Of a stretch of 64,000 nucleotides of DNA, positions 1 to 64,000 are shown one piece after another. The stretch's first letter is position 1, and each line of letters begins with the position of its first letter. Source of the DNA: Chara braunii (taxonomy: Eukaryota > Plantae > Charophyceae). Location of the stretch: positions 1,249,521-1,313,520 of the forward strand of contig BFEA01000028.1 in the NCBI GenBank assembly GCA_003427395.1. Direction: 5' to 3'. The notes below the pieces were generated by a model, which saw only the letters and a list, made by a program, of their open reading frames with translations, had not been told where the DNA came from and did not search any database. A program made the position numbers and the translations under genes.

Positions 1-1195
1 CAGTTCGTGTCGATGTCGATCCAATAGTTTTGCCAATCTGCATTAGCGGCCATGCCGATGCTGTCGCGATAATAGTTCCATACCAGTTCCGTTCCAGTAA
101 GCGTACCAATGCCGGATCCGAAGAAACGCTCTGATTTACCGCCGCCTGCACTATTATCATACCGCTCGGTGCCGAGTGTCGTACCGTGCAATAATGCATT
201 GTAATAATACCGAGCGTGTCCCGAACCAGAGTATCGTGCCCGAATCGACCGAGCGGTAACACCCAAGCAATAAAGCCCAATCAAAATAGCACCGGTGGTA
301 ATCCCGCGTCGGGCATCCATCCCGCACTCACTCACTACACCCTGATTGGAACAATGTGGCGCTTAAGCAAATAAGGTAAGTTTAGCATGTCAAGCGGCAA
401 TCTCGATTATCGAAAAATTGAGAGAGTCGTTAGAATCAGGGTCGTTAGAATCAGGGTAAATAAATGATTCGGAATTAAACCCCCTCGCGAATAATTAAGT
501 AAAAATTAGTTAATTATCAGATAATCGTGGGTTTCCTTCTCGTTTTATTATTTTTAATTATTTTTCTTATTTCTTAGTTCCATTATCGAAAATAACGAAA
601 ATAAAAACAATCTTGTCAAAAATAAATTCCGATGGACTTCAATTCAATAACGTAAATTTTTTGTTTTCTTTTTCTTTTATGGCCTTGATCCCTTTTTTTT
701 ATTTTTAACTCTATTGTCATAAATTCCAATAATTGAGGGCGGTCCCATTAAAAATCAAATATCAAAGATTTTGAATAAATTAATGAATATTCTGTTTTTC
801 TCTTCTCTTCTTTTGTTTTTAATTTATTTTCTCATTTTTAATTTTGATATCAAAATTGATGATATCCGAGGTCTCACTTCTGCGCCAGTTGTGGAGTGTA
901 AAAGGACCACGCCTAAGCCTATCTCCATCTTGCTGTTCAGCAGGCGGCTGTCCCGGAAATTGGCTAAATGCGGCGGTATTAAGATAGACGCCGCCGCGGT
1001 AGAAGAGGTCGTCCTTCTTGTCAATTTCGAGAGTTAGTCTCAACGGTCGTCATATCTAATTTTAGGGATACTCGGGGTACCCCTAATTTTTGTTGCCTGG
1101 TCAAACCAGAGTACCGTCATTGCACGGACTTGTCTTTGAGCCTAAGTCCCTAAGCCGCAAATTTCAGGCGGCTCACTGCTTGTGGCCACCTGACA
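1..1195 (-). repeat. 3' LTR (partial)
   Basis: Matches 18443-19622 with scattered substitutions and a 15-bp tandem duplication (GTCGTTAGAATCAGG, ~426-455). Homology stops exactly at TGACA 1195. Confidence 0.93.
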
Positions 1196-1508
1196 GTTAG
1201 CCCGGACCACTTCTCGACGCCCCCATCGAGCCCTATCCACTTACGTCAAACGAAGCGGACGAGCTTCAGGGTGATTGCCCGTAAAGGACGCCCACGTCAG
1301 CGTTTAATTGTCTTATGTTTCAGTTTGTTACGAGTTCTGGGGCTAAGAAGATGCTTCTTGACTTCCCTTTTTCTTCGGGAATTTGGCCTGGATAGGATTC
1401 TCTCTCTCTATTGACGTTGGTCCGAGAAAGGTGTCGACTCGTTAACTTGTCTAATACGAACTCTCCGTCTGGCTCTCCTGAGCACGAATAACCATTTCTT
1501 CCTTTTTC

Positions 1509-2926
1509 CTATCGCCAACCCTTTGACCTTTCTTCTCTCCACCCTCTTCCTCTTCTTGGAACTCTCTCCTGCCTCATATCGTCTCGAGGGGGCTTCATCC
1601 TCCATTTTGGCCTTCCCTTTCCCTTTCGGGCTGTCAGCGGTAAGGTGGGTGCAGGCCTGGGTCTAAACAGCTTTAACCTAGCACCCGCCACTGGGTCCTT
1701 CCACTTGGATCCGTCTAATTCTGCTATCATATAGGCACCCCAGTCGAGCGCCTCAACCACTCTGTAAGGTCCCATCCATCTGTTGGCGAGTTTTCCGGTC
1801 CAGGTCCTTTCGAGAGCTGCGTCGTAGAGAAGGACCATATCTCCTACGCTCACCCTCTCTTTCCTGATCCACCACACCCTTATCTCATCTCTCTTTACCT
1901 TTGTCCCTCTCCACTGCCAGACGATCTGCTGTTGTCCTAAGGTTGTCTTCCAAACCGTAGGCTATCTGTCTTGCTCGGGCAGCTATTAGTTCCTCTCTGG
2001 ACATCCTTTCCGCTCAGTCGACGGTTGTCCAACTGTCGACGTGAAACTCTACTGGAATGGACAATGTCGCCCGAACCACAAGGTGTATGGTGGGTATCCA
2101 GTGCTAGCACGGACCGTGACGTTGTCCGCCCATATTGCGTATTGAAAATATCGTGGTCAATCGATGTCCTCACCTTTGCACCACTTGGATAGTGACGCTA
2201 TCAGAGTCTGGTGTCCCCTCTCTACTGGTGAGTTCGACTGTGGGTGGTAGGCGGTGGCTATTGAAACTCTCGCCCCGGCTCTCTTAACCACATTCTGAAC
2301 CTCCTCGGCTAGAAATTCCGCCCCTCTATCCATCACTATCTTGCTGACACAACCATAGCTAGATAAGTACTCTAGGACGAAGTTCTTCACTTCCCTAGCC
2401 GACTTACTCCTGATAGGTCTACCATCCATGAATCCAGTGAAGTCGTCTCGTATGTTCACAACATAGTTCATATTGCCTATTCCTTTCGGCATCTTCACCA
2501 GATCGATGTGTACCTTCTCTCCTGGCCTAGTCGGATAGGATGGATGAAGTGGCTCTTTGTATTTCACAAGAGCTCTCTTCTAACACTCCTCGGAGGTTAT
2601 ACAGTATCTCTCGACATCCTTATACTGTCCCTCCCACCAGTACAGTCTACGTACCTTTTCGTAGGTTCCTTTGACTCCTCTATAACCTCCGACCCGACTG
2701 GTCTTCGAAATAGATGACCCGCTCTAAGGCAGTACTGGGTTGCTTGTCTCCGGACATTTGAATCTTGACTCTCCTCTCCTGACAAGTGTAGCCCGATTGT
2801 TCGATATTTGCCCTCGTAAAGGTTAACCAAAAATCGATCGGCGCGTCTCGGTTCCGCCATTGTCACGGCTCCAACTACTATCGGGCGCTCGGCCTCAAGA
2901 GGGAACCGAGAAAGCCAATCCGCCAC
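1509..2926 (-). pseudogene. pol: Integrase (fragmented), with GPY/F motif and no chromodomain seen
   Basis: VHIDLV...DRGAEF...YHPQSNSPVER DDE core (2157-2567); WMGPYRVV in 1509-1877. Confidence 0.92.
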
Positions 2927-3063
2927 GACATTTTTAGTACCCGATATTCTCTCAACTGTGTAATCATAGAGTCGAATCCGTATTAACCATCGTGCGATGG
3001 TCGGGTCCGTTAGATTAAAGTCCTTCTGGAGGACTGCTCGGCCTCAAGAGGGAACCGGGAAAG

Positions 3064-3700
3064 TCAATCCGCCACGGCATTTTTAGTACCCGATATTCTC
3101 TCAACTGTGTAATCATAGAGTCGAATCCGTATTAACCATCGTGCGATGGTCGGGTCTGTTAGATTAAAGTCCTTCTGGAGGACTGAGGCAACCGCTATGG
3201 GATCTACTCGTAAGATGAACCGTCGTCCGTAGATATAGTGTCTGAACGTGTCTAGGCACCGCAGAACAGCTAACACTTCCTTCTTGAATTGACTATAGTT
3301 ACGCTCAACAGTATTAAGTGTTCTACGCTCAAATCTTAACGGTCTCTCCTTTCCTTCAGCATCCTTCTGAGATAGCAGACCACCAACTGAACAAGGTCCA
3401 GCATCCGTGGATATCACGAAGGGTCTCCTGGCCTCATCGTCAAAGAACGGCACGCCCAATACGCGTCCCCCTTCCTTAAATTTATCTTTAAGCTCTTGCA
3501 TTGCGAGTTCCTGAGAAGAATCCCAGTACAGTTTCTCAGCCTTCCGAAGGAGCAGCCTCAAAGGCTCAGCCTTCTCTACATACCCCCGTATGAAAATCCG
3601 CCAGTAGCCGACCACCCCCAGAAACTGTCGGACCTTGGTAGCACTATGCAACGGCGACGGCCAGTTTAGGAGTTTGTCTAGCTTCGCAGGATAAAGCCTA
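3064..3700 (-). pseudogene. pol: RT connection and RNase H
   Basis: VRQFLGVVGYWRIFIRGY; STDAGPCSVGGLLSQ; ERNYSQFKKEVLAV; GTKNAVAD. Confidence 0.92.
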
Positions 3701-4450
3701 AGATCTTTATAGTTGAGACGGCCCATTGGCTCTTTGTTCTGCTGACCGTCAAATTTGCATCGTCTAACTGTTTGAGTACCGCGCAAATATCGGTTAGGTG
3801 CTGCTCGACAAATCTCCTAACTCCTGGTACAACTTCTGCCTCATTTTTCTCTACTGGTCCTTTTATAGGGAAGTCATCCAAAAATACTTCAACCTTGTCA
3901 GGAATGAAGTCCTTGAGGACGGCTACCATGGCTCTCTGAAAAACGGCTACCCCATTAGTCCAACTCATAGGGACGACCATCATTTGTATCAATCCCAAAG
4001 GTGTGTACATAGTCGTGAGGTGTCTGTCCCTAGGATCAAGGGGTACCTTATTATAGCCTGATAACATATCACAAACCGAATAAATCGACATGCCCGCGGC
4101 GCCTTCAGCCAGTATGTCGGCGTGAGGTACAGAGCCTACGTCTCGGGATCGTCACCGCGTTGACCTTCTGCAGGTTCTGGATCCACCGGATCTTGCCATT
4201 CGGTTTTCGTAGGAAGAACCATCGATTAGCATAAGTGTTGTCAGATGGCTTTGCTACATGAGAAGCCATCTTCTCTTTCAGGAAAGCGATAACCTCTTCC
4301 TTCTCCTTCTGGGCGTATTTCCACCCTGCGCCATTCCATGGAACGTGTGGAATCGTGTAAATCCTCGCTGGTTTAGCGTAACGAGGGTCCACCCTTCCGC
4401 GCTCGGCGTCACTGAAAGCTATGGTCTTATCGCACGTCCTTAAAACTTCT
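3678..4450 (-). pseudogene. pol: Reverse transcriptase (frameshifted)
   Basis: YANRWFFLRKPNGKIRWIQNLQKVNAVT; CDMLSGYNKVPL; VPMSWTNGVAVFQR; VFLDDFPIKG catalytic motif. Confidence 0.93.
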
Positions 4451-4625
4451 TTGACACGTTCCCGCTCCTATGGGGTTAGATTTCCATCTCCGATGTCCAT
4501 TCCTGCTATCCTCTCTTCCGTTAGGCGCTGCGGCTCCTTTTTTTTCCTTTCTTTAATTTCCTTCGCGATCTCTCCTTCCGATATCCCTTCCAGCGCAGAT
4601 CGCTCGCCGCCCACTGCTGTTGGTT

Positions 4626-6010
4626 TTACGTTCTGAGCCACTCACTTGTGTCGCTTAAGCTGCCCCCCATAGGAGGTTGTGCCCTTAAAAAAGATACTAT
4701 GCCACTAAATTCCTCATTTGACTCCTTTGGATACGAGTTGCCGTCCACTATCATTCGGCTCCCTAAATCCTCCACTTCTATAATCCGGCCTTCTCCTTCC
4801 GTGAGCAGAGGTTCATACTTCTTCTCGCGAAATCGCACCGTGCGGCTGGAGATAGGTAATGATTTAATCCGATCGCTGGGCCCAGCACCCACAGCGAGAG
4901 CTGCTCTGTTTCTCGGGTATCGAGGCTCCACCGTCTCAATCATAACCCGAGTCCCATCTAGCTTCTTAATGGATAGTGTCTGGCTCCCATCTGATCGCTC
5001 TATCGTCACTGCATGCACATGACTCAACCATCTCCGCCCCAAGAGCAGGTCGGAGCTGCAGTTCTTGACTGCAAAGACTTACATGGTCACTCGTACTCCT
5101 TGAACCTCTATGGCTGCCTTGTGACAGACTCCTGTGATCTGTTGCTTCCTCCCATCAGCCGTCTCTATTTCGAATAAGTGTGTCCTATCGAGCCCCAGAC
5201 CAACTTGCTCTGCCAGATCCTCGTCTATAATGACAGCCTCACTGCCATTATCGATCACTGCATCTAGAACGGCTCCGACGTTTAGGATCGCCTCCACGGT
5301 CCCACTACCAAGTATGTAAAACTTGTCCGGAGGGACACCTTCCATCCCATCAAGAAGAACTGTTGCCATGCGATCTGCTCTTGCGGTCACCTCCGATACT
5401 GCTACAGTAGGAGCATCCGCGTTAGGGGCCACCTGAACCTCCTCTGATAGTGGAATGCGAGACTTTCGCGTGATCGTCTGTAACTCGTCTTGAGCCGGCT
5501 TGGATGCAGCCAGATATTCTAGTATAAAGCATTGCATGGGCTGCCGAAGGGCCCATCTCAGTGGCTCGACCGTGTCAATATCATCCAGCGAACTCTTCAT
5601 GAAGAACTTCTTCACTCCCTGCTTTCGTGGTGAAAGTATAACCTCCTCGCCATCGACCCGCTGTCCGTCCTTTTCTGCCATCACATAATCTGTGTCAGTC
5701 TTCCTCGATGCAGACCCTCTTGCCGACTTCGTTGCTGCCACCCTTATGGGTGCAGCTGCCATATCTCCTTCGAAAGTTATCCTAATGCTCTGGCTCCTTA
5801 CCGGCTCTTTTCCCTTACTCGGCCTCACTCTCCTCGCTTCTACATTCTCATTCATCGAAGGGAACATTGATACATCTCCCAAATCACCTGCCCACTTGAT
5901 GTACTTGCGGTCATCAAGCACGACAAGTCCCTCATCTATTGCCCGTTTGAGATCCGGACAATCTCTCTTGATATGATATCTCCTATGCAGTAGACGCAAG
6001 AGTTCCTAGG
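4626..6010 (-). pseudogene. pol: Zn knuckle, aspartic protease and linker (fragmented)
   Basis: C..C...YHIKRDC knuckle across a frameshift near 5990; LDAVIDNGSEAVII protease motif; D-L-L-L-G-R-R-W-L flap near 5040. Confidence 0.85.
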
Positions 6011-6109
6011 AGTGGGTGGCCTGTCGTCTACACTCCTCGAAATCGCCCCCCTCACTGCCCTCAGGTCAGGGGACTTGGGATACGGTTCAGATGAGGCACC
6101 ATATCCCCC

Positions 6110-7789
6110 TCAATCATTCCGGCCGCGCGAGTCATTGCGCCGGTCTCCTCCAGATCCTCCTTGGTCATATCGTCCCCGTGAATCATTCCGGTGGTCTCCA
6201 TGGTCGTATCGCCCGCGTGAATCATCACGCCGGTCTCCTCGGTCGTACCTACCCCGCGAATCGTCGCGCTGATCTCCCGCGAATCCCCCGTGGTCATACC
6301 TTCCACGCGAGTCATCTCGACGATCTCCGACTCGATCTCCTCTCTCATACCTGCCTTGCCTGTTTCCATCTCGGTCCGACCTCTCGTATCTGTCGTCACT
6401 GTATCCGTCTCGCCGATCTCGGTCCGACTCCCATCGACCCCGTGGGTCGCTCCTATCCCCATCAACCTCATGTCGAGGACTGCGCGAGTAATCATCCCGT
6501 CTCCTTGCTCGCCCATACGTCTCGCGAACCCTACGGTCTCGGTCTATCTCATCATCCCTTCGTCGCCATGGCTCATTTTCTCTCTCCATTTCCCTTACTC
6601 GATAATCGGTTAGCGTTCGAGGATTTCTATCCTCGACACTCCTCCAGGAATCGGTGTTCCTACGGTCCCACCGAAGTGAATAGGGCCCTCCGGGTTTGTC
6701 CCGGTATGTCGTGGCTCCCATATTGGTCACAATCTCTGTAACATGCCTAGTCAATCCCTTTACCATATCCCTTATCTCCTTCACTTCCTCAGCTACCGCC
6801 TCATTCTTTTCCAACCACGGATAGTCCTTGAAGTCAGGGCATTTATCAGTGGCATACTCTTTATAGAGAGAGAAGTCTCGCCTCCTCATTCCTCTCCATA
6901 CCAGACCCTTGTAGTCGTCTGCCTCTGCCTTTATCGCGAGCTTAAGGACTTCAGGGAAGTCAAGCTTGTCGCGCATAAAATCTCTAAGTATACTCTTTTG
7001 TCTCCTTTTGGACAGGTGTCCAATAAAAATAGTACAGCGCTCGACCTCTGAGATCTTCTGGAAACGCTTTCCGAATGCCCTAACGCTCTCGTCCTCATCT
7101 TGAGTCATGGTCTCAAGGTCCTTGATGGAGTACTTGTTATCCTCCAACTTGTAAAGTTCAATGAGGTTCTTCTTATACGTGGTCCATTTTCCATCCTTCG
7201 GTCGGGCTTCCTTAACTTCCTTGCCAAGACTTGGATCTACATTAAATAGGAAATTTTCCACAATCTCCTCCTCCGACCACTGACTCCGGCTCGCATGAAG
7301 CTCCCACTTCTCCAGATATTCTGTGATGCCATAACCCCTAAAAGTGGGAGGCTCAGAGGCCTTGTGCGTAATAATATAGCGATCCTTACTCTCGTAAGGA
7401 AGCGGATGCGACTCCCCTGTCTTGGGGTCGAAGGCTCGCCTGGGCAGCGCTCTGTCTCTATCTTTGTCCCTCCAATACCTCAAACTCTCTCTCCAGTCGT
7501 CCCTGTGCCTATCCGCCATGGTTTCCCTCCGCTCATACTCGGGGGAGCGTCGTCTCGTCGCTTCTCGTCGACCACTCGAGGTTCCTGTCTTCAATGCCTC
7601 CTCCGGCTCAGTCACGACTGGTTCGACCATTACGTCAGGTTCCCCGTCATTGGTCTGGTCAGCCCATCTCAGAGGTGCTCCCAGCCTAATTCGTTCCTTC
7701 AGTCCCCTCAGTGCACGGTCGGGCAATGTCCTGTACTCCTCTCTTACTTGGCCCGCGATCGATTGTGGCTCCATTGCGTCTGATTCCAT
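6110..7789 (-). CDS. gag: Gag-like protein (559 aa) with Arg/Asp-rich repetitive C-terminal part; frameshifted before the Zn knuckle
   Basis: PPTFRGYGITEYLEKWE and QDEDESVRAFGKRF resemble a retrotransposon capsid core. Lies directly upstream of the Zn knuckle/protease. Confidence 0.8.
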   Translation of the reverse strand: MESDAMEPQSIAGQVREEYRTLPDRALRGLKERIRLGAPLRWADQTNDGEPDVMVEPVVTEPEEALKTGTSSGRREATRRRSPEYERRETMADRHRDDWRESLRYWRDKDRDRALPRRAFDPKTGESHPLPYESKDRYIITHKASEPPTFRGYGITEYLEKWELHASRSQWSEEEIVENFLFNVDPSLGKEVKEARPKDGKWTTYKKNLIELYKLEDNKYSIKDLETMTQDEDESVRAFGKRFQKISEVERCTIFIGHLSKRRQKSILRDFMRDKLDFPEVLKLAIKAEADDYKGLVWRGMRRRDFSLYKEYATDKCPDFKDYPWLEKNEAVAEEVKEIRDMVKGLTRHVTEIVTNMGATTYRDKPGGPYSLRWDRRNTDSWRSVEDRNPRTLTDYRVREMERENEPWRRRDDEIDRDRRVRETYGRARRRDDYSRSPRHEVDGDRSDPRGRWESDRDRRDGYSDDRYERSDRDGNRQGRYERGDRVGDRRDDSRGRYDHGGFAGDQRDDSRGRYDRGDRRDDSRGRYDHGDHRNDSRGRYDQGGSGGDRRNDSRGRND

Positions 7790-7833
7790 AGACTACTAGA
7801 AGTTGCAGTCGGGCACTCTCACCCCGTATAAGC

Positions 7834-7966
7834 CCAGACCTATGACCGTAGCAGCAGCCCGAACCTATGACAGTAGCAGCAGCCCGGACCTATGACAGTA
7901 GCAGCAGCCCGGACCTATGACAGTAGCAGCAACCCGGACCTATGACCGAACTCGCAGCCCGGACCT
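7834..7966. repeat. 25-bp tandem repeat, about 5 copies, just upstream of gag
   Basis: (CCCGGACCTATGACAGTAGCAGCAG)n. Confidence 0.9.
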
Positions 7967-8099
7967 GTCTACTTGTCACGGTTCGCGTCCGTCTCCAACC
8001 CTAGCTCTCGGCTGCTCTGATCACTGCCACTAATACTCCGTTCTGGTCGCGGACCTCGTATTCCTCTTCTATCCCAATAATCCCTGTGCCCATGTAAAC

Positions 8100-8799
8100 T
8101 TATCCTTCGGGTTCTGTCAACAAGGCCGCCCCTCTCCTGATCTGCACTTCACCCGTAACAGGATCCCTTCGCCTGTTGCAGATCGTGGTCCTAAGTCTAA
8201 CCAATGTCTCCTGAGTAGCGCCCCTCAACAGTGCTCGTGCGTCTATCTCCGTCCTCCTCTTAAGACCATCTAGTCCTTCCTGACTCGGGTGACCCTCAAA
8301 CGGAGGGAACTCTCCTCCTATCGCCATCTCTAGCCGCTCCTCTCACCATCCTGACAAAGTCCACAGTTGGTTCCTACTCGTTGTGAGCTAATCCCTTGTC
8401 AGGAATCGGGGGTCTAGGCAGGGTATCGAAAATGGCTATGTCATCACTGACCTCGACTATCTTCCCAAGTGCTTCTAATCTCTGTTTCTCCTCCCTTAAC
8501 TTCCGGGCAACTATCCTCCAGCACCTTGTGTACGTACAAAACTCCTCTCTCTCCCTTGACAAGTATATCCCTATGTGATATGTGTCGAGACCCGGAAAGT
8601 ACACGGTCATAACATAGAATTGGTTGCGCTCCTAACCACTGTTCGCTTCCTGATAGGCAACGACGTCATAAGGAACCAGTTCCCTGCGACTAATCCCGCT
8701 TAGTCCCCGTAACAGTCTCTCTCTCTCGTGTGGTAGTGGTCCACTTCATCCACCAAACTTCCATCTCCTCCGCTGCAACTCCTCGGGAGGTAGGGTCAT
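8100..8799 (-). pseudogene. Accessory ORFs G and H (degenerate; 8374-8799 and 8100-8327)
   Basis: ATG at 8799, 4 nt after the ORF F stop, then an early stop or frameshift; 78-aa and 75-aa frames remain. Confidence 0.35.
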
Positions 8800-8803
8800 C
8801 TGT

Positions 8804-9319
8804 CTAGCATCTGAGACAGGTCAGCGCTATAGCTGCTCGTAATCTCGTCGCCGACAACTCCAATATATCATAGAACGCCTCAAATTCTTCCTCATCTCCA
8901 CTATCCTCTATGGCCTCTAAAGTCTTTATCGATTCCCTCCAGTATCGGTCATGAGCAGTTAGCACCCTGAGTATTGCTCCGTCTACTATAACTCTCCCTA
9001 GCTCTCCAACTCTCCTGGCTTCGCTTATCTTCAACCTCTCAGCCTCTCTGGACGTCTCGTACCACGCCCTTATCTGAGGCCGCCCTTCGAAAGGTGTTAC
9101 GCGAAGTACGTATTTTATCCTTCGTCCTCCTTCCACTCCAATCCAAAGTCCTGTTCCCCTAGCCTCTTGCAGTGCACGGCAAACATACTCTGCCTCCTCA
9201 ACTACGCACAACCTGGTATGGAGCTGGAGCTCTGCAATCACTAACACCAACGGTCCGTCCAGTCTCCCTACCACATGCAATGAGTACCTGTCCCTCGTGT
9301 ATAGTGCAGTCCCGCTCAT
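8804..9319 (-). CDS. Accessory ORF F (171 aa)
   Basis: ATGA overlap with ORF E; globular composition. Confidence 0.5.
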   Translation of the reverse strand: MSGTALYTRDRYSLHVVGRLDGPLVLVIAELQLHTRLCVVEEAEYVCRALQEARGTGLWIGVEGGRRIKYVLRVTPFEGRPQIRAWYETSREAERLKISEARRVGELGRVIVDGAILRVLTAHDRYWRESIKTLEAIEDSGDEEEFEAFYDILELSATRLRAAIALTCLRC

Positions 9320-9636
9320 GTCATGTTGCTATCCCCCTGCGTTACCTTGTCCTTCGTTGTTACGTCCTCTGCAGACTTTTCCTTAACTCCTTCGCGCGAT
9401 AGGTTCCTAGCCTTTACCCTCTCCTGAAAGTTTGATCTCCACGCCTGGATAATCTCTTTATCCTCCCTGAAGATACTCTCTAACTCTTTTGTCGCGAGCT
9501 CAACCCTACGCAATTTGCCCTCATCCTGGCACGACCCGATCTCCCTTATCTTGTTCCCCAACTCCTTTACCCGGTTCAAGAGTGGTTCTTTAATGCGCTT
9601 TCTCACTCTTCCGACCGCCTCACTTTCCTCTTCCAT
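9316..9636 (-). CDS. Accessory ORF E (106 aa, charged, coiled-coil-like)
   Basis: ATG start, E/K/R-rich; its stop overlaps the next start as ATGA. Confidence 0.45.
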   Translation of the reverse strand: MEEESEAVGRVRKRIKEPLLNRVKELGNKIREIGSCQDEGKLRRVELATKELESIFREDKEIIQAWRSNFQERVKARNLSREGVKEKSAEDVTTKDKVTQGDSNMT

Positions 9637-9666
9637 ACTCTGTCCACATCGTTTTCCAGCTCATCC

Positions 9667-9948
9667 TCATACCCTCGCTCTAGCCTCTGCTACCGTCTCA
9701 TCGTGGTAGTGCTCCACGCGCATATAACCATGAGACCACATCATCACATCATAGGAAATCGAGGTCTGGAAGGTCACCTGCGCCAGTACATCAGCCCTAT
9801 GCTCGAGGATCAAATCCCTAGCTCGTAGTCGGCACTCCCTCACCGTCAAGTCATCATCTATGTATGCTCGAAGAAGTACCGTCACAGTGTACCCTGTGCT
9901 GACCAGTTGCTTATCTAAGCGCATCACAGTTGCCGTTCTCCCCGACAT
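9667..9948 (-). CDS. Accessory ORF D (93 aa)
   Basis: ATG 3 nt after the previous stop; VLLRAYIDDD weakly resembles the N-terminal strand motif of A and B. Confidence 0.45.
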   Translation of the reverse strand: MSGRTATVMRLDKQLVSTGYTVTVLLRAYIDDDLTVRECRLRARDLILEHRADVLAQVTFQTSISYDVMMWSHGYMRVEHYHDETVAEARARV

Positions 9949-9951
9949 TCC

Positions 9952-11303
9952 CTAAGCTGCGTCCTCGAAGAGAAACCTCACATCCTCCAGCCCCACATAA
10001 TCAATCTCCGGTCGTCTCCTGCAGTGCCTAATCAGATCGACTGGCCTCAAACAGTCCACCCAGCAAGTAGCGTCTATGATGTCGTCAAGCGTCTCTCTGC
10101 TGGGTGGCCCCCACCTTACACAAATGGAGTAGTACGCTTCCCTGAAACGGGGAGCTAAGCCCTCCCAAAGCGCGTAAAGTGTGTGGTCCACTACCTCACT
10201 CAGACGGTCTACACTCCCGTAGGTCTGCCCTATTACGAATGCAGGAAGTCCAAATCGCCAACCCTCTTCCGGGTAGAAGGTCGGATACGGAAGTCCATAT
10301 ACCAAGCGACTCTAGTACGACCTTCCTCCTGAGAGTCTCGCCAGTTGCTGATTAACGATCACTCTGGCCAACAACTCGTTTCTCCACCAAGCCCTGCTAG
10401 CCCCTACGAGTGTCAGCCCTACGTCTAAATCATGAGCTCTGTCCGTTATCAGATGTCCCACCCCTTCTAGGTCATGAGTCCTTTCGGGTCATCTATCTTT
10501 CAGTATCACCGTCCAAAGGAAAAGTCCCTCTGCCAGTTGCGTTCCAAGGTAACGTATCAGAACACAGCCAGTCTCCTCTAACCTCACAGGAAGAGGAATA
10601 TCATATCCAACAGCCGTCTCTCTGGGTCTCCTCACGCTATAGGATTTGGAACACAGCCAGTCTCCTCATGACCTTCCTCCTGAGAGTCTCGCCAGTTTGC
10701 TGATTAACGATCACTCTGGCCAACAACTCGTTTCTCCACCAAGCCCTGCTAGCCCCTGCGAGTGTCAGCCCTACGTCTAAATCATGAACTCTATCCGTTA
10801 TCAGATGTCCCACCCCTTCTAGGTAATGAGTCCTTTCGGGTCGTCTATCTTTCAGTATCACCGTCCAAAGGAAAAGTCCCTCTGCCAGCTGCGTTCCAAG
10901 GTAACGTATCGGAACACAGCCAGTCTCCTCTAACCTCACAGGAAGAGGAATATCATATCCAACAGCCGTCTCTCTGGGTCTTACAAGTTTCCTCACGCTA
11001 TCGGAACACAACCANNNNNNNNNNNNNNNNNNNNNNNNNNNNNNNNNNNNNNNNNNNNNNNNNNNNNNNNNNNNNNNNNNNNNNNNNNNNNNNNNNNNNN
11101 NNNNNNNNNNNNNNNNNNNNNNNNNNNNNNNNNNNNNNNNNNNNNNNNNNNNNNNNNNNNNNNNNNNNNNNNNNTATCGGAACACAACCAGTCTCCTCTA
11201 ACCTCACAGGAAGAGGAATATCATATCCAACAGCCGTCTCTCTGGGTCTTACAAGTTTCCTCACGCTATAAGTTAGCCAAGCTGCTGAGTCACTCCTCAT
11301 CAC
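9952..11303 (-). pseudogene. Accessory ORF C, broken by an N gap and a ~352-bp repeat
   Basis: Fragments 10998-11303, 10637-11185 and 9952-10305; the last has GLPAFVIGQTYGSV, similar to ORFs A and B. Confidence 0.5.
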
Positions 11304-11321
11304 TCAAGCTAACTCATTAAC

Positions 11322-12488
11322 TCAAGTCGCCCAATCGCTATGGGCTAAGTTCTTGACAATAGGCCCCTCTCGTTCCTTCGCTCTCAGTTCCAGCCCGTGA
11401 CTGGCGGAGCAGGAATCCCTTCTTCTCTCACTGAACTCCGTCCCCAGACGCGGCCAATGGATGCTACCCTCCTCTGGCCCGTCCTTGGGCCAGTCCTCTC
11501 CGAAGAGATCCGCCAACCCTAGGTCCGGCTGTACCCGGATCCTACGGCCGTCGTCGTCGAAAATCCACTGGTCCGATTCCTCCTCTGGCCAGTCCTCATC
11601 CGCTTCCCCTATGTCGTGGTACCCGTAGTGGCACTCGAGCTCGTTGATCCTAACAAGCCCTGCGTCCGGCCAATATGACTCGTCGTCAAACAACGTGGCC
11701 ACGCCTCCCAAATGGTAAGTCCCCCTTGATAGAGCACTCCGGAATACGTCGTAGGGGAAAGGCTCTCCCTCAGACGCCCACAGGTATACGAACGATCGGA
11801 CAAACTCCACAAGCTCTATACGGTCCTCCCTGTCTATAAAGCCTCGCAAGAGTTGAGCAGAGTAGAAAAGTCGCCTCTGGACATTGCTCTGAAAAAGTCT
11901 CTCAAGCTCCTTCGTAAGGAGATAACTCTGCACCAGGTTCCCTATCCCACCGAAGAGCTGATCCACTACGAACAAAGGGATCACTGTCGCTACTTCGAAG
12001 AATCCTTGTGGATATGGAAAGTACCATGGCGCTGCTAAGGCTAAGTGCCCCCTCACAGGACACGGCCTCGTATCGCTACACCACGGTCTGCGCTTCTCGA
12101 AGAAGTCCTCCTCGCCTCTGACTGTGTCCCTAACCTCTGCGTCGAGAATGTCCTCCGCCTTGCGTATCGAGGTGCTCTCTCCCAACGTCAAGCTCTCCAC
12201 TATAATCGTGACCTCTGCGGTCCTGTCTATGTATATATATGCCCTCACGTCTATCCTCATCGAGTCGGGTACTACCCGTCCTCGACGGTCGTGCTCAAAG
12301 CTCGCGTCGTGGTACATCCACATCCATACTCCCCTATCCGCAAGCACGGATCTGGGGCTGCGATAGTCTCTGTAGGAGGCTCCTTCACGACTCACGAAAG
12401 GAACCTCCACTGTCTCATCGTCATACAACTCAGGGACGTTAAAGGACGAGGTCGGAAAGACGTCATAATCCTCTGGCATAGAGGTCAT
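11322..12488 (-). CDS. Accessory ORF B (388 aa, unknown function; paralog of ORF A)
   Basis: ATG 4 nt after the ORF A stop; shared motifs VR(G/A)(F/Y)(L/I)Y(L/I)D, GHL and VIPxFV. Confidence 0.7.
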   Translation of the reverse strand: MTSMPEDYDVFPTSSFNVPELYDDETVEVPFVSREGASYRDYRSPRSVLADRGVWMWMYHDASFEHDRRGRVVPDSMRIDVRAYIYIDRTAEVTIIVESLTLGESTSIRKAEDILDAEVRDTVRGEEDFFEKRRPWCSDTRPCPVRGHLALAAPWYFPYPQGFFEVATVIPLFVVDQLFGGIGNLVQSYLLTKELERLFQSNVQRRLFYSAQLLRGFIDREDRIELVEFVRSFVYLWASEGEPFPYDVFRSALSRGTYHLGGVATLFDDESYWPDAGLVRINELECHYGYHDIGEADEDWPEEESDQWIFDDDGRRIRVQPDLGLADLFGEDWPKDGPEEGSIHWPRLGTEFSERRRDSCSASHGLELRAKEREGPIVKNLAHSDWAT

Positions 12489-12492
12489 ACGT

Positions 12493-13344
12493 TTAGAGGT
12501 CCCTACCTCTCCGCTGTCCGGGGATAGCTACTCCTATCCGGGAAAATCCTGCGTTCATGTCTATGCCCCTCTCCGGCTCCTCAACCACGGCCTCTCTTTC
12601 GTCCTCGTCGCGTCGCTTGTCAACAAAATACGGAGGGTACCGAATCGCCTCGTAATATCGCTCCAACTGGCCCGAGTACACCAGAGCCCCAGAGTCCCTA
12701 TCCAGTCGGACCCACCAATCATCAACGAAAAGACTGTCTATACAGGTGATGAACTCTGGTCTCGCGCAGAGCTCCCGATCAAGCAGGTCCCATACGTATG
12801 CGAGAGGGGAAACACCCCACAGGTGCTTTTGTGCCCTCGGAGCTATCGACCGAATCAGCTCTATGAGTTGTATCCCTTCGTCGCCTCTACGTGGTCCTCC
12901 GGTCATGAGCGAATAATAAATGTAACACCTGTCTAAATCCCCTCTTGCAAAAAACTCCAACTCGCTGTAGGCGAGGTAAGCCTCAGCTAAGCCGCCTACT
13001 CCTCTGAACGTGCCTTCCGTCACGAAAGCGGGAATTACTGCCCTAAGCCACGACGTCGAGTACGAGAAGAAGTTGCGTCGTGCGACCCGCAGATGTCCTG
13101 TGACCTCTAAAGGAGGTAACCCTAGAATCAAGGTCAACGGGTCGCGGGCCGCCTCCCCTCGAAAGGCGCCTACCTCCTCTTGGACAATCTGTGACGCTCT
13201 CTCAATGATAGGACTTGTCTGGTAGATCGCTAACGACCATGCGACATCCTTGGCCTTATCTAAATCTAGGTAAAGAAAGCCCCGCACTACGCCTCTAGAC
13301 CGACCTCCGTCCTGACCTCTCTGGTGCTCTCGATACGTCCACAA
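12493..13344 (-). CDS. Accessory ORF A of the retrotransposon (283 aa, unknown function; true start uncertain)
   Basis: Long ORF of globular composition between PBS and gag; aligns by eye with ORF B. Confidence 0.65.
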   Translation of the reverse strand: MWTYREHQRGQDGGRSRGVVRGFLYLDLDKAKDVAWSLAIYQTSPIIERASQIVQEEVGAFRGEAARDPLTLILGLPPLEVTGHLRVARRNFFSYSTSWLRAVIPAFVTEGTFRGVGGLAEAYLAYSELEFFARGDLDRCYIYYSLMTGGPRRGDEGIQLIELIRSIAPRAQKHLWGVSPLAYVWDLLDRELCARPEFITCIDSLFVDDWWVRLDRDSGALVYSGQLERYYEAIRYPPYFVDKRRDEDEREAVVEEPERGIDMNAGFSRIGVAIPGQRRGRDL

Positions 13345-15090
13345 CCAAGCACCAGTGGTGAGAAGGGTAGACCTCCAACCTGATTGACCATCGTGTTCGA
13401 AGGTCGGTCAGGCGGGTAACGTTAACTCTACCAAGTCGTCTCCTAGGAGTTCCGGGGGTTCTATTCCCCAGGCAGGATCGACTTCGTACTGCTCCACAGC
13501 CTCTGGCTGCCACATCCAAGCAATCGTCCCCTTTCACAGGAATCACCGGGCCCCGCTCCCGAATAGAACCTCTACGCCTCCTGACCGAGTCTCCCCGATC
13601 ACGAGGCGGGTGTCCCACTCGATAGAAACCCTTAGGAGTATTCCTCCAGCGAGTTCCTGGCCAGCGGGAGTCCCTCTCTAAAAGTCTATAAAAAAAACCC
13701 TAAATCGGGAAGGCTAGCGTCATTCCCTTAGCCATCCCTAATCTCCAATTTTATTTAAGGGTATTTAATTCGGGAAAATTACTGAATTTCTTTCCTCCCC
13801 CTATCTCCTACTCTCGACTCACTCCTCAGACTAATCCAGGAAAGGTCTGTAGGCAGTCCTAGGTTCCGCCGCCTTCTTCCGGCCCTCCTTTAGGAATTTT
13901 CTCTAATTTTAACCAATTAATTAGGGATAATTAGGTTAAAGTCAGAGAATCCCTTTCCTTGGTTTGGTGGCCGAGTAGACTTGTTTTCCAAACCTACCTC
14001 AAAATCTGGCCAATTTTCTGGCCTTCCCGACTATTTTACTTAATTTTCTTGACTTAATCAGATTTAGTTCTAATAAAACAGAGGAGATGCCTGTAAAATT
14101 CGTTTTCTTATTTTACTCCTATCTAGGGCTATATTTTACATTATGTCTCTCAGTCCCAAAATTTTTGATGGATCTATTTAATTACTAAAAATTTTCGAAA
14201 AAAATTGGCAGCATCTCCCCTCCCCCCTTTGGGATGGGGTTCGGAGCTGTTGCCCCTAGCTCAGCAGTCTAAAGAAGGAGCCTACAAATTTTGATCCAAA
14301 TAAATCAAAATTTACTTAATCCATTTTCAAAAAATAATTTTCGTTTCAAGTAAATAACAAAAATAACAAGAAAGAGGAATCATAAGATAATTCAGATTTG
14401 TTTCGAACCAACTTTTACATGTTGCTCCTCGGGGTTGTTAGAGTTTAACTAACTAGGGTTTCGGGGTTTTGTGCGCAACCGCACGCTCGCCCCCGCCCCT
14501 CGTACAACCCCGGGATTTTCCCTGCTGACCCTCCTAAATATCCGAAAAATCTTTATCCGATTACTTTCCTTTAATTTCTATTACCCCATTTTTTTCACAA
14601 AATGTAAAAGAAAATACAAATTTTATTTTTGTTTTCCAAATTTTTCTTCGTTGTTCGTTGCTGTTTCAGCCCCTAACTAGCTCTGATCATCTCGCCCTAG
14701 GTATCAAAACGACAAGAAAAAAAAGCTGAATAACTTTGGTCCAGGGGTTATCCCTAAAAAAAGGACCAGTTTCTCGCAATAAATTAAAAGGAAATACTGG
14801 TAATTTTGAATTATTAAATAAGAAAATAAAAAATTTTAATTATCTTTAATTCCGACAGTTAGAAATTCGCAAGAAACGTCTCAAAACGTTCGCCTCGTCA
14901 TGAGGTCGAACTTTCCCCTCAAGGTACTTCGCGCAAAAACACACGGTTGATGAGTTATCTTAAAAGGAAATATTTTTAGATTTTAACAAAAATAAGAAAA
15001 ATCGACTAATCAACTTATTGAAGCTAATTAGTCGTTCCCTGGGCACCCCCGTTATGTGGGGAAGGTCGTGGCCTTGGGGGTGTGATCCCC

Positions 15091-15108
15091 TCCCCGGCAA
15101 CGGCGCCA
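15091..15108 (-). promoter_or_regulatory. Primer-binding site, tRNA-Asp
   Basis: Minus strand TGGCGCCGTTGCCGGGGA is complementary to the 3' 18 nt of plant tRNA-Asp; the same PBS is used by Athila elements. Confidence 0.9.
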
Positions 15109-15284
15109 AATTTGTAAGGAAACCCGGGGAGGGGCCTTCACTGTGCGGTGAAGCCAAGGGGTACAGTGCCTGTCACTTCACTGCCCCCGCTTCGGAGGTC
15201 CTCAACGACCAGCAAGGTGTGCAAGTTTCGGAATGCCCGTCAATCGCGCGCCCATACAAGACTCTTATTCACTTTGTTCAGGAA

Positions 15285-15585
15285 GTATAGCAACAAGTGA
15301 AAGCAAGACTCTAATCATTGTGATCGGTGAATACAACAACAAGTGTAAGCAAGGCCCTGTTCGTTGTGGTCAGCGAATACAGCAGCAATTGAAAGCAAGG
15401 CCCCGCTCGCTGTGATCGGCGAATACAGCAGCAACTGCATAGAAGGTCCTGCTCGCTGTAATCAGCGAATACAACAGCAAGTGTATAGAAGGCCCTGTTC
15501 GCTGTAATCAGCGAGTACAACAGCAACTGAAAGCAAGGCCCTGCAAGTGGAAACAAGGCCCCGTTCTTTGTGATCAGCGAATAGT
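15285..15585. repeat. ~45-bp tandem repeat, about 6 copies, in the LTR
   Basis: GAATACA(A/G)CAGCAA...AAGGCCCTGTTCGCTGTAATCAGC units. Confidence 0.85.
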
Positions 15586-16597
15586 GTTTTTCAAGGAACA
15601 TGAGTTTCAATGACATTGTGTGCNTNTATGCAGAAAAGACCTCACAAATCTTTGNTGANATGCCTGTTTGGAAGTAACNTTTGCGGTATGANTCAGCAGT
15701 TGCTCGCCCATCCACCTTCACACAGTATGTATCACAAGGTGGATTATCCAACAATGAGAAAATATTTTGAAACAACCCCCAATTTGAAAGTCCATGCAAG
15801 ACAGTTCAATCATGACGCGACTAGAAATCTTTTGGTGGGCCACTCTTGGCGTTGATCAGACGACAGTTATTCTCAACCGAGGGGTTTATGCACCTACTGG
15901 GTTTGGTTCTCACTTCCTTTCTCTGCACACACTCTCTCCCTCTCGGTACGCTCTCTCTCCCACTCCGCTCTCACTTTTTTCCTCTCTGCACGCTCTCTCT
16001 CCCTGGCTCGCTCTCTCCCCCCCTTCACACTCACTCTTTCCCTCTCTGCACGCTCTCTCTCCCTGGCCCGCATTCTCGCTCCGCTTCCCCCAATTCCCTC
16101 TCTCTCTCTCTCGCACGGAGTAGCCCTCTTGCGTGCGAGCAGATTGTAACCAGGTTGGCACGAAGTCTTAAATGATGTGTTCGATTGAGCAACTCTCAAT
16201 CGGCCAGCATTATAATCCCCAGTAATACCCTGAATGGCAATTTGAAATCGATTCGGTTCAGGGTTTGGAACGACACCCTCGTCCGAGTTGATCTCGATCG
16301 ATCTGAAATAAAGTTCCTTAAAATGCCCTTAATTCAGNCGCTTGTAAACGATCGGCCTCTTGAGGTCTAGGAATTAATGGAGTTAAAATCTTTCAAACAT
16401 AAGATAAAGAAAATAAATAAATAAAACATAATAAAAGACTCAATTGTGCTATATAAAAAAAACAGAAGTATTTGTCGGGGTCTAACCAGCGAAAATAGTT
16501 ACCCCCGTCAGCGACGGTATACTTCTGCCTGTTCGGACTGATTTGTGAGGTCAGTTGTTCCCATCAGCAGCAGTGGACTCTTGCTTAATTTGACCAC

Positions 16598-16897
16598 TCC
16601 CACAGGGTATTCTGGACAGATCAGCAAACGTACTTCGGTTAGTCCGCTCGCAGAGGCTATTCGCAGCAGATCAACAAGTATACTTTGATTAGCCTGCTCA
16701 CACAGACTATTCTCGTTAGATCTGCAAGGGAACTTTGGCTGACCCGCTCACAGCGGCTATTCTCAACAGATCCGCAAGTGTACTTTGGTTAGCCTGCTCA
16801 GACAGGCTATTCTCGTTAGTACTGCAAAGGAACTTTGGCTGGGCCGCTCACAGCGGCTATTCTTAACAGATCCGCAAGTGTACTTTGATTAGCCCGA
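16598..16897. repeat. ~50-bp tandem repeat, about 6 copies with ~99-bp dimer period, in the LTR
   Basis: GCTCAC...GCTATTCTC...AGATC.GCAAG...ACTTTGG units alternating between two variants. Confidence 0.85.
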
Positions 16898-19800
16898 CAT
16901 GTGAAAATAGTCGTTCCTGATTGCTGCAGAGGTTCTTGATGGGGCTGATTCACCGAAACCGGCTACCCTAGCCCGCAGCAGAATTACTTAATTAGCTCGA
17001 ACCAGGGAGCCAAGTCGTTTCTGCCATTTGCTTAATTGGACTGGCTCGGTAGACTGGCTGTATCCGCCGGTTGCTCCCTCTATTCCCCGCTCGCCCTCTC
17101 TCTCGTTCCTACACTGATGGAATCATACCCGTTCGCCAACNTCCCTTCCTCCCTTNTTCCCTCCTCGAACTCTCTCCATCTTGATCTCTCTCCTTCTCAA
17201 TCTCTCTTTCCCNCACCTATACTGTGCANGCCTCTCTCCGTTCCGAACTTACTNGCNAAACCCTCTCTTTGCCTGCCTNTTCTCTCTCTCTCTATCTGAT
17301 TACACGCTCTCTTTCCGCCAGAGCACTCTCTATCTGGCAGTCCACTCTCTTCTTCCTTTTTCACCCCTTTCGTTCCCTCTAATCCGCGGAAAACACCCCC
17401 CCCTGTGCTNAGTCAATCATCTGNGGAAGACGTCANNCCGGAGGAAGACGTCAGTCTGTGGACGCCGCACCGTGCACCGCTTGGTGCGCCCCTCTGCCCG
17501 TTGTGCCTGCTCATGAACCGACTCTATGCCAGCGGGNTACGCACGCCAGGCACGCTCAGTGCCTTNCTCTGCTAACCGGGGCTTTTGCGCGAGCGTGNCC
17601 TGCNNACATCAAGCACGCTGAATCCGCTCACNTCAGATCTTCCTCCCTCTCTGGCTGTCAAAGAGGCCTTTTGCTTGCGCGTTGCNTACACCGGGCATAC
17701 GCAGTGTCTCTCCTCGTTCCTCCTCTCTCGTTGATCGCCCTCAGCGNGGACACATCCCAGATNNAGTCCGAAGGGGGCTNAGTACACCTGGCGNGCGAGT
17801 CTGCCCCTNTCTCATCTNTCTCAATCTCTCTNGCTGNCGCCTGCCTGGCGCGTCGTTCCCCCTTGCTGAAACGCGCTGTGCTGGCTGAGGTGTACGCCAG
17901 GCACGNTGTCCCCTGCAGCTCGTTGACCTTCTCTCCTTCAGACGCGATCCCAGGCTGGGTACACCTGGTGCACCCCCCCCTGGTGTCCCGTTTGTCGCTC
18001 TATATCCACACGTGAAAGCTGCAGCACGGGTACCTTCGAATCTTTTCGCTTCTTTCATCGCCCAGGCCCTGAAACGGGAGCTAGCCCCTCGGCACCAGCG
18101 GTACTAGGGCTATAGGTTTGGCATAGGCATTTCTTCAAGTGACAATGTCGCCAAAGCCCAGGCTTTAGGCCCGGTAATAGCAGCTCACGGACCCAGCAGG
18201 ACCGATGCAAATTCAGGGCTCGCGGTGAAGGGTATCAAAAGCCAATGCAGCCGGTCGTCATCGCTTATTCCGCACAGTCAAACCATGTTGCCGGGATAAT
18301 TGCAGTGACTAAAATAATCCTCCCCAGCGAATTATCATGGAAAAAAAAATTAGTACCCTCGAATAAATGAACCACAACAGTCCTGAGGTGGATCGGAGTT
18401 TCATACTAGGACATACCAATATCGAACCGCCCAATACCGTACCAGTTCGTGTCGATGTCGATCCAATAGTTGTGCCAATCTGCATTAGCGGCCATGCCGA
18501 TGCTGTCGCGATATTAGTTTCATACCAGTTCCGTTCCAGTAAGCGTACCAATGCCGGATCCGAAGAAACGCTCTGATTTACCGCCGCCTGCACTATTATC
18601 ATACCGCTCGATGTCGAGTGTCGTACCATGCAATAATGCATTGTGATAATACCGAGCCTGTCCCGAACCAGAGTACCGTGCCCGAATCGACCGAGAGGTA
18701 ACACCCCTGCAATGAAGCCCAATCAAAATAGCACCGGTGGTAATCCCGCGCCGGGCATCCATCCCGCACTCACTCACTACACCCTGATTGGAACAATGTG
18801 GCGCTTAAGCAAATCAGGTAAGTTTAGCATGTCAAGTGGTAATCTCGATTATCGGAAAATTGAGAGAGTCGTTAGAATCAGGGTAAATAAATGATTCGGA
18901 ATTAAAACCGCTCGCGAATAATTAAGTAAATATTAGTTAATTATCAGATAATTGTGGGTTTCCTTCTCTTTTTATTATTTTTAATTATGTTTTTTATTTC
19001 TTAGTTCCATTATCGAAAATAACGAAAATAAAAGCAATCTTGTCAAAAATAAATTACGATGGAATTTAATTAAATAACGAATTTTTTTTGTTTTCTTTTT
19101 CTTTTACGGCCTTGATCCCTTTTTCTTATTTTTAACTCTATTGTCAGAAATTCCAATAATTGAGGGCGGTCCCATTAAAAATCAAATATCAAAGATTTTG
19201 AATAAATTAATGAATATTCTGTTTTTCTCTTCTCTTCTTTTGTTTTTAATTCATTTTCTCATTTTTAATTTTGATACCAAAATTGATGATATCCGAGGCC
19301 CCACTTCTGCGCCAGTTGTGGAGCGTAAAAGGACCACGCCTAAGCCTATCTCCATCTTGCTGTTCAGCAGGCGGCTGTCCCGGAAACAGGCTAAAGGCGG
19401 CGGTATTAAGATAGACGTCACCGCGGTAGAAGAGGTAGTCCTTCTTGTCAATTTCGAGAGCTAGTCTCAACGGTCGTCATATCTAATTTAAGGGATACTC
19501 GGGGTACCCCTAATTTTTGTTGCCGGGTCAAACCAGAGTACCATCATTGCACGGACTTGTCTTTGAGCCTAAGTCCCTAAGCCGCGGATTTCAGGCGGCT
19601 CACTGCTTGTGGTCGCCTGACAAAGTATCCATCCTACTATAAACATGGGTGATCACCTGAATCGACAAGCAGGCACACATCATTAGTCTGATGAGCAGCA
19701 TTGATTGCCCTCAACCGAGGGGATTAACTGGCCATCGCAGTCTAACATCATATCCCTAGTCTGAATCCCTCATCATCTACAAAATCGTTCTTGCAGCACC

Positions 19801-20409
19801 CGGGGAGGAGGGACATTCAGAATAGGGGGCAAGAAAGTCAATTATAGCAAAACCTTGGACAAAGTCCGATTCCACCATTGCACTGTATTATGTAATGTTA
19901 CCTGCACCATATCCCCCCCACGATCCTCATAATCCACGAATCCACTCAAGTAGGGAGACACAGTTTACAAAGATTCATAGCCACGTGCTTACCTAATTAA
20001 TCATAAGCATGTGCATACAGAAAAAGTCAAAAATGTGGCAGGGCCCCAATCAATCACACACTTTTTTTACACAGAGGATGACGTCTCGCATGCTGAGGAT
20101 GGTGGGCAAGATGAGGAAGACGTGATCAATTACTACGCTAATATTTGTCCAGGGTGTGTGGATTGGGAAGTAGAAAATGAGATGGGTCGTGAAGGGGCTG
20201 GGTGGGACAGGGATGAGTATAAGGTTGGGGCTGGCGGGTGGTGGGAGAATCTGATGAAGCTCTCTTACCAGGTCGACACCAAGAGTGCCGACGTTGACGG
20301 TGACCAGGCAGATGAGTGGGAGGTGGAGCTGGGGTTCATGGCAGAGGCGATAGATGCGGTAGAGGAGCGGCAAGGAATGGGCGAGATGGGCGAGAAGGGT
20401 TAGAAGGAT

Positions 20410-20506
20410 GACAACAACAACAACAACAACGGTGAGCAGGGAATGGGTGAAATGGGCGAGACGGGCGGGAAGGATGATAACAACAACAACAACAACAACA
20501 ACAATT

Positions 20507-20571
<65 letters not shown>

Positions 20572-20611
20572 GAGATGGGAGAGATGGGAGAGAAGGATGA
20601 CAACAAGGATG

Positions 20612-20657
<46 letters not shown>

Positions 20658-20900
20658 AAACAATCACAACAACGACACCCATACCGCCTCTGCTTACAAC
20701 AACAACAATAACAACGACAACAACGACAACAGCAACAACAACAGAAGCGTCGACAACATCGGCGACGTCAACAATAATGAGATGGCATGCAACGGTGGAA
20801 AGGAAGGAGAGATTCTCTGCTTGAGCGCGCTCGGGAGTAATAATAACTACAGCAATAACAATAACGACAACAACAACTACAACATTAACGATAACAAAAA
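20410..20900. repeat. (AAC)n microsatellite region
   Basis: Long interrupted AAC runs. Confidence 0.95.
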
Positions 20901-20917
20901 CGACACCGCTCACCGAA

Positions 20918-21854
20918 CATAGTATTCGTGAAAACCTAACAAAAAAAATTGTTAGGTTTGCACGAAAATTTTTAAAGATTCTGATAGTACATTTTTCAGG
21001 CCTCCTACACGAACAAAATTTTATGTGAAGTAAATTAACCGCAAAAAAGGAATAGGAAAGTACTTTTTCAGAACTAGTGGAAGTGATGAGGAGAGAAGCA
21101 AGTTTTTTTACAAAAAATCACTACCTTGCAAAGCACCGTTTGTTCAGGCACCGAATTATCCCAAATTTTTGTTTATTTGAAAAAATCATATTTATAGTTT
21201 TATAAGGTATGTAGCACGACGAACCTATTCGGGAGTCTTCCAAACACACACACATGCTCTCCTGTTCACGAATACATTTGTTTGGATATGTTATCTCATA
21301 CATGGACAAATATATTAATTTTTAGTGGGTTATATTAAATAATTTTCTATTTTTTTATTTTAAATCATGGTTGGCTAAGAATTTGAAGATGTCTCCCCGA
21401 CAAGAGTTGTTTGAATTTTTCTTTTACATAACATATATTTTTTGACAAGGGTTTTACAGTTATCTTAAAAATGGAGTTATATTAATTTATAGTTCTATAA
21501 ACTCGATTTCCCAGAATCTGGTTTTTACCAAACTCCAGAAAAGAACTTATAGTTCTATAAATGAGTATTCACTGAAACTGTTTTTTTTAACATCTTTCGA
21601 GTTCGCCTTGAAGACCTTTAAGATTGTCTTGTTTGAGCTATGCTTTTTGTCAATCTACTAAGAACGCCTGGAAAAGATTTTCTTGCAAATTTTGAGAACC
21701 GCTGGACTTTCTGCCAGTTCTTTTGCCTCCTTTATCGGGAAACAGTTAAAAACGCTCTCTTTTATGTGTCAAAAATAAAAGTTTGACTTTCACTTTTTCA
21801 TTCTATAAAAAATGTTAGGTTTTCTGGTTTTGTTAGGTTTTCACGAATACTATG
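20918..21854. mobile_element. Non-autonomous TIR DNA transposon (MITE), 937 bp
   Basis: Perfect 27-bp TIR CATAGTATTCGTGAAAACCTAACAAAA (31 bp with flanking CGAA/TTCG); AT-rich non-coding interior; no TSD found. Confidence 0.85.
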
Positions 21855-22747
21855 TTCGAGGTGGTAAGTTCGATTGGGCAATCTCTTCCCCCCTCCCCCC
21901 TTCCCCTCCTCCTGGATCTTTTCTTGCGTTCTTTGGTTGTAAATTGGGGGGATGGGCGAGTGGTGAGGAAGATTGGGTTGACTTGTAAACAGGAAGGCTG
22001 GGTGAGGGCGCGAGAAGTGGGATGGTGGTATGAGGGGGTGGGATAGTGAAAGCTAGACAGCTGGATGCACAGGGTTGCAAGTGAGTGGTGGGTTTTACCG
22101 CATCCTGTTTTGGCCACGTGGCAACAGGATTGACGATTTTCATTTTTAGCGGCTTTTTACAACTTAGGATTTGGCCACGTGTTAGGGCAGGCAGCGCACT
22201 GAGGATTGGCATCGGGGCTGCTTGTGTGGTTGATTGGCGGGGCAGGCGGAGAAGTGACGATGGCACCGGGGCCCCCACCAACTCCATCACGTACCCAAAT
22301 CGCTGCGCCCCTATATATTTCCTCGTCTCTCTCACAGCTGGCGCTACCCCTGCCCGCGCGTCGCGGTTGTCCACGTCACCAACAGCAGAAGCCATGTGGC
22401 CAATCAAGGAGCCACGCACGTCTGCCAGGCACGCGCACAGGCCTAGCATCCGAGGAGCTCCCCTCCCCGGGCGCTAGTCAAGCCGGGGGAAATGGGTCTT
22501 ACCGGTCCGCCGGCATCAGGGCGCTAGCGCTAGCGCAGCTGCTTGTGTCGCGCACCAGCGCTTTGGGTGGCCAGGTCCTGAGAGTTTGTTCATGGGTCTT
22601 TTCGGGCGGGCTGTTACCAAGCCAGGTGCTGTCCTTGTAATAATGGGGGGTGGGATGAGGTGCCGCCTGGCTGTTGCTGTGTTGTTGTTGTTGTTTTGTT
22701 TTCACATTCTTGATGAGCGTGCAAATCACTTGTGTTTTGTTGTCTTT

Positions 22748-22794
22748 TTTTGGACAATTTCTCGATTTATGTGTGTCATCCTTGCGCAGGGACC

Positions 22795-22826
<32 letters not shown>

Positions 22827-22844
22827 ACGGATGTCCCGAAGGAC
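22748..22844 (-). ncRNA. U6: U6 snRNA, near full-length copy (probably a retrocopy or pseudogene)
   Basis: Minus strand GTCCTTCGGGACATCCGTTAAAATTGGAACGATACAGAGAAGATTAGCATGGTCCCTGCGCAAGGATGACACACATAAATCGAGAAATTGTCC. ACAGAGA and AGC are intact. It ends in A7 rather than an oligo-T terminator, and no TATA is evident at -30. Confidence 0.9.
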
Positions 22845-22934
22845 TCTGTGTTGCTGTCTTTGTCGGCAGCGTATGTCTTTTTGGTTTTCACTCTTGGGGC
22901 AGGCCAGGTGAAACGAGAACTCTGGCCCCACCGT

Positions 22935-22997
<63 letters not shown>
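22935..22997. repeat. (CA)n microsatellite
   Basis: Direct reading. Confidence 0.98.
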
Positions 22998-22999
<2 letters not shown>

Positions 23000-23167
23000 T
23001 TCAACTGCGCCAACAACACTGACAAAAAAAAAAAAAAAAAAGTAGAGACAACTGCGCCTGTGACAGGTGCAGAGTTCCAAATTCGCAGAAATAACAGTAC
23101 ACTGCAAATCCGGGCCCACAGCAATTTGAAACTGCAAAAAAAACAGTAAATGAACTCGCAAAATGGC

Positions 23168-23303
23168 GGCCGTGGCCCAGCCATGGGCGTGGCCTAGACA
23201 TCTCGGCCTTGGCCCAGCCACAGGCGTGGTCTAGACATATCGGCCGTGGCCCAGCCACGGGCGTGGCCTAGACATTTCGGTCGTGGACCAGCCACGGGCG
23301 TGG
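23168..23303. repeat. 37-bp tandem repeat, about 3.7 copies
   Basis: GGCCGTGGCCCAGCCACGGGCGTGGCCTAGACATNTC. Confidence 0.9.
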
Positions 23304-23315
23304 GGGGAAAAAAAA

Positions 23316-23698
23316 GGGAAAATTGTTCAAATGCCCCTGAAAGTTGGGGTATTTCGTCAGATACCCCTAAAAGGCACTGGTATGGCGAAATGCCCCTGTG
23401 ACAATTGCGAAACTTTGCAAAATACCCCACTCGCCAATTGGACCTGTCATCTTCTGCATATACCCCTGGGCAACTTATCTATTTGCGCCGAAATGTCTGG
23501 CTGTTGGACCCTGCAGACGGCAGAAAAAACGCACCAGCACCTCTAGCATGGGGCTAGGGCATATGGAGAATTTGCGAATGACTGGGACAGGGGAAGATGC
23601 AACAGTTGAGGGCATTTCCGCAAACCGCTGTGTTTTAGGGGCATCTAACGAAATACCCAACTTTTAGGGGTATTTCTACTATTCAATAATTATCTCCC
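23316..23698. mobile_element. Mutator-like MITE
   Basis: Long imperfect TIRs beginning GGGAAAATTG...AAAT(A/G)CCCCT.AAAGTTGGG; oligo-A flanks. Confidence 0.75.
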
Positions 23699-24324
23699 CC
23701 CCCCCAAAAAAAACACATGCAAGTGGCATTCAGGAGGTCTTAGGTTCAATCCCCAGCGGCCTCATGTACCTTCCTGGGCAAGCTTGGTGCCTGCCACCTA
23801 GAGATAGGCCGTTTGTCCTCCGGAGCGGCATTGAGCAGAGTCTGCTGATGTTCGTAGGGGGACGGGACCGGAGGGGAGGCACAGCAACTGGCCCATTGAA
23901 GAAGCTCGGTCCTGATGCTACCGGCTGACCCCTGGCCGGTATCATCCACCTGCAGGTAGGGCGCAGCCCCCCGATGTTCCCTCGTTGGAGGCTTGAACTC
24001 GGGCTGGCTGCTACAGGGTTCCCCGTAATACTATAATGATAAATAAAAAGGGCCTGGAAGGCCATCCTGTCCAGATTTGACAGGCAATTGAATTGGTTGG
24101 GCCTCCTGATTTTGCCAATTACAAACTTCCAACCGGGTAGTACCTGTTTTTTTTGCAGTTTCGAACTGCTCTGGGCCCAAACTTGCAGTCCACTGTTATT
24201 CCTGCGAAATGGAGACTCCACAACCGCACCTGGGCGTAGTTATTTCAAAAAAGTATCTGCAAAACAGACCCAACAGCATCCGTTTTTTTTGAAAGGGCAA
24301 CGGCCTTCTGATTATGTTGTTAAT

Positions 24325-24392
24325 CTGACTGTATGTGGAATCGAACTTGGGTCTCTATATCAACAGTTCGTGTGTGTACCAACGGAGCTAGG
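24325..24392 (-). mobile_element. tRNA-derived pseudogene or SINE head
   Basis: Minus strand A-box-like TAGCTCCGTTGG and B-box GTTCGATTCC at tRNA-like spacing; stems degenerate. Confidence 0.55.
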
Positions 24393-24537
24393 CCCGTTGG
24401 TACAGCCTCGGTTTGGGCAATCGCTGCAGCATGTGTGTAACTGAGAGTCAATACATTGTACCTGTTCCTGGTGGCTGGAAGGTACACACATAGAACCGTT
24501 GATAAACGGATGCAGTGTGCAAACCCTGTTCAATAAA

Positions 24538-24950
24538 CAGCAGCAGCATCACTCACAATGGAACAGAGAGAGTGACAACAGCATTTACTGCAGCAGCAGC
24601 AGCATCACTCACAGTGAAACAGAGAGCAGTGACAACTGCATTTACTATTTACTGCAGCAGCAGCANAGTGACAACAGCATTTACTGCAGCAGCAGCAGCA
24701 TCACTCACAGTGAAACAGAGAGCAGTGACAACTGCATTTACTATTTACTGCAGCAGCAGCAGCATCACTCACAGTGAAACAGAGAGCAGTGACAACAGCA
24801 TTTACTGCAGCAGCAGCAGCAGCAGCAGCACTGACAGTGAAACAGAGAGCAGTGACAACAGCATTTACTGCAGCAGCAGCTGCATCACTCACAGTGAAAC
24901 AGAGAGTAGTGACAACTGCATTTACTATTTACTGCAGCAGCAGCAGCAGT
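24538..24950. repeat. ~55-62-bp minisatellite containing CAG runs
   Basis: (CAG)nCATCACTCACAGTGAAACAGAGAGCAGTGACAAC(A/T)GCATTTACT units, about 7 copies. Confidence 0.93.
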
Positions 24951-25419
24951 CACCGCAAAAGCACCAGTAGACACAGCTGCAGAATCAGCTCCTCGATCAC
25001 GACGAAGCGTCGGGCATTGAATTTTACTTCGCAGAGCATACGTCAATCTATTTGTAACATTGAAAAAAAAAGTTGGGTTGGGTTCCGGGCCGCCCGGCGG
25101 ACCGGCGGGGGCCCAGGTGGGGTCCTGGGCGGCCTGGCCGGGCAGTGCACCTGGTCGGTCCCCGGCCCCCCCCAGCGCACAGGGCATTTCGGGGTTTTCA
25201 GACCCCATTTCGAACGGTGGTGGGCTCCCGCAGGCCTACCGGGTCCGACCCGCCCGAAAACCCGTGACATCGGGCCCGATAGGCCTGCGGGAGTGGTTTT
25301 GAAAATTGCGGCGGGTCTGTGGCCGTCGATCCGCCTTGATCGACGGCCACAGAGCCGTCGCAAGTTTCCCTCCCAGATTTGATTGGCGGCGATCTTATCC
25401 GCAGACCGTCTGTGGGTGT

Positions 25420-26634
25420 TCGCTGGAGCTGCCCCCTTCGACCCGCAGCCTTTCGAAGTTGCGCCGCCCGTTGCTGTCCGCTGGAGCTGCCCCCTTCGCC
25501 CGTCATTCATCGTCGCCGTTCGCAGGAGCTCGTCTTCCTCGCCCGCTGCCCGTCGTCGTCGTCAGCTGGAGCTGGTCATCGTCGCCCGTCGCCGTTTGCA
25601 GGAGCTGCCCCCTTCGCCCGTCGCCGTTCGCAGGAGCTGCCGCCATTCTTCTTCTTCTTCTTCTGCTTGTGTACCGTGGGCGTTGGTTAGGTCGCGCGAG
25701 ACTCGGAAGGTAAGAAAAACAGAAGGGAGGCCGTCAGGCACGTCGAGCCTTCCCCTCGTCTTCTTCTTCTTCTTCTTCTTCTTCCCGGACAATCTTTCTT
25801 CTTCTTCTTCGTCTTCCCCTTTGTCCCCCCATCCTCTTCTTCTTCTTCTTCTTCTTCTTCTTCTTCTTCTATCAGTTGACCTTCGGCAGGTGACGGCGAT
25901 CTTCATCTTCTTAGGCCTTTTGGCTGTTTGGGGCAGGGCACATCTTCAACGACCTTAGGCAGTTGTCGCAAACGGCGAACGGAAAAAAAAAAGGCCGTCC
26001 TCCTCCCCCTCCTCCCCCTCCTCCGCTCCTCTTCTCTTCTTCTTCTTCCTCTTCTTCTTCCTTTTCTTCTTCTTCTTCTTCTTCTTCTTCTTCTTCTTCT
26101 TCTTCTTCTTCTTCCTCCTCCTTCCTCCTTCTTCTTCTTCCTTCTTCTTCTTCCTCCTTCTTTCTCCTCCTTCATTTGTCAATCAATCAATCTTTTCCCC
26201 CCCCTCTTCATTCGTCAATCAATCTTCGCCCTCCTTCTGCCTCCTTCCTCTTCCTCCTCCTTCCTCCTTCTTCTTCATTCTTCTTCTTCCTTCTTCTTCT
26301 TCCTCCTTCATTATCATCCTCCTTCCTCCTCCTTCTACTTCCTCCTTCTTCTTCCTTCTTCCATCACATCTTGCCATCCATCCATCCCATCTCGCCATCC
26401 ATCCCTTCTTCCTCCTCCTCCTTCCTTCTTCTTCTTCCTCCTCCCTCCTCCTTCTTCCTCCTCCTTCCTCCTCCTTCTTCCTCCTTCTTCCTCCTTCTTC
26501 TTCCTCCTTCTTCTTCCTCCTTCTTCTTCCTCCTTCTTCCTCCTGTCTCTTCCATCGCATCTCGCCATCCATCCCACCATCCCATCTCGCCATCCATCCC
26601 ACCATCCCATCTCGCCACCCATCCCACCATCCCA
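25420..26634. repeat. GC-rich short repeats, then a (CTT/CCT)n low-complexity tract and ~26-bp CCATCCCATCTCGCCATCCATCCCA repeats, up to an N gap
   Basis: Direct reading; gap at 26635-27024. Confidence 0.9.
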
Positions 26635-27561
26635 NNNNNNNNNNNNNNNNNNNNNNNNNNNNNNNNNNNNNNNNNNNNNNNNNNNNNNNNNNNNNNNNNN
26701 NNNNNNNNNNNNNNNNNNNNNNNNNNNNNNNNNNNNNNNNNNNNNNNNNNNNNNNNNNNNNNNNNNNNNNNNNNNNNNNNNNNNNNNNNNNNNNNNNNNN
26801 NNNNNNNNNNNNNNNNNNNNNNNNNNNNNNNNNNNNNNNNNNNNNNNNNNNNNNNNNNNNNNNNNNNNNNNNNNNNNNNNNNNNNNNNNNNNNNNNNNNN
26901 NNNNNNNNNNNNNNNNNNNNNNNNNNNNNNNNNNNNNNNNNNNNNNNNNNNNNNNNNNNNNNNNNNNNNNNNNNNNNNNNNNNNNNNNNNNNNNNNNNNN
27001 NNNNNNNNNNNNNNNNNNNNNNNNCAACCCCACCGCCCCCCCCAAACCCAAAATTTTATTGCAGATTCGGGGTCCTCTCGCCGAGCGCGGAAAGACCCCG
27101 CCTTCAGAAAAGAAAAGAAAAAAATTATCGGGTGTTTTTCGGTGCGCCCGGTTTGCCCGGGCGGCCCCCCCCGGGCACGCCCGGCCGGCGCCGTCCTCAC
27201 GCAGAAAAAAGAAAAAAAAAAAGACTTGTCATCGTGTATTCAATAGCAAGTGTGCCATCGTGAAGCAGTTTTTGCCAGCCTTCCTTTTTCCAGTGGGAGG
27301 GAGATGCAGAGTTGCCAGCCGTTCAGACTTCACAGAACTACAAACTTCTGGGTGGTGGAAATCAAACTGAGGATTCGTTGTCTTTCTCTTTCATTGAAAT
27401 ACCAAAGCACAAGGGTAAGGAAAAAGAATGTGCGACTGCCGTGATAGATACATCATACATTGCACAAGAAAAAGAACATTTTTTTGTCAGTTGGACCATA
27501 TCTTAATACTATGTCCATGTCCTCAGCACATCCCAGTTATCACGATGGACTTCATGTCGAC

Positions 27562-27624
27562 GACTTTTGGCTAAGACCAAGTGTAGGTTCCGTTGGATAT
27601 GCTCCGATCAGTTTAATATCTGAT
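27562..27624 (+). pseudogene. U2: U2 snRNA 5' fragment
   Basis: CTTTTGGCTAAGACCAAGTGTAG...ATCAGTTTAATATCTGAT matches U2 stem I, the branch-point-binding region and stem IIa, with an altered, lengthened middle. Confidence 0.75.
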
Positions 27625-27830
27625 CAGAAGCACTAAGAGCATACTTACTCACACTCGGCCCTCAAACTTGCAAAATCACAGAATAACCGGCCAGATCGAG
27701 TCCTTGTAAAGGAAGGACTATATCTGGCCGGTCATTTGGGATTTTGGGATTTTGGGATTTTGAGGGCCTAGTGTGAGTGTGCCCTAAGAAGAAAGTTAAA
27801 AAAAAAAGAGTTGATTTCAATGATTTCAAT

Positions 27831-27908
27831 TGATTTGTACATTTCATCCTTGTGCAGGTGCCATGCTAATTTTTTCGGCACCTTTCAGATCTTACAGGGT
27901 ATCCCGAG
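27831..27908 (-). pseudogene. U6: Degenerate U6 copy
   Basis: Plus strand TCATCCTTGTGCAGGTGCCATGCTAAT is the reverse complement of the U6 ISL region. Confidence 0.7.
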
Positions 27909-28148
27909 CCTGTGTCTCGCTTGAGGAGATTCATTTCAAGCATCCACGGGTCCCTGCCATCCGATATCAAAATCTCACGGCCGAAGTGTGACCAGGTTGA
28001 AAAACACTCGAAGCAAAAACAGACACGCAAAACAACGCAGTGCGTGCGAACACATGAGACGCGATGGGGCCTCGCCACACCATTCTTGAAACGATGAAAG
28101 GTTTCAAGAGCTGTCAGGCGTTTTCAAGAGTTGCACTTTCAAGAGGTT

Positions 28149-29129
28149 GGGCCTCGCTGCACTACTCTTGAATCTTGAGAAATCAAGAGTTCATCACCGC
28201 TGCACTGACTCTTGATGCCGCGTCCTGAATCTTCATTCAATAGCTGTCAGATTAGCTCTCGAAGACGTCGAGAGAGAGTCATCGCTGCACTAACTGTGGA
28301 AAACTGCTCTTGGTCCTGCGCTTCAAGGGGTGTCAGAAACGGCCCATCAGACGAGGGTCCTCGCTGCACTACTCTTGAATCTTGAGAAATCAAGAGTTCG
28401 TCACGGCTGCACTAACTCTTGATGCCGCATCCTGAATTTCCATTCAAGCGCTGTCAGATTCACTCTCAAAAAGGTCGAGAGTGAGTCATCGCTGCACTAA
28501 CTGTGGAAAAGTGCTCTTGGTTCGGGGCTTCAAGAGGTGTCAGAAACGGCCCATCTGACGAGCTCTTGAAGTTTCCACAGTTCCTGCCTGCAGGGGCGTT
28601 TTTTCCAAACGAGGCCGACCAGTCCCTTCGTGCGGTTTGCAAATTCGAGAGTTGGCCTCCAGTCTCGGTGGACAAATCATCGCTGCCCTGTCGTGTAGTG
28701 CCTGTCCGACAGTCAAGAATGCTCACAAGAGTCAAGAGTCCAGAGTAAGTGCAGCGACGACAGCACTTGATGCCAATCCAGGAGTCTGACAGCACTATAC
28801 GTACTCTTGAAATTTTTCGTGTGTCTAGCGTAGTGCAGTGAGGCCCGAGCTCTTGAAGTTTCCACAGTTCCAGCCTGCAGGGGCGTTTTTTTCAAATGAG
28901 GCCGACGGGTCCCTTCGTGCGGTTCGCAAATTCGAGAGTTGGCCTCCAGTCTCGGTGGACAAATCGTCGCTGCCCTGTCGTGGAGTGTCTGTTGGACAGT
29001 CAAGAATGCTCAAGAGAGTCGAGAGTCCGGAGTAAGTACACGACAGCACTTGATGCCAATCCAGGAGTCTGACAGCACTAGACGTACTCCTGAAATTTTT
29101 CATGTGTCTAGCGTAGTGCAGCGAGGCCC
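28149..29129. mobile_element. PIF/Harbinger-like non-autonomous element with internal duplications, nested in a related element (~28068-29460)
   Basis: Perfect 17-bp TIR GGGCCTCGCTGCACTAC and 3-bp TSD GTT; internal repeats 28151/28358 and 28561/28848. Confidence 0.75.
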
Positions 29130-30816
29130 GTTTTTGGCCCTTGGCCACACAGCACTCTTGAAAGTGCAACTCCCGTTGATACGTTGCATAAAAGCCACAA
29201 ATATGTTTTTGTTTTTTGTTCAGTATTGTGCCCGTCACGCTGGCACCTCTTGAAAATGGAGGGCTCTTCCACTGCTCAGCCGAGCACGCTTGAAATCTGA
29301 AGTTTTGCAGGCTGGATTCAGGGACTTCAAGAGCAACTCTTGAAACCCATTTCTGACAGCTCTTGAGGGAATCTTTGGGCTAACACCTTCAAGAGGCTGT
29401 GTGGTGGTGCAGAGACTCTTGAAAGTTTTGTTTTCAAGAAGGGTGTCACGGTGGCGAGGCTTGTGGGCAGCAAAGCATGAAACGAAGCTGGTAGAGAGGG
29501 CGACCACATGGGAAGTGGGCGAGGCGGGAGTCTTCAGCATGAGGTAGCAGATGTAGATGTGACGGCGTGTTAGGAGGATGGGGCAGGATATGGGAGAAGG
29601 ACTTCTTGGTGGAAGGGTGGAAGATTGTGATGGAGTGATGGAGCGATGGTTCCCTGATATGCTTCCGGAGGAGCCGCCCGGCAGGACCATTGTTCTTCTC
29701 AAGCTGGCGCATGCTGCTTATCGGTGATCTTCGCTGTTTCGGATCGGGGTGCAACATTTGTGACGAAGGCATTCTCTCTACTCTCTCATGACTGCTTGCG
29801 AGGGGCTGCTGGCAGGCTCAGCAGTTTTGGCTTGCAACATGGTTTCGTTCGATCGCCGGAGACGGTGATTTTTATGCCATGGTTGCAAATTGATGTTTAG
29901 TTTCTATAGCTCCTTGTAAAAATCCATTCCCAATTCTTAAGTTTTAAGTTTTAATTGAAATTAATTCCCATGATCCATAAAACCTGATTTCTAAATCTCA
30001 TTTGCGATGATTTGCCTAAATTTGTGTTTCTTAATTTTTTAGTCCAAGAGCCTCTTCGTAATAGTGTTCACATATTGAACATTAATCCTTACATCTTGAT
30101 TTCAAGATCTCACGTGCCTGATTTCAGCCCAAATATGTGATGCTTAAATGCCTATTCCTGACCCTTGAGTCCGAAATTCCTGTTAGCTGAATTTTTTCCC
30201 TATAGAGCTACAAATTAGTGTTTTGCAATTACTTCGTAATTTGGATGTTAAATTTCCCGGATTCGTGCCGGTCGTGGACAGCACACCTAGACTTGGATCG
30301 TGGGGGGCATTTTTCTCCAGCTTACCCTTTTGTGTTGGGGTCGGACAGGCAGGGACGAGTGCCGTTTGGTCAAGTGGGGGGTAAGAAGATGGCTGGATGC
30401 GACGGGTCCTGATGGAGCTAGCCAGTAGGATGGGAATAGTGCACAGCAGCAACTGCGATGGTGGCTCCACTGTAGTAGGTCTTACCGGTCTAGGGTTAAG
30501 TGGGAGGGATGAGTGGTCCTGGCATGCTGTGCGTGATCAGTGCTGATAGGAGCTGGAGAACCGGAAGTTGGTGACTTCGCTGGTGTTTGGCAGGTCACCC
30601 TTTGCCATGCTGAGGCTGTCACGCTCATAGGCTCACGGACGGCCCATGCCAGAACGATGCTGGCTGGCACTGGGGTTTGGTCGTGCTGCCCTGTAACTCG
30701 AGCTACCAGTAGGCAGGGGCATGAGGCCTGGTAGAGAGGTGTGGGGAACTGTCGAGGGCGCAAGGCATTCCAAAAGTTATCTGTGAGCTTTTACTACCAG
30801 TAGGACTACGCTGGCT

Positions 30817-33477
30817 TGTGATAAGCTCAGATCCGTACCGCGCGGCTTGCCGTATCCTTGAGGAAAAACCCCGCGGAAGCCCCGAAGTACGGACGCAGAT
30901 AAAAAGGGGGGTTTCCTTCTTTTTGCTTTTGTTTTCTTTTTGAAACGGCCTTTTTCATTTTGTTTGGTTAATAACTCCCGCGGGCGAATAGCGGCCGCAG
31001 TATGAAAATCAAGAAACGGGTGCGGTTGGGATTTTTTTTTTTGAATTTTTGCGCGCACGCCCAAGCTCCGATTTCTTCGCGCGTCTCGCATCCCCGTTTC
31101 TTGCTTTGCATCCTCNCGCCATCTTCCCTTCTTGCTGCGCGCATTTTCCCCATGCAGGACTCTTCGTCTTCCCCTACGCCCAGCTTGATCCTTACCCTGT
31201 CTTCCTCCGCAAAGTGATTGGCGGTGTAGTTGGGATGCTCGGATCAATGTGGAAAGCGGGAAACCACACACCACTTGGACGAACACCCCAATCACGTAGC
31301 CATGCAATCCCGTGGGTCGAACCCTCTAACTCCCCACCTCTCTCTCCGGCCCTGCTCATCTACACCCTGCGCCGCCCGCACCTCGCGCTGTTAACCCGCC
31401 GCCTCCCGCGCTATAAATTTGCGCAACCCTCTCCTCTCTCTCTCTTTGATCTCGGCTGCAATGCTGCGCGAGCTATGCGCGAGAGTCCGCGGCGCCGAAC
31501 AGGCTCNACGAGCCCAAGGACGGGCGGAGTGACGACGTGGGGTGGACCCCGCGGTAGTCTCCGGGCGAAGCAGTTGGAGGGACTGAGCAGTGGTGGGGAT
31601 TGGACGCCGGCCACGGCAGGGCCTTGTGGCTGTGGTGGTCGGTGGTCTTGGGGAATTTTTGAAGGCCGCGCCTGGGGTTCGAACCCTCTAACTCCCCACC
31701 TCTCTCTCCGGTCCTGCTCATCTACACCCTGCGCCGCCCGCACCTCGCGCTGTTAACCCGCCGCCTCCCGTGCTATAAATTTGCGCAACCCTCTCCTCTC
31801 TCTCTCTTTGATCTCGGTTGCAATGCTGCGCGAGCTATGCGCGAGAGTCCGCGGCGCCGAACAGGCTCGACGAGCCCAAGGACGGGCGGAGTGATGACGT
31901 GGGGTGGACCCGGCGGTAGTCTCCGGGCGAAGCAGTCGAAGGGACTGAGCAGTGGTGGGGATTGGACGCCGGCCGCGGCAGGGCCTTGTGGCTATGGTGG
32001 TCGGTGGTCTTGGGGAATTTTTAAAGGCCGCGCCTGGGGGCGACAGTTAATTGAAATTTTTGTGTACGAGAAGGACTCACTTTTATCTCCATTGCTGCTT
32101 CGTCTATGTATGTCGTGTACTTGAGGCCCCGAGTGATGGGAGCTGGTTTTGCGCATGAGTGATGTCGAAGGTCCATGGATGATTAGATGTCATGTCAAGT
32201 GTTGTTGAATGCATGCGTGTATGTGTGTATGTACCTGTCCGGGTGGGGATGGGGAAACTCAAGTGGGGGACCGTCTGCTTAGGAGTACGAGTGTGTTGAT
32301 CCGGTTGTTCCCCTCCCCTCCGCGGTCTTTCCTGCGCTCTCGCACGGTCTCGGCGTAATTCACTCTCACTCTCTCTCTCCCTCCTTCCCTTCCTCGATCG
32401 CCTTCCTCGGAACTGACAGTCATCGCTTTTAGAGCTTATCGTCCTCGCACCGGTGACGTCAACCGCCTGCGTCCGCGCGGACGGTCGACGCCCCCGCCAA
32501 GGGGAGAAAGCTTAGCTTTTGTCATCTTCCCCTACACACCCCCCTTTTTTTTTAGAGAGAAAAGTTGCGACGATTGTTGTATGGATTCGGTGTTGGATCG
32601 GATGAGCGGGAACACGGGATCTTGCCCGTGTTCATCACATACCTCCGATCGTCTCATTTCGCTACCGGCCTTCCCCATCACAGATGATGACAGCGTCTAC
32701 TGTGATGCAGACGTACGGCGCGCGCTGAGGCGGACGGAGCAAGTGTGTTGGCAAGACCCGCCGCGGGCCTGTGAGATAAGGGGGAGCGGGTTTGTGTTGA
32801 TTGATCGCTTTGATTCCCCGGCTCTGATATTGCCTTACACGGGTTTAACGGTGTTGCCCTGGTCGGCCGCTCACGACGCGTGGCGACCGCAGTTTGATTG
32901 TCGCTGGTGTCGCCAGGGGGACTCGTGTTCGTGGCGACGGCTGGTCCTGGGGTACGAGGCCGCAATTTCGAATTCAGATGCCGGCGAGTCCTCCCGCCGC
33001 TTTACCCTCCCGGAAACTTTCGCGCAAACTCTGTGAGTCTGACGCCGAGGCCTGAAGGCCTCGAACCACCCACCTCCACAATAAAGACCCGAGGGGTCAG
33101 ACACTTTGTGAAGTCGATGATGAGGCCTGAAGGCTTCGAACCCCTCACCTATCCCCCAAACCCCTGACGATCGAAGTTTTGTCTTCCGCCGCCATGGCCC
33201 CCCTCCCCTCGATGCCTTTCTCCGTCCCGATGCATGGCGACAATTCATTTTTGCAGACACCTTTTTGATTTTGTCGTTTCGGAGTGATTCGACCCCCACA
33301 CGACTCCGCGGCGGCAGTCCGACTCCGAGAAAAACCTCGGCCACGAAACGAGAGCCTCCCGTTCCGTCCGGGAGACTCAACCCTTACGGCCAAAAATCCT
33401 CGGCCACGCCCCTCCAAGAACTCTGATTGGCGACCCCGTACGGGAAGCTGCAAGGGGGCGTGAGGTTGCGTATCACA
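30817..33477 (+). mobile_element. Solo LTR, 2661 bp
   Basis: TGTGATA...TATCACA ends with 4-bp TSD GGCT; the interrupted host repeat resumes on the other side; CTATAAAT followed by a CT tract suggests plus orientation. Confidence 0.88.
31314..32038 (+). repeat. ~361-bp tandem duplication containing a TATA-like box
   Basis: 31314-31675 is near-identical to 31676-32038; CTATAAAT at 31411 and ~31773. Confidence 0.92.
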
Positions 33478-34399
33478 GGCTGGAGCTGGGGCGGGTCATG
33501 CTGCCCTGTAGCATAATAGGTTGGGGGTGCAAGGCCTATTAGAGTCCTGGTAACGAGTACACCAGGGTCCAGGCACGTTGTGGTCCGGTCTGTTGAATTG
33601 TACCTAGGTAGGTGGGTTTCTGGTTCTTTAGATTCCTAACGACTTCAATGATGCCCAGCCTTTTCTCATGTTCTAAGGATACTTCAGGATTTCAAGGGTG
33701 TCTATCAGCTCATTTGAAGCCCGTTACGTTCAGAGACCTGTCACCTGTCATTGTCCAATGCCCGAACGAGGCTGCCAAGTGATGCGGCATTGTCTTGTAA
33801 CCTGCTGATTGGTAGGGGCATGAGGCCTGGTGGAGAGGTCTGGGGATGCTGTGGGGCGTGCGTTCCAAGGGGCAATGCTGGTCAGAGTTGGGGCGAGTAG
33901 AGTTGCCCAGTGACCTGGCAGGGTGGGGGTATGAGGCCTGGATGAGCCTGGCACGGAACCAGATTGCTTTGGTGGGTTTCAGTTTGATCTGCAAGGTAAT
34001 ATTTGGGGTTCTGGTTAGCCTAGTGACTCCTGTTGGTTTCTAACAATAATCTCAGATGATTCCTAGTTGGATTTCATGAACTTTCTTTTCTTTTCTTTTT
34101 CCCCTCAAAATTCAATCCCAATTACTCAAGGACATTCAGAGGCGGGGGTCCTCTACATTACTTTCGGTTCAAAACAGATATCTGGAAGCATCATCCAGCT
34201 TAGCTTACAGGCTGAAAGCCTGCAAGTCTCTCCTACAGACCCAACAGCTCGTTGGCTGCGGAGTTCCTAGAACTACAACCTACTTTTTCTATTTCCTACA
34301 AAGGGTACCATTTTCTTGTACAGCTAACAAAATCCTATTGAGAGACTACTTGAGAAAATTTGAAAAAAGAGGCCTATTTCCACCTGACTACCCTGTTAA

Positions 34400-36303
34400 C
34401 CAAAAACACAGTACACCTAGAGAATGAGCCTCCAACCTTAACAAAACCTGTAACCAACCAGTACTGAGACTATTGTCACCGCTGCTAAAACTAACCCTAC
34501 CTCCCTTTTCCTGCTGATGTACAGTCGCCTCTTTGAACCGAAGCCTAACGGTCCGGGAAGTACCTCCAGGAGGCTACAACTACTATTAAATTATCATATT
34601 TGTGCTTAACCAGTCCCTACTGTCTGGATTGTGGACCTAACATGGTCCAGGCTCTATGTAACGCTCCCTCCAGCCCCTCTTACCTTCCAACTTCTGCCTT
34701 CCTACTGTGGAATTGAGGACTGAGCGTTCAGGTCGTTTCCGCCTAGCTACCCTGTTAACCAAAACCCGTCCCATGAGCACTGCTAAATCTAACTCTGCCT
34801 CACTTTCTACCTACTGACGTACAGTCGCCTTCTTTGAATCGAAACCTATAACGGTCCAGGGAGTACATCCAGGAGGGTACAACTACCATTGAGCTACCGT
34901 GTTTGAGCTTATTCAGTCTCTATCGTCGGGACTGTGGATGTAGAATGGTCCAGACTTTATGTAGCGCTCCCTCCTGCCCCTCTTGCCTTCCAACTTCTGC
35001 CATCCTACTGTGGATTTAAAGACCGAGCGTTCAGGTCGTTCCGAGGCCACAGATAGCCACTTCGAAATCTGCAGCCTGCCCTCTACTATCGACGCTAAGT
35101 GCTTATTTATGGCCCAATTTCCTTGGAGACATCGCATTCCGCTGCATTTATTGCTGGCTTTGGCTACCTTCCTGGACCAGTCGCCCTTGATTGCAAGTAC
35201 AATATAGTGCTTTACCTTTGCCTTAATGGCCTGATCCGTCAGGAATTTCTTCTGAAAAAACACAGTGTTCCGTTCCTCCCAGATGATCCAAAATATGACA
35301 GCTCGGATGGCCACAGCTACATAGCCTCAATCTTTGCTGCCCTGGTATTGGAGCATAACGGCTCCGAATAGTATCCAGTTCTCATCCCAGACATAACTAT
35401 TCCCACATATCATGTTCCAATGATCAATCCACCATACCCACACTCTTCGGGACAGAGGGCAAGCAAGCCAGAGATGCATAGTGGACTCGAATGGCCATTT
35501 GCATATCTTGCATGTAAGCTCAATGTTCATTCCTCTACTGCTCAGCCATGGGGCTGAGGGTCTTACCATCATGGATAACATCCACAAAGGAGTTGCCTTT
35601 CGCTGTGATGGTATACCTAGTAAGTTTTCCCATGAGATAACCATTAATCTTGAGATTACCGTTGGGCCATTTACATATCTTGCATGTAAGCTCAATGTTC
35701 ATTCCTCTACTGCTCAGCCATACGGCTGAGGGTGTCACCATCATGGATAACATCCACAAAGGAGCTGCCTTTCGCTGTGATGGTATATCTAGTAGTTTTC
35801 TCATGAGATAACCATTAATCTAGAGATTACCGTGGCGTCCATGCTTGCGGTCCTGATCTTTGCGTAGCTACTACCACTGGAGGATTCGATTTTTGTAGAT
35901 GGGTATATCCACACCTTGAGTTGTAATCCGAGAGCCATCTTTCTGGATTTGGCCACCTCCGCATCGCAGCATCCAACTTAAGATTTTTAATAGGTGTTCC
36001 TTTCGCCCATAGTGTGCAGGGCCAATACCCGTCCTCCGTACAGTGTTCCTTGACTCTTACTTGCAAGATGAGCCCCATTGGATTTGCTATTGTTGCATCC
36101 TCTTGTTCTACCAGGGCTAGTTGTTGACCCTCTAAAATTTCACACTCCTGGAATTTCCTGAGTCCGTCCATATTGATTGCTGTGAGTTTGAAGAAGGATT
36201 CTCCATCTACAGGTGAGTCTTCTTTGTACCATGTACCAAGCGCATTTGTTTTTTTTGTGCTCGGCAGTGAGGTCCAGTCTGTAGGGATGACCCTTAGCAG
36301 CAT
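34400..36303 (-). mobile_element. 5'-truncated L1-clade LINE 3' end (zf-RVT region and duplicated 3' UTR)
   Basis: LTCKICKWPFESTMHLWLACP and FWIIWEERN motifs; ~174-bp tandem duplication at 35502-35830; 34480-34742 repeated at 34780-35042. Confidence 0.85.
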
Positions 36304-38319
36304 AGTGTGCCTCTTTCATGAACTTTCTGTTATTCCTTGTTAGCTATTGAAAAAATAAAAGGAGGGAAAAAAAAGGGAAACTATGTGGTGTCGACCCTGT
36401 CGAGCGCATCAGTCCTGCAGGGGGACCCTCATGGCCGCGTCACGTAGGATTTGTGAAGAACTTCTTCGCAGTGGAGCTTTCCGCCGCTTCGGCCAAGTGC
36501 GCCAACCATACCTCTCGTGAACCCCTAGGATAGGATAGGTCGCGCGAGGTACAACTTACCTTTGCCCAAGGGGCTGTCACCACCCTTGAACAGGCGTATC
36601 CCCACCGAGCTGCCGAACCACATGCGAAAGCTACTCAGTTGCAATCGCAGAGGTGGCCCAGCCGAGGGCATTTCTTATACGCTGTAGCATAGGGGGTATG
36701 CGCGGTCGCACGCCTTAATTGGACCCATACGCGAGTCGTCGCTCTGGGGGCTGCTGTCCCAAGTGCGACTCGGCGTCGCTCTACTAGGACGGTCCATCTA
36801 ACCACGTGATACACACTTCAAAATAAAAAATCAAGTTACACACACAAAACACGCCTAGTCCTTTTTGGTATCCAACCCACACCTTTACTAACATAGAAAG
36901 TTGTTGGGCGTCACACGCGAGGCTCAACTAAATGTCATGAGGATGCAGACTTTGTCATATCGACTAGCCATGCATAAATATGTAAGCAGTCGCAAAAATG
37001 GCGTACTATGTAGTACCGATAATCATGTGGCCCTCAAAGGTGTTGAGGGTCGCTTTCGACACTCAAGTGTCGACTGACACCCGCCTTAAGGGGACAATCT
37101 CTCGACGTTGGACAATCGCTAATGTGGTTGCGAGTCCTACCCTCTTTTGCATCCTGCGCGGATGAGAGATAGGCGGGCCTTGACCCATTGTAGCAGTTGA
37201 ACACCTCTAACCTTGAAAATGGGGTTCCACCTTTGAAGGTTTGAAAACAGGGCAAGGAATTTGACTTTGACAGTTGCTACGGACCTTAACGTCCAACCAT
37301 GAAACTTGTTTGAAAAGAAAATCTTATTTTTTCTCGATACAATCCGTTTCACCAACACGCACGGTCATATTGGACCACACAGATATACCATATACAAACA
37401 AAGGGGTTATAGAAACACGAGGAAATCATTTTCGCAATTACAGTGTGACTCCCTTCATAAATATATTTATGATCGCAGACAAAGTCAAATTTGAAACTCC
37501 ACTCACAAAACATATCTGCAATTACATCAATGATTCAACATTGGCAAACCACGCACTACATGGGTTCAACTTCAACCACTCTCTGCACTCATACCCCTTT
37601 ACCTTATCCATACAAGCCTCAACATTTGTTTAAAAATAAAACACTCAATACATTTTAAAATTGTTATTCAATAAAAGTCGAGGTAAAAACCCAAAGAAAC
37701 AATTCAACCCACAGAGGGCTAAGACCTTTAGGATGAGTGGCGAGAATGAGTGAGAGTTTAGTCATAAATCGACAAATCGACAACCGATTTGTTATCAAAA
37801 CGTAACAAAACATGATCCTTGTAGAATCAAGTTGAAACCCGTCAGATTTTGAATCGATATGGTCGAAAAAAATACCTATATCCCAACACAGACCAATTAT
37901 CAAACTAAATTTTAAGTGTATGGAGAATAAACCTCATATCATATCTGACACAAAAATTTATTAAGACTAACTTTATATCTACCTTACAACGGGGGCAAGA
38001 AGAATAAGGAAAGTTTTGGCAACATCTTCCATATACAAGATTGATTGTCAAGATTTTTCCTATCAAAATATAATCTAACTCCGCAAAGCTTAAAATTTTT
38101 AGCAGCATTCCCTAGAGAGAAAGTGTCTTTCCATAATTTATACTTGACTGAATATAAAATTTGAAACCATTTTTAACTCTAGAGAGATAAATTTTGTCTA
38201 ACTCTTTGAATTACTAAAAATTTTAGCAGCATCTCCCTTAGAGAAGTAGACTTCCCATATTTATAAGAAAAGTAGACTTCCCATATTTATACTAAGTTGG
38301 ATATGAACACAAAATAAAA

Positions 38320-38850
38320 CTTTTTTTTTTTTTTTTGTTAAACAATGCTCCAATTTATTTGTGAGAATCAACACGGTCGCGAACCAGGGCCAAAATCTTT
38401 TTTTAGAATACAAAATGAGCTACCGGGGCCATTACCCGACTTCGGCTAAGAACAATTGAAAAAATCGAAAAACTAAGAAGCATTCATGGTCCACTACTCA
38501 AACACTACCAAGTCATTAGAATGTGTGTTAAAAAGCTTTCCAACCATTAATCAAATAGGTGAAACATATTCAATCCACCTACGACCACTACCAGCATGGC
38601 TGTTTTCAGCACGAACCGAAGCTCTTCCAAACCTCATGCTCCCGTCAGGCTAGGTTGAAGAGTTGCATTACCTTGCTTCAGCACCGGCCAACATTGCTCT
38701 ACTTACAACCCCCGATGACAACCGAGACTGCCCCTGCAAACAACCCCCCAGATCTCTCTACCAGGTCTCATACCCATTAAGCTAGGTCACAGAGTCACTT
38801 GGCTCTGGCTCCGGCCAGCGTTGCTCCAACATCCGTCTTCAAGGGGCATC
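38320..38850 (-). mobile_element. Poly(A)-tailed retroposon inserted in unit A
   Basis: T-run at 38320-38337; CCGGGGCCATTACCCGACTTCGG is the inverse of 45436-45458; absent from unit B. Confidence 0.65.
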
Positions 38851-41701
38851 AAATTTTTAAAATCTCGTAGCAAGATCACAGATGAATTTAAGTTCTTGCT
38901 AAGATAAAATTCAAGTTTTTGCTAAGACAAAATTCAATTAACTACTTAGATTTGCATAAATTTTGGTTGCACTCCCTCTAGAGAAGGGTCATTTCAAAAT
39001 TTGATCAAAACTAAATACAAAATTTGAAAATAATTATGACTTCGCAAAGTTAAATTTTGTCTAACACCTTAATCTGGTAAAAATTCTGGTAGCACCTCCC
39101 GTAGAAAAGAAGGTTTTCCAGATTCTTACTAAGCCAGATATGAAACTCAGACAAAAGTTAAATTTTGAAAAGTCAAAATTTGATTAACTCCTTGGTTTTG
39201 CAAAAATTTAGACAGCACTTCCCTTAGCGAAAGTGATTTTCTAAAATTTATATAAAGCCAAGTATGAAACATAAGCTTAACAAAAAAAATGCAGAAATTG
39301 AACTAACTCCTATGACTCCAGCCCGTGACAAACATTTAAAGCAACTACCTACCAAACTTAATACTCAAACTGAATAGAGCTTACACTCCACCACATGCAA
39401 GTTCATACCACAATTGGTAAGTACTCTTACAACAGCCAAATCATTCAGCTTAGAGCCAATGCCCGGTCCTTTAGAAAACAAGCAATAAACATAGCACTGA
39501 GTCATTCAGCTTAGAAACCATGCTCAACCTTTAGGAGTCTGTAAACCGTATGCAAAATCGTCTTACTCCCACCTTCCCCCAGTTCATCTCTTAATCTGAT
39601 TTCAATCAGAACAAAAGAAGTTGAAATTAACACATGCATTCCTTTCAATTAATATGATTTACTTATGAAAAGAACACAAAATCATCGAGGAACATATGCA
39701 TATCTCGCAGACAAACCAGAGAGATGTAATAGAAGGGATATAGTGGGTTCACACAGGCAAAAGGAGGTATACCTGACAGTTCTCTGCCTCCAAAATCTCA
39801 CCTAGATTCTGGCAGAGCTCCCACAATCGGTGGGGCGAACCTCCCACAAAGGCCTTGACATAGATTACGAGTTTCAATTCCGCTTGCCGCCTTCCTCTCT
39901 CAACCCATAGATTAGACTGAGAGTAAGAAAGGCAGAAAGAAAGATATTAAGTCGCTCAAATACAAGAAAGGTGTGCTCAGATTCGCGTGAGAGGGCCTTG
40001 AAATCTTGACGCGCATGAGGGTCCCACAATGGTAGCTAGTTTGCAGTGAAGATGGTCCAACCTCAATTGATACACAAGTACACTGCAATCTGACAACCCT
40101 CCAAGGCGTAATAGTAACCCCATTTGCAGTTTTGACGACTCCCTCAAGTCGTGACGGCGCTCCTTCTGACCAAACCGCTACTACGCAGCCTACCTCGTGC
40201 TCTATTCAAATTGCATGAGGAAACAGAGTATAACGTAGCAAAAACACAGTGTGCACTGTGAATGCACAGTCCGTGGTTCAGAACTACACACGTTGATGCT
40301 ATTGTAGCGAAGTGAAAACAACAATCATGGTTCAAAACCCATGGACACAATGCCAGCAACGCGCTGTAACATAAGATAGTTTCTCCCCTTTGCGAAAAAG
40401 TATAGCAAGCTACTCCAATATTGCAGCCTTTTTGAACTGTGCGGAGCAGCAGCAGTTCCAAAAGGAGTATCAACAGTTCTCCCAAATCCTCACTCGTAGC
40501 ACAACCTGGACTTATCTAATGGCCGACCAGATTCGTTCACAAACCGGAATGAGGCACTGGTTCGTTATGATGGAGGTTAGTAACAAGAAGCCCAACTATG
40601 AATGAAGCGCGGGTAACGAGCGAGGCCAGATCGTGAGTGCATAGCGTAGATCACAATCGAGGCCTAGTGTCAGACCCACGATCAATGCGCACAAGTAGTA
40701 GAGTACTGACTTCGAGTTGACCATCACGGTGAGGAATAAGACCGGGGTGGGAATGAGTAAGCAATTGTGACTGTGATTCGGTCGACGGGCTCGAGAGTTA
40801 AGTTGGGTGACAAGCGAGGTGGCTAAATCAACCACGGAGACAAGCTCCCTACGACTTCGACGAGGATAACTACGTTGAGCATCATGATGGTTTTGACTAG
40901 CATAATGCCATAATGATTTCAACAGTATGACGCTCTCCCTCTACCGTGTGTACACCATGAGAATGACTCTTCCGCTGGAATACGGAAAGATGCTCTGCCA
41001 CCTAAGCACTCCTATTCCCTGGGGTATGTAGTACTACCCTCTGACCCTTCTCTCCTTTGGATCCTATCTTTCTACTCCTTCTTCACCCCTTTAGCTGCTC
41101 ACACTCCCCTTCCTGTCTCCCTTTTCAGCCTTTATTCCCACGGTATGTATCTTGTCGCATGTGTGGCCAGATTTCAACAGTTATGAGAAGGCCGACTGGG
41201 AAGATGACAACAGTCGGACGGGAGATTGTCCCAAAGCGCGCACAGCGAAAGGTGGTAACCTCGACTAACCAATGCTACTACCTTGACGGACTCAAAGAAG
41301 ACTAGCACGACGACGAATGCACGGTGAACAGCGCGGATGGCAGCGATCCTGATGAGGTACCGGGATGATCATAACATCAACTACAAATCAGCACAAGTCG
41401 AAACCGCAGCACCTTCGGACGATTGCTCCAAAATTACAATGCCAAGCAGTGCTCACCCCAAACGGGATTACACAACTATAGCGGGCAAAAGCGCTGGCAC
41501 GGAGAGGGTGGTCTCGAGTAGCATGAAAGTGACCACACTCGCAGGCCAAAGCACCGTGCCACTACTCACCGAATGTGCAAGACGAAGGAGAACCTTCCGC
41601 AAGGACATGGGAAGACACATCGCGAGGAACAGACCTGCAAAGAAGTCTCGGTGTGAGTATAGGCTAAGGAGTTGTCAGATGCAAATATCACCACACGCGC
41701 C

Positions 41702-41703
<2 letters not shown>

Positions 41704-41759
<56 letters not shown>
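41704..41759. repeat. (GA)n microsatellite
   Basis: Direct reading. Confidence 0.98.
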
Positions 41760-41761
<2 letters not shown>

Positions 41762-43488
41762 TTTCATCGAAAGGGTGAGCAAAAAGGAAATGGCTCTGTC
41801 GGCAGAATATGGAAATATACATTGCTTTTCAGCCATGGTCACTAGAGAGAGGCTACTTCCATTGATAGGATGCGCAAAATCAGAATGAATCTTCCACTAG
41901 AACCCGAAAGTATTCCTTGCTCTTCAGTCACGCGCGCAGTAACATAGAGAGGAGTTACTTCCATCGATAGGATACGCAAAATTGGAATGAATATTCCGCT
42001 AGAACCCGGAAGTATTCGTTGCCACTCCGAAACCGCTCCTCCCGTCGCAGCTCCTGCTGTTTACTCCGCCAAATCCCCCTCTCAAACCCAAAATCCGGCG
42101 TGCCCCTTCTCTTCGCAACGCTCCGAAACCCCGAGGTAGCCACTTGGTTTGTCCAAATCGGTCGAGAATAACCGAGATACATTGAATTCTTCATCGCCCT
42201 TCCTTCTCTCTGACTTTTCGACTCTCACGCGCAGTCCTTCTTCTCCTAACTCTAATCCTACTAACTTTCTACCCACAGATTCGTATTCGCCAGCCCAAGA
42301 AACCCCTATGGGCCTCGTTCGACACCACTAGAAAACCCTTACATGTAAGGGTTTCATCGTTCCACCTCTCCCTAATGACGAAAAAAAAAATGCGAAATTT
42401 GTTTTCACATTCGCGGGCGTAAGGGCGAGCCCTACAAAAATGAGGGCTCCCCAACCAAAACGGACGCAAACGCAAGAACGGTCGTGGAGGTGACTTGAAA
42501 GTAGGGGTGGCGCCCTTACTTTCCACGGGAAAACTGCCGACATTTTTGTTTTTTTTTTTCCTCAGGTGTTTCCTTCCCGTTCCTGGTCCAAACGCTGGGT
42601 TGTCCGATACACCATGGGACGGCGGTTCCACGATAGTCTCCAACGGGCAGCGCCGTGGCCCGGCTGTGGCCATGCGGTACCTCCGGCTAGCCGTTTCGGC
42701 TTGCGTGTGGAGACGACTGTTGCGGGGGTCACCGCGGAGGCGGGCGCGCGAGTGTCGTTGGTGGCGTCTGTTTCGAATTGGGTGGTATGCGCTGCCCGTC
42801 GCCTGCTGGGCCTTTTCCGCGAGCTGCTATATTGCACTCCTCTGCTACCGCGCTTTGTCGTCATCGAAAGGTAGCAGATCTGTGTGTCATGTTTGGCTGC
42901 AGGCGCGCATGGCTGACATGGTGAGGAAGCTAGCTCTCCTAATTTGTCCTGATTGGGGCAGTGGTGCTGCTCATAGCTCTGCACGCGTGCCACCTGGCTG
43001 GTGCTCGCATCCAGCGTGGAAGGAGGAAGGGGTTGAAGACGCTTCGACAGGGCGCATCGGGGAGCAAAAGGATGGGGGACGAATACAGTCGGGGTTGTGA
43101 GGGTTTTGGGATGGGGAGGAGGGCGTACGGGGGAGGGAGTGGAATGCAACACAATCTCCACCACAAGTTTGATCCAAATTTGTATTCGCATCTCCTCCCC
43201 CTTTTACTTCCACCGAGAGCCTAGCGGCATATGGCAATCCCATCTGCCATAGTCGCTCTTCCGCATCGCAAGCTCTCTTCCCTGCCTTCATGCGCACATG
43301 GCACGACTTGGAGTCCAGGTTCATCTGCAGCTCCAACAGTCCCGCTATCCAAAGGGAGTTTCGAGGTGAACCCGCTGCTAGACGGTTCGTTTAGTCTTTC
43401 GCCACTATGTGCAAGTCCGACGAACGGCCCGTACACTAGCGTGGCTGTGACCTCCGCCAAAGTTTTCCTCTGGCCTCGCCCTACTCAG

Positions 43489-43560
43489 GTGCCACCCTGC
43501 GCAGTGGGCTGTGCTAATCTTCTATTTATCATCCCAATTCTACCGGATGTCTCGAAGGAC
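43489..43560 (-). pseudogene. U6: U6-derived segment in unit A
   Basis: Minus strand GTCCTTCGAGACATCCGGTAGAATTGGGATGATAAATAGAAGATTAGCAC...CTGCGCAGGGTGGCAC. Confidence 0.75.
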
Positions 43561-43796
43561 GAACGATTGCGCGTCAGTATCGCTGCAAGCCTTCCCCAGC
43601 GCCCCCTCCCTGCCGCCGCCCTACTCAAGCATAGCTCAGTCCCAAAGGGCACACTCACACTCAAACCTCTCACCACAGATCGAGCCCGCTGGCTGGTGCA
43701 TCCGAGGTAAGTACCCACCGGCTCGGTGCATGCAAGCCCCCTATGTCCGCTTCGAGTCGGACAGAGGAGTTTCGCTTAGCACTCTGAAGTCAACTG

Positions 43797-43850
43797 GACC
43801 ATACTAATCTTACCTGAATCGCCCCAATTTTAACGATTGTCCCGAGGGGC
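43797..43850 (-). pseudogene. U6: U6-derived 5' segment in unit A
   Basis: Minus strand GCCCCTCGGGACAATCGTTAAAATTGGGGCGATTCAGGTAAGATTAGTATGGTC. Confidence 0.6.
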
Positions 43851-44785
43851 AAACGGCAGTCCCATGAGTGGGATTGCACATGATTTCATCTGAGATGTGA
43901 TCTACGCCTCAATAGTTCATAGGTGCACCAGCCCCGCCAGGCTCTAGGGCATCAACACCTCAAATCCGGCACCGAAATTGGTACCGTCCATGAGCGAAGA
44001 TGGGACAAGAACAAAAGGAGCCAAAATAAAATAAAATAGAAATAAAAATAAATCATGAGAAAGTGAGGAAAGGGAGAAACCTTTGGCACCCTCCTTTGGT
44101 CCTGCCAATCGGGCCCATGGTTGGGTTTGGTAAAAAAAACAAGGGGAATAACCTCGTCAGGCCCTAAATCCCCTTGGTTCCTCGATAATGCTCTAATGCT
44201 CCTGCATGGCTTTCCGTAGGCTTCAATCCCTGAATTCTCCTGATGAAAATCCGATATCGTACCCAATAGTACTAGATTCAAGGACGACACTAGCAGCCGT
44301 GCAAATCTATATAAGTAGATGATGTGCGATGCTCGCTTCTGCGAACACGTACCAAGGCCGCACCTTGGCCTACTGTCTAAATCCATGGCCGTTGGGCTCC
44401 CGCGCCTACCGCGCGGAGACCTTTGCCCACGTTCTATCCCTTCCACACTCGAATTACCACCAAAAAGTTGCACTACTATCGATGTTGTTTTCCGCATGAG
44501 CGCACGCACGTCATAGTCACATCAACAAAAAATCACTTAGTCCTAGTTTAATCAAAGTCAGAAGTTGGCCGGCAAACACGCAGGCTCTATAACATCAATT
44601 AAAAAAATCACGCGTGCCTTAAAACTGTGCCCCCCCACACTCTCTACTTTTAGTCAACCATCCAGTCAACGTAAACGAAACACAACCACGACTCGCGTGG
44701 TGTATTTAAAATTCCGAATCAAACTCTTTTTTTGTCACTTGCAAAAACCAGGGCAGATACCCTTATAAGGGTATTCGCACCAACA

Positions 44786-44978
44786 ACGGGAGTTGCAAAA
44801 ACGAGTTATAATTGCACTATGGGCCAAGATACAGTTTGCAATTGCGATTCGGGCAATGTATACAACACATCTTTCTGGCCAGATAAGGTGCCCGAAGTGT
44901 GATTGCAAACTGTATTTTGCCCCATCATGATAGTGCAATTACAACTCGTTTTTGTGACTCCTGCGTAGTTATCCCCTC
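44786..44978. mobile_element. Mutator-like MITE; its left tip lies at ~36375-36388, separated by unit A
   Basis: GAGTTGCAAAAACGAGTTATAATTGCACTA is the inverse of TAGTGCAATTACAACTCGTTTTTGTGACTC; a second family member lies at ~57427-57640. Confidence 0.75.
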
Positions 44979-45014
44979 CGAAAAAGCAAAACAAAAAATA
45001 AGAATACCTTAGAG

Positions 45015-45540
45015 TTATGAGGGTTCACTCGAGGCTGTTGTTATGTTCAAAGATTTGCTCTTGTTCGATGTCGGAATGACACTGGGCGGTGTTGGGGCAT
45101 CACCTCGGAACCTGCTCTTCGTGCGGGAATTAGGCCTGGTACAGAGATCTGGGGACGCTTTGGGTTGGGCATTCCAAAGGACAACTAGGGTTGTTGTCAA
45201 GAGAACGCTGGTCAGAGTTTGGCCGAGTCGTGTTGCCCTGTAACCTAGCAGGTTGGGGACGTCAAGCCTGGAAGAGCCTGGCAGGGAACAAGATAGTTTT
45301 TGAGGGTTTGTTTTGGTTTGTTGGACAACCCATGGGTTTGAGGGTATTTGAACGTTTTTTGTGGATTTCAGTGGTGAGTGTCCGTGGTTTTCTAAATACT
45401 TCAGTAGTTTTTCTCTATGATCTGTTTTTCTTAACCGAAGTCGGGTAATGGCCCCGGTACCTCAATTCCTATGATCTGCTTTTTCTCAACCGAAGCCAGG
45501 TAATGGCCCCTGTGTCTCAAATTGTTGTGAGTGTTTTTGA
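45015..45540 (+). repeat. Copy of the dispersed retroposon-like repeat
   Basis: Similar to 33710-34050 and, inverted, to 38340-38830. Confidence 0.65.
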
Positions 45541-48500
45541 ATTCACGCTTTCCATCGATCCACCCGGCGGCTCATTCCTCTCCTCTCGAAGGATGTAAAC
45601 TGGAACTTCGTCTTGTCTTAATTGATCGAAAATGGGCAACTCTTCCGACACTCTTCACTTCTCTCATTTTTATCATCTTGTAAGTAGGCAATGTTTACAG
45701 ACGTTTCACTTTGGAAGATCTTCGCTCATCTTTTCGACCGGTCGTTGTGTATCTCTTCCAGAATTTTGTTGATGTCACGTGGAGTATATCTCCATCATCT
45801 GAGCTCAGAAGAACTTCTTCCGGAACTGTTCCATTAGTTTCTGGGGTAATCTCCCACCCCGAGGAACATCGAAATCAAAGGATACGTTGAAGTAATCTCG
45901 GGAACTACTTAGATTTGGTCATTTTTTGTTTGTGAACGGTGGATGTTTGTGTATCGCCCATGTGGACTGAGCCAGCTGAACCATCGAAAGGACAGCTCCC
46001 CAAGCCCCCTCAGTCATGGCCCTTCCCGTATAACAAGGAGATGACGTGTGCCTTTGAGTGGGACGTACGAGAAGTTGTCGCCAAGATAGGCGACCCTTAT
46101 TACTTTTCATCGGAAGCCCGCTGTTCCGGATTTGTAAATGCTGGTTTTGTGATAGTTGATACTCACTTTTCCCCTTATTCTATTTTACTTCTCCTCAACG
46201 GGTTGATTGTCGTCCCGAGGCCGATTCTTGCACCCCACTGGCCTTGTACTTGTGCAGCGATTGTCGCCACACAGAGCGCTTTCAGGCCAACGGATTCCAC
46301 TATAGACACGTGGCGAGGAGGAATACAAGCAAAAAGCAGTAAGACTGCAACCCTCTGACTCAGATTCAGAGCTTTTTGCTGAGCTTCATCGGTCCCTTGT
46401 GCGAAACCGAAATCCGATGTGCGTCCCCCCTCTCTTTTGACGCAAAAAGAGGCGTTGCCCCGCGTGCATCAAAGTTCAAAGATACTTTTTGGACTAAGTG
46501 ACAATTAAGGAAGAGCCCGCTTCCCTAACCCATCTGCCCATTGTTTGTCGCTCCATATGTGGGACCACACGGGGGATTTCAGTTTTGTCTGTATCTCCAT
46601 ACTCAATTTTCCAAAAGTCCTTGGCACACCCTATTTTGCCACTTTCTGGGCCCCTTTTTCGTGCTTACGTCACTCCGACAAAGAAACCAGAGCAGGGTGT
46701 GAGGTTGAACGTCACAACACTGTCCTCCCCCCCCCCCAAAAAAAAAGGTGTAGAATCCGCCGCTAGGCCCGCCACCATCAGCAAGTCACAACATCGAAGA
46801 AACCACCAAATATTTCGCATAACCCGACAGTAAGGAGTCATGCTAAAGTTGACTTCCATCGGTGCTGAGCACCGAAGAGGAGTCCAACCGACCAGTACGC
46901 CAGCAAATTCCTCCTACAATGGGTCGTCTGAGATGTTTTTGAGGTCTGAGGACAGCTTGCTGCCTGCCAGCATTAATTGCCCTGAAAACCCAGGGGATTA
47001 AACCACCATTACTTGGCCCATACATCGGTCGGGGGCCGTTGTCGTTAATGGCCCACAACTTCCGGGCTTCGGGGTACCAGACCTCAATGGTTGGAAGCGC
47101 CAGCTAAAACAAAGTTGAAATGACGTCATGGCGGTTCGGGAAAACTTGGTGCGCAGGGGGTCGGTTGGCTCGGCATCGATAGTTGGGCCAAGTACTGGTG
47201 GTTTAACTGCGCAAAAGAATTAGCAAGGAAGGGAGTAGCCTTTTCAGCCTTGTCGACGGGCGCCTGACAAATCTATAACCAGCTAGCGCTCCCTTCATAC
47301 AGTGTGCCTTTCTATCGGAAATCTGAAATAGAGCATCGAAAAATGACTGCTTTTTGTCATGCTAATTATCAGAAAGCATCTGAGAGCGTATCTGAGAATA
47401 ACAGCCCGGCGGACCAATTTTACACAAGACTTGACTAACTTATGGCGGGAGGTGCAGTTGGCAGTTGGTTCGAGAAGGGATTGAAGAGTATGGTGATGGG
47501 CCCCAGACACCAGTCTCCAGGGGGCGATCGGAGAACTGCTGCGACAACCATCCACCTCTACCAGTCATTCTCTTCTCTGCCGTGCAGGGGGTTCCTCTTA
47601 CCCTCAGCCAAACCAATCAAGATCTATCAGGGTGCCCATTAGGAGAGGAAAAAGATCAAGAAATTCAGAGGGAGGGGGAAGCAGGTTATTGTATCCAATT
47701 GCAGTCCAGTCGCTGAAGCGTAGCCGGTAGTTTTTTTGGGTGGCATCCAACCGTTGCTGGTCTGAAATTACCTGGGTTTCCATCCCAGCCACCCGACAAT
47801 CAAAGCTTGAAAAGGTACCGGCTGAACACGTTGATCCTACCTGGGCCTAATTTGGAACGGGCCCAATATACCACTGTCCAAACCAGGTTCAAGGCTAACC
47901 TAGCCACGGTAACTGCCCAATTCATGACAAATCAGCCTGTGCCTAGTCCTAATGCGGGAAATTCCCAGGTCCCAAATCAACAAACACATCAAACAGAACA
48001 ATAGCCTTGGGTAAGCTAGGGGAAGGACAATAGGATGTGTCCGTGGGTGCTGGCCTGCCCTGCTTAGGTAATCCTGCTGGGTTGGGTCTGTAGAAGATTG
48101 CATGAGCCTGGCGTCTGAAGTTCCCGTACGGCAAGGTTTGTCTGCTTCAGCTTCCATCAGTGTTGGGAGGTTGGCCCAGCCTTGGTGCTTATCACTGTTG
48201 TCTGGTTCAAGTTGCCCTCAATACTGATAGGGTGATGGTCCTGAGTGTTGGTCACACTGAGGGCATACTCACGCGAGGACCAAAAGACTTAAAATCCCAA
48301 AATTTGAGTCATTTTTCGGGTCACACTAGAGAGGCTCGCGACCCAAATGCCTTAAACGATGACCCTTCTGTCAGCGGCCTGCGGGGCCGCGGGCGTAACC
48401 TTTTTTATACCACCTCCGAAGGTGGTCTCAAATTACCTTTCATTTTTTTTCTTTTTACGTTTGCGAATTGAAGAGAAACGTAGACGAAGAAAACAGCCCG

Positions 48501-50769
48501 CCAAACAACTGAACGTGCGACCAGGAACATTTACGTTGTAGATAAGGCCCAAGCGTTATACAAGGGTGAAAAAAAAACAATCCATCTTTTCGTTTCGTCC
48601 TCCCCCGTGTGATCCGGTGCACGTGCCCTAAAGGCAAAGTGTTAGGGTTGTGACTTCGTCCTTTCTGGACGAGGGCCGCCCGTGTCACCACACGGGAACC
48701 AAATGCCTAAAAAAAACAGAACCAAATGCCTCAAATTTTTGAGACTTTTGGTCCCCGTTGTCGAGCGCATCGGTCCCACAGGGGGATCCTCCCGGCCGCG
48801 TCACACAGGATTTTGCAGGACTTCGTCGTAGAGCGCGGGTTGCCGCTCCGACCGAGTGCGCCAGCCGTACCTCTCGCGAGCCCCTACGACAGGATAGGGT
48901 CACACGAGGCACGTCTTACCTCCACCCGCGGGAGCTGTCACCATCCCTTGGGTGGGCATATCCCCGCCGAAATACCGAACCACATGCGAAATCTTTTCGT
49001 ATACAATCGCAGAGGTGGCCCGACCGAGGGCGTTTCTCGTTCGTTGTAGCATAGGGGGTACGCGTGGTCAACGCCCCTCAATCGGACCCGCATGTGAATC
49101 GATCCATTGGGAGGTTAAGGTCTCAAACACGACTCTTCGTCGGTCGACTAGGACGCATCCTACATACCACGTGTTATACCACAACACTCACACACACGGA
49201 AGGACACAAACAACATAACAACACAATAACACTCCTAGTCCCTTCAGTGTCCGACCCATAACCTTTTAACATGGAAATCGGTTAGGCGTTGTGCATGAGA
49301 CTTAAGATAAAATCACGCGGGCGCAGGGCTTTCTCATATCGGCTAGCCATGTAAGCATACGCAAGCAGTCGTTACGATGGAGTACTGTATAGTACCTAAA
49401 ATCATGCGACCCTCAATGATCTCGATGTCACATTTTGACACTTAAGTATCGGTGGACACGCGCCTTGAGGGGTCAATCTCTCGACGCTAGACAACCGCCA
49501 AGGCGGTTGATCACCACACCCTCTTCTGCACCCTGTGGAGAGTGGGTGGTACACGGGTTCATACTTGTGGTGGCAATCGTCTCTTATTGCGCTAGAGACC
49601 AACTCCACCATCCAGGGCGTGGAGAGAACTCAAGGGGTTTGACTTTGACGGTTGTCACGAACTATAACGTTCAACTATAAAATTCTAAAAAGCAAAAAGA
49701 TAAAAGGGGAATGTCCCTTTTCTCTCAACGCATAATCTGTTTAACCTTTGCGCACGGTCACAATAGGTCGCGCGAACATCCAACGCGTATGTATGTACGT
49801 ATATATAGAAGGTTATAAATATATGACGATCACTTCTCACAATCACAACGGGACTCCTCTCAACCATATATACTTAAGTGATCGCAGGCAGTCGAATCCA
49901 AAGTTTGAACCACCAAACATACCTGTTATCACAGCAAAGATTCAACCAAAAATTCATGCACTACACGGGGTCAACTTCAACTATTCTTTGCGTTCACACC
50001 CCCCGCTTTAGCCATACAAACCTCACTCTTTGTGCAACTCTCAAAATAAAATACTCAGCATCTTTATTAAACGGTCATTCAAATAAAGTCCAGGTAAAAA
50101 CACAACGAAACAAATCTAACCACAGGGCTAAAGCCTTTAGGTTGAGTGGCAAAAGTGGTTTGGAGTTGAGTCGAAAACCAACGAATCGGCAACCGACCTG
50201 TTATCATCATAGTAGAAAATAATCTAACTCTCCAAATTCTGCAAAATTTCGGCAGCGCTTCCCGTAGGAAAAATGTCTTTTCAAAATTTTTAGGTGTCCA
50301 AAAATGACTAACTCTTTCAGATCTCTAAAATTTCGGCAACGCTTCCCGTAGGAACAGGAGACTGCCAAGATTTATACAAAGTTAAAAATGCAAGGACAAA
50401 TTTTAAACACAACTATACTTGGGACCAACTTCTGACATTTACTTGATAGTTAGAACCAGAGATAGTTTGCACGATCCCTTATTGAAGACGACATCGTGAG
50501 CTAACACCGATCCTAACTCCTAGTAAGGTCAGTCATATCTTATCCCAAGTTTCTCTTTCATCATCCATCTCTCCTACCTATAGCTCCAGCACTTAGCGAG
50601 CACCTAAAGCAACTAACCTACTGAAAGAGAAGTCCCCAGAGATAGCCTCAAAAACATACACATGTGAGTATAACAATATCTCTCGCCAACCCTCAGGTTC
50701 CTTTCCATGTCGCATAGTTTGTTAAAAAAACCTTGTTATTCTCTTTTACCCTTCCTTACATACGACATA

Positions 50770-52390
50770 GGATTAGCCAACCCAACTTATGGATGTGACT
50801 GACCTGTCAGTTTATATGACTAAGTCACACCAACTTATGGTGCCCTAGTCTGGTAGCACAAGTATACGTAGGGCATAGGATCAAATCACACCAACTTATG
50901 GTGTGACCATTTTCTCCCTAGACGATTTACATAAGGCGTATGACCGGGCCGCACCAACTTATGGTGAGGCTAGTCAGCCTGAACGCTCGGCATACACAAA
51001 GAACCGAACCTCCTCAACTTATGAGGGGTCAGCCTTCGCTTGAACAAACGACAAAAGGCATGACTAGAACACACCAACTTATGATGCGTCTGGCCAGCCC
51101 AAACGGTGACATATGGCGTAGAACCAGGCTACCCAACTTATGAGTAGTCCAACCCAGCCTAGACAAAACCACATGCACGAATGACCAAACAACCCACAAC
51201 TTATGCGTTCGCCCAACCTTCGCAATACAACCATGTTCAACGAATAAACATAAGGCATAAAACTCACCACACCAACTTATGATGTGATTGGCCTCCGCCT
51301 GAACGAGTGACATAAGGCGTATGACCGGGCCGCACCAACTTATCGTGAGGCTGGTCAGCCTAAACTTTCGGCATATACAAATAACAAAGCCGCCTCAACT
51401 TATGAAGGGCTCAGCCTCTGCCTAAATAAATGACGAAAGACATATGACCATGATACACTAACTTATGATGTACCTAGCCAGCCCACACGATGACATATAG
51501 CGTAGAACTAGGCTACTCAACTTATGAGTAGTCTAGCCCGCCTAAACAAGCAACAAGCCCGTGTGACTGAACAGCCTGCAACTTATGTGTTCGCTCAGCC
51601 TCCGCAGCACAACTACATTCAATAAGTAGAGTCACAAGTTCTTTCTTTCTTTAGACGAGTGGTCAAGTCACCTCAACTTATGAGGCTCCCCATCCAAACA
51701 TCAGCTTATGTTTAGAAAGAGAAATAGCCAAGTTTTATATTATCTCTCTGCCCTTTGTGTTATCAGGGGCATAGGACCAACTACCCAACTTATGGATGAG
51801 TCAACCTGCCCAAAGTTACCACTTAATTTTATACTCTGAATCTTATTTTCTCCTCTGCTTTATCTGCTACCGGCTTATATGGTAGATCTCCCAACTTATG
51901 ACATTAAACCTGCCAATGATATACATAGTATATAGTTATATCAGATTGTATACTCAAGTTCCACTTATGTTCGCGGCTCATGACTTGATCACACCAACTT
52001 ATGGTGTGACTAGCCTGCCAAAACAAGTAAACATTAGTTATAGGATTGATCCACACCAACTTATGGTGGGGTTAGTTTCTGCCTAGACAATCGACATAAG
52101 GCGTATGACCGGGCTGCACCAACTTATGGTGAGGCTGGTCAGCCTGAACATTTGACATACACAAAGAACTGAACCACCTCAACTTATGAGGGGTCCAACC
52201 TTTGCCTGAACAAAACGACGAAAGGCATATAACTAAACCACACCAACTTATGGTGTGGCTAGTCAGCCCATACAATGACATATAAGGTAGAACCAGGCTA
52301 CTCAACTTATGAGTAGTCTAGCTCCACCTAAACAAGCAACATGTGCGTGTGGCTGAACAACCCACAACTTATTCGTTCGCTCAGCCTCCA
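50770..52390 (-). repeat. Array of 24 stem-loops with a conserved CAACTTATG core, ~60-bp period and 6-unit higher-order repeat
   Basis: Cores at 50783, 50831, 50892, 50955, 51015, 51075, 51134, 51197, 51273, 51336, 51396, 51459, 51518, 51579, 51674, 51786, 51892, 51995, 52057, 52120, 52180, 52244, 52303, 52365. Confidence 0.93.
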
Positions 52391-54876
52391 CAACAAAACA
52401 ACAAATAATGTCACAATTTCATTTTGTCTGAATTCCCACAGATAATCTTACCTTGTCATACATACTTGCCAATTTTACCTTTCAGATTATGTCATGAACT
52501 CAAAACAAACAAAAACAATTAACTTTCTCAGTCATACTTACAGACACACAATAACAAAGGGTAATACAGTTTAAGGGAAGGGATCACACACGTAAAATGA
52601 GCATTATACCTTAGTGTTCTCTGCCTCCAGAACCTCACCTGGGCTCCAGCAGAGCTCCCTCAATCGATGGGTGGACCTCCCACAAGGTCTTGCTGCGGTC
52701 CTACAGGTTGCAATCCCGCCTGCCGCCTTCCTCTCGTAACCTTAGACCAAACTTAGAGTAAGAAGGGCAGAAGGAGGGGTTTCAAACACTCGAGATACAA
52801 GTGAGGGTCAACTCAACTTACGTGAGAGGGCCTTGTAATCTTCAAACGTCTAAGGGCCCCGCAATGGCAGCCAACGACGCAACTCAGATGATCAAGAACA
52901 CGGTCAGAACGCAGAGTAACACTCCCCTGATGGCTCTTCAACCCGCAACAGTGACCTCGTTGTAGAGTCCGTTCACTCCTCCAATGCTACAATGGCTCGA
53001 GGTAGTGGACGGCGGGAATCATAGCAAGTGAATATAGTATGGGGCAGACTCGGCGAAGTGCCGCAGGATACGGCAAAACTCAACAAAGCCTCAACAAGAT
53101 GCAACATTGATTCTCGGTAGGTCCAACTGTCCTATGGATCTCAGCTAGTCGCACCGAAAATACGAGGGAACACAATGATGCATTCCGAACGCATGGGGCA
53201 GCGCACAGTGGGTGCACAACGAAAACGTGGGTGTACTCAGCAAACCATGGCTAGCACAACACAACACAACAATGCCACACAGACAAAGCAAGACTCAACA
53301 ATCGAGCCCAACAGTGTGATAGCCGTATGCATAACGTCTCGTCAAGTTACATTGTACACAACAATGTGAGGCAAGGCCCAGCAGCAACGAAAGCACAACA
53401 GGATACGGGGTGTACAGCGAACCAACGCCACGCACCAACTAGCATGGTGAACTACAACGGATGTTGTGCAACAACATTAGACATCAGATAGCCTCGTCCC
53501 TCCTCATTAGACTGTCACAGAGGCAGCAACATCCCTCGAAAGCACGACGGTATCGTCGGACTCGACTTCAGCATACCGACCGAAGATCGATTTGGTAATG
53601 CTTCCAGACCGGATTGTGACTGAAACAGCCTCAGTGTAGGCAAACCTTGACCACGCAAGCCACCGCCTTAGCCAGGAGCAGTTGGTTTGGAAACGCCAAG
53701 TTACGAGTATAAGAAAAAATCACGCCTTGACTGAAGTGACAAGTCAAAATAGGATCACGACGAACATGCCACTACGACCTTGTAGGAGAACCCCACAACC
53801 AATATGGCAAAGTACGAGTGATCATTACTACTGTAAGCACGGACGAGATGGTTTTTTTTGGCGGTGAAAACGAATCTTATTCCCTTCGTCTACACTCCTC
53901 TGCATTCCAAATGTGCAAAATGAGAATGAATCCTCCACTAGATCAGGACCAGATGCAGTGTCAGGTAAGCATCATCACTACACCGAGCACATCAAGCAAC
54001 TTATAGACGATGAGCACCCTGGTGAACAGTACGGCCAGCAAAGCGAGCGTAAGAGATGCGAAATCATGCAACGCTCAGAAGAAGAGTACTTCTGCGACGG
54101 TGATCACACAGTCGTTGGTGGTATGATCTCGGCGGTAGCAGGTAGTAGGACCGCGATGATGGTAAGTGAGAAGGCGAATCAGCAGAACGACAGATGCAGT
54201 GCTAACTATCGTGATCCGTACAACCACTACTACGATTGACACGATTATCATTACGATCCGATCATAACAAGGCTCGTAACAAACACAAGTCGGCCCTTGC
54301 TCCGCTCCTATCAGACGAGCAAAACGAGAATGAATCTCCCGTTAGAATACGGGAAGATGCATAGTGTCAGGACCTTGCTGCTGCGTCCGCATTCTGACAA
54401 AATGAGGACGAATCTACCACTACAATTTTCCATTTAAACTTCCTGACCAGCCACCTGATCTTGACCGGTGTTGTCCGCAATTACGCCTAAGACCGTGTTG
54501 CGATTGTTGCGCTGAAGACGATAGCCGGGGTGGTTTTGACGGAAGTAGTTTGCTCAGTGCAGCATAGAGGTAAGGACCATGATCGGCGTGGAGGAAGGTT
54601 ACGAGCATGACGCAGAGCGCGACCTTGATGATGACGAAGATCCCTAACAGAGGACAACCTTGATGATGACAAGCGTGATAGCGAGCTGGAACCCGTTGTG
54701 ATAGACAACGCTCCATAGCTTCACCGAATATGCAAATGAGAATGAATCTCCCGCTAGAAATCGGGAAGATTCATCGCGAGTCAAAGTCGCTCATTGTCAT
54801 GCCTGCTATTGGTCAAAAAAAAGAGTGGGTCTTTCGTTAGACCCCAACCGGACGCACACACAGGTGAATCCCTCCT

Positions 54877-55099
<223 letters not shown>

Positions 55100-55377
55100 G
55101 CGTAGGCGCGCGTCCAAAGAGTGTTTACCAAAGCGTTCTTGATGACAACGGCCGGCACGTGGAACACTTGCACAGTGAACGACGAACACGCTGGGGGCAG
55201 ACTCCACATTGAGGTACGTTCCCTCTTTCCCTTTCACTCACTCTGCATCTCCATTCCTCTTCTCCTTCGTCAACTCCTTTGTCATCCTCGTCTACTGGAC
55301 CGCGCTGTGCGATCTCACAAACACTCTAACCTGCGGACCGTACATACACACGCAAAGGGACACTAAAAAGAAAAATG

Positions 55378-55469
55378 AAACCGTTTCTTGATTTATACAT
55401 ATTCTCTCCGTTCAGGTTTACACTAATCTCCTTGGTATCGTTCCAATTTCACCGGATGTCCCGAAGGAC
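55378..55469 (-). pseudogene. U6: U6-derived segment in unit B, near full length and followed by T-runs
   Basis: Minus strand GTCCTTCGGGACATCCGGTGAAATTGGAACGATACCAAGGAGATTAGTG...ATAAATCAAGAAACGGTTTCATTTTT. Confidence 0.8.
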
Positions 55470-56280
55470 TACGGCCTCGTGACAGCCTTAAGCTATCTTC
55501 ATCGGGCTGATCGGGCCCAGACAGTGTTTTCCGGTCCTATTCACTCGGTGCCATAGTCCTAACTCAGGTCTGTACTTCAATAGTTCATGGGTGTACCAAC
55601 TGAGCTAAACCTATTGGTACCTTTGCCAGCTCTGGAACCAGCGCCTGGGCCGTGTCCCAAATTGGAACCAAAAGGTATATAAGAATAAGTAAAAACAAAA
55701 CAAAAATAAAATAAAACAGCAGAACGGGGAGGGGTTTCATGTGACCAACGATACACAGCCTCTGCGCTAGTGCCTGTTGGTCCTCGCCCCGCCCAGATAT
55801 AGTTCACCGTCTTATGGGTCCCTGCAAGCAAGCTCACACTCATACCTCTCACTTCTCAAATCAGGCTCAGTTTAGTGGGCGGTGTATCCCCTGGCCACAA
55901 TTGCCCATGCCTTTCCACCACTCCGCGGGTCCTGGAGGCAGTAGCAAATGTTTAAATGGAGACTGCGAGGACCGAAGCGGAGAAGGGTTCCGTGCACACA
56001 GTTGTACACAGTCAGTGTTGCTGCTGTAGCCTCTGCCCTGGTCCCCCACCCAGGCATAGTCCACCATTTCATGGGTCCCAGCGGGGACACTCACACTCAA
56101 ACCTCTCACAACAAAACGTGTTTGGCGGATGGTGCACCCACGGAGGGTCCCCGCCACTCAGGTTTCTTCCGCCTCGTGAGCCAGTCACCCACCGGCTCGC
56201 ATGTACGTTGACCCCTTGGCCCACGTCCCGGGCTAGGCAGAAATAGAGAGACTTTCTCATCCCTCGAAGTGAACAGCCAA

Positions 56281-56328
56281 GCTAATCTCCTTTGTATCGC
56301 TCCAATTTTAACGGATGTCTCGAAGGAC
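56281..56328 (-). pseudogene. U6: U6-derived 5' segment in unit B
   Basis: Minus strand GTCCTTCGAGACATCCGTTAAAATTGGAGCGATACAAAGGAGATTAGC. Confidence 0.82.
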
Positions 56329-57394
56329 CTAGGCCTGTACTTTTCAACAGTTTCCGGGTGCACCAATTGTGCTACGCCCGCAGGTCCCCGCACACAACCC
56401 CAGTACTAATATTGGTGCCACATCCCAGAATCAGGACTGACAACTAAAAATAATTAAAGAAAAATAAAAATAAAACTAAAACTAAAAATACGAACATCGG
56501 GGACTAGTGCTTTGGGGAGGGAGACTGTCGGTGCCGCCTCTCGGTTCCGTCAACCGGGCCCATGGATGGACCAGCAACAAAACCAAGGGGGATAGCCCCG
56601 TCGGGCCCTCAACCCCCTAGCATCTTCAACAGCTGCAATGATCCATCGCCGCCGGTCGCTGCCCTCGATCCCCGTACCTCTACTTTGAAAGTCCAACACC
56701 ATGACCAATAATATTAGGCCCAAGGCTGACCTTAGCATTCGCGAACACCTATGTAAGTGGGTACCATGCAGTGTGCGGGTCCACTGAAGCATTCCAAAGC
56801 CACACCCCAGTCTATCAACTAAGTCCACGATCGTCAACCTCCTGCGTCCATGGCGCGGAGGTCCCTACTCGCGTTCTATTTTCTCTCGCATGCTGTAATC
56901 ACCGCCCAAAAGCAAACATTACTGCCTAATGACATCTTCCGTACGAGCGCACACGCACCATGGTCAATTCAACATAGAGAAAAACCCTTCCTAGTTTTAA
57001 TCAAAAAAATCAAAAGTTTGTCGGCAGGAACGCCGACTCTATGACATCAAAATAAGAATCATCACGCGTGCCTCAAAATTGCACGCCCACACACTCTCTG
57101 CTTTCAGTCAACCATCCAGTCAGCGTGAAACACAACCACGACTTCGCACGGTGTACTCCAATTTTGAACAAAACTTATTTTTTGTCACTTGCAAAAACCA
57201 GGAAGGATACCCTTGTAAGGGTATTCGCGCCGACACCGTGTGAGTATGCCCTGAGGTAGGATAGTAGAGGCAGGGGATGCGCTGGGAGTATTAACGTGGG
57301 GATGGGTAGGGTAGGTGCCCTATCCTGTTAGGATAACTATTGGCTGCCGCTACTAGCAATCTCTGCGGGTCTGGTCCTTGGCCTCTACAACACC

Positions 57395-57640
57395 CTGGGC
57401 CAAGATACAGTTTGCAATTGCATTATGGGGCAACTTTAGTAGAGTCACAAAACGAGTTATAATTCCACTATGGGCCAAGATACAGTTTGCAATTGCATTA
57501 TGGGGCAAGATACAGTTTGCAATTGCACTTTGGGCACCCTACCTAGCTAGAAAGCCGAGTTGTATGCATTGCCCCAACTGCAATTTGAAACTGTATCTTG
57601 ACGCATAGTACAATTATAACTCATTTTTATGACTAACTAG
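57395..57640. mobile_element. Mutator-like MITE with internal duplications
   Basis: GGGCCAAGATACAGTTTGCAATTGC repeated; same family as 44786-44978. Confidence 0.7.
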
Positions 57641-57649
57641 TCCTAACTC

Positions 57650-60600
57650 AAACGATGTCCACCGATCAAATCCTTACCAACAGTTCAACCAACATCCTCC
57701 ACAGGGGATTTTTATACCTAGCAAAATTCCTCAATGCCCTCACGAAAAAAATAATTGGGATACTTCATCTGCCTTAACTCCAGTCTCAGATGCGTTGCTG
57801 CAGTCCATTCGATCTCGCCTAACACAAGACCAAAAGAACACCCTGGATAAGCCCATAACCCTTAAGGAGGTATGAGAGGCCCTGCAACGTATGGAAGATG
57901 AGAAGACACCGGGAATCGACTCCTTCCCAAAAGAGGTTTGGGTGCAGTTTTGGGACCTTTTTCACCATGATATCATGGAGTTCATAACAGTGATACCAAA
58001 CGAGGGCTCCTTTGGAGGGATGATTGGCCAGGGTGTCACGACTCTCCTTTACAAGAAAGGGGACAGAGAGAACATCAGGAATTACAGACCTATCACCCTT
58101 CTCCTTGTTCCCTATAATTGGTGGCCAAAGTCCTCACCAATAGACTGTTACCCCTGATGAACTTGCTCATTCACCCGGACCAAACGGGGTTTGTGCCTAA
58201 CCGCAACATCCAGGACAATATGCTCCTGGTCAACAAGACGATCAAATATGTCCGCCAGAGGAAAGTCCAAGCAGCGATCCTTTTCATAGACTTTGAAAAA
58301 GCGTATGATCACGTAGACTGAGACTTCATCGATATGTGCCTGGTTAGGAGAACTTTGGCCCGACCTTCTATCAATGGGTGCACCTTTTGCACAGGTTGGC
58401 CACAACTAACATAATGCTCAATGGTCACCTCTCACCGCCGATCTGCCTCCAGAGATCGGTGCGCCAAGGACACCCCATTGCGCCATTGTTATTCGTAATC
58501 GTCATGGAGGCCTTGACATCGTTGATCCGATCTCACCCTCAAATCAGCAAAGTGCATATCCCAGACATACCCCAGCACCTCATACCTGTGACATCGCTCT
58601 TTGCAAATGACCTCACCGTACTCATACGTGCTGATCCGACCAGCCTCCAAACCCTAGCTCAAGTCATACACCTTTTTTCATTGGCTGCAGATATGAAGGT
58701 CAACTGGGGCTCAGACAGAGGGTTGGTGGCTCCACCCACATGGAGACCCCCCCCCACCCGAACCGAGTGTATCATGGGCCCGCAAAGAAGAAACCATAAG
58801 GATTTTGGGTGTGAGACTGACAGCGGAAGGCCCCCCGCTCGACCATGGAGACATGCTGGTCTATATGGCAGTGGACAGACTGGCCAAATGGGAAGGTTTG
58901 CATACATCACTTGTGGGATGCGCCTTGGCAATTAATAGTGTCATCCTTGTAGCCATCTGGTACAAAATGGTAGTGTGGCCACTGAATAAACAGCAGCACG
59001 CCAGACTGAAGAAGGCGCTCACAACATACCTGTGGAAAAACAGTGTCAAAACTTAGCAAAGCCTCAACAGGGTGAAATGGGATGTGGTCACAAAGCCTAG
59101 ATCTATGGGGGTGTTGGGGATCCTGGGCCCTCAGAGAGAGAGCGAGGCACTTATCTTCAAGGTTCTTGTCCGACTGTTAATGGGGAATGATATCCCTTGG
59201 GAACCGCTGGCCTGCCTGCAAATTGCCAACCTTACCCCGCAATCACAAGTGCCTAGAATGGTGCGCCCATTTCAGTGGCTGACAAACAACCATTGGGCCA
59301 TTCCATCGCCCCCAAAACAAGCGCAACCAGTAAACCCGATACATGCTACAAAGTTGGATATATCGGTCGACCCCCTCTGGCCCTACATGCTCAAACTCTG
59401 GAGGCGAAAAGGGCCACAACAGAAACACCCCCCCAACAAATGACACGATATATGAAGGCAACCTCTCTTTGGCAACCCGCATCCTTCAAGAAACAGGAGA
59501 CCCATTTCCCCTGACAACGAACTCTCTGTGACTCAATTGGGCCAAAAAGGGAGTATTTACTTTAAGGGATCTGTGGGACCCAATCAGTGGGGACTGGACA
59601 CCCCCCAACCAACTAAGAAATAAACTCAAGCATGTCAAACATATTGAAGGAAACGCTGGTCTGCTGAGAGAGCCACTCCCTCTCGCCTGGTGCCTAACCT
59701 TGCAAAGGGGCCCAACAGTCAAAAAAGACGATTGGGTGGTTAGATACTCATACCAGTGCTGCCACCATGTCATTTTTAAAGTCATAAACAATGTGGACGG
59801 TGCATGCGCATTGGAAGCCTACGAACCACAACTGTCTGGGGCAAGGTTCTCCAAAGTGATAAAAAACACCGACCTGGACTTCACACACGGGTGGGCTGGT
59901 CTGATGCAGGTGAGGGTGGTAGGAGATCCACAAAACGGCCACTACACATTTCAGCCAGCCACGCCTGTGGCCAAGCTCCCCTTTGACCGGACTGAGTGGG
60001 AGTGGCCTGACACTCGACCTATGCAAATATGGGAATATACAGTCAGATATAGAGCATCGTGACAAGACCAGCTAATCAACAACACAATTGCGGACAGATG
60101 GGAACGGGACTCACCACTAGAACCAAAACTGCAACAATCTTTCACGTGGTCTACATTTGCGAAGATCATGCTCACAAACCACAGGTCTCTACAGTGGCAG
60201 ATCCTGCACCGCTGCCTCCCCACCCCGGACTGGTTAGTCTCCAAAACAAACCTGGAACAGAAAGGGGAGTTGTCTCCCATCTGTGCATATTGCACGAGGT
60301 CTCAAACGCCAGCCCGTGCGACCCTCGAGCACTACATGCTGGCATGCCCAATGGTCACCCAACTCTGGCAGTGGTGGGACACGGCATTCCATTCCCTCAC
60401 AGCCTATCATATTCCCTGGAACGTTCGCCTTCTGCTCCTGGGAGACAATTGCCAGCTGCAGGCTCACTGGTCTCCATTCGCAACCAACCTGTTTTCATAC
60501 ACACGGTTGCACATCCTCATGCTGGCATGGAGAGCCAGATGCTCCTTTGAAAGAAAAGAGCACCAATTCGGCCTGCAGCAAGCACAACAAGCTATCGAGG

Positions 60601-61000
60601 AACACATCAGCACCAGGACTCGAGAAGCTTGGAAGCGGATGAAAAGTGACCTTCTCGAGGAGAAGACCCTACTGCTAAGCAAGCAATCCGCGACTCCTAC
60701 GCACAGATTTCGCAGGATCCAAACAGAATATTCTCTGAACTGGATGCCACCCTCAACATCATTTGGAAACCATGGAGGAACACGGAACCCAGATGGCAAA
60801 GGAGATCTTTCTCCGAATTCCAAGTTCCTTACCTCCGACCCAACTTTGTCCTCCTCGCGCCTCCGCAGCCATAACAGGACTGAGACTACCCACCCCCGTC
60901 CCTCCCCATCTTCCCCCCCCTGCCCGCCTTTCCCCCTTCTCCCCCTTGTCCCCCCCCCCTCTCTCTCTTCCCCAACTGCCTGCTGGGGATAACGGGGACA
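57650..61000 (+). mobile_element. Decayed, 5'-truncated L1-clade LINE ORF2 (RT and zf-RVT)
   Basis: KTPGIDSFP, LYKKGD...NYRPITLL, QTGFVPNRNIQDN, IDFEKAYD, VRQGHPIAPLLF, LFANDL (degenerate FADD) and CAYC...EHYMLAC; several frameshifts and stops. Confidence 0.93.
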
Positions 61001-61714
61001 GTGGGGATGACGCCTCAGACTGAGGGAGGCGCAGGGACAATTGCGGAAGACTGGTGGCCGGGAGACGCAAAGGCAAGCTGCAACGAACTCGGACCCAAAA
61101 GAGGGACTTACGTCGGACTGAAGACAATGGCCATGGTCTGAGAGACCTAAGGGTTCAAGGTTTGAAGTGGGTATGAAGGCATCTCGTAGAATTGCATTAG
61201 GGAAAGAGAACGACTTGCTGTTTTATAAGGGACACTGGACCCGGTTTCCAGCAGGCGCCGTTCCCCACCAACACATGGAGCAGCTCGCGGGCCTGGCCTT
61301 CATCTCTGGCGGTTCTCCTACAACCGTCGGGATATGGGACCCGCAAAAGGGCTTGAAAGCATAGCCCCTGTGCCAGGGTGTCACACAATTACTGCATTCG
61401 GCCTGGCCAGGCGTCACTTCAGCATATAGCATAAGGGAACAATAGCAAGAACGGTCTGTTGAAATCTCTGCATTGATCTGAAATTTCATAATAAATAGTA
61501 TAGATCAGACAAGACGACACAGGGGAGCTGCAGATACCTGGGAGTTGTCTGAGGACGATCGGCTGTCAAATCCTAGGTGGGGGTCGGGTCATTTGTTTAG
61601 TAGGAGCCCCGCAATGGGAATGGGACAATTGCAGCTCCAAGGGATACTGGGTGCTCCAGAGTAGAACAGAACAATGACTACAGACTCAACATTGACCTGT
61701 ATTGATGTATCAAA

Positions 61715-61843
61715 GGGACGCTGGACCCGGTTTCCAGCAGGTGTTGCTCCCCACCAATAGATGGAGCAGCCCAGCGGCCAAGGTCTCAATTCCGGTGGTT
61801 CTCTTACCACTGCCGGGATAGTGGCCTTACAACAGGGCTTTTG

Positions 61844-61874
<31 letters not shown>

Positions 61875-62038
61875 GAAGAAGAAGAATACCGATCTTTTTT
61901 TTTCTTTTTTTTTTTAAACACAGGGCCTGGGGGTACTAACAGAGGTGGCACGAGCATCCTCCAGTAGTACCTCCCTTTGCCCTTGGCTCGCCTATTGGTG
62001 GGGAGCCAGCACCTGCTGGAAACTGGGTCCAGCATCCC
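61715..62038. mobile_element. Small element with ~46-bp TIRs; a second left end lies at 61229-61355
   Basis: GGGACGCTGGACCCGGTTTCCAGCAGGTGTTGCTCCCCACCAATAG is inverted at 61992-62038. Confidence 0.7.
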
Positions 62039-63116
62039 ATACCTAATCAAGACATCACTCACGAAACAATGCACATGGCGGCATTGATTGCCCTGTCCCC
62101 AGGGGATTGACCGCTTGCGCATTTCAGACCAAAGCCAGCCTCCTCGGGAGGGCTCCTCAACCCTCTAGGTCACCAAAAAAGTTTGTCCCTCCTAGCCCCC
62201 AGTTGCAGGCTGGCAACTGCAATTCAGCACGTCACACCCCCCATACCATTGCAATTCCACCATTGCCAGTTCATGAGGGGGGAAAAAGATCAGGAAAATC
62301 GGAGGCGGAGCGCATAGAGAGCGAAGCAGCAAGCTGTGCCCAGTCAAAATCGATGAAGGTATAGTCCCCAACCAAGGATGTCCCCTGCGGGTCCTGCCTT
62401 GGGCACCCTTCCAGGACACCTCTGCCATCCATCCCCACCCAGCCAGTCCGGTCAGAATTGTTCAGTGGTTCGTTAGAACAATATCGATCAGATTCATGCT
62501 CACAAATTCGCAATTGAATTCTGAGAATTCTATGTAGAACACTAACCACAACGGCCAATTTTGATTTCTTACAAGACCGTGACTCGTAGCCTTGGAAGAC
62601 TCGGGAAATCAGACCTGCACCTTCCCATCATTCTTTCTCATTCTTCCTAGCCTGACAGCACCCTAAGAAAGGAAACTCTCTCTTGGCTGACAAGCGACAA
62701 CCCAGAAAATCCCAAGAATCCTTTCCAGCGCACCATCATAGCAATTCTCAAATCTTGCCCACCTCTTGGATCGTGGTCCTTGGGGTCGAAGGGCACAAAA
62801 CTTTTGCATCATCAACATATTGAATCCCAGCTCCAAGCTGCCTATCATTACCCAGTGTTATCAGGAAATCCCACTCAGCCTTGGCCCACATCATAAAGCC
62901 AGCGTTGCACTGGTCGACTTCCCCATGGAAATCCCGATAACCTGCTGCAAGATAATCTGCCCAGTATCCCTTAGGAAGTGTTTGTGGATACAGAAAAGAT
63001 ACCGGGGTCGATGCCCGGTTTGAACAACCGAGCTGGAAACCGGGTTTAGCATCCCATCCAGACAGCTGAGCGAAAAAGGACAAAAACATAGGCTGGAAAC
63101 AAACCAATATAATAGG

Positions 63117-63278
63117 CATGGCTACGCCGGACCCGGACCCGGACATTTCTGGACATGGAACCGGACCCGTGTCCGGTAGTTTCCGGACGTCCTGAATTCC
63201 GGCCATTTCCGGACCTCCGGACATGGTGGGGATCCGGACAGTCCGGATGTCTGGACAGGTCCGGAAATGTCCGGACCA
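63117..63278. mobile_element. hAT-like transposon end with CCGGAC/GTCCGG subterminal repeats
   Basis: Starts CATGGCTAC, followed by more than 10 CCGGA(C) motifs in both orientations; partner end not found. Confidence 0.45.
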
Positions 63279-63831
63279 TTAAAAAAAAAAAATAAAAAAA
63301 AATCTGAAAAAGAAGTATGCTATGCAGAATAACAACGCAAACCACTTTTGCCCCAGAGTCATGTAAGAATTCCTAACCAAACTTGAGTTACAAGTCAAAA
63401 ACTATAAAAAAGCTTTAAACCACCAGTACCTCCGAGCCTGTTTTTGCGGACCCTGATTTATAGTGCGCGCCGAAATTTGCCGAGCCTGTGTCCCGCGGAA
63501 CCTCGGAGTCTTTTTGTGTTGGTTTTTTTTTTTTGAAACGGTATAGTTTCCACTTGTGGCCTTGTCGTCCTCCCGTACGGTCCAACGAACGGACACGTCC
63601 ATGGGCGGGATCCCTGTGGTTCGTGGCATGTTTGGTGGCTGAAATTGTTTTTTTTTTTTCCGCGGGAGTGAAAATTTCGTGTTTTTTTTTTTTTTTGCAG
63701 GCCCGGATAATCGTGTCGCTTCGCCGGCGACCGGTAGCGTGGCGTGGTGGGGAGGTGGGCGTCGGCACGTTGGCCGATGGAGGGACGCGGGCGTTTGCCA
63801 TCGCCGCCGTCACGTCCCGACCTGTGTGCCG

Positions 63832-63834
<3 letters not shown>

Positions 63835-63887
<53 letters not shown>
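63835..63887. repeat. (GT)n microsatellite
   Basis: Direct reading. Confidence 0.98.
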
Positions 63888-63890
<3 letters not shown>

Positions 63891-64000
63891 CGTCGATGCA
63901 CCAGTCTTGAAATGCAAATAAGAAAAATATGAAAAAAAATGCATCTTTCCATGTTGTAGGGGAAGATTCATTCTCGTTTTGCACCTTTGAAGAGTAGTGC

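Follow-up and report, generated by a model that had tools for sequence, protein, structure and literature searches.

Probable remains of several sense-strand accessory ORFs upstream of gag in a decayed Ty3/gypsy retrotransposon copy of Chara braunii

Introduction

Extra open reading frames (ORFs) 5' of gag are known in retroelements and are rare, and we know of none in plants with an assigned function. The Ogre elements of legumes are giant Gypsy elements with a single extra 5' ORF1 upstream of gag that has no known function, and the caulimoviruses express a polycistronic pregenomic RNA by TAV-driven reinitiation. In the rice Ty3/gypsy elements Retrosat2, RIRE3 and RIRE8, which have long LTRs, a sense ORF0 lies between the 5' LTR and gag-pol and has no assignable function (PMC3485330). 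The paper gives a Ka of 0.26 for ORF0 against 0.08 for ORF1, that is, a much faster evolution than that of gag-pol (PMC3485330). Elements of the Drosophila MDG1 group (412, mdg1) are described as carrying two sense ORFs upstream of gag, sORF1 and sORF2, of ~110 and 70 aa, which depend on the LTR promoter and show low dN/dS, sORF2 being a small membrane (FAST-like) protein (10.1101/2025.03.14.642691).

Here we analyse a 64,000-nt stretch of the Chara braunii genome (the window), in which a block of ORFs upstream of gag adds a further case to the theme represented by rice Retrosat2 ORF0 and the fly MDG1 sORFs. We think it rather probable that five same-strand accessory ORFs (A, B, C-R-D, E and F) once filled the ~4.2 kb from leader to gag of an old, decayed Ty3/gypsy copy, where their remains survive, and that they were likely translated from the full-length RNA and would have served element replication or silencing escape. 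With rice ORF0 (PMC3485330), the likeness lies in a sense pre-gag ORF of no assignable function that evolves faster than gag-pol in a large element; unlike that single ORF, the Chara block is an array of five or six, with tandem paralogs and two small ORFs, in a charophyte host. Chara A and B are likened to rice ORF0 by description, and a profile search of 1.84 billion proteins matched Chara braunii only. With the MDG1 group, the block has in common more than one sense accessory ORF upstream of gag; unlike sORF2, Chara E and F have no hydrophobic segment, and the A-type ORFs are acidic and 285-388 aa long. Ogre ORF1 is likewise an extra ORF 5' of gag in a Gypsy element, again likened by description, except that Ogre has one and Chara several. 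Like the caulimoviruses, the Chara element is reverse-transcribing, and its successive ORFs adjoin closely or overlap slightly (ATGA, or a stop, 3-4 nt and an ATG); unlike them, it has LTRs and an integrase, and we found in it neither a transactivator-like protein, nor homologs of movement or aphid-transmission proteins, nor a motif in support. The element family is very abundant and belongs to a close algal relative of land plants, and it shows several pre-gag ORFs.

Results

The element, hosted by Chara braunii, is a Ty3/gypsy LTR retrotransposon copy that is old, decayed and, within the window, dead. Two minus-strand segments, 1..1195 and 18443..19622, lie in direct orientation, are 94.1% identical over 1195 nt and share a TGTCAGG start (at 19621 in the second). 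The first is the 3' LTR, truncated by the window start, and the second is the demonstrable part of the 5' LTR, whose boundary toward 13700 is not fixed by the 3' LTR because of that truncation; we found no terminal inverted repeat marking the 5' LTR end between 13300 and 18443, and the window has no tRNA genes with which to compare the putative PBS near 13618. Pfam matches on the minus strand follow the order protease (PF13650), RT (PF00078), RNase H (PF17917/PF17919), integrase (PF00665), in several frames, and together with the ORF map they divide pol (1509..6005, minus strand) into at least seven frame-shifted pieces that close with an SH3/chromo-like end. The gag ORF (6110..7789, minus strand, 559 codons) comprises a capsid region and an Arg/Asp-rich repeat tail and is followed immediately by a CCHC knuckle split by a frameshift; the window's own gag has no Pfam match, and its relatives at 80-85% identity carry PF03732/PF19259 and CCHC. 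B, D-E-F and G matched 17 proteins, every one of them a Chara braunii gene model. Pol also contains a 149-bp tandem duplication (2887-3184). A purine-rich tract (~1196-1240) lies directly upstream of the 3' LTR.

An earlier reading of the letters alone (the sequence-only reading) had described 8100-13618 as tiled by same-strand ORFs, and this holds: all are on the minus strand, with ATG-ORFs at 12493-12906, 11322-12488, 10998-11300, 9667-9948, 9316-9636, 8804-9319, 8374-8610 and 8100-8327. Their density exceeds chance: the seven ATG-ORFs of at least 75 aa total 1048 aa, whereas 300 shuffles gave 153 aa on average and 724 aa at most, and the plus strand of the block has no ATG-ORF of this length. 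The four junctions quoted there are likewise exact to the base (TAA-ACGT-ATG, TAG-GGA-ATG, the ATGA overlap and TAG-ACAG-ATG). With the two short spacers that it missed (B/C and E/F), the spacings are, in order, 4 nt (A/B), 21 nt (B/C), 3 nt (D/E), 24 nt (E/F) and the ATGA overlap (F/G). Its figure of about eight extra genes is an over-count. Set against other copies, evidence from which is mostly gene models selected for open frames and possibly containing invented introns, the block resolves to A, B, C-R-D, E, F and G; several of the listed ORFs are pieces left by decay, and nothing supports H and I. The six short junctions, the ORF excess and an A/B junction kept in another copy would all be expected if about eight accessory genes formed an intact polycistronic cassette with caulimovirus-like termination-reinitiation. 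We nevertheless regard such a cassette as very unlikely, as at least three of the ORFs it counts either are parts of longer ones (the A tail, the C head) or lack support (H and I), and the stops and junctions described below weigh against it further.

ORF A (12493..13515, minus strand), an A-type accessory ORF of 340 codons, runs from an ATG at 13515 to a natural TAA at 12495-12493 and is broken by a premature in-frame stop at 13408-13410; the 137-aa ORF at 12493-12906, earlier taken for a gene of its own, is only its tail. A aligns from Met1 with the gene models P0005, P0026, P0027 and P0029 (identity with P0005 and P0027 is 48-51%), and its premature stop reads Gly in P0005. The 185-nt leader upstream of A contains no ATG. 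ORF B (11322..12488, minus strand, 388 codons) is intact, opens 4 nt past A's stop and is 88-90% identical to the Chara braunii models P0001 and P0002, the latter starting at B's ATG. In a second copy, a gapless DNA contig crosses the A/B junction, with TAG where the window has TAA.

A and B align at 28% identity (255 aa, E = 7.6e-18), which makes them paralogs within one protein family found only in Chara braunii. The A/B domain profile has 8 matches among 1.84 billion representative proteins, all from this species (E 5e-18 to 6e-155), and diverged A-type ORFs occur in at least nine other gene models. A number of features characterise the family: firstly, 45 columns are invariant in a 5-sequence alignment; secondly, it is recognisable down to 24% identity in a 12-sequence alignment, with open frames of 285-388 aa; thirdly, six sequences have a common start position and four stop 2-30 codons past an 'HFPRIGVAV' tail motif. 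A-type proteins are fast-evolving, duplicated and very acidic; identity by region is ~50% for the A-type domain, 74% for D and ~80% for gag-pol.

ORF C-R-D (9952..11300, minus strand) opens at ATG 11300, past B, and closes at TAG 9954-9952. It is disrupted by a tandem duplication of 352 bp (10319-11270), a length not divisible by 3, and by stops at 10489-10491 and 10312-10314, which read Arg and Trp, respectively, in P0005, and a 160-N assembly gap (11015-11174) sits within it. The ORF at 10998-11300 is accordingly not a separate gene: it is the head of C-R-D, running into the gap and the duplication. C-R-D is 74% identical to residues 314-521 of P0005, which ends at D's stop. C-R-D resembles the A domain weakly (E = 0.004 by blastp; E = 0.056 by hhalign, with 164 collinear columns), and it may belong with A and B as a third paralog, distant from both.

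ORF E (9661..9948, minus strand, ~95 codons) has an ATG at 9948, a second at 9924, and ends in the window at TGA 9669-9667, followed by TGA 9663-9661. It is intact in five of five other gene models, four of which begin at 9924 and the fifth at 9936; because none starts at 9948, the exact TAG-GGA-ATG spacing is not demonstrably conserved. Ten of its fixed differences are synonymous and 7 non-synonymous (pN/pS ~0.23, P = 0.003), and the synonymous excess is seen in the coding frame only (17/39, as compared to 8-9/40 in the other two frames), a substitution pattern that demonstrates evolution under purifying selection. The first TGA is AGA (Arg) in 29834 of 30841 (X1) and 29229 of 29607 (X3) of the DNA depth, 97% of the family DNA, and Arg in 25 of 26 RNA reads; the stop between E and F is a minority mutation, which counts against the eight-gene cassette.

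ORF F (9316..9636, minus strand, 106 codons, ATG 9636) is highly charged (43% DEKR), in frame with E, and ends in a TGA that overlaps G's ATG. With 6 synonymous and 13 non-synonymous changes (pN/pS 0.56, P = 0.18, not significant), F is indistinguishable from neutral, so that dN/dS near 1, the outcome that the sequence-only reading had named as telling against it, is compatible with F and not with E. E and F together have 20 of 39 differences at third codon positions. Among 40 of the 110 variant rows, there is no majority difference at TGA 9663-61, D's stop or the ATGA. Neither ORF has a hydrophobic segment by the crude Kyte-Doolittle scale (maximum 19-residue mean 0.73 for E and -0.26 for F).

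Across the block, DNA word depth in a genomic run varies very widely, from about 40 to 30,000, and for this reason the block is not one uniform family-wide cassette. At ≥90% likeness the depth, which is not copy number, is ~40-48 for A and B versus 15,000-88,000 for D-G, gag and pol, with D-E-F-G (15,000-30,000) resembling pol; A and B either form a small subfamily or diverge too fast for recruitment at 90% likeness. We placed 967 family RNA reads (X6), 882 of them at just 90-95% likeness, which cover pol, gag and 8896-10819. Reads from family copies span D to G, with 156 on 9290-9975. There are almost no reads over 11301-13705, and we found no RNA joints (spliced reads) in the element among the placed reads.

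The low depth of A and B and their absence from the RNA are consistent with upstream ORFs that are non-functional, drifting passengers, either recombination relics or captured sequence, whose conservation would reflect recent copying and gene-model bias. The confinement of homologs to one species and the ratio in F agree with this, and recent copies of B differ by ~2-8% in DNA and 10-12% in protein, which roughly fits neutral decay. Drift alone is insufficient, however, because paralogs at 24-50% identity retain 285-388 aa frames, start and tail motifs and invariant residues; the frame-specific synonymous excess in E points the same way, and we consider the passenger reading improbable. The A/B conservation, the kept A/B junction and the E excess instead bear out that part of the sequence-only reading in which a Gypsy element carries, in the interval from leader to gag, additional sense-strand ORFs with a history of evolution as proteins.

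ORF G (8804..9319, minus strand, 171 codons) forms either the N terminus of Gag or a further, sixth ORF upstream of it: nine of its ten longer homologs start at the same ATG and continue into gag sequence, in P0013 Retrotrans_gag follows directly after G, and models splice G to gag at no fewer than five different points. G's TAG (8806-8804) is Tyr in two other copies, P0008 and P0009, and so private to a minority of copies; the fourth quoted junction, TAG-ACAG-ATG, is thus present as a string, but its ATG opens merely a 17-codon ORF, a further point against the eight-gene cassette. A fusion of the ORFs into one frame, which the sequence-only reading had likewise named as telling against it, is thus seen in part, at the E/F and G stops and not at A/B.

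Were all the junctions decay mutations, the Gag of the master element would have begun with a long N-terminal extension made up of all the pieces. In keeping with this, no break separates E from F in P0004 and P0019, D, E and F lie in a common frame, as B and C do in a second one, 9 models run G into gag, and the single model P0005 links A' to R-D. Against such an extension, A, B, C-R-D/E/F and G are spread over three frames; A-type ORFs end independently past the same tail motif in four sequences; A's stop is retained, as TAA or TAG, in two copies; and in other copies the models begin at the B, E and G start codons, with no run-through from upstream. The P0005 join skips the tail and the C leader, dropping 40-70 residues of its closest relatives as a predicted intron would. 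Together, these observations leave a single Gag extension quite unlikely.

Discussion

On the favoured reading of five accessory ORFs, the AUG nearest the 5' end of the transcript would be that of A, which ordinary scanning would suffice to translate. Stop-start coupling across the short junctions could bring ribosomes to the downstream ORFs, a possibility we hold to be somewhat doubtful, and spliced or internally started RNAs are about as likely. Beyond the tight spacing, nothing points to the caulimovirus-like reinitiation proposed earlier: the 18S-complementary TURBS motif 1 TGGGA (UGGGA), calicivirus-derived and perhaps not applicable to plants or algae, is absent within 100 nt upstream of all five junctions, and Pfam finds no transactivator-like protein among the upstream ORFs, both of which also argue against the eight-gene cassette. 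To our knowledge, serial reinitiation past ORFs of 340-388 codons would be unexpected in eukaryotes without a transactivator. In a leaky-scanning leader such as that of rice tungro bacilliform virus, upstream ORFs are nearly AUG-free in all frames; here A, B and C-R-D hold 8, 12 and 13 ATGs (z -0.7 to -1.9 versus dinucleotide shuffles), so that 33 precede E and no marked AUG depletion is seen.

The most far-reaching reading, in which an abundant charophyte Ty3/gypsy lineage has an operon-like array of five or six pre-gag accessory genes, two or three of them tandem paralogs of a family existing nowhere else, translated serially from one RNA by stop-start coupling, strikes us as a long shot. 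If true, no known retrotransposon leader would be as rich in genes, and a green-lineage LTR element would be using caulimovirus-style expression.

The upstream ORFs have no Pfam family, PDB sequence match or Atlas match, AlphaFold models are poor (mean pLDDT 41 and 48), and the best fold matches (Z 5-5.9) are under the tool's noise level; none of these searches points to the silencing suppression or movement that had been suggested. Tentatively, A-type proteins might act at the host-element conflict interface, for example by countering silencing. If young master copies keep the ORFs open, they would be candidate element factors for host silencing, RNA export or packaging, and a natural test of how ribosomes gain access to gag behind 4 kb of ORFs. 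For annotation, at least 25 Chara braunii 'hypothetical proteins' are pieces of this element family, often with doubtful introns.

Between G and gag lies a variable low-copy interval (7793..8803, minus strand) that contains the H and I ORFs (8374-8610 and 8100-8327), with a DNA word depth of ~190-240 versus 7,500-30,000 on either side. Its coding support is nil, the only matches being of 24 aa (P0016) and 28 aa (P0022), and it includes a 25-bp tandem repeat of 5.4 units at 7831-7966.

An accessory ORF block in a decayed retrotransposon copy

The Chara braunii element carries a multi-ORF, partly paralogous accessory block upstream of gag, seen here in a decayed copy. A direct repeat (1–1195 versus 18443–19622, 94.1% identity) constitutes the two LTRs of a retrotransposon, both opening with TGTCAGG, with the 3′ LTR truncated by the start of the window. 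On the minus strand, which also encodes the ORF block, Pfam locates a protease (5079–6005), RT (3678–4151), RNase H (3064–3816), an integrase (2157–2579) and an SH3-like end (1509–1961). These pol domains are scattered across many frames and a 149-bp tandem duplication is also present (2887–3184, 97% identity, within the RNase H/integrase linker), indicating that this copy is old and dead. The C-terminus of gag (6110–6560) consists of an extended series of repeats rich in Arg and Asp (RDDSRGRYD-like); the same DNA is also open for 160 aa in an alternative frame, which the gene model P0008 uses.

The region 13700–18443 may be either entirely LTR, which would then measure ~5.9 kb, or hold nested material. 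Tandem arrays lie between the provable part of the LTR and the leader, at 15289–15544 (46/92-bp) and 16597–16896 (50/100-bp), and single N calls are strewn through 15624–17906. The segment 14668–15148 is high-copy (DNA word depth ~3,600) amid single-copy-like flanks (11–20), has RNA reads, and is touched by a contig joint that connects 2117 with 15118; this segment may be a piece of a different repeat. No tRNA genes were found in the window, and no Rfam family reached its gathering score in 1–20000.

The sequence-only reading had described about eight same-strand ORFs tiling the stretch ahead of gag and meeting at four tight stop–start junctions; all eight ATG-initiated ORFs and all four junction strings are present in the sequence. 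The ORF load of this strand lies beyond chance: it amounts to 1048 aa, whereas 300 shuffles averaged 153 aa and none exceeded 724 aa. As a number of genes, the count of eight is not established: firstly, the 137-aa ORF at 12493–12906 is just the tail of a 340-codon ORF, termed A; secondly, the last two ORFs before gag, H (8374–8610) and I (8100–8327), lie within a low-depth interval with only 24- and 28-residue echoes in two gene models, and we found no reason to regard them as genes.

ORFs A and B define a family of acidic proteins

The ATG of ORF A (13515) aligns with Met1 of four Chara braunii gene models, P0005, P0026, P0027 and P0029, and the ORF is interrupted by a premature stop at 13408–13410, where P0005 encodes Gly. 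ORF B (12488–11322; 388 codons) is intact, and its 28% identity to A over 255 aa (E = 7.6e-18) clearly argues that B is a paralog of A; the window copy could make B at most. A profile of the A/B domain, compared with 1.84 billion representative proteins, returned 8 matches (E 5e-18 to 6e-155), all of them from Chara braunii.

Aligning 12 A-type sequences, with identity down to 24%, revealed open frames of 285–388 aa, a common start position, and an acidic tail closing in an 'HFPRIGVAV'-like motif, which in 4 of the 12 is followed by a stop within 2–30 codons. Drift would not preserve these open frames, start position and tail motif. The proteins are strongly acidic (net charge −15 to −35), and their most hydrophobic stretch is a conserved IPxFV..FGGIGG motif. 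Moreover, a DNA contig spans the A/B junction gap-free, with TAG replacing TAA and with the two amino-acid changes of gene model P0002, so that the stop-ACGT-ATG junction is present in at least one further copy. In P0028 (CBR_g56535) the A-type domain is C-terminal and the first 580 residues are another retroelement's protease/pol; this model is probably an element nested within another and annotated as a single gene.

Downstream of B, ORF C-R-D starts at 11300, 21 nt past B's stop, continues through R, a repeat unit, and D, and closes with a TAG (9954–9952). In this copy the ORF is disrupted: it contains a tandem duplication of 352 bp, a length not divisible by three, together with a 160-N gap, and P0005 has Arg and Trp at the positions of its two internal stops. 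Its leader and motifs including LWT, IPxFV and YYS..RWG can be aligned with the A/B domain, with weak statistics (blastp against the A domain, E = 0.004; hhalign of R-D against the A domain, E = 0.056), making C-R-D a possible third paralog of A and B. We dropped the idea of the N-terminal half of the A domain recurring in E and G, as hhalign gave a probability of <1% for E against the A domain, G against the A domain, and E against G.

Other copies were studied solely through gene models and public reads and contigs of Chara braunii, and gene models are a biased, at times artificial, witness for the ORF structure of those copies. P0005 was given up as proof of a single A-R-D ORF: its apparent A′-to-R-D fusion skips the tail and the C leader, both of which occur in its nearest relatives, a pattern as from an invented intron.

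ORFs E, F and G near gag

ORFs E and F (together 9948–9316) share one frame with two TGAs between them. The first TGA is AGA in 97–99% of family DNA depth and in 25/26 RNA reads. The second shows no majority difference among the best-supported 40 of 110 variant rows. P0004 and P0019 read through both, as R-G-R and R-G-S. The alternative that the junctions are decay mutations suits the first E/F TGA and the stop of ORF G; the A/B stop–start is kept in at least one other copy.

To compare the window with the family majority in E-F, we used 39 near-fixed differences from the best-supported 40 of 110 rows, counts that include the window copy's own post-insertion decay. Third codon positions hold 20 of the 39, and 17 are synonymous in the coding frame; either alternative frame gives 8–9 of 40. 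Taken separately, E departs from neutral evolution (pN/pS ~0.23, P = 0.003), whereas F does not do so significantly (0.56, P = 0.18). None of the five E-containing models starts at the window ATG (9948), and four start at the position of 9924. No membrane-like segment was found in E or F. P0004 and P0019 also share one join, from F ('..SCQ[D/G]E', window 9520) to mid-gag ('..DEDESVRAFG', window 7102), which falls at a short 'QDE' identity; the pair looks like a deletion-derivative subfamily without G and the gag N-terminus, in which E-F runs in frame into the capsid portion.

Nine of 10 longer homologs of ORF G (9319–8804) begin at its ATG and run on into gag sequence, and in P0013 a Retrotrans_gag domain directly follows G. 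Since the G-to-gag joins fall at five or more different points among the models, G may either form Gag's N-terminus or represent a sixth ORF ahead of gag. P0008 and P0009 have Tyr in place of G's TAG, and the ATG beyond this stop opens just 17 codons. A 25-bp unit repeated 5.4 times (7831–7966) lies shortly before the ATG of gag, within the low-copy interval.

The ORF block is a mosaic in abundance

We aligned the contigs of a genomic run to 1200–15600 at a likeness of at least 90% and summed word depth by region, a measure that does not equal copy number. Summed depth was 7,500–88,000 for pol and gag, 15,000–30,000 for 8896–10338 (D, E, F and the start of G), ~3,000 for 10339–10819, ~590 for 10820–11300, 40–48 for 11301–13705 (A, B and the leader), and ~190–240 for 7934–8895 (the end of G, plus H and I). 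The upstream block is thus a mosaic in abundance. These contrasts nevertheless show that D to G accompany most of the family, that A and B represent a small or fast-diverging subfamily, and that the pre-gag interval is variable. Raw RNA runs of the same species yielded 8 reads (X5) and 22 reads (X7), and a further run, X6, shows the family expressed. No joints were seen among family RNA reads, at low depth.

Homologs and predicted folds

Database relatives number 2 for B, 5 for D-E-F and 10 for G, all of them a 'hypothetical protein' of Chara braunii; one of the listed cluster members corresponds to ORF B of the window itself. The virus-like roles proposed from sequence (silencing suppressor, movement or translation factor) drew no match: Pfam had no family on any upstream ORF or intact relative at E up to 1, a PDB sequence-profile search returned 0 matches at E up to 10, and in the ESM Atlas P0005 had no feature match (pLDDT of its own Atlas model, 0.28) and the E-F part reached 0.77 at best, under the tool's noise level.

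Fold prediction fared no better. AlphaFold2 returned a mean pLDDT of 41 for P0005 with 5 sequences and 47.8 for P0027 with 12 sequences, in which only residues 45–145 reach 70–86; the confidently predicted A-type fold is limited to this part and would comprise three strands, three helices and one strand. The P0027 model had 0 matches in BFVD and 0 in PDB by Foldseek, each at E ≤ 0.001, and its top matches VIA-wide (StART/Bet v 1-like and GNAT-like, Z 5–5.9) fell below the tool background of Z 7–8, so that we claim no fold. Scans of metagenome contigs found no relative with the E-F alignment (63 pattern matches) or the A-type alignment (598 pattern matches), all of which failed tblastn.

Expression of the block

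Serial reinitiation had been proposed to link the ORFs. TGGGA, a TURBS-like reinitiation motif, is missing upstream of all five junctions; the upstream ORFs are just mildly ATG-poor (z −0.7 to −1.9), and 33 ATGs lie ahead of E. ATG content, the missing TGGGA, the absence of an Rfam match and of RNA joints, and the use of E starts are signs against a polycistronic reading, and reinitiation is not established as the mechanism.

We propose that the LTR promoter would drive a single full-length RNA from which ORF A would be read by scanning, its ATG presumably being the first AUG of the transcript because the 185-nt leader contains none. Coupling at the short junctions might conceivably give ribosomes access to the ORFs after A, a tentative suggestion; with about equal likelihood these ORFs would be translated from spliced or internally started RNAs. 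A role for the duplicated, fast-changing A-type proteins at the host interface, for example against silencing, is a somewhat more doubtful suggestion.

Related elements and surroundings

ORF1 of Ogre elements is among the closest known cases. So is ORF0 of rice Retrosat2, RIRE3 and RIRE8, which evolves faster than gag-pol and, like the Chara ORFs, has no assigned function, but is a single ORF whereas the Chara block is multi-ORF (PMC3485330). The Drosophila MDG1 group, with a pair of small ORFs ahead of gag, also ranks among the closest cases (10.1101/2025.03.14.642691). According to a review, additional ORFs of plant elements lie upstream or downstream of gag-pol, most commonly between pol and the 3′ LTR (PMC7264820). 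At the level of titles and abstract openings, the papers listed for Chara braunii retrotransposons held no description of these ORFs.

Outside the element, dense short-period direct repeats occupy 20402–20773 and 26018–26612 (9-nt and 10–16-nt spacing), and a 390-N gap lies at 26635–27024.

Follow-up and report, generated by a model that had tools for sequence, protein, structure and literature searches.

Diverged tandem paralogs in a row of eight accessory ORFs ahead of gag in a decayed Ty3/Gypsy retrotransposon of Chara braunii

Several ORFs at positions 9667..13344 of the 64-kb stretch of Chara braunii DNA analysed here (the window) look alike in their translations. This raises the question of whether they are related genes, what kind of element carries them and what their products could do. 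A preliminary description, made from the letters of the window, had taken them for old tandem duplicates of an unrecognised domain that were kept by selection.

With regard to the carrier, the sequence identifies a decayed, very long Ty3/Gypsy LTR retrotransposon with a 4.5-kb LTR and accessory ORFs between its primer-binding site (PBS) and gag. Its parts are as follows:

15113..19622, minus strand: 5' LTR of about 4.5 kb (length 4510), TG...CA, 3' end placed from the PBS
15091..15108, minus strand: PBS-like motif with TGG start, 4 nt past the LTR end so placed
13516..15090, minus strand: AT-rich 1.6-kb leader, ATG-poor (10 versus 33 expected from base composition)
6110..7789, minus strand: ORF in gag position, 559 aa, R/D-rich repeats, placed before the protease
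5079..5999, minus strand: aspartic protease region (PF13650, E=6.9e-5, just under the cut-off)
3067..4467, minus strand: reverse transcriptase and RNase H, frameshifted (RVT_1, E=2.8e-12; RT_RNaseH, E=6.8e-24)
1512..2579, minus strand: integrase core and SH3-like tail, with stops (rve, E=2.2e-11; SH3_Tf2-1, E=0.0057)
1..1195, minus strand: first part of the 3' LTR, which the window edge truncates, found by its match to the 5' LTR

Protease, reverse transcriptase, RNase H and integrase are present in the Ty3/Gypsy order, and the top two PDB matches of the reverse transcriptase/RNase H region were an RT/RNase H chain and a Ty3-G polyprotein. The LTR pair is 94.1% alike (18443-19622 versus 1-1195), and the 5' LTR contains internal tandem arrays of 46, 50 and 60 bp. 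LTR end and PBS are not independent of each other, since the former was deduced from the latter. Summed contig depth was high at the PBS, the motif of which presumably matches tRNA-Asp; no tRNA gene was found within the 64-kb window. The ORF at 6110..7789 had no Pfam match and is regarded as gag from its position. A check for a polypurine tract before the 3' LTR revealed a loosely purine-rich stretch only, and a check for a chromodomain after the integrase gave only a weak SH3 match at 1512-1961. Chbrypton is a Gypsy-like element of Chara with a tyrosine recombinase in place of the integrase; the present element has an rve integrase match instead (E=2.2e-11). No description of the element was found in the literature searched, a scope outside which lay the Chara genome paper with its supplements and the supplements of PMC6317226.

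On the PBS side of gag, eight ORFs on the same strand form a row over 5.5 kb, behind which gag starts 7.3 kb from the PBS:

12493..13515, minus strand: ORF A (340 codons), the first paralog, interrupted in this copy by a premature stop at 13410-13408
11322..12488, minus strand: ORF B, paralog 2, 388 aa, open
10306..11300, minus strand: segment D, probably the first half of paralog 3, one piece in frame with C
9952..10305, minus strand: ORF C, by profile tests probably the second half of paralog 3, deep DNA contig coverage
9667..9948, minus strand: accessory ORF E (93 aa), no paralog of A/B
9316..9636, minus strand: ORF F, 106 aa, charged, DNA depth like gag
8804..9319, minus strand: ORF G, 171 aa, its start overlapping the stop of F (ATGA), DNA depth like gag
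8374..8799, minus strand: ORF H, chosen by eye, about 141 codons with two stops inside
8001..8327, minus strand: ORF I, chosen by eye, about 108 codons with one stop inside

The gaps at the successive junctions up to gag are +4, +21, +3, +30, -4, +4, +46 and +211. The next ATG lies at most 4 nt from the stop at four of the eight junctions (P about 0.006, with H and I chosen by eye); H, for instance, starts with an ATG 4 nt past the stop of G. DNA coverage of H was shallow.

The motifs quoted in the preliminary description lie on the minus strand, those of A within 13407-12493 (stop to stop) and those of B within 12488-11322. Homolog P0003 revealed both the true start of A (ATG at 13515) and its premature TGA at 13410-13408. 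As had been claimed, A aligned with B in protein (BLASTP E=5e-17; 71/256 aa identical, 28%), and the likeness spans the whole protein rather than a part. The Smith-Waterman score of 175 was reached by none of 1000 shuffles (mean 35.9, maximum 58). At the DNA level, the top match was just 17 bp long (E=0.13), which agrees with the claim of a likeness visible in protein but not in DNA. Thus, at the level of sequence comparison, A and B are confirmed as true paralogs whose DNA likeness is gone.

A third copy was sought in segment D and ORF C. C had been named as a member on account of its motif, which is present; pairwise, however, C alone was not significant (142/1000 shuffles matched its score against A and 59/1000 against B; z 1.1-1.7). 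Against family profiles C alone reached z 5.4 (1/500 shuffles), and by HMM 4/2000 shuffles were as good. When D and C were read through in frame, with X at the two stops, the combined query aligned colinearly with the family profile (z 5.1-5.8; 0/500 shuffles in both local and glocal mode), with 4/2000 shuffles by HMM; hhalign gave E=0.019 at a probability of 2.4%. D alone yielded glocal z values of 3.1 against the profile and 4.5 against P0011, and it may also fit the domain in a second register, at the C-terminal end. A set of 1833 candidate proteins 124-396 aa in length contained no homolog of D+C. Segment D occurs as three overlapping pieces about a 160-N gap, and this arrangement may reflect either duplication or redundancy of the assembly. 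Taken together, the profile alignments make D+C a probable third paralog of A and B. The preliminary description had noticed its second half and missed the first, and it did not state the eight-ORF row, the PBS or the 4.5-kb LTR.

Tandem duplication did not extend to ORF E, although it lies within the range described as paralogous: 84/500 and 274/500 shuffles reached its profile scores, as did 933/2000 by HMM. E resembles the tail of P0004 (38%, z 18.7). The profile score of F was weak (10/500; HMM 49/2000) and was not accepted. G matched B better than all but 5/1000 and 4/1000 shuffles, as one of 28 pairs tried, yet its profiles were negative; H and I were ruled out by profile tests.

The search among 1.84 billion proteins yielded ten homologs of the A/B family, every one from Chara braunii and each on a contig of a different length, and no relatives were found in metagenome or viral contigs. 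The paralogs had been called ancient, an age to which no date can be put. The family splits into three deep branches, 22-34% apart. B has two homologs at 88-90% identity, and colinear homologs with 48-58% identity to A occur at 7 other loci. Only three columns (E, L, L) are invariant in the alignment of 12 sequences (3 partial), without an evident catalytic set. The homologs are gene models and may include spliced chimeras. Model P0006 fuses an A-type ORF to a protease region that is 80% identical to that of the present element, the A part being just 51% identical; P0004 and P0008 likewise combine A-type pieces with gag-, pol- or E-like ones.

No family could be assigned from the letters of the window, and database searches led to the same result. 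The accessory ORFs had no match in Pfam (A-I and the 10 homologs) or NCBIfam, none in PHROGs (two rows at E 0.06-0.07) and none among PDB sequences beyond best E values of 1.1 and 1.9, taken as chance. Two AlphaFold models had mean pLDDT values of 45.8 and 48.2, with the helical half never confident. Foldseek with both models returned nothing at E 0.001 or better, viral models being among the targets, and the best VIA Z values were 7.2 and 4.5. On models of this confidence, the searches indicate neither a known nor a new fold. The ESM Atlas gave no usable match for P0003; for P0009 residues 40-160 the top feature score was 0.89, to unnamed phage-rich clusters, which is a lead only.

A very divergent GNAT-like acetyltransferase as N-terminal domain, acting on chromatin or host proteins, appears very unlikely on these models. 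Acetyltransferase, GNAT or GNA1 titles occurred on 18 of the best 50 VIA rows, chain 5hmn was found with both models (Z 5.2 and Z 4.5), and GNAT clusters made up 4/10 of the Atlas structure rows. However, the best VIA Z was 4.5 at an rmsd of 4.3, with none at 5 or above, whereas chance alone typically gives a best Z of 7-8; the majority of VIA rows rest on residues with pLDDT under 50, Atlas TM was at most 0.43, and there was no Pfam match. The motif that we take to be the acetyl-CoA loop was sought in the 12-sequence alignment and, judged by eye, was not conserved. Overall, the comparison with the GNAT fold ranged over Z 4.5-5.2, rmsd 4.0-4.3 and TM up to 0.43, with low-confidence models.

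Env-like or movement proteins for cell-to-cell spread have been proposed for extra ORFs of some plant elements, according to parts of PMC7264820. For the present ORFs this role is highly improbable: they lie 5' of gag and not after pol, the top hydrophobic windows of 1.10 (A) and 1.58 (B) indicate no clear membrane-spanning stretch, and nothing alike was found among viral models. GW/WG Argonaute-hook motifs were rejected as a family trait, being enriched in 1/13 sequences (P0011, P=0.011) and absent from B.

DNA depth differed along the row. Summed contig depth, which is not a copy number, was 4,000-31,000 for C-G and 11,000-44,000 for gag, versus about 14 for a unique stretch. A and B were nearly unique at 85% DNA identity while C-G were deep, under different thresholds, so that an abundant subfamily may lack A and B. 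The segment 10311-11279 was left out of read mapping. No expression of A/B was seen in the 6-13% read of each poly(A) run: one of three runs gave about 2 reads and another nothing. One RNA run placed 907 reads on C-G and gag. Of these, 730 were less than 90% alike, and the reads lay in both directions and followed DNA depth; in a second run there were 3 reads. These reads were not counted as expression because DNA carry-over is possible. Among the matches listed, 13/18 single-letter differences were non-synonymous in A/B (one DNA contig), 9/12 in C-G and 9/26 in gag.

Are the paralogs then passengers, acquired as a cassette in a single capture from an unknown virus, another mobile element or a host gene, then duplicated and now decaying without benefit to the element? 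The stops in A, D/C, H and I of this copy would fit, as would the lack of visible A/B expression, the mostly non-synonymous differences and the near uniqueness of A/B in DNA. But pol has decayed to the same degree in this copy, and neither 1.84 billion proteins nor viral or metagenome contigs yielded a donor. Moreover, colinear proteins at about 50% and about 30% identity occur at 10 loci with DNA likeness gone, and neutral decay would not leave such frames open. This explanation is considered unlikely. The claim of maintenance by selection has indirect backing only, from the colinear homologs at the 7 other loci, and the differences listed were mostly non-synonymous.

The explanation preferred, tentatively and at somewhat short of an even chance, is that one accessory gene was duplicated in tandem to give A, B and likely D+C, and that these encode fast-evolving, non-enzymatic binders of host factors that would keep the element active against silencing. 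The row would have been inherited with the element family as a native component, and its ORFs would be read from the long RNA of the element, probably by termination-reinitiation, or else by leaky scanning. The latter is weakened, since out-of-frame ATGs inside the ORFs were not significantly depleted. Duplication followed by rapid divergence would reflect conflict with the host, with a separate target for each copy. The predicted anatomy comprises an N-terminal domain of three strands, two helices and one strand, a second half made of helices and a tail that is acidic and rich in tryptophan. Against the preferred explanation stand the lack of visible A/B expression, the near uniqueness of A/B in DNA, the mostly non-synonymous differences and the rejection of GW/WG motifs as a family trait; in addition, the A/B-family proteins are acidic, and a basic nuclear-signal-like run was looked for in them and not found. 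Precedents are accessory transposon proteins with many predicted host contacts (parts of PMC13547354) and polycistronic translation in green algae (parts of PMC7896298).

Alternatively, the paralogs could serve the element's own cycle as translation trans-activators, RNA export factors or particle scaffolds for a very long RNA, by analogy with caulimovirus reinitiation factors or the Cer1 CERV protein. The position of gag behind eight ORFs and the tight stop-start junctions agree with such a role, and chains of MIF4G and of eIF3 are among the best, non-significant matches of the helical half (Z up to 7.1). Such Z values are usual for any helical bundle, however, and the model is poor in this half; furthermore, the proteins are acidic, not basic, and diverge faster than the protease, a poorer fit to a housekeeping role. 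This alternative is doubtful. With the counter-silencing reading extended to the whole row, Chara might possess giant LTR retrotransposons of an abundant lineage whose polycistronic cassette is virus-like: it would encode eight accessory proteins, including three paralogs with an undescribed fold, by stop-restart translation before gag and serve as a diversified counter-silencing arsenal; this wider picture is possible, if rather speculative.

Ogre, a plant Ty3/Gypsy element of the OTA/Tat clade, carries a forward extra ORF 5' of gag. It resembles the present element in its great length, LTR of several kb, tandem repeats and extra ORFs without known function (parts of PMC6431247 and PMC6317226). 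In contrast, the extra ORFs of Ogre number one or two and frequently carry the plant mobile domain PF10536 (present in 57% of Ogre), whereas the present element has eight, two or three of them paralogous, and no PF10536 in A-I or the 10 homologs. Ogre and Retand contain an additional RNase H between RH and INT; none was found here in 2600-3043, which runs straight into the integrase, and Athila likewise has none. The present PBS presumably resembles the tRNA-Asp type, as in Athila. The Athila ORF-1 domain PF03078 (16% of Athila) had no match and the extra ORFs here are 5' of gag, in a comparison by domain matches and ORF position. A 2019 survey found non-chromoviruses absent from the algae sampled. 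Rice Retrosat2 ORF0 shares a long LTR and a divergent extra ORF without assignable function (parts of PMC3485330), but is a single ORF in a chromovirus-type (Tekay) element without a paralogous row. The planarian Burro and rotifer Terminon giant retroelements also have large extra coding capacity (parts of PMC6431247); theirs includes recognisable domains, while none was assigned in all eight ORFs here. The VANC anti-silencing proteins of Mu-like DNA transposons, fast-evolving and lineage-restricted accessory proteins (parts of PMC13547354), are the model for the proposed function, but no sequence or fold link to them was found, the element class differs, and DNA binding by the acidic A/B proteins is only conjectural.

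Role and origin of extra ORFs in plant LTR retrotransposons are an open question in parts of PMC7264820 and PMC6317226, and the large plant elements described in the sections of the cited papers have one or two. The present element is a variant of the known Gypsy elements with 5' extra ORFs. An element with eight, enlarged in part by duplication within itself and packed stop to start before gag, would mean that a retrotransposon can build its own virus-like accessory gene set, and it would raise the question of how gag, 7.3 kb into the RNA, comes to be translated. Since paralogs share about 30% identity and orthologs about 50%, the domain is tractable for structure and selection analysis.

ORFs A and B of the accessory region encode related proteins. 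The motifs quoted for both in the preliminary description were present on the minus strand, and the two proteins aligned with 28% identity across 256 residues (E=5e-17). Their Smith-Waterman score of 175 was reached by 0/1000 shuffled controls (shuffle maximum of 58), and the similarity was, as had been proposed, visible in protein and not in DNA (best DNA match 17 bp, E=0.13). Comparison with the predicted Chara braunii protein P0003 placed the true start of A at ATG 13515 and revealed that the A/B homology starts at the N-terminus; the present copy of A carries a premature stop at 13410-13408. ORFs A and B are tandem duplicates.

The feature is real and bigger than first described: ORFs A to I lie within a minus-strand Ty3/Gypsy element, in which protease, RT, RNase H and a true integrase follow in Gypsy order, with stops and frameshifts in this copy. 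Positions 18443-19622 repeat positions 1-1195 of the window with 94.1% identity. Since CA at 15113 is followed by a TGG motif resembling a primer-binding site (PBS) at 15108, the 5' LTR is estimated at 4510 bp, and the element measures about 22.9 kb in total, provided that both LTRs are 4510 bp. The LTR (15113-19622) contains 46-, 50/100- and 60-bp tandem arrays and many ambiguous letters. To us, the RT motifs at 3681-4467 resemble those of fungal Ylt1-type Gypsy elements more than seed-plant ones, and the PBS seems Athila-like. Unlike Ogre/Tat elements, the present element has neither an additional RNase H nor PF10536, and it does not fit that group in these two traits. A 149-bp tandem duplication (2887-3185) shifts the frame where RNase H meets integrase. 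A same-strand row of 5.5 kb separates a 1.6-kb leader from the gag-position ORF:

12493-13515, minus strand, ORF A
11322-12488, minus strand, ORF B
11300-10306, minus strand, segment D, upstream of ORF C, one piece in frame with C
9952-10305, minus strand, ORF C
9667-9948, minus strand, ORF E
9316-9636, minus strand, ORF F
8804-9319, minus strand, ORF G
8374-8799, minus strand, ORF H
8001-8327, minus strand, ORF I

With segment D joined in frame to ORF C (D+C), the stop-to-ATG gaps along the row were +4, +21, +3, +30, -4, +4, +46 and +211. Four of the eight are no larger than 4 nt in either direction; given the local ATG density, this has a P of about 0.006, a generous value because H and I, which contain stops, were chosen by eye. 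Both the location and the tight packing of the accessory ORFs are evident. Part of ORF H (8377-8631) gave a weak Pfam Argonaute-N match under the cut-off (E=0.048), probably by chance, and a 25-bp tandem array (7831-7966, 5.4 copies) directly precedes the gag start.

ORF C had also been assigned to the A/B family. Its motif was present, but C alone was not significantly similar to A or B (142/1000 and 59/1000 shuffles). Segment D is present as three pieces, which overlap around a gap of 160 N, and two stops were read as X in the translation of D+C. When compared with the averaged profile of five proteins of the family (500 shuffles per test), D+C scored z 5.1 locally and z 5.8 glocally (0/500 shuffles each); F was equalled by 10/500 shuffles, and E, G, H, I, gag, RNase H and protease did not match this profile. 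HMMER gave weaker values for D+C (10/2000 with five sequences, 4/2000 with twelve), as did hhalign (E=0.019, probability 2.4%). The homolog P0011, identified only once the register of D+C had been seen, aligned to D+C in that register (E=0.014 by BLAST; 5/1000 and 2/1000 shuffles). It was also supported by P0007 (3/1000, glocal) and, locally only, by P0010 (8/1000), and not by P0009; segment D has an alternative placement at the C-terminal end of the domain. D+C is probably a third paralog of A and B.

Word-indexed searches yielded 2/4350 and 2/1855 candidates as homologs, and 1.84 billion proteins searched with a profile yielded 8 at E 0.001 or better. The 10 homologs in total are all from Chara braunii and come from contigs that all differ in length: seven are of A type (48-58% identity to A) and two of B type (88-90% to B), with 22-34% identity between A type, B type and P0011. 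In P0006, an A-type ORF (51% to A) is joined with a protease region that shares 80% identity with that of the present element. If both parts of this gene model stem from one element (gene models can fuse neighbouring genes), A would change faster than pol. ORF E has a 38% homolog within P0004. Two consecutive gene numbers carry the P0009 sequence, possibly another local duplication. At 31309-33033, a 300-bp direct repeat pair is followed by a W/D/R-rich ORF; its composition resembles that of the accessory ORFs, but it did not match the family profile.

The accessory proteins are acidic and showed neither a clear membrane segment nor a basic signal, and GW motifs were not shared across the family; that they represent an Env or movement protein is highly improbable. 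P0011 has an acidic tail (309-353) with four W adjoining G; the whole protein has six W-beside-G versus 2.2 expected (P=0.011), a feature that is not family-wide. In two AlphaFold models, the N-terminal domain showed three strands, two helices and one strand in the same order; in the second, block pLDDT was 65-88 at residues 51-150 and below 50 in the helical half. Fold searches with both models gave no significant match. With the better model, GNAT chains recurred at Z values of at most 4.5, less than is usually reached by chance, and the three invariant columns among 12 aligned sequences suggest no active site; a GNAT-like enzyme is very unlikely.

In DNA runs, summed contig depth was 4,000-31,000 for C, E, F and G, 11,000-44,000 for gag and 14-111 for H (80% threshold), in comparison with 14-33 for A and B, with up to 108 in the 3'-terminal part of B (85% threshold). 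Since C-G are as deep as gag, they travel with an abundant family, in which the shallow A and B are therefore either absent or much diverged. Leader and PBS segments (14858-14914 and 15086-15134) reached about 54,000 and are common to a very abundant family. The ORFs had been proposed to be kept by selection; the differences listed do not show purifying selection on them: among 40 of 112 and 40 of 771 rows, 13/18 were non-synonymous in A/B, 9/12 in C-G and 9/26 in gag. That the accessory ORFs are passengers is unlikely. In three poly(A) RNA runs, of which 6-13% was read, about 2 reads fell on A and 0 on B, and one run gave none. In one RNA run, the reads on C-G stemmed from diverged copies, lay in both orientations and may derive from DNA.

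Plant non-chromovirus Gypsy elements are known to reach lengths of about 24 kb, with LTRs of up to 5 kb or so, and to carry extra ORFs, the proteins of which form 314 groups mostly without known domains (PMC6317226). Ogre has one or two extra ORFs (PMC6431247) and Retrosat2 one (PMC3485330); those 3' of pol are commoner, and most are of unknown origin (PMC7264820). The present element varies on known Gypsy elements with extra ORFs 5' of gag and carries two or three copies of a protein family that matches no known one; the literature searched, which did not include the Chara genome paper, held no account of it. We tentatively infer that the accessory proteins are carried by the element and would bind host factors with no enzymatic role, that their ORFs multiplied via tandem duplication, and that conflict with host silencing may have driven their quick divergence. 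Long RNA of the element would serve as their template, with reinitiation or leaky scanning as the mode of translation. Many host contacts are predicted for Arabidopsis accessory TE proteins (PMC13547354), and polycistronic RNAs are translated in green algae (PMC7896298). That the ORFs between leader and gag instead help the element's own translation or packaging is rather unlikely. Elsewhere in the window, on the plus strand (58348-60989), pieces resemble by eye a decayed non-LTR retrotransposon RT and a C-terminal zinc region.

Follow-up and report, generated by a model that had tools for sequence, protein, structure and literature searches.

In a window of 64,000 nucleotides from Chara braunii (contig BFEA01000028.1), two repeat units of about 8.4 kb, A and B, are probably solo LTRs of a very large Ty3/gypsy retrotransposon with a Phygy-like integrase, a reading to which we give a probability of about 0.6. 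Each is a complete insertion that begins with TG, ends in CA and is bordered by 4-bp target duplications, apparently decayed in A. A new finding is that both carry two U6 snRNA 5' pieces together with LSU rRNA pieces, mostly in the sense of a donor-like splice site; the target duplication of A and the high copy number likewise go beyond the original prediction.

Two complete insertions

The ends of B, TGTCG...CGACA, and a CCGT duplication were part of the original prediction, and CCGT indeed flanks the unit on both sides. That the duplication measures exactly 4 bp follows from empty sites: the host repeat at 48240-48320 has an inverted paralog in which four bases stand at this spot, and loose ends behind 48758 run on as 57240 onward in four of four sequencing runs (24 and 34 contigs; 10 and 11 reads). 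The left end of A is probably 36389 and not 36398, which is preceded by a 9-bp repeat of the terminus. Counted from 36389, the flanks of A are GTGG and ACGG, each one transition off GCGG; GCGG is the empty site seen in RNA loose ends at 44787 (240 and 314) and is backed by the host repeat's second arm, which indicates a decayed target duplication. The units lie in different host repeats, each with its own duplication, and both have TGTNR ends with an imperfect terminal inverted repeat of ~5-11 bp; no long inverted repeat was found in either. Each was inserted as a whole in an integrase-type event. The predicted terminal palindrome also recurs in both (Table 1); among random 60-mers of the window, 210 of 20,000 hold such an 8-bp inverted repeat.

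At the left end of B, hundreds of distinct flanks are found in the sequencing runs. Their consensus closes in ACGC, GCGC and ACGC (130 contigs, 141 contigs and 36 RNA reads), while a second class has a common CGT (70 and 97 contigs); the target site at this end is CG-centred, NCGN. No common PBS or polypurine flank appeared at this terminus, the sole end examined, in a contig test biased to unique flanks. Flank agreement was 0.35 and 0.35 for DNA and 0.44 for RNA. In a simulation that rests on a target preference set by eye, unrelated flanks gave 0.357 (n=130) and 0.393 (n=36), shared flanks 0.395 at 15% (n=130) and 0.42-0.48 at 20-30% (n=36).

Table 1. Features of units A and B (positions within the window)
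Feature	Position	Strand	Remarks
Unit B, candidate solo LTR	48759..57235, 8,477 bp	(-), minus sense inferred	TG...CA
Unit A, diverged relative of B	36389..44785, 8,397 bp	(-)	8,388 bp without 9-bp terminal repeat 36389-36397
Target duplication of B, left	48755..48758	(.)	CCGT
Target duplication of B, right	57236..57239	(.)	CCGT
Target duplication of A, left	36385..36388	(.)	GTGG; empty site GCGG inferred
Target duplication of A, right	44786..44789	(.)	ACGG
Conserved high-copy left arm of B, inferred U5 end	48759..50206	(-)	68.9% to A 36398-37797
Hairpin array, 24 hairpins	50774..52382	(-)	~60-bp period in ~380-bp higher-order units
Exon-like block of B, conserved, high-copy, apparently non-coding	52610..52961	(-)	up to donor AAG/GT 52610/52609
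Counterpart block in A	39773..40124	(-)	up to donor CAG/GT 39773/39772
Variable low-copy middle of B	53050..55100	(.)	closes with C-run and (CT)n/(CTAT)n tract
U6 snRNA 5' piece B-b	55420..55469	(-)	from U6 position 1; E 7.4e-06
Weak inverted LSU rRNA piece, B	55937..56030	(+)	model from 1456; E 0.14 only
LSU rRNA piece, B	56079..56210	(-)	model 676-811; E 0.0013, under gathering score
U6 snRNA 5' piece B-a	56277..56328	(-)	from U6 position 1; E 8.7e-05
Conserved right arm of B, inferred U3 start	56344..57235	(-)	66.4% to A 43909-44785
Subterminal palindrome, 8-bp arms	57207..57224	(.)	11 bp off end; A counterpart 44757-44774
LSU rRNA pieces, A	43374..43638	(-)	model 818-951 at 43374-43500, E 7e-07; model from 827 at 43638, E 0.0023
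U6 5' piece A-b	43495..43560	(-)	E 2.1e-06; flanked by two LSU rRNA pieces
U6 5' piece A-a	43796..43850	(-)	E 0.062; 45/55 to U6 copy 22790-22844

Conserved ends around a variable, non-coding middle

A had been described as colinear with B but clearly diverged, and this holds for the left arm (68.9%), the block around the donor (65.8% over 547 columns) and the last ~0.9 kb (66.4%). The remainder, including the middle thirds, does not align. Donor block, U6 and LSU pieces follow in the same order in both units, and the total lengths are nearly equal, yet the component parts differ by ~450 bp. Summed contig depth reaches 109,000-222,000 in the left arm and 44,000-81,000 in the donor block; it is 50-93 in the middle of B and 9-15 in a single-copy bin. 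The units thus show mosaic conservation, with kept ends and a variable middle, in a family of high copy number and many independent insertions. One motif from the middle of B is joined to 47167-47206 in a few contigs.

As predicted, gag/pol, a PBS and an inner LTR pair were missing from scans of reading frames, proteins and repeats. A Pfam search of 62 ORFs returned nothing in A (9 ORFs) and no more than a low-complexity match in B (3 ORFs), the three minus frames of B read through their stops matched 0 Pfam families, and 22 Gypsy proteins gave a best E of 0.25 in A and no match in B. The units hold no integrase-like transposase, as expected for a non-autonomous copy, and no Phygy-like integrase could be linked to the family. 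When the first 2 kb are compared with the last 2 kb, the best direct repeat has E 0.63 in B, and A has none. No internal terminus was seen, and the PBS of a neighbouring element matched at best 9-10 of 12 positions. This neighbour is of the Ty3/gypsy type and also lies in the window; its LTR, which seems to measure 4,510 bp, bears tandem arrays towards the PBS end, and its named homologs point to Chara braunii. Kinship with A and B at the DNA level was rejected (0 matches). Pattern scans of metagenome, viral and prokaryote contigs gave 0 matches to either terminus.

Donor-like sites, hairpins and RNA pieces

The minus-strand donor-like sites foreseen for both units are present, CAG/GT in A and AAG/GT in B. 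Among the 15 of 731 splice joints and 24 of 7,053 loose ends listed, none falls at the donor. A coding exon ending at the donor was rejected: read by eye, the frame is held between A and B for ~22 codons only and changes are mostly non-silent. The 44-aa frame reaching the donor of B gave 0 matches at E<=10 among 96 candidates, a weak test. We infer that the minus strand is the sense strand, because it carries the donors of both units, all four U6 pieces and those LSU pieces that are significant, because first mates of run X5 at the block are biased (11.3 plus vs 0.91 minus; one run), and because G-U wobbles number 18 on the minus and 9 on the plus strand (p 0.06). Run X6 shows balanced strands at the block (45.7 vs 48).

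The original prediction put the donors just upstream of the array position. The arrays themselves differ between the units. That of B consists of 60-bp hairpins confined to its subfamily, with an invariant 7-nt loop and covarying stems; that of A repeats a different motif, two copies of which are kept in B. Stem covariation in the B array concerns 89 of 144 pairs against 57.7 +/- 5.6 after shuffling (0 of 5,000 shuffles reach 89), and within a single repeat unit it has p 0.006.

The U6 pieces begin exactly at nucleotide 1 and lack gene flank, as would be expected of an RNA template. Each matches the U6 copy at 22790-22844 in 45-47 of 55 positions, and they match one another at 37-43 of 55. These identities are in line with the general divergence of A and B, so special conservation was rejected; the U6 and LSU pieces look neutrally decayed. 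Neither Rfam nor ARAGORN found a tRNA or 5S in the units, and a tRNA-like motif seen by eye beside the U6 pieces was dropped for want of support from either.

Origin of the units

Several observations make the solo-LTR reading the likeliest: the NCGN site as in Phygy, the missing long inverted repeats, the 4.5-kb array-bearing LTR in the same window, the lack of any coding relic, the conserved ends around a variable middle, and the 4-bp duplications read from empty sites. The units have what is expected of solo LTRs, namely TG...CA with a short imperfect inverted repeat, a single target duplication and neither coding sequence nor an inner LTR pair. Of the original prediction, whole-unit insertion stands; the left flanks yielded no junction to a PBS or gag-pol. 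Against this reading count the left-end flanks, which share no PBS or polypurine sequence, and the length, which lies beyond all LTRs in the publications compared. The nearly equal lengths of A and B also count against it; they match a whole Phygy element (7.7-10 kb) and would fit a whole-unit element equally.

Such an element, non-autonomous and LTR-less, would be moved as DNA, cut or copied, by a Gypsy-related integrase, either of the Ginger1 type or taken over from a Phygy-like retrotransposon, that recognises the short TG...CA ends and the subterminal palindrome. We regard this reading, in outline the alternative given in the original prediction, as rather unlikely. Every visible left-end flank does resemble an independent target site, but the contig test favours unique flanks. 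CCGT of B is a Ginger1 target, TGTNR ends are found in both units, and GingerRoot, at 3.9-12.9 kb, bears host fragments and loses its transposase. However, the inverted repeats of Ginger1 (40-270 bp) or GingerRoot (100-150 bp) are absent, Ginger1 has been described from four animals only and at low copy numbers, and most flanks close in CGC, which is NCGN but no Ginger1 site; U6 from nucleotide 1 is what an RNA template would yield. It is unlikely, and quite speculative, that a parentless LTR-like unit spreads by itself in thousands of copies, using a Gypsy-type integrase that targets CG; a solo LTR would then have become a DNA transposon that lacks terminal inverted repeats. Equally speculative is that it would bridge Gypsy retrotransposons and Ginger transposons as a living link, its U6 and rRNA pieces fossils of a retro past. 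Improbable is a collapsed retrotransposon, whose true LTR is shorter and whose coding region and inner LTR halves were lost by illegitimate deletion; some of the 8.4 kb would then be sequence that was once internal. The total length equals that of whole Phygy elements, the middle is variable, and internal regions of non-chromoviruses have tandem arrays and long non-coding stretches. Yet neither a residual direct repeat nor an internal terminus is left, the same deletion would be required twice in two 30%-diverged units, and the collapsed unit could not replicate via the LTR route although the family is abundant. Chance juxtaposition, nesting of unrelated repeats or segmental duplication is highly improbable: the unalignable middle thirds and the motif joined elsewhere in a few contigs would suit it, but each unit has both ends and a target duplication of its own, the two host repeats differ, the internal order is shared, and the empty sites largely refute it.

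If A and B are solo LTRs, they would stem from recombination between both ends of a large Ty3/gypsy element. The right ~4 kb may be a fast-evolving U3, which would have acquired pieces of abundant cell RNAs (LSU rRNA, and U6 from its nucleotide 1) before A and B split and duplicated them afterwards, through template switching of reverse transcriptase or a LINE-made chimeric insertion. The transcript would begin upstream of the conserved block, and splicing from the donor of this block would remove a U5 of ~3.4-3.9 kb (and the PBS) to give the mRNA; the hairpin array would stay in unspliced genomic RNA, likely as a packaging or protein-binding signal. The complete element would exceed 22 kb, beyond common LTR-finder limits.

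Comparison with known systems

The unusual length given in the original prediction is confirmed: if the units are LTRs, the size range widens from 6.5 kb (Ogre), the longest in the publications compared, to 8.4 kb. An abundant family of this type would then be invisible to published survey settings (LTR <=6 kb; in one survey 5-bp duplications only), and missing it would mean that Chara repeat content and insertion ages are misjudged. With U6 and LSU rRNA, the RNA classes known from LTRs, 5S and tRNA, would grow by two, and the pieces would be a source of many false U6 and rRNA matches. Literature look-ups for an earlier report of such units gave no match. If no parent element exists, the units are a new element class.

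Closest in target site is Phygy, a non-chromovirus Ty3/gypsy lineage of Physcomitrella, in which all of 186 elements (100%) have a 4-bp duplication and for which, alone among plant LTR lineages, a sequence preference has been reported, NCGN (PMC6317226). It shares the 4-bp NCGN duplication and TG...CA ends with A and B, which suggests that a targeting rule seen only in moss extends back to charophyte algae. Whole Phygy elements, however, measure 7.7-10 kb with an interior filled by coding sequence, unlike one non-coding 8.4-kb unit; they live in a moss and use a tRNA-Trp PBS, whereas the charophyte units have no PBS seen and no RT or integrase by which to place them. Ogre, Tat and Athila (PMC6431247, PMC6317226) and Retrosat2 (PMC3485330) resemble the units in multi-kb LTRs, arrays and frequent solo LTRs, but the LTRs are smaller (Ogre 1.9-6.5 kb, Retrosat2 >3.2 kb) and the duplications are 5 bp without sequence preference.

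Ginger1 (PMC2836005) shares TGTNR ends with both units and the CCGT site with B. Its targets are CCGG, CCGT and ACGG, which suits B but neither A nor the flanks in CGC, the larger class. Its 40-270-bp terminal inverted repeats and integrase-like transposase have no counterpart here. GingerRoot (PMC6839031) is similar in its multi-kb size and captured host pieces but has 6-bp duplications and 100-150-bp inverted repeats. Two further candidates were rejected, LARDs because two LTRs around a non-coding interior are not present, and Dada because its duplication is 6-7 bp. The TRIMs Cassandra, Helenus and Ajax (PMC10886601) likewise hold structural-RNA sequence inside the LTR, but they are <1 kb long and possess a pair of LTRs as well as PBS and PPT; their internal promoters derive from 5S or tRNA, where the units have U6 and LSU rRNA and no tRNA match. 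LINE-made chimeric retrocopies (PMC13174262, PMC2104539) similarly fuse pieces of abundant RNAs with U6 from its 5' end; here the mosaic sits within an integrase-inserted unit and has been inherited by both subfamilies.

Ends and target duplications

The termini TGTCG...CGACA and the target duplication CCGT assigned to unit B in the original prediction are both present, enclosing 8,477 bp. This duplication is real and four bases long, because the host repeat has an inverted paralog with four bases at the insertion point, and because loose ends (read or contig parts diverging from the window) behind 48758 resume at 57240 onward in all four sequencing runs examined. The related unit A, described as colinear but clearly diverged, is 68.9% identical to B in the first 1.4 kb, with identities of 65.8% around the splice-donor-like site and 66.4% in the last 0.9 kb; elsewhere the two do not align. 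At first sight A has no duplication. A second TGTCGA stands 9 bp left of 36398, however, and with 36389 as the start the flanks become GTGG and ACGG, each one transition off GCGG, which RNA loose ends at 44787 (240 and 314) give as the empty site. The other arm of A's host repeat carries GCAG at the corresponding site. Rather than occurring independently, both termini are found together in 2/2 units, as is the predicted terminal palindrome (background 210/20,000).

The host repeat of A is small and palindromic (MITE-like), with the insertion in one of its arms and a second copy of the repeat 160 bp right of B; B lies in an arm of another repeat. Both insertions fall within terminal arms of small repeats.

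Features of the two units and their surroundings in the window
Feature	Position	Strand	Remark
Unit A	36389 (or 36398)-44785
Unit B	48759-57235	minus (inferred)
Host repeat of A	36370-36388, 44786-44980
Second copy of A's host repeat	57397-57628
Paralog of B's host repeat	48240-48320		inverted
Donor-like site, A	39773/39772	minus	AG|GT
Donor-like site, B	52610/52609	minus	AG|GT
Hairpin array, B	50774-52382
Internal repeat, B	55725-55852, 55978-56109
U6 copy	22744-22844	minus
Inverted repeats beside U6 copy	23082-24208
Similar stretches	24344-24403, 55561-55620		near U6 copy; upstream of U6 piece in B
~40-bp motif, inside A/B	53907-53942, 54322-54362, 54734-54774, 40961, 41883
~40-bp motif, outside A/B	63939-63990, 47167-47206
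Ty3/gypsy element C	1-19622	minus	protease, RT, RNase H, integrase (Pfam)
Inferred 5' LTR of C	15113-19622
PBS-like motif of C	15093-15109
ORF of C, 304 aa	12493-13407
ORF of C, 401 aa	11322-12527
C-like terminus	47255-47270	minus	ends GGCGCCTGACA
High depth around C-like terminus	46462-47559
Decayed LINE-type RT and zf-RVT pieces (Pfam)	57840-60990	plus
Decayed LINE-type RT and zf-RVT pieces (Pfam)	35327-35698	minus
X6 RNA on both strands, B left arm	48658-50487

Interior of the units

In line with the original reading, which recognised no gag/pol or inner LTR pair, searches of A and B returned neither protein relics nor inner direct repeats, and no DNA likeness to the neighbouring element C was found. 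In each unit Rfam places two pieces from the 5' end of U6, 4/4 on the minus strand and 4/4 from model position 1 (E 7.4e-06 and 8.7e-05 in B, 2.1e-06 and 0.062 in A), together with LSU rRNA pieces on the minus strand (7e-07 and 0.0023 in A, 0.0013 in B) and a weak inverted one in B (0.14), every match lying under the gathering score. The U6 pieces are identical at 45-47/55 positions to the U6 copy in the window. The shared U6-then-LSU order and the internal repeat of B point to one old capture, later duplicated. The pieces are probably passengers, since their pairwise decay equals the A/B divergence. The U6 copy itself, a full-length match (91.8 bits) terminating in an A-run, not a T-run, is probably a retrocopy; (CA)31 and inverted repeats lie on its flanks. 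A nearby stretch resembles one in B (78%, E 2e-08) and is tRNA- or SINE-like by eye, without support from Rfam.

The B array holds 24 hairpins chosen by an exact 7-nt loop, with three more loops at one mismatch and a mean ungapped flank identity of 39%. Stems covary in 89/144 pairs against 57.7 shuffled; as the monomers are related via higher-order repeats, only the test inside one repeat unit (27/42 pairs, p 0.006) is near independent. A has another repeated motif at this position. A ~40-bp motif recurring in the variable middles shows high depth and many RNA loose ends, and contigs connect 47206 with 53907; it could be an enhancer-like repeat or a piece of another family.

The predicted donor-like sites are real sequence features of both units, ending a conserved, high-copy, non-coding block. 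First mates of run X5 fall there at 11.3 on plus versus 0.91 on minus, which would mean transcripts of the minus strand if the library follows the usual stranded design; run X6 gives 45.7 versus 48. No spliced reads, the check proposed originally, occur at the donor among the matches listed, and splicing there is presumed. Over the left arm of B, X6 RNA is even on both strands (27-43 and 57-72) and X5 RNA almost absent, which we interpret as read-through or antisense transcription of family copies that varies with the sample.

Abundance and insertion site

Summed contig depth, which is not a measure of copy number, reaches 109,000-222,000 over the left 0.6 kb of B and 44,000-81,000 over the donor block; the array has 2,000-9,500 and the stretch 53050-53781 in the B middle 50-93, against 9-15 in a single-copy bin. 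At 82% likeness, A 43900-44631 is rare (13-248). Copies of the family would number in the thousands. At 48754-48759, contigs with foreign flanks number at least 222 (run X1) and at least 290 (run X3) among the best 20 of 193 rows, and their consensus ends in ACGC or GCGC, or has CGT in common with B. The insertion site at this end is NCGN. Passages of Neumann et al. (PMC6317226) give NCGN, in the moss lineage Phygy, as the sole sequence preference among plant LTR lineages, with 4-bp duplications in 100% of 186 Phygy elements.

Probable solo LTRs and rival readings

The best explanation, to which we give a probability of about 0.6, is that A and B are solo LTRs from a Gypsy family resembling Phygy, with integrase-type insertion; a recurring flank at the left end of B did not appear. 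U3 would then lie on the right side, with transcription beginning upstream of the donor block; an intron from the donor would span U5. Long LTRs are plausible in this genome because element C has one inferred at 4,510 bp. Movement of the whole 8.4-kb unit by an integrase is the main rival and less likely: Ginger1 DNA transposons do target CCGG or CCGT/ACGG, but their inverted repeats measure 40-270 bp (both from parts of PMC2836005), against about 5-11 bp here. A collapsed element is less probable still, with no inner direct repeat in either unit. The family is real, abundant, integrase-inserted and 8.4 kb long; were it not an LTR, its class would be stranger than a variant LTR.

A 5' or 3' LTR should have one recurring flank. 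Loose ends at the left end of B agree at 0.35 (130 contigs), 0.35 (141 contigs) and 0.44 (36 RNA reads), and a minus-strand TGG start is absent from every consensus there. Simulations gave 0.357 for unrelated flanks with target preference and 0.395 at 15% sharing (n=130), and 0.393 for unrelated flanks and 0.42-0.48 at 20-30% sharing (n=36). This speaks weakly against the LTR reading, since a multi-copy junction collapses into few short contigs while each unique flank counts once (median loose length of the contigs 216-255 bases), and oligo-dT reads sample a long RNA poorly at its 5' end. A small number of expressed loci, or a minority junction, could explain the RNA excess. The solo-to-full ratio reportedly goes up with LTR length (in part of PMC7251063, citing Du et al. 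2012), so LTR/internal junctions would be scarce. Pattern scans for the termini in metagenome, viral and prokaryote contigs gave 0 matches.

Neighbouring repeats

The window is eukaryotic DNA rich in repeats. Of nine homologs of the RNase H region of C, seven carry the name Chara braunii (54-92% identity), which points to this species or a near relative as the host. The LTR copy of C begins at 19622, 94% to 1-1195, and the other end was placed by CA plus a TGG primer-site motif, presumably Athila-type tRNA-Asp; 46- and 50-bp arrays lie near this PBS-side end. The ~7 kb between LTR and gag-like ORF include two ORFs for which no Pfam match was found, and no clear polypurine tract was found ahead of the 3' LTR. 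The high-depth region with a terminus like C's LTR start is possibly another LTR fragment.

Comparison with known elements

Comparison further drew on parts of the sources on GingerRoot DNA transposons (PMC6839031), Dada (PMC3706591) and LINE chimeras (PMC13174262, PMC2104539). The titles and abstract openings of the papers listed describe neither this family nor an 8-kb LTR, a scope that takes in neither Repbase nor the Chara genome paper with its supplements; A and B, if LTRs, would thus be only provisionally the longest on record. In the portions cited, plant LTRs reach about 5 kb (PMC6317226), the Retrosat2 LTR exceeds 3.2 kb (PMC3485330), and surveys set a 6-kb ceiling (PMC6317226, 10.1101/835561); Ogre LTRs span 1.9-6.5 kb (PMC6431247), against 8.4 kb here. 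LTRs with 5S and tRNA pieces are known (parts of PMC10886601, with 0 occurrences of 'snRNA' and of '28S', and of PMC10946416), whereas A and B carry pieces of U6 and LSU rRNA.

Follow-up and report, generated by a model that had tools for sequence, protein, structure and literature searches.

A tandem array of candidate hairpins with a conserved core and co-varying arms in a non-coding element of Chara braunii

Within a 64-kb window of Chara braunii DNA (the whole stretch analysed, 64,000 nucleotides), a tandem array of candidate hairpins was found, in which a short core is held nearly invariant while the arms beside it differ from unit to unit and change in matched fashion. The core is under strong constraint. 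The array is a real and selected feature, with less independent evidence behind it than its appearance suggests: because the units form a six-monomer higher-order repeat, the 24 stems cannot be counted as independent and represent about six stem types. The array may be a docking site in many copies, carried on RNA of the element itself and serving packaging or export; this reading draws on predicted folding and is held tentatively, at slightly less than even confidence.

The exact core AACTTAT was counted 24 times between positions 50784 and 52372, in all cases in one orientation and mostly at a spacing of 59–64 bp (period ~61 bp), in agreement with the 24 cores about 60 bp apart recorded in the first-pass annotation of this DNA. 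The whole window contained 31 exact cores. Twenty-two of the 24 in the array had the form AACTTATG, and the reverse word CATAAGTT did not occur in the 64 kb. With up to one mismatch allowed, CAACTTATG gave 39 matches in the window compared with 12.8 expected, 26 of them within the array. The array lies in a non-coding element, el2, which has a sister element, el1, in the same window (Table 1).

Table 1. Coordinates of the array, its host element and related features (positions in the window).
Feature	Position	Strand	Remarks
Sister element el1	36398..44785		same ends as el2; about 69–74% identical in three blocks
Target-site copy CCGT, left of el2	48755..48758	+	right copy at 57236–57239
el2, host element of the array	48759..57235		8,477 bp, non-coding, ends TGTCG...CGACA
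Possible 2.4-kb intron containing the array	50198..52609	-	predicted
Older repeat motif, two copies in el2	50252..50372		TTCC-CGTA-GGAA type; main repeat of el1 there
Hairpin array	50770..52400	- (only mildly favoured)	24 exact cores and two one-mismatch cores (51703, 51962)
Higher-order repeat copy 1, monomers A–F	50863..51235	-	
Higher-order repeat copy 2	51244..51617	-	
Higher-order repeat copy 3	52028..52403	-	
Conserved non-coding block	52580..52871	-	74% to el1; ends AG/GTATA, GT at 52609
Two U6 5'-half fragments and a 28S rRNA fragment in el2	55370..56328	-	U6 85–90% to the copy at 22744–22844; orthologous in el1

The six monomers of the higher-order repeat (types A–F, about 385 bp together) were present in three copies, accompanied by single units, and the types were 46–63% alike outside the core. 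All four inner pairs were Watson–Crick in 12 of the 24 units, three in seven units, and at most two in five; the two one-mismatch cores were without clear stems. The five stem examples given in the first-pass annotation were all found at their places, and its description of a fixed loop on variable stems stands, with the qualification that inner pairing is poor in 5 of 24 units and that only about six stem types exist. A further copy of the element carrying the array, designated L083, was obtained from the metagenome scan (81–84% identical, with its element end truncated) and contained two higher-order repeat copies with 19 cores within one mismatch. Tandem Repeats Finder did not detect the array. 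A 121-aa minus-strand open reading frame running across it was rejected as a gene, having neither a homolog nor a Pfam match.

Selection on the core was evident from the comparison of repeat copies. Across five aligned copies, variation affected one of 42 core columns but 61 of 141 unpaired columns elsewhere (Fisher p = 6e-8), and the same contrast was obtained when matched for A/T/C (p = 1e-6). Between the window and L083, a count by eye over all slots gave differences at 4 of 140 sites in 20 orthologous cores, compared with 15.9% for the flanks of orthologous units (p = 7e-7 versus core). All slots of the higher-order repeat were occupied in all five copies, so the bias from choosing units by their core is small. 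The core was also kept in weakly paired units, namely type F and the unit at 51893.

These values bear directly on the possibility of a neutral satellite in a decaying element, in which complementarity would stem from a palindromic founder together with template switching. Tandem and higher-order duplication is clear, the copy number differs between the two elements that carry the array, and tandem arrays occur in other elements of the window too, all of which would suit such a satellite. Decay, however, cannot hold a 7-nt core nearly invariant beside 16–50% divergence; this account is largely refuted and is regarded as highly improbable.

Pairing of the arms was examined at the level of units in 41 of the 45 units, the excluded ones being the window's two stemless one-mismatch slots and their L083 counterparts. 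Among 720 permutations of left and right arms over the six types, the true assignment ranked first on both strands, and on the minus strand own arms folded at −13.0 kcal/mol versus −8.5 kcal/mol with the arms of another type. Paired cells amounted to 76.6%, compared with 62.2 ± 1.9 in shuffles (0 of 500) and 35–46% when slid; this control ignores relatedness, and for two of its five measures the array did not exceed the shuffles (352 and 114 of 500). At stem positions 2–4 of types A–E, seven single changes were counted versus 16–18 expected from linkers (p = 0.003–0.009), and over whole stems 70 of 183 columns were variable, near the linker rate.

Two element copies with about six stem types were all that could be compared, and independent compensatory events were few: about four blocks between types (by eye) and one or two within types. 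A C:G to A:T double switch was seen in both D units of L083. Selection on loop sequence together with pairing, as proposed in the first-pass annotation, is supported by the constraint on the core, by the first rank of the true arms among 720 and by the depletion of inner-stem changes.

The same annotation had taken an excess of C·A mismatches as a sign of a minus-strand RNA with G·U wobbles. The excess is present in the raw counts (C·A to G·T 16:6 over six pairs), but local composition predicts 1.8:1 (p = 0.28), and after collapsing shared events the distinct wobble events numbered 7:5 over four pairs, 10:7 over six and 15:8 over eight. Over whole stems the ratio was 37:18, with p = 0.007 against even odds and p = 0.13 against linker rates. 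Given composition and shared ancestry, the bias is not significant, and it was rejected as proof of the strand.

Folding results differed in how far they separated the strands. The last 436 nt of the array reached z −7.0 on the minus and z −6.2 on the plus strand when compared with shuffles. Single units folded better on the minus strand in 38 of 41 cases, and in 27 of 41 when judged by z-score; the G/U richness of the minus strand benefits its shuffles as well. When DNA parameters were used, the two strands tied (−5.8 and −6.2). The consensus fold gave −123.0 with a favourable covariation term on the minus strand and −73.4 with an unfavourable term on the plus strand, and the left arm preferred its own right arm in six of six rows on the minus strand (one tie) versus two of six on the plus strand. 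In types B and E, fixed G·T pairs were present on the plus strand. When el2 was folded in sliding windows of 120 nt, only scattered windows fell below z −3, some of them outside the array.

The minus strand, on which the unit reads C-A-UAAGU-U-G, is thus only mildly favoured, with mild support from the alignment fold, the arm-swap diagonal and the splice-like sites described below. A plus-strand TATA-like sequence (49812–49825) and the words AATAAA and GGTAAAA (50083–50100) all lie in the conserved left block; they would fit a plus-strand promoter and count against a minus-strand reading.

The orientation of the U6 copies, which had also been offered as evidence for the strand, proved poor for this purpose. 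The U6/28S fragments form a single duplicated module already present in the common ancestor of el1 and el2 and so count as one event, and the window also has a separate, retroposed-looking U6; as proof of the strand, this orientation was rejected. The U6 5' halves run from the first U6 base and are interleaved with 28S fragments (43374–43850, 55370–55469 and 56079–56328), occupying matching places in el1 and el2 that were kept across about 30% divergence. In el1, a 28S piece joins U6 at a short shared word, resembling a reverse-transcriptase template switch. The near-intact U6 on the minus strand at 22744–22844 has an A-rich tail and look-alike flanks and is probably retroposed; a decayed second copy lies at 27802–27916.

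The main rival to a docking signal takes the core CAACTTATG as a site in duplex DNA, bound by a host transcription factor or by an element-encoded anti-silencing protein and multiplied through tandem duplication; the arms would then descend from a founder that was palindromic, with template switching restoring their match from time to time. In favour of this, conservation is highest by a wide margin in the core, which is retained even where pairing is poor, the spacing of 59–64 bp is near six helical turns, and the strand bias is not significant. A different repeat occupies the same place in el1, as VANDAL families differ in their VANC motifs. Repeated palindromes also occur upstream of the promoter in Sirevirus LTRs, according to the available text of PMC2829016, and template switching is able to generate multibase compensatory changes, according to that of PMC8794818.

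As an account of the arms, template switching without selection is nevertheless incomplete. Copying of arms would be expected to produce about 5–8 double changes within types under a rough model, whereas one or two were seen (p = 0.01–0.06), and the mismatch at stem position 5, which frequent copying should erase, was retained in all ten units of types B and C. Moreover, all cores face one way with no loop inverted, and the element ORFs scanned yielded neither a VANC-like protein nor any other. Recognition in duplex DNA is considered possible, although somewhat unlikely.

Two described systems come close to the array in this respect. The protein VANC21 recognises a motif of 9 bases in double-stranded DNA, and VANC target motifs are arranged in tandem in VANDAL elements (PMC5735166, available text). 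Like them, the array consists of an 8–9 base motif repeated in tandem in non-coding transposon DNA and specific to a family; the VANC motifs differ in being bound as duplex DNA, the available text reports no co-varying stems for them, and no VANC-like gene was found here. In Sirevirus (Copia) LTRs, repeated palindromes able to form hairpins have been described (PMC2829016, PMC4728375). According to the available portions of the second report, conservation in them is greater in the arms than at the centre, and a CGG-CCG core lies in CpG islands.

The array resembles these palindromes in having many short symmetric motifs, in a fast-evolving non-coding zone of a transposable element, with number and sequence varying between families. 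By contrast, its centre is fixed and its arms co-vary, the period of ~61 bp is regular, it is CpG-poor (o/e 0.57), and Copia identity of its host is not established; neither a CGG-CCG core nor a centre less conserved than its arms nor CpG islands were found in it. The first-pass statement that no described LTR feature is like the array therefore needs to be narrowed: Sirevirus palindromes and VANC motifs are related, yet in the available text neither has a fixed centre with co-varying arms.

On the preferred reading, one palindromic monomer of ~60 nt was amplified in tandem, its 9-nt core staying fixed and its inner arms changing in matched pairs, and the array would serve as a docking signal on RNA. 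The monomer is predicted to fold as a bulged hairpin with the loop UAAGU above A-U and C-G pairs. A protein would read the loop and require a stem, but no particular stem sequence, gaining avidity from about twenty copies, and the carrier strand would probably be minus. Such recognition would leave the loop fixed and the stems free to be exchanged. The anatomy of the repeat, the constraint on loop and stems and the matching of the arms are shown by the sequence comparisons; from these patterns we infer folding in vivo, RNA rather than DNA as the molecule that is read, the strand, the intron, the retroelement identity of the host, the partner and the role.

Packaging stem-loops of retrotransposons reportedly include those of the Ty1 5' domain. 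In the packaging of RSV, mu-Psi is read by Gag NC through its stem-loop structure plus loop bases (PMC5035971). As far as the available text goes, packaging stem-loops resemble the array in that structure and loop bases matter while stem sequence matters less, and in that they lie in non-coding RNA. They consist, however, of one or a handful of dissimilar hairpins close to the 5' end and next to the primer site, whereas the array comprises 24 like candidate hairpins in tandem deep in a possible LTR.

Splice-like sites were observed on both sides of the array. The donor-like AG/GTATA was kept in three of three copies, with conservation falling right after it; donor-like words on the minus strand of el2 numbered six in total. 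The acceptor-like AG/GT at 50198 was present in two of three copies, the next conserved block beginning after it, and el1 has AA there. As judged from these sequences, the array may lie inside a 2.4-kb minus-strand intron. If so, only unspliced RNA would carry the array, which would point to selection of full-length RNA, either for packaging by helper Gag or for nuclear export. The ~290-nt block next to the array (52580–52871; 39745–40036 in el1; 1920–2200 in L083) has long predicted minus-strand stems, with double changes in 7 of 75 pairs among three sequences.

A fuller scenario can be sketched for a charophyte retroelement with an 8.5-kb LTR, in which an intron-borne handle of ~24 hairpins on unspliced RNA would be gripped by a capsid or export protein in a family-specific manner; sister families would swap repeats at this place, so that the array would decide which helper mobilises which family. 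Taken as a whole, this scenario is doubtful and rather unlikely. The lack of the array in el1 counts against a docking signal in general, since the array is evidently not needed by the wider family.

The consensus 5' splice site is GUAAGU; in AUAAGU the first base is different, which leaves five U1 bases available for pairing. The loops might on this basis be splice-site decoys, pairing with the 5' end of U1 snRNA, retaining U1 on the transcript and blocking splicing or premature polyadenylation. The minus-strand core does read AUAAGU, one L083 unit reads GUAAGU, and the array lies just downstream of the conserved donor-like site. However, five base pairs is the most that can form, and the mismatching A was kept in 40 of 41 units even though G would bind U1 better, which makes decoys very improbable.

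Another role put forward in the first-pass annotation was that of a small-RNA precursor, here considered as a polycistronic transcript of the miRNA-like or hairpin-siRNA kind. Dicer would discard the loop, which is the array's conserved part. Monomers do fold to bulged stems of 15–20 bp, and palindromes of Sirevirus LTRs form hairpins that are siRNA hotspots (PMC4728375, available text). The arms, on the other hand, differ between types, and no Rfam family matched the array at the gathering threshold (best E-value 3.1). With conservation in the loop and stems both short and bulged, this is the least probable of the readings considered; host siRNAs may arise from the array as a by-product.

The nature of the host element bears on the docking reading. 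The first-pass annotation had placed the array in a giant LTR; what was found is an 8,477-bp TG...CA element with a 4-bp duplication, and no second copy flanks gag-pol in the window. The ends carry a short inverted repeat (TGTCGAGCGC / GCGCCGACA in el2, with similar ends in el1). The two flanks of el2 are the two halves of one MITE-like element's right terminal repeat, which fixes the insertion point; the left repeat of the split MITE-like element starts near 48261. A solo LTR from a Gypsy retrotransposon would be expected to carry a target-site duplication of 4–6 bp; el2 has CCGT on either side, and the flanks of el1, ACCC and ACGG, differ from each other. No pair of element copies around gag-pol was present in L083 either, and neither a primer site nor an adjacent purine tract was found for el2.

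No Pfam match was obtained for the 16 ORFs scanned of the 33 in el2 with at least 75 aa, and no Rep, helicase or integrase-like transposase was found in the element ORFs scanned. The conserved blocks were judged not to be coding, as only 2 of 46 indels in them were multiples of three and kept the frame. A giant LTR is plausible for el2, which on sequence grounds may be a solo LTR or a non-autonomous integrase-type transposon. Repeat catalogues in the Chara genome papers may bear on the element class.

The second option leads to Ginger1 DNA transposons, which have TGTNR ends and the target words CCGG or CCGT/ACGG (PMC2836005, available text). Both TGTNR ends and 4-bp target words were found here, the duplication of el2 being CCGT and the right flank of el1 ACGG. 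Ginger1 elements, as described in that text, differ in having terminal inverted repeats of 40–270 bp, a transposase, a length of 2.6–7 kb and a reported occurrence in animals, whereas el1 and el2 are 8.4–8.5 kb long, yielded no transposase in the ORFs scanned and have terminal inverted repeats that amount at best to 38 degenerate bp in el2 (p = 0.004; el1 not significant, p = 0.39 and 0.15). el2 may be a DNA transposon; such an identity would mean that no RNA is packaged.

This possibility brings in a further reading, that the hairpins are single-stranded DNA or cruciform signals in reverse transcription, integration or cut-and-paste transposition. Origins of HUH nucleases combine a fixed loop with a variable stem, which speaks for it, as does the finding that units fold about equally on both strands with DNA parameters. 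The degenerate inverted repeat of el2 and the Ginger1 words CCGT and ACGG (PMC2836005, available text) point in the same direction. The array, however, lies 2–3.6 kb inside the element rather than at its end, the ends of el1 are not significantly inverted, no Rep, helicase or transposase ORF accompanies it in the ORFs scanned, and 24 consecutive nick sites would be without evident use. Signals of this kind are decidedly unlikely.

In el1, the AACTTAT array is absent, and at its place (38092–39252) lies a ~124-bp repeat with an imperfect palindromic core. Just inside the right ends of both elements, at a distance of ~12 bp, a short conserved palindrome of the TACCCTT-N-AAGGGTA type was observed (57209–57226 and 44758–44775), and the left end contains a similar but weaker sequence. 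A short word of the GAATGAATCT...CTAGAA type occurs three to four times in the diverged middle of el2 (53925–54770) and of el1 (40960–42010), and also in L083. The element's left end was also recognised within the C. braunii gene model P0091, which was the sole match of a profile search with the left-end ORF; the residues of P0091 that precede the element end are compatible with CCNG, as far as a protein sequence can tell.

Relatives of the array were sought by pattern scans, similarity and a covariance model. In viral contigs, 81 stretches were returned for three spaced copies of AACTTATG and none for three stricter patterns; scans of prokaryote genomes gave 0 and 15 matches, and those of metagenome contigs 2 loci. 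BLAST of the array against all 98 pattern-scan loci matched only L083, and the remaining loci, having no BLAST match, were rejected as unrelated. Covariance-model scores of 29 loci were circular, since selection of these loci had relied on the core word; within the window and L083, the model found no extra unit outside the array at E < 1. In the literature, covered mainly through listings and open-access texts, no account was found of this array or of tandem arrays with a fixed loop and co-varying stems in Chara elements.

To our knowledge, the way in which plant and algal retroelements select their own transcripts to be packaged or exported is poorly defined. A tandem array whose loop is fixed and whose stems can be exchanged offers a ready test case for separating the reading of RNA from the reading of DNA. 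Should the array act as duplex DNA instead, it could represent anti-silencing of the VANC-like kind beyond Brassicaceae, and on either reading selection acts inside a repeat of a non-coding transposable element. The weight of these points is smaller if the array is confined to one subfamily, as el1 suggests.

Several other elements were noted in the window. Positions 1–19622 contain a disrupted minus-strand Gypsy element, in which pieces of protease, reverse transcriptase, RNase H and integrase are present and which is bounded by two stretches of at least 1.2 kb that are 94% identical. Its protease-region ORF (5082–6005) gave 90 matches, all from Chara braunii, the best being 88% identical, and two unexplained ORFs lie upstream (11322–12527 and 12493–13407). 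At its right end, about 6 kb of non-coding DNA contains tandem arrays of 46 bp and 50 bp, the latter with a self-complementary GGCTA...TAGCC unit. A palindromic MITE-like sequence was present just to the right of each sister element (44789–44961 and 57449–57627), and a decayed L1-like element on the plus strand extends over 57700–60990, with a reverse transcriptase fragment at 58348–58935.
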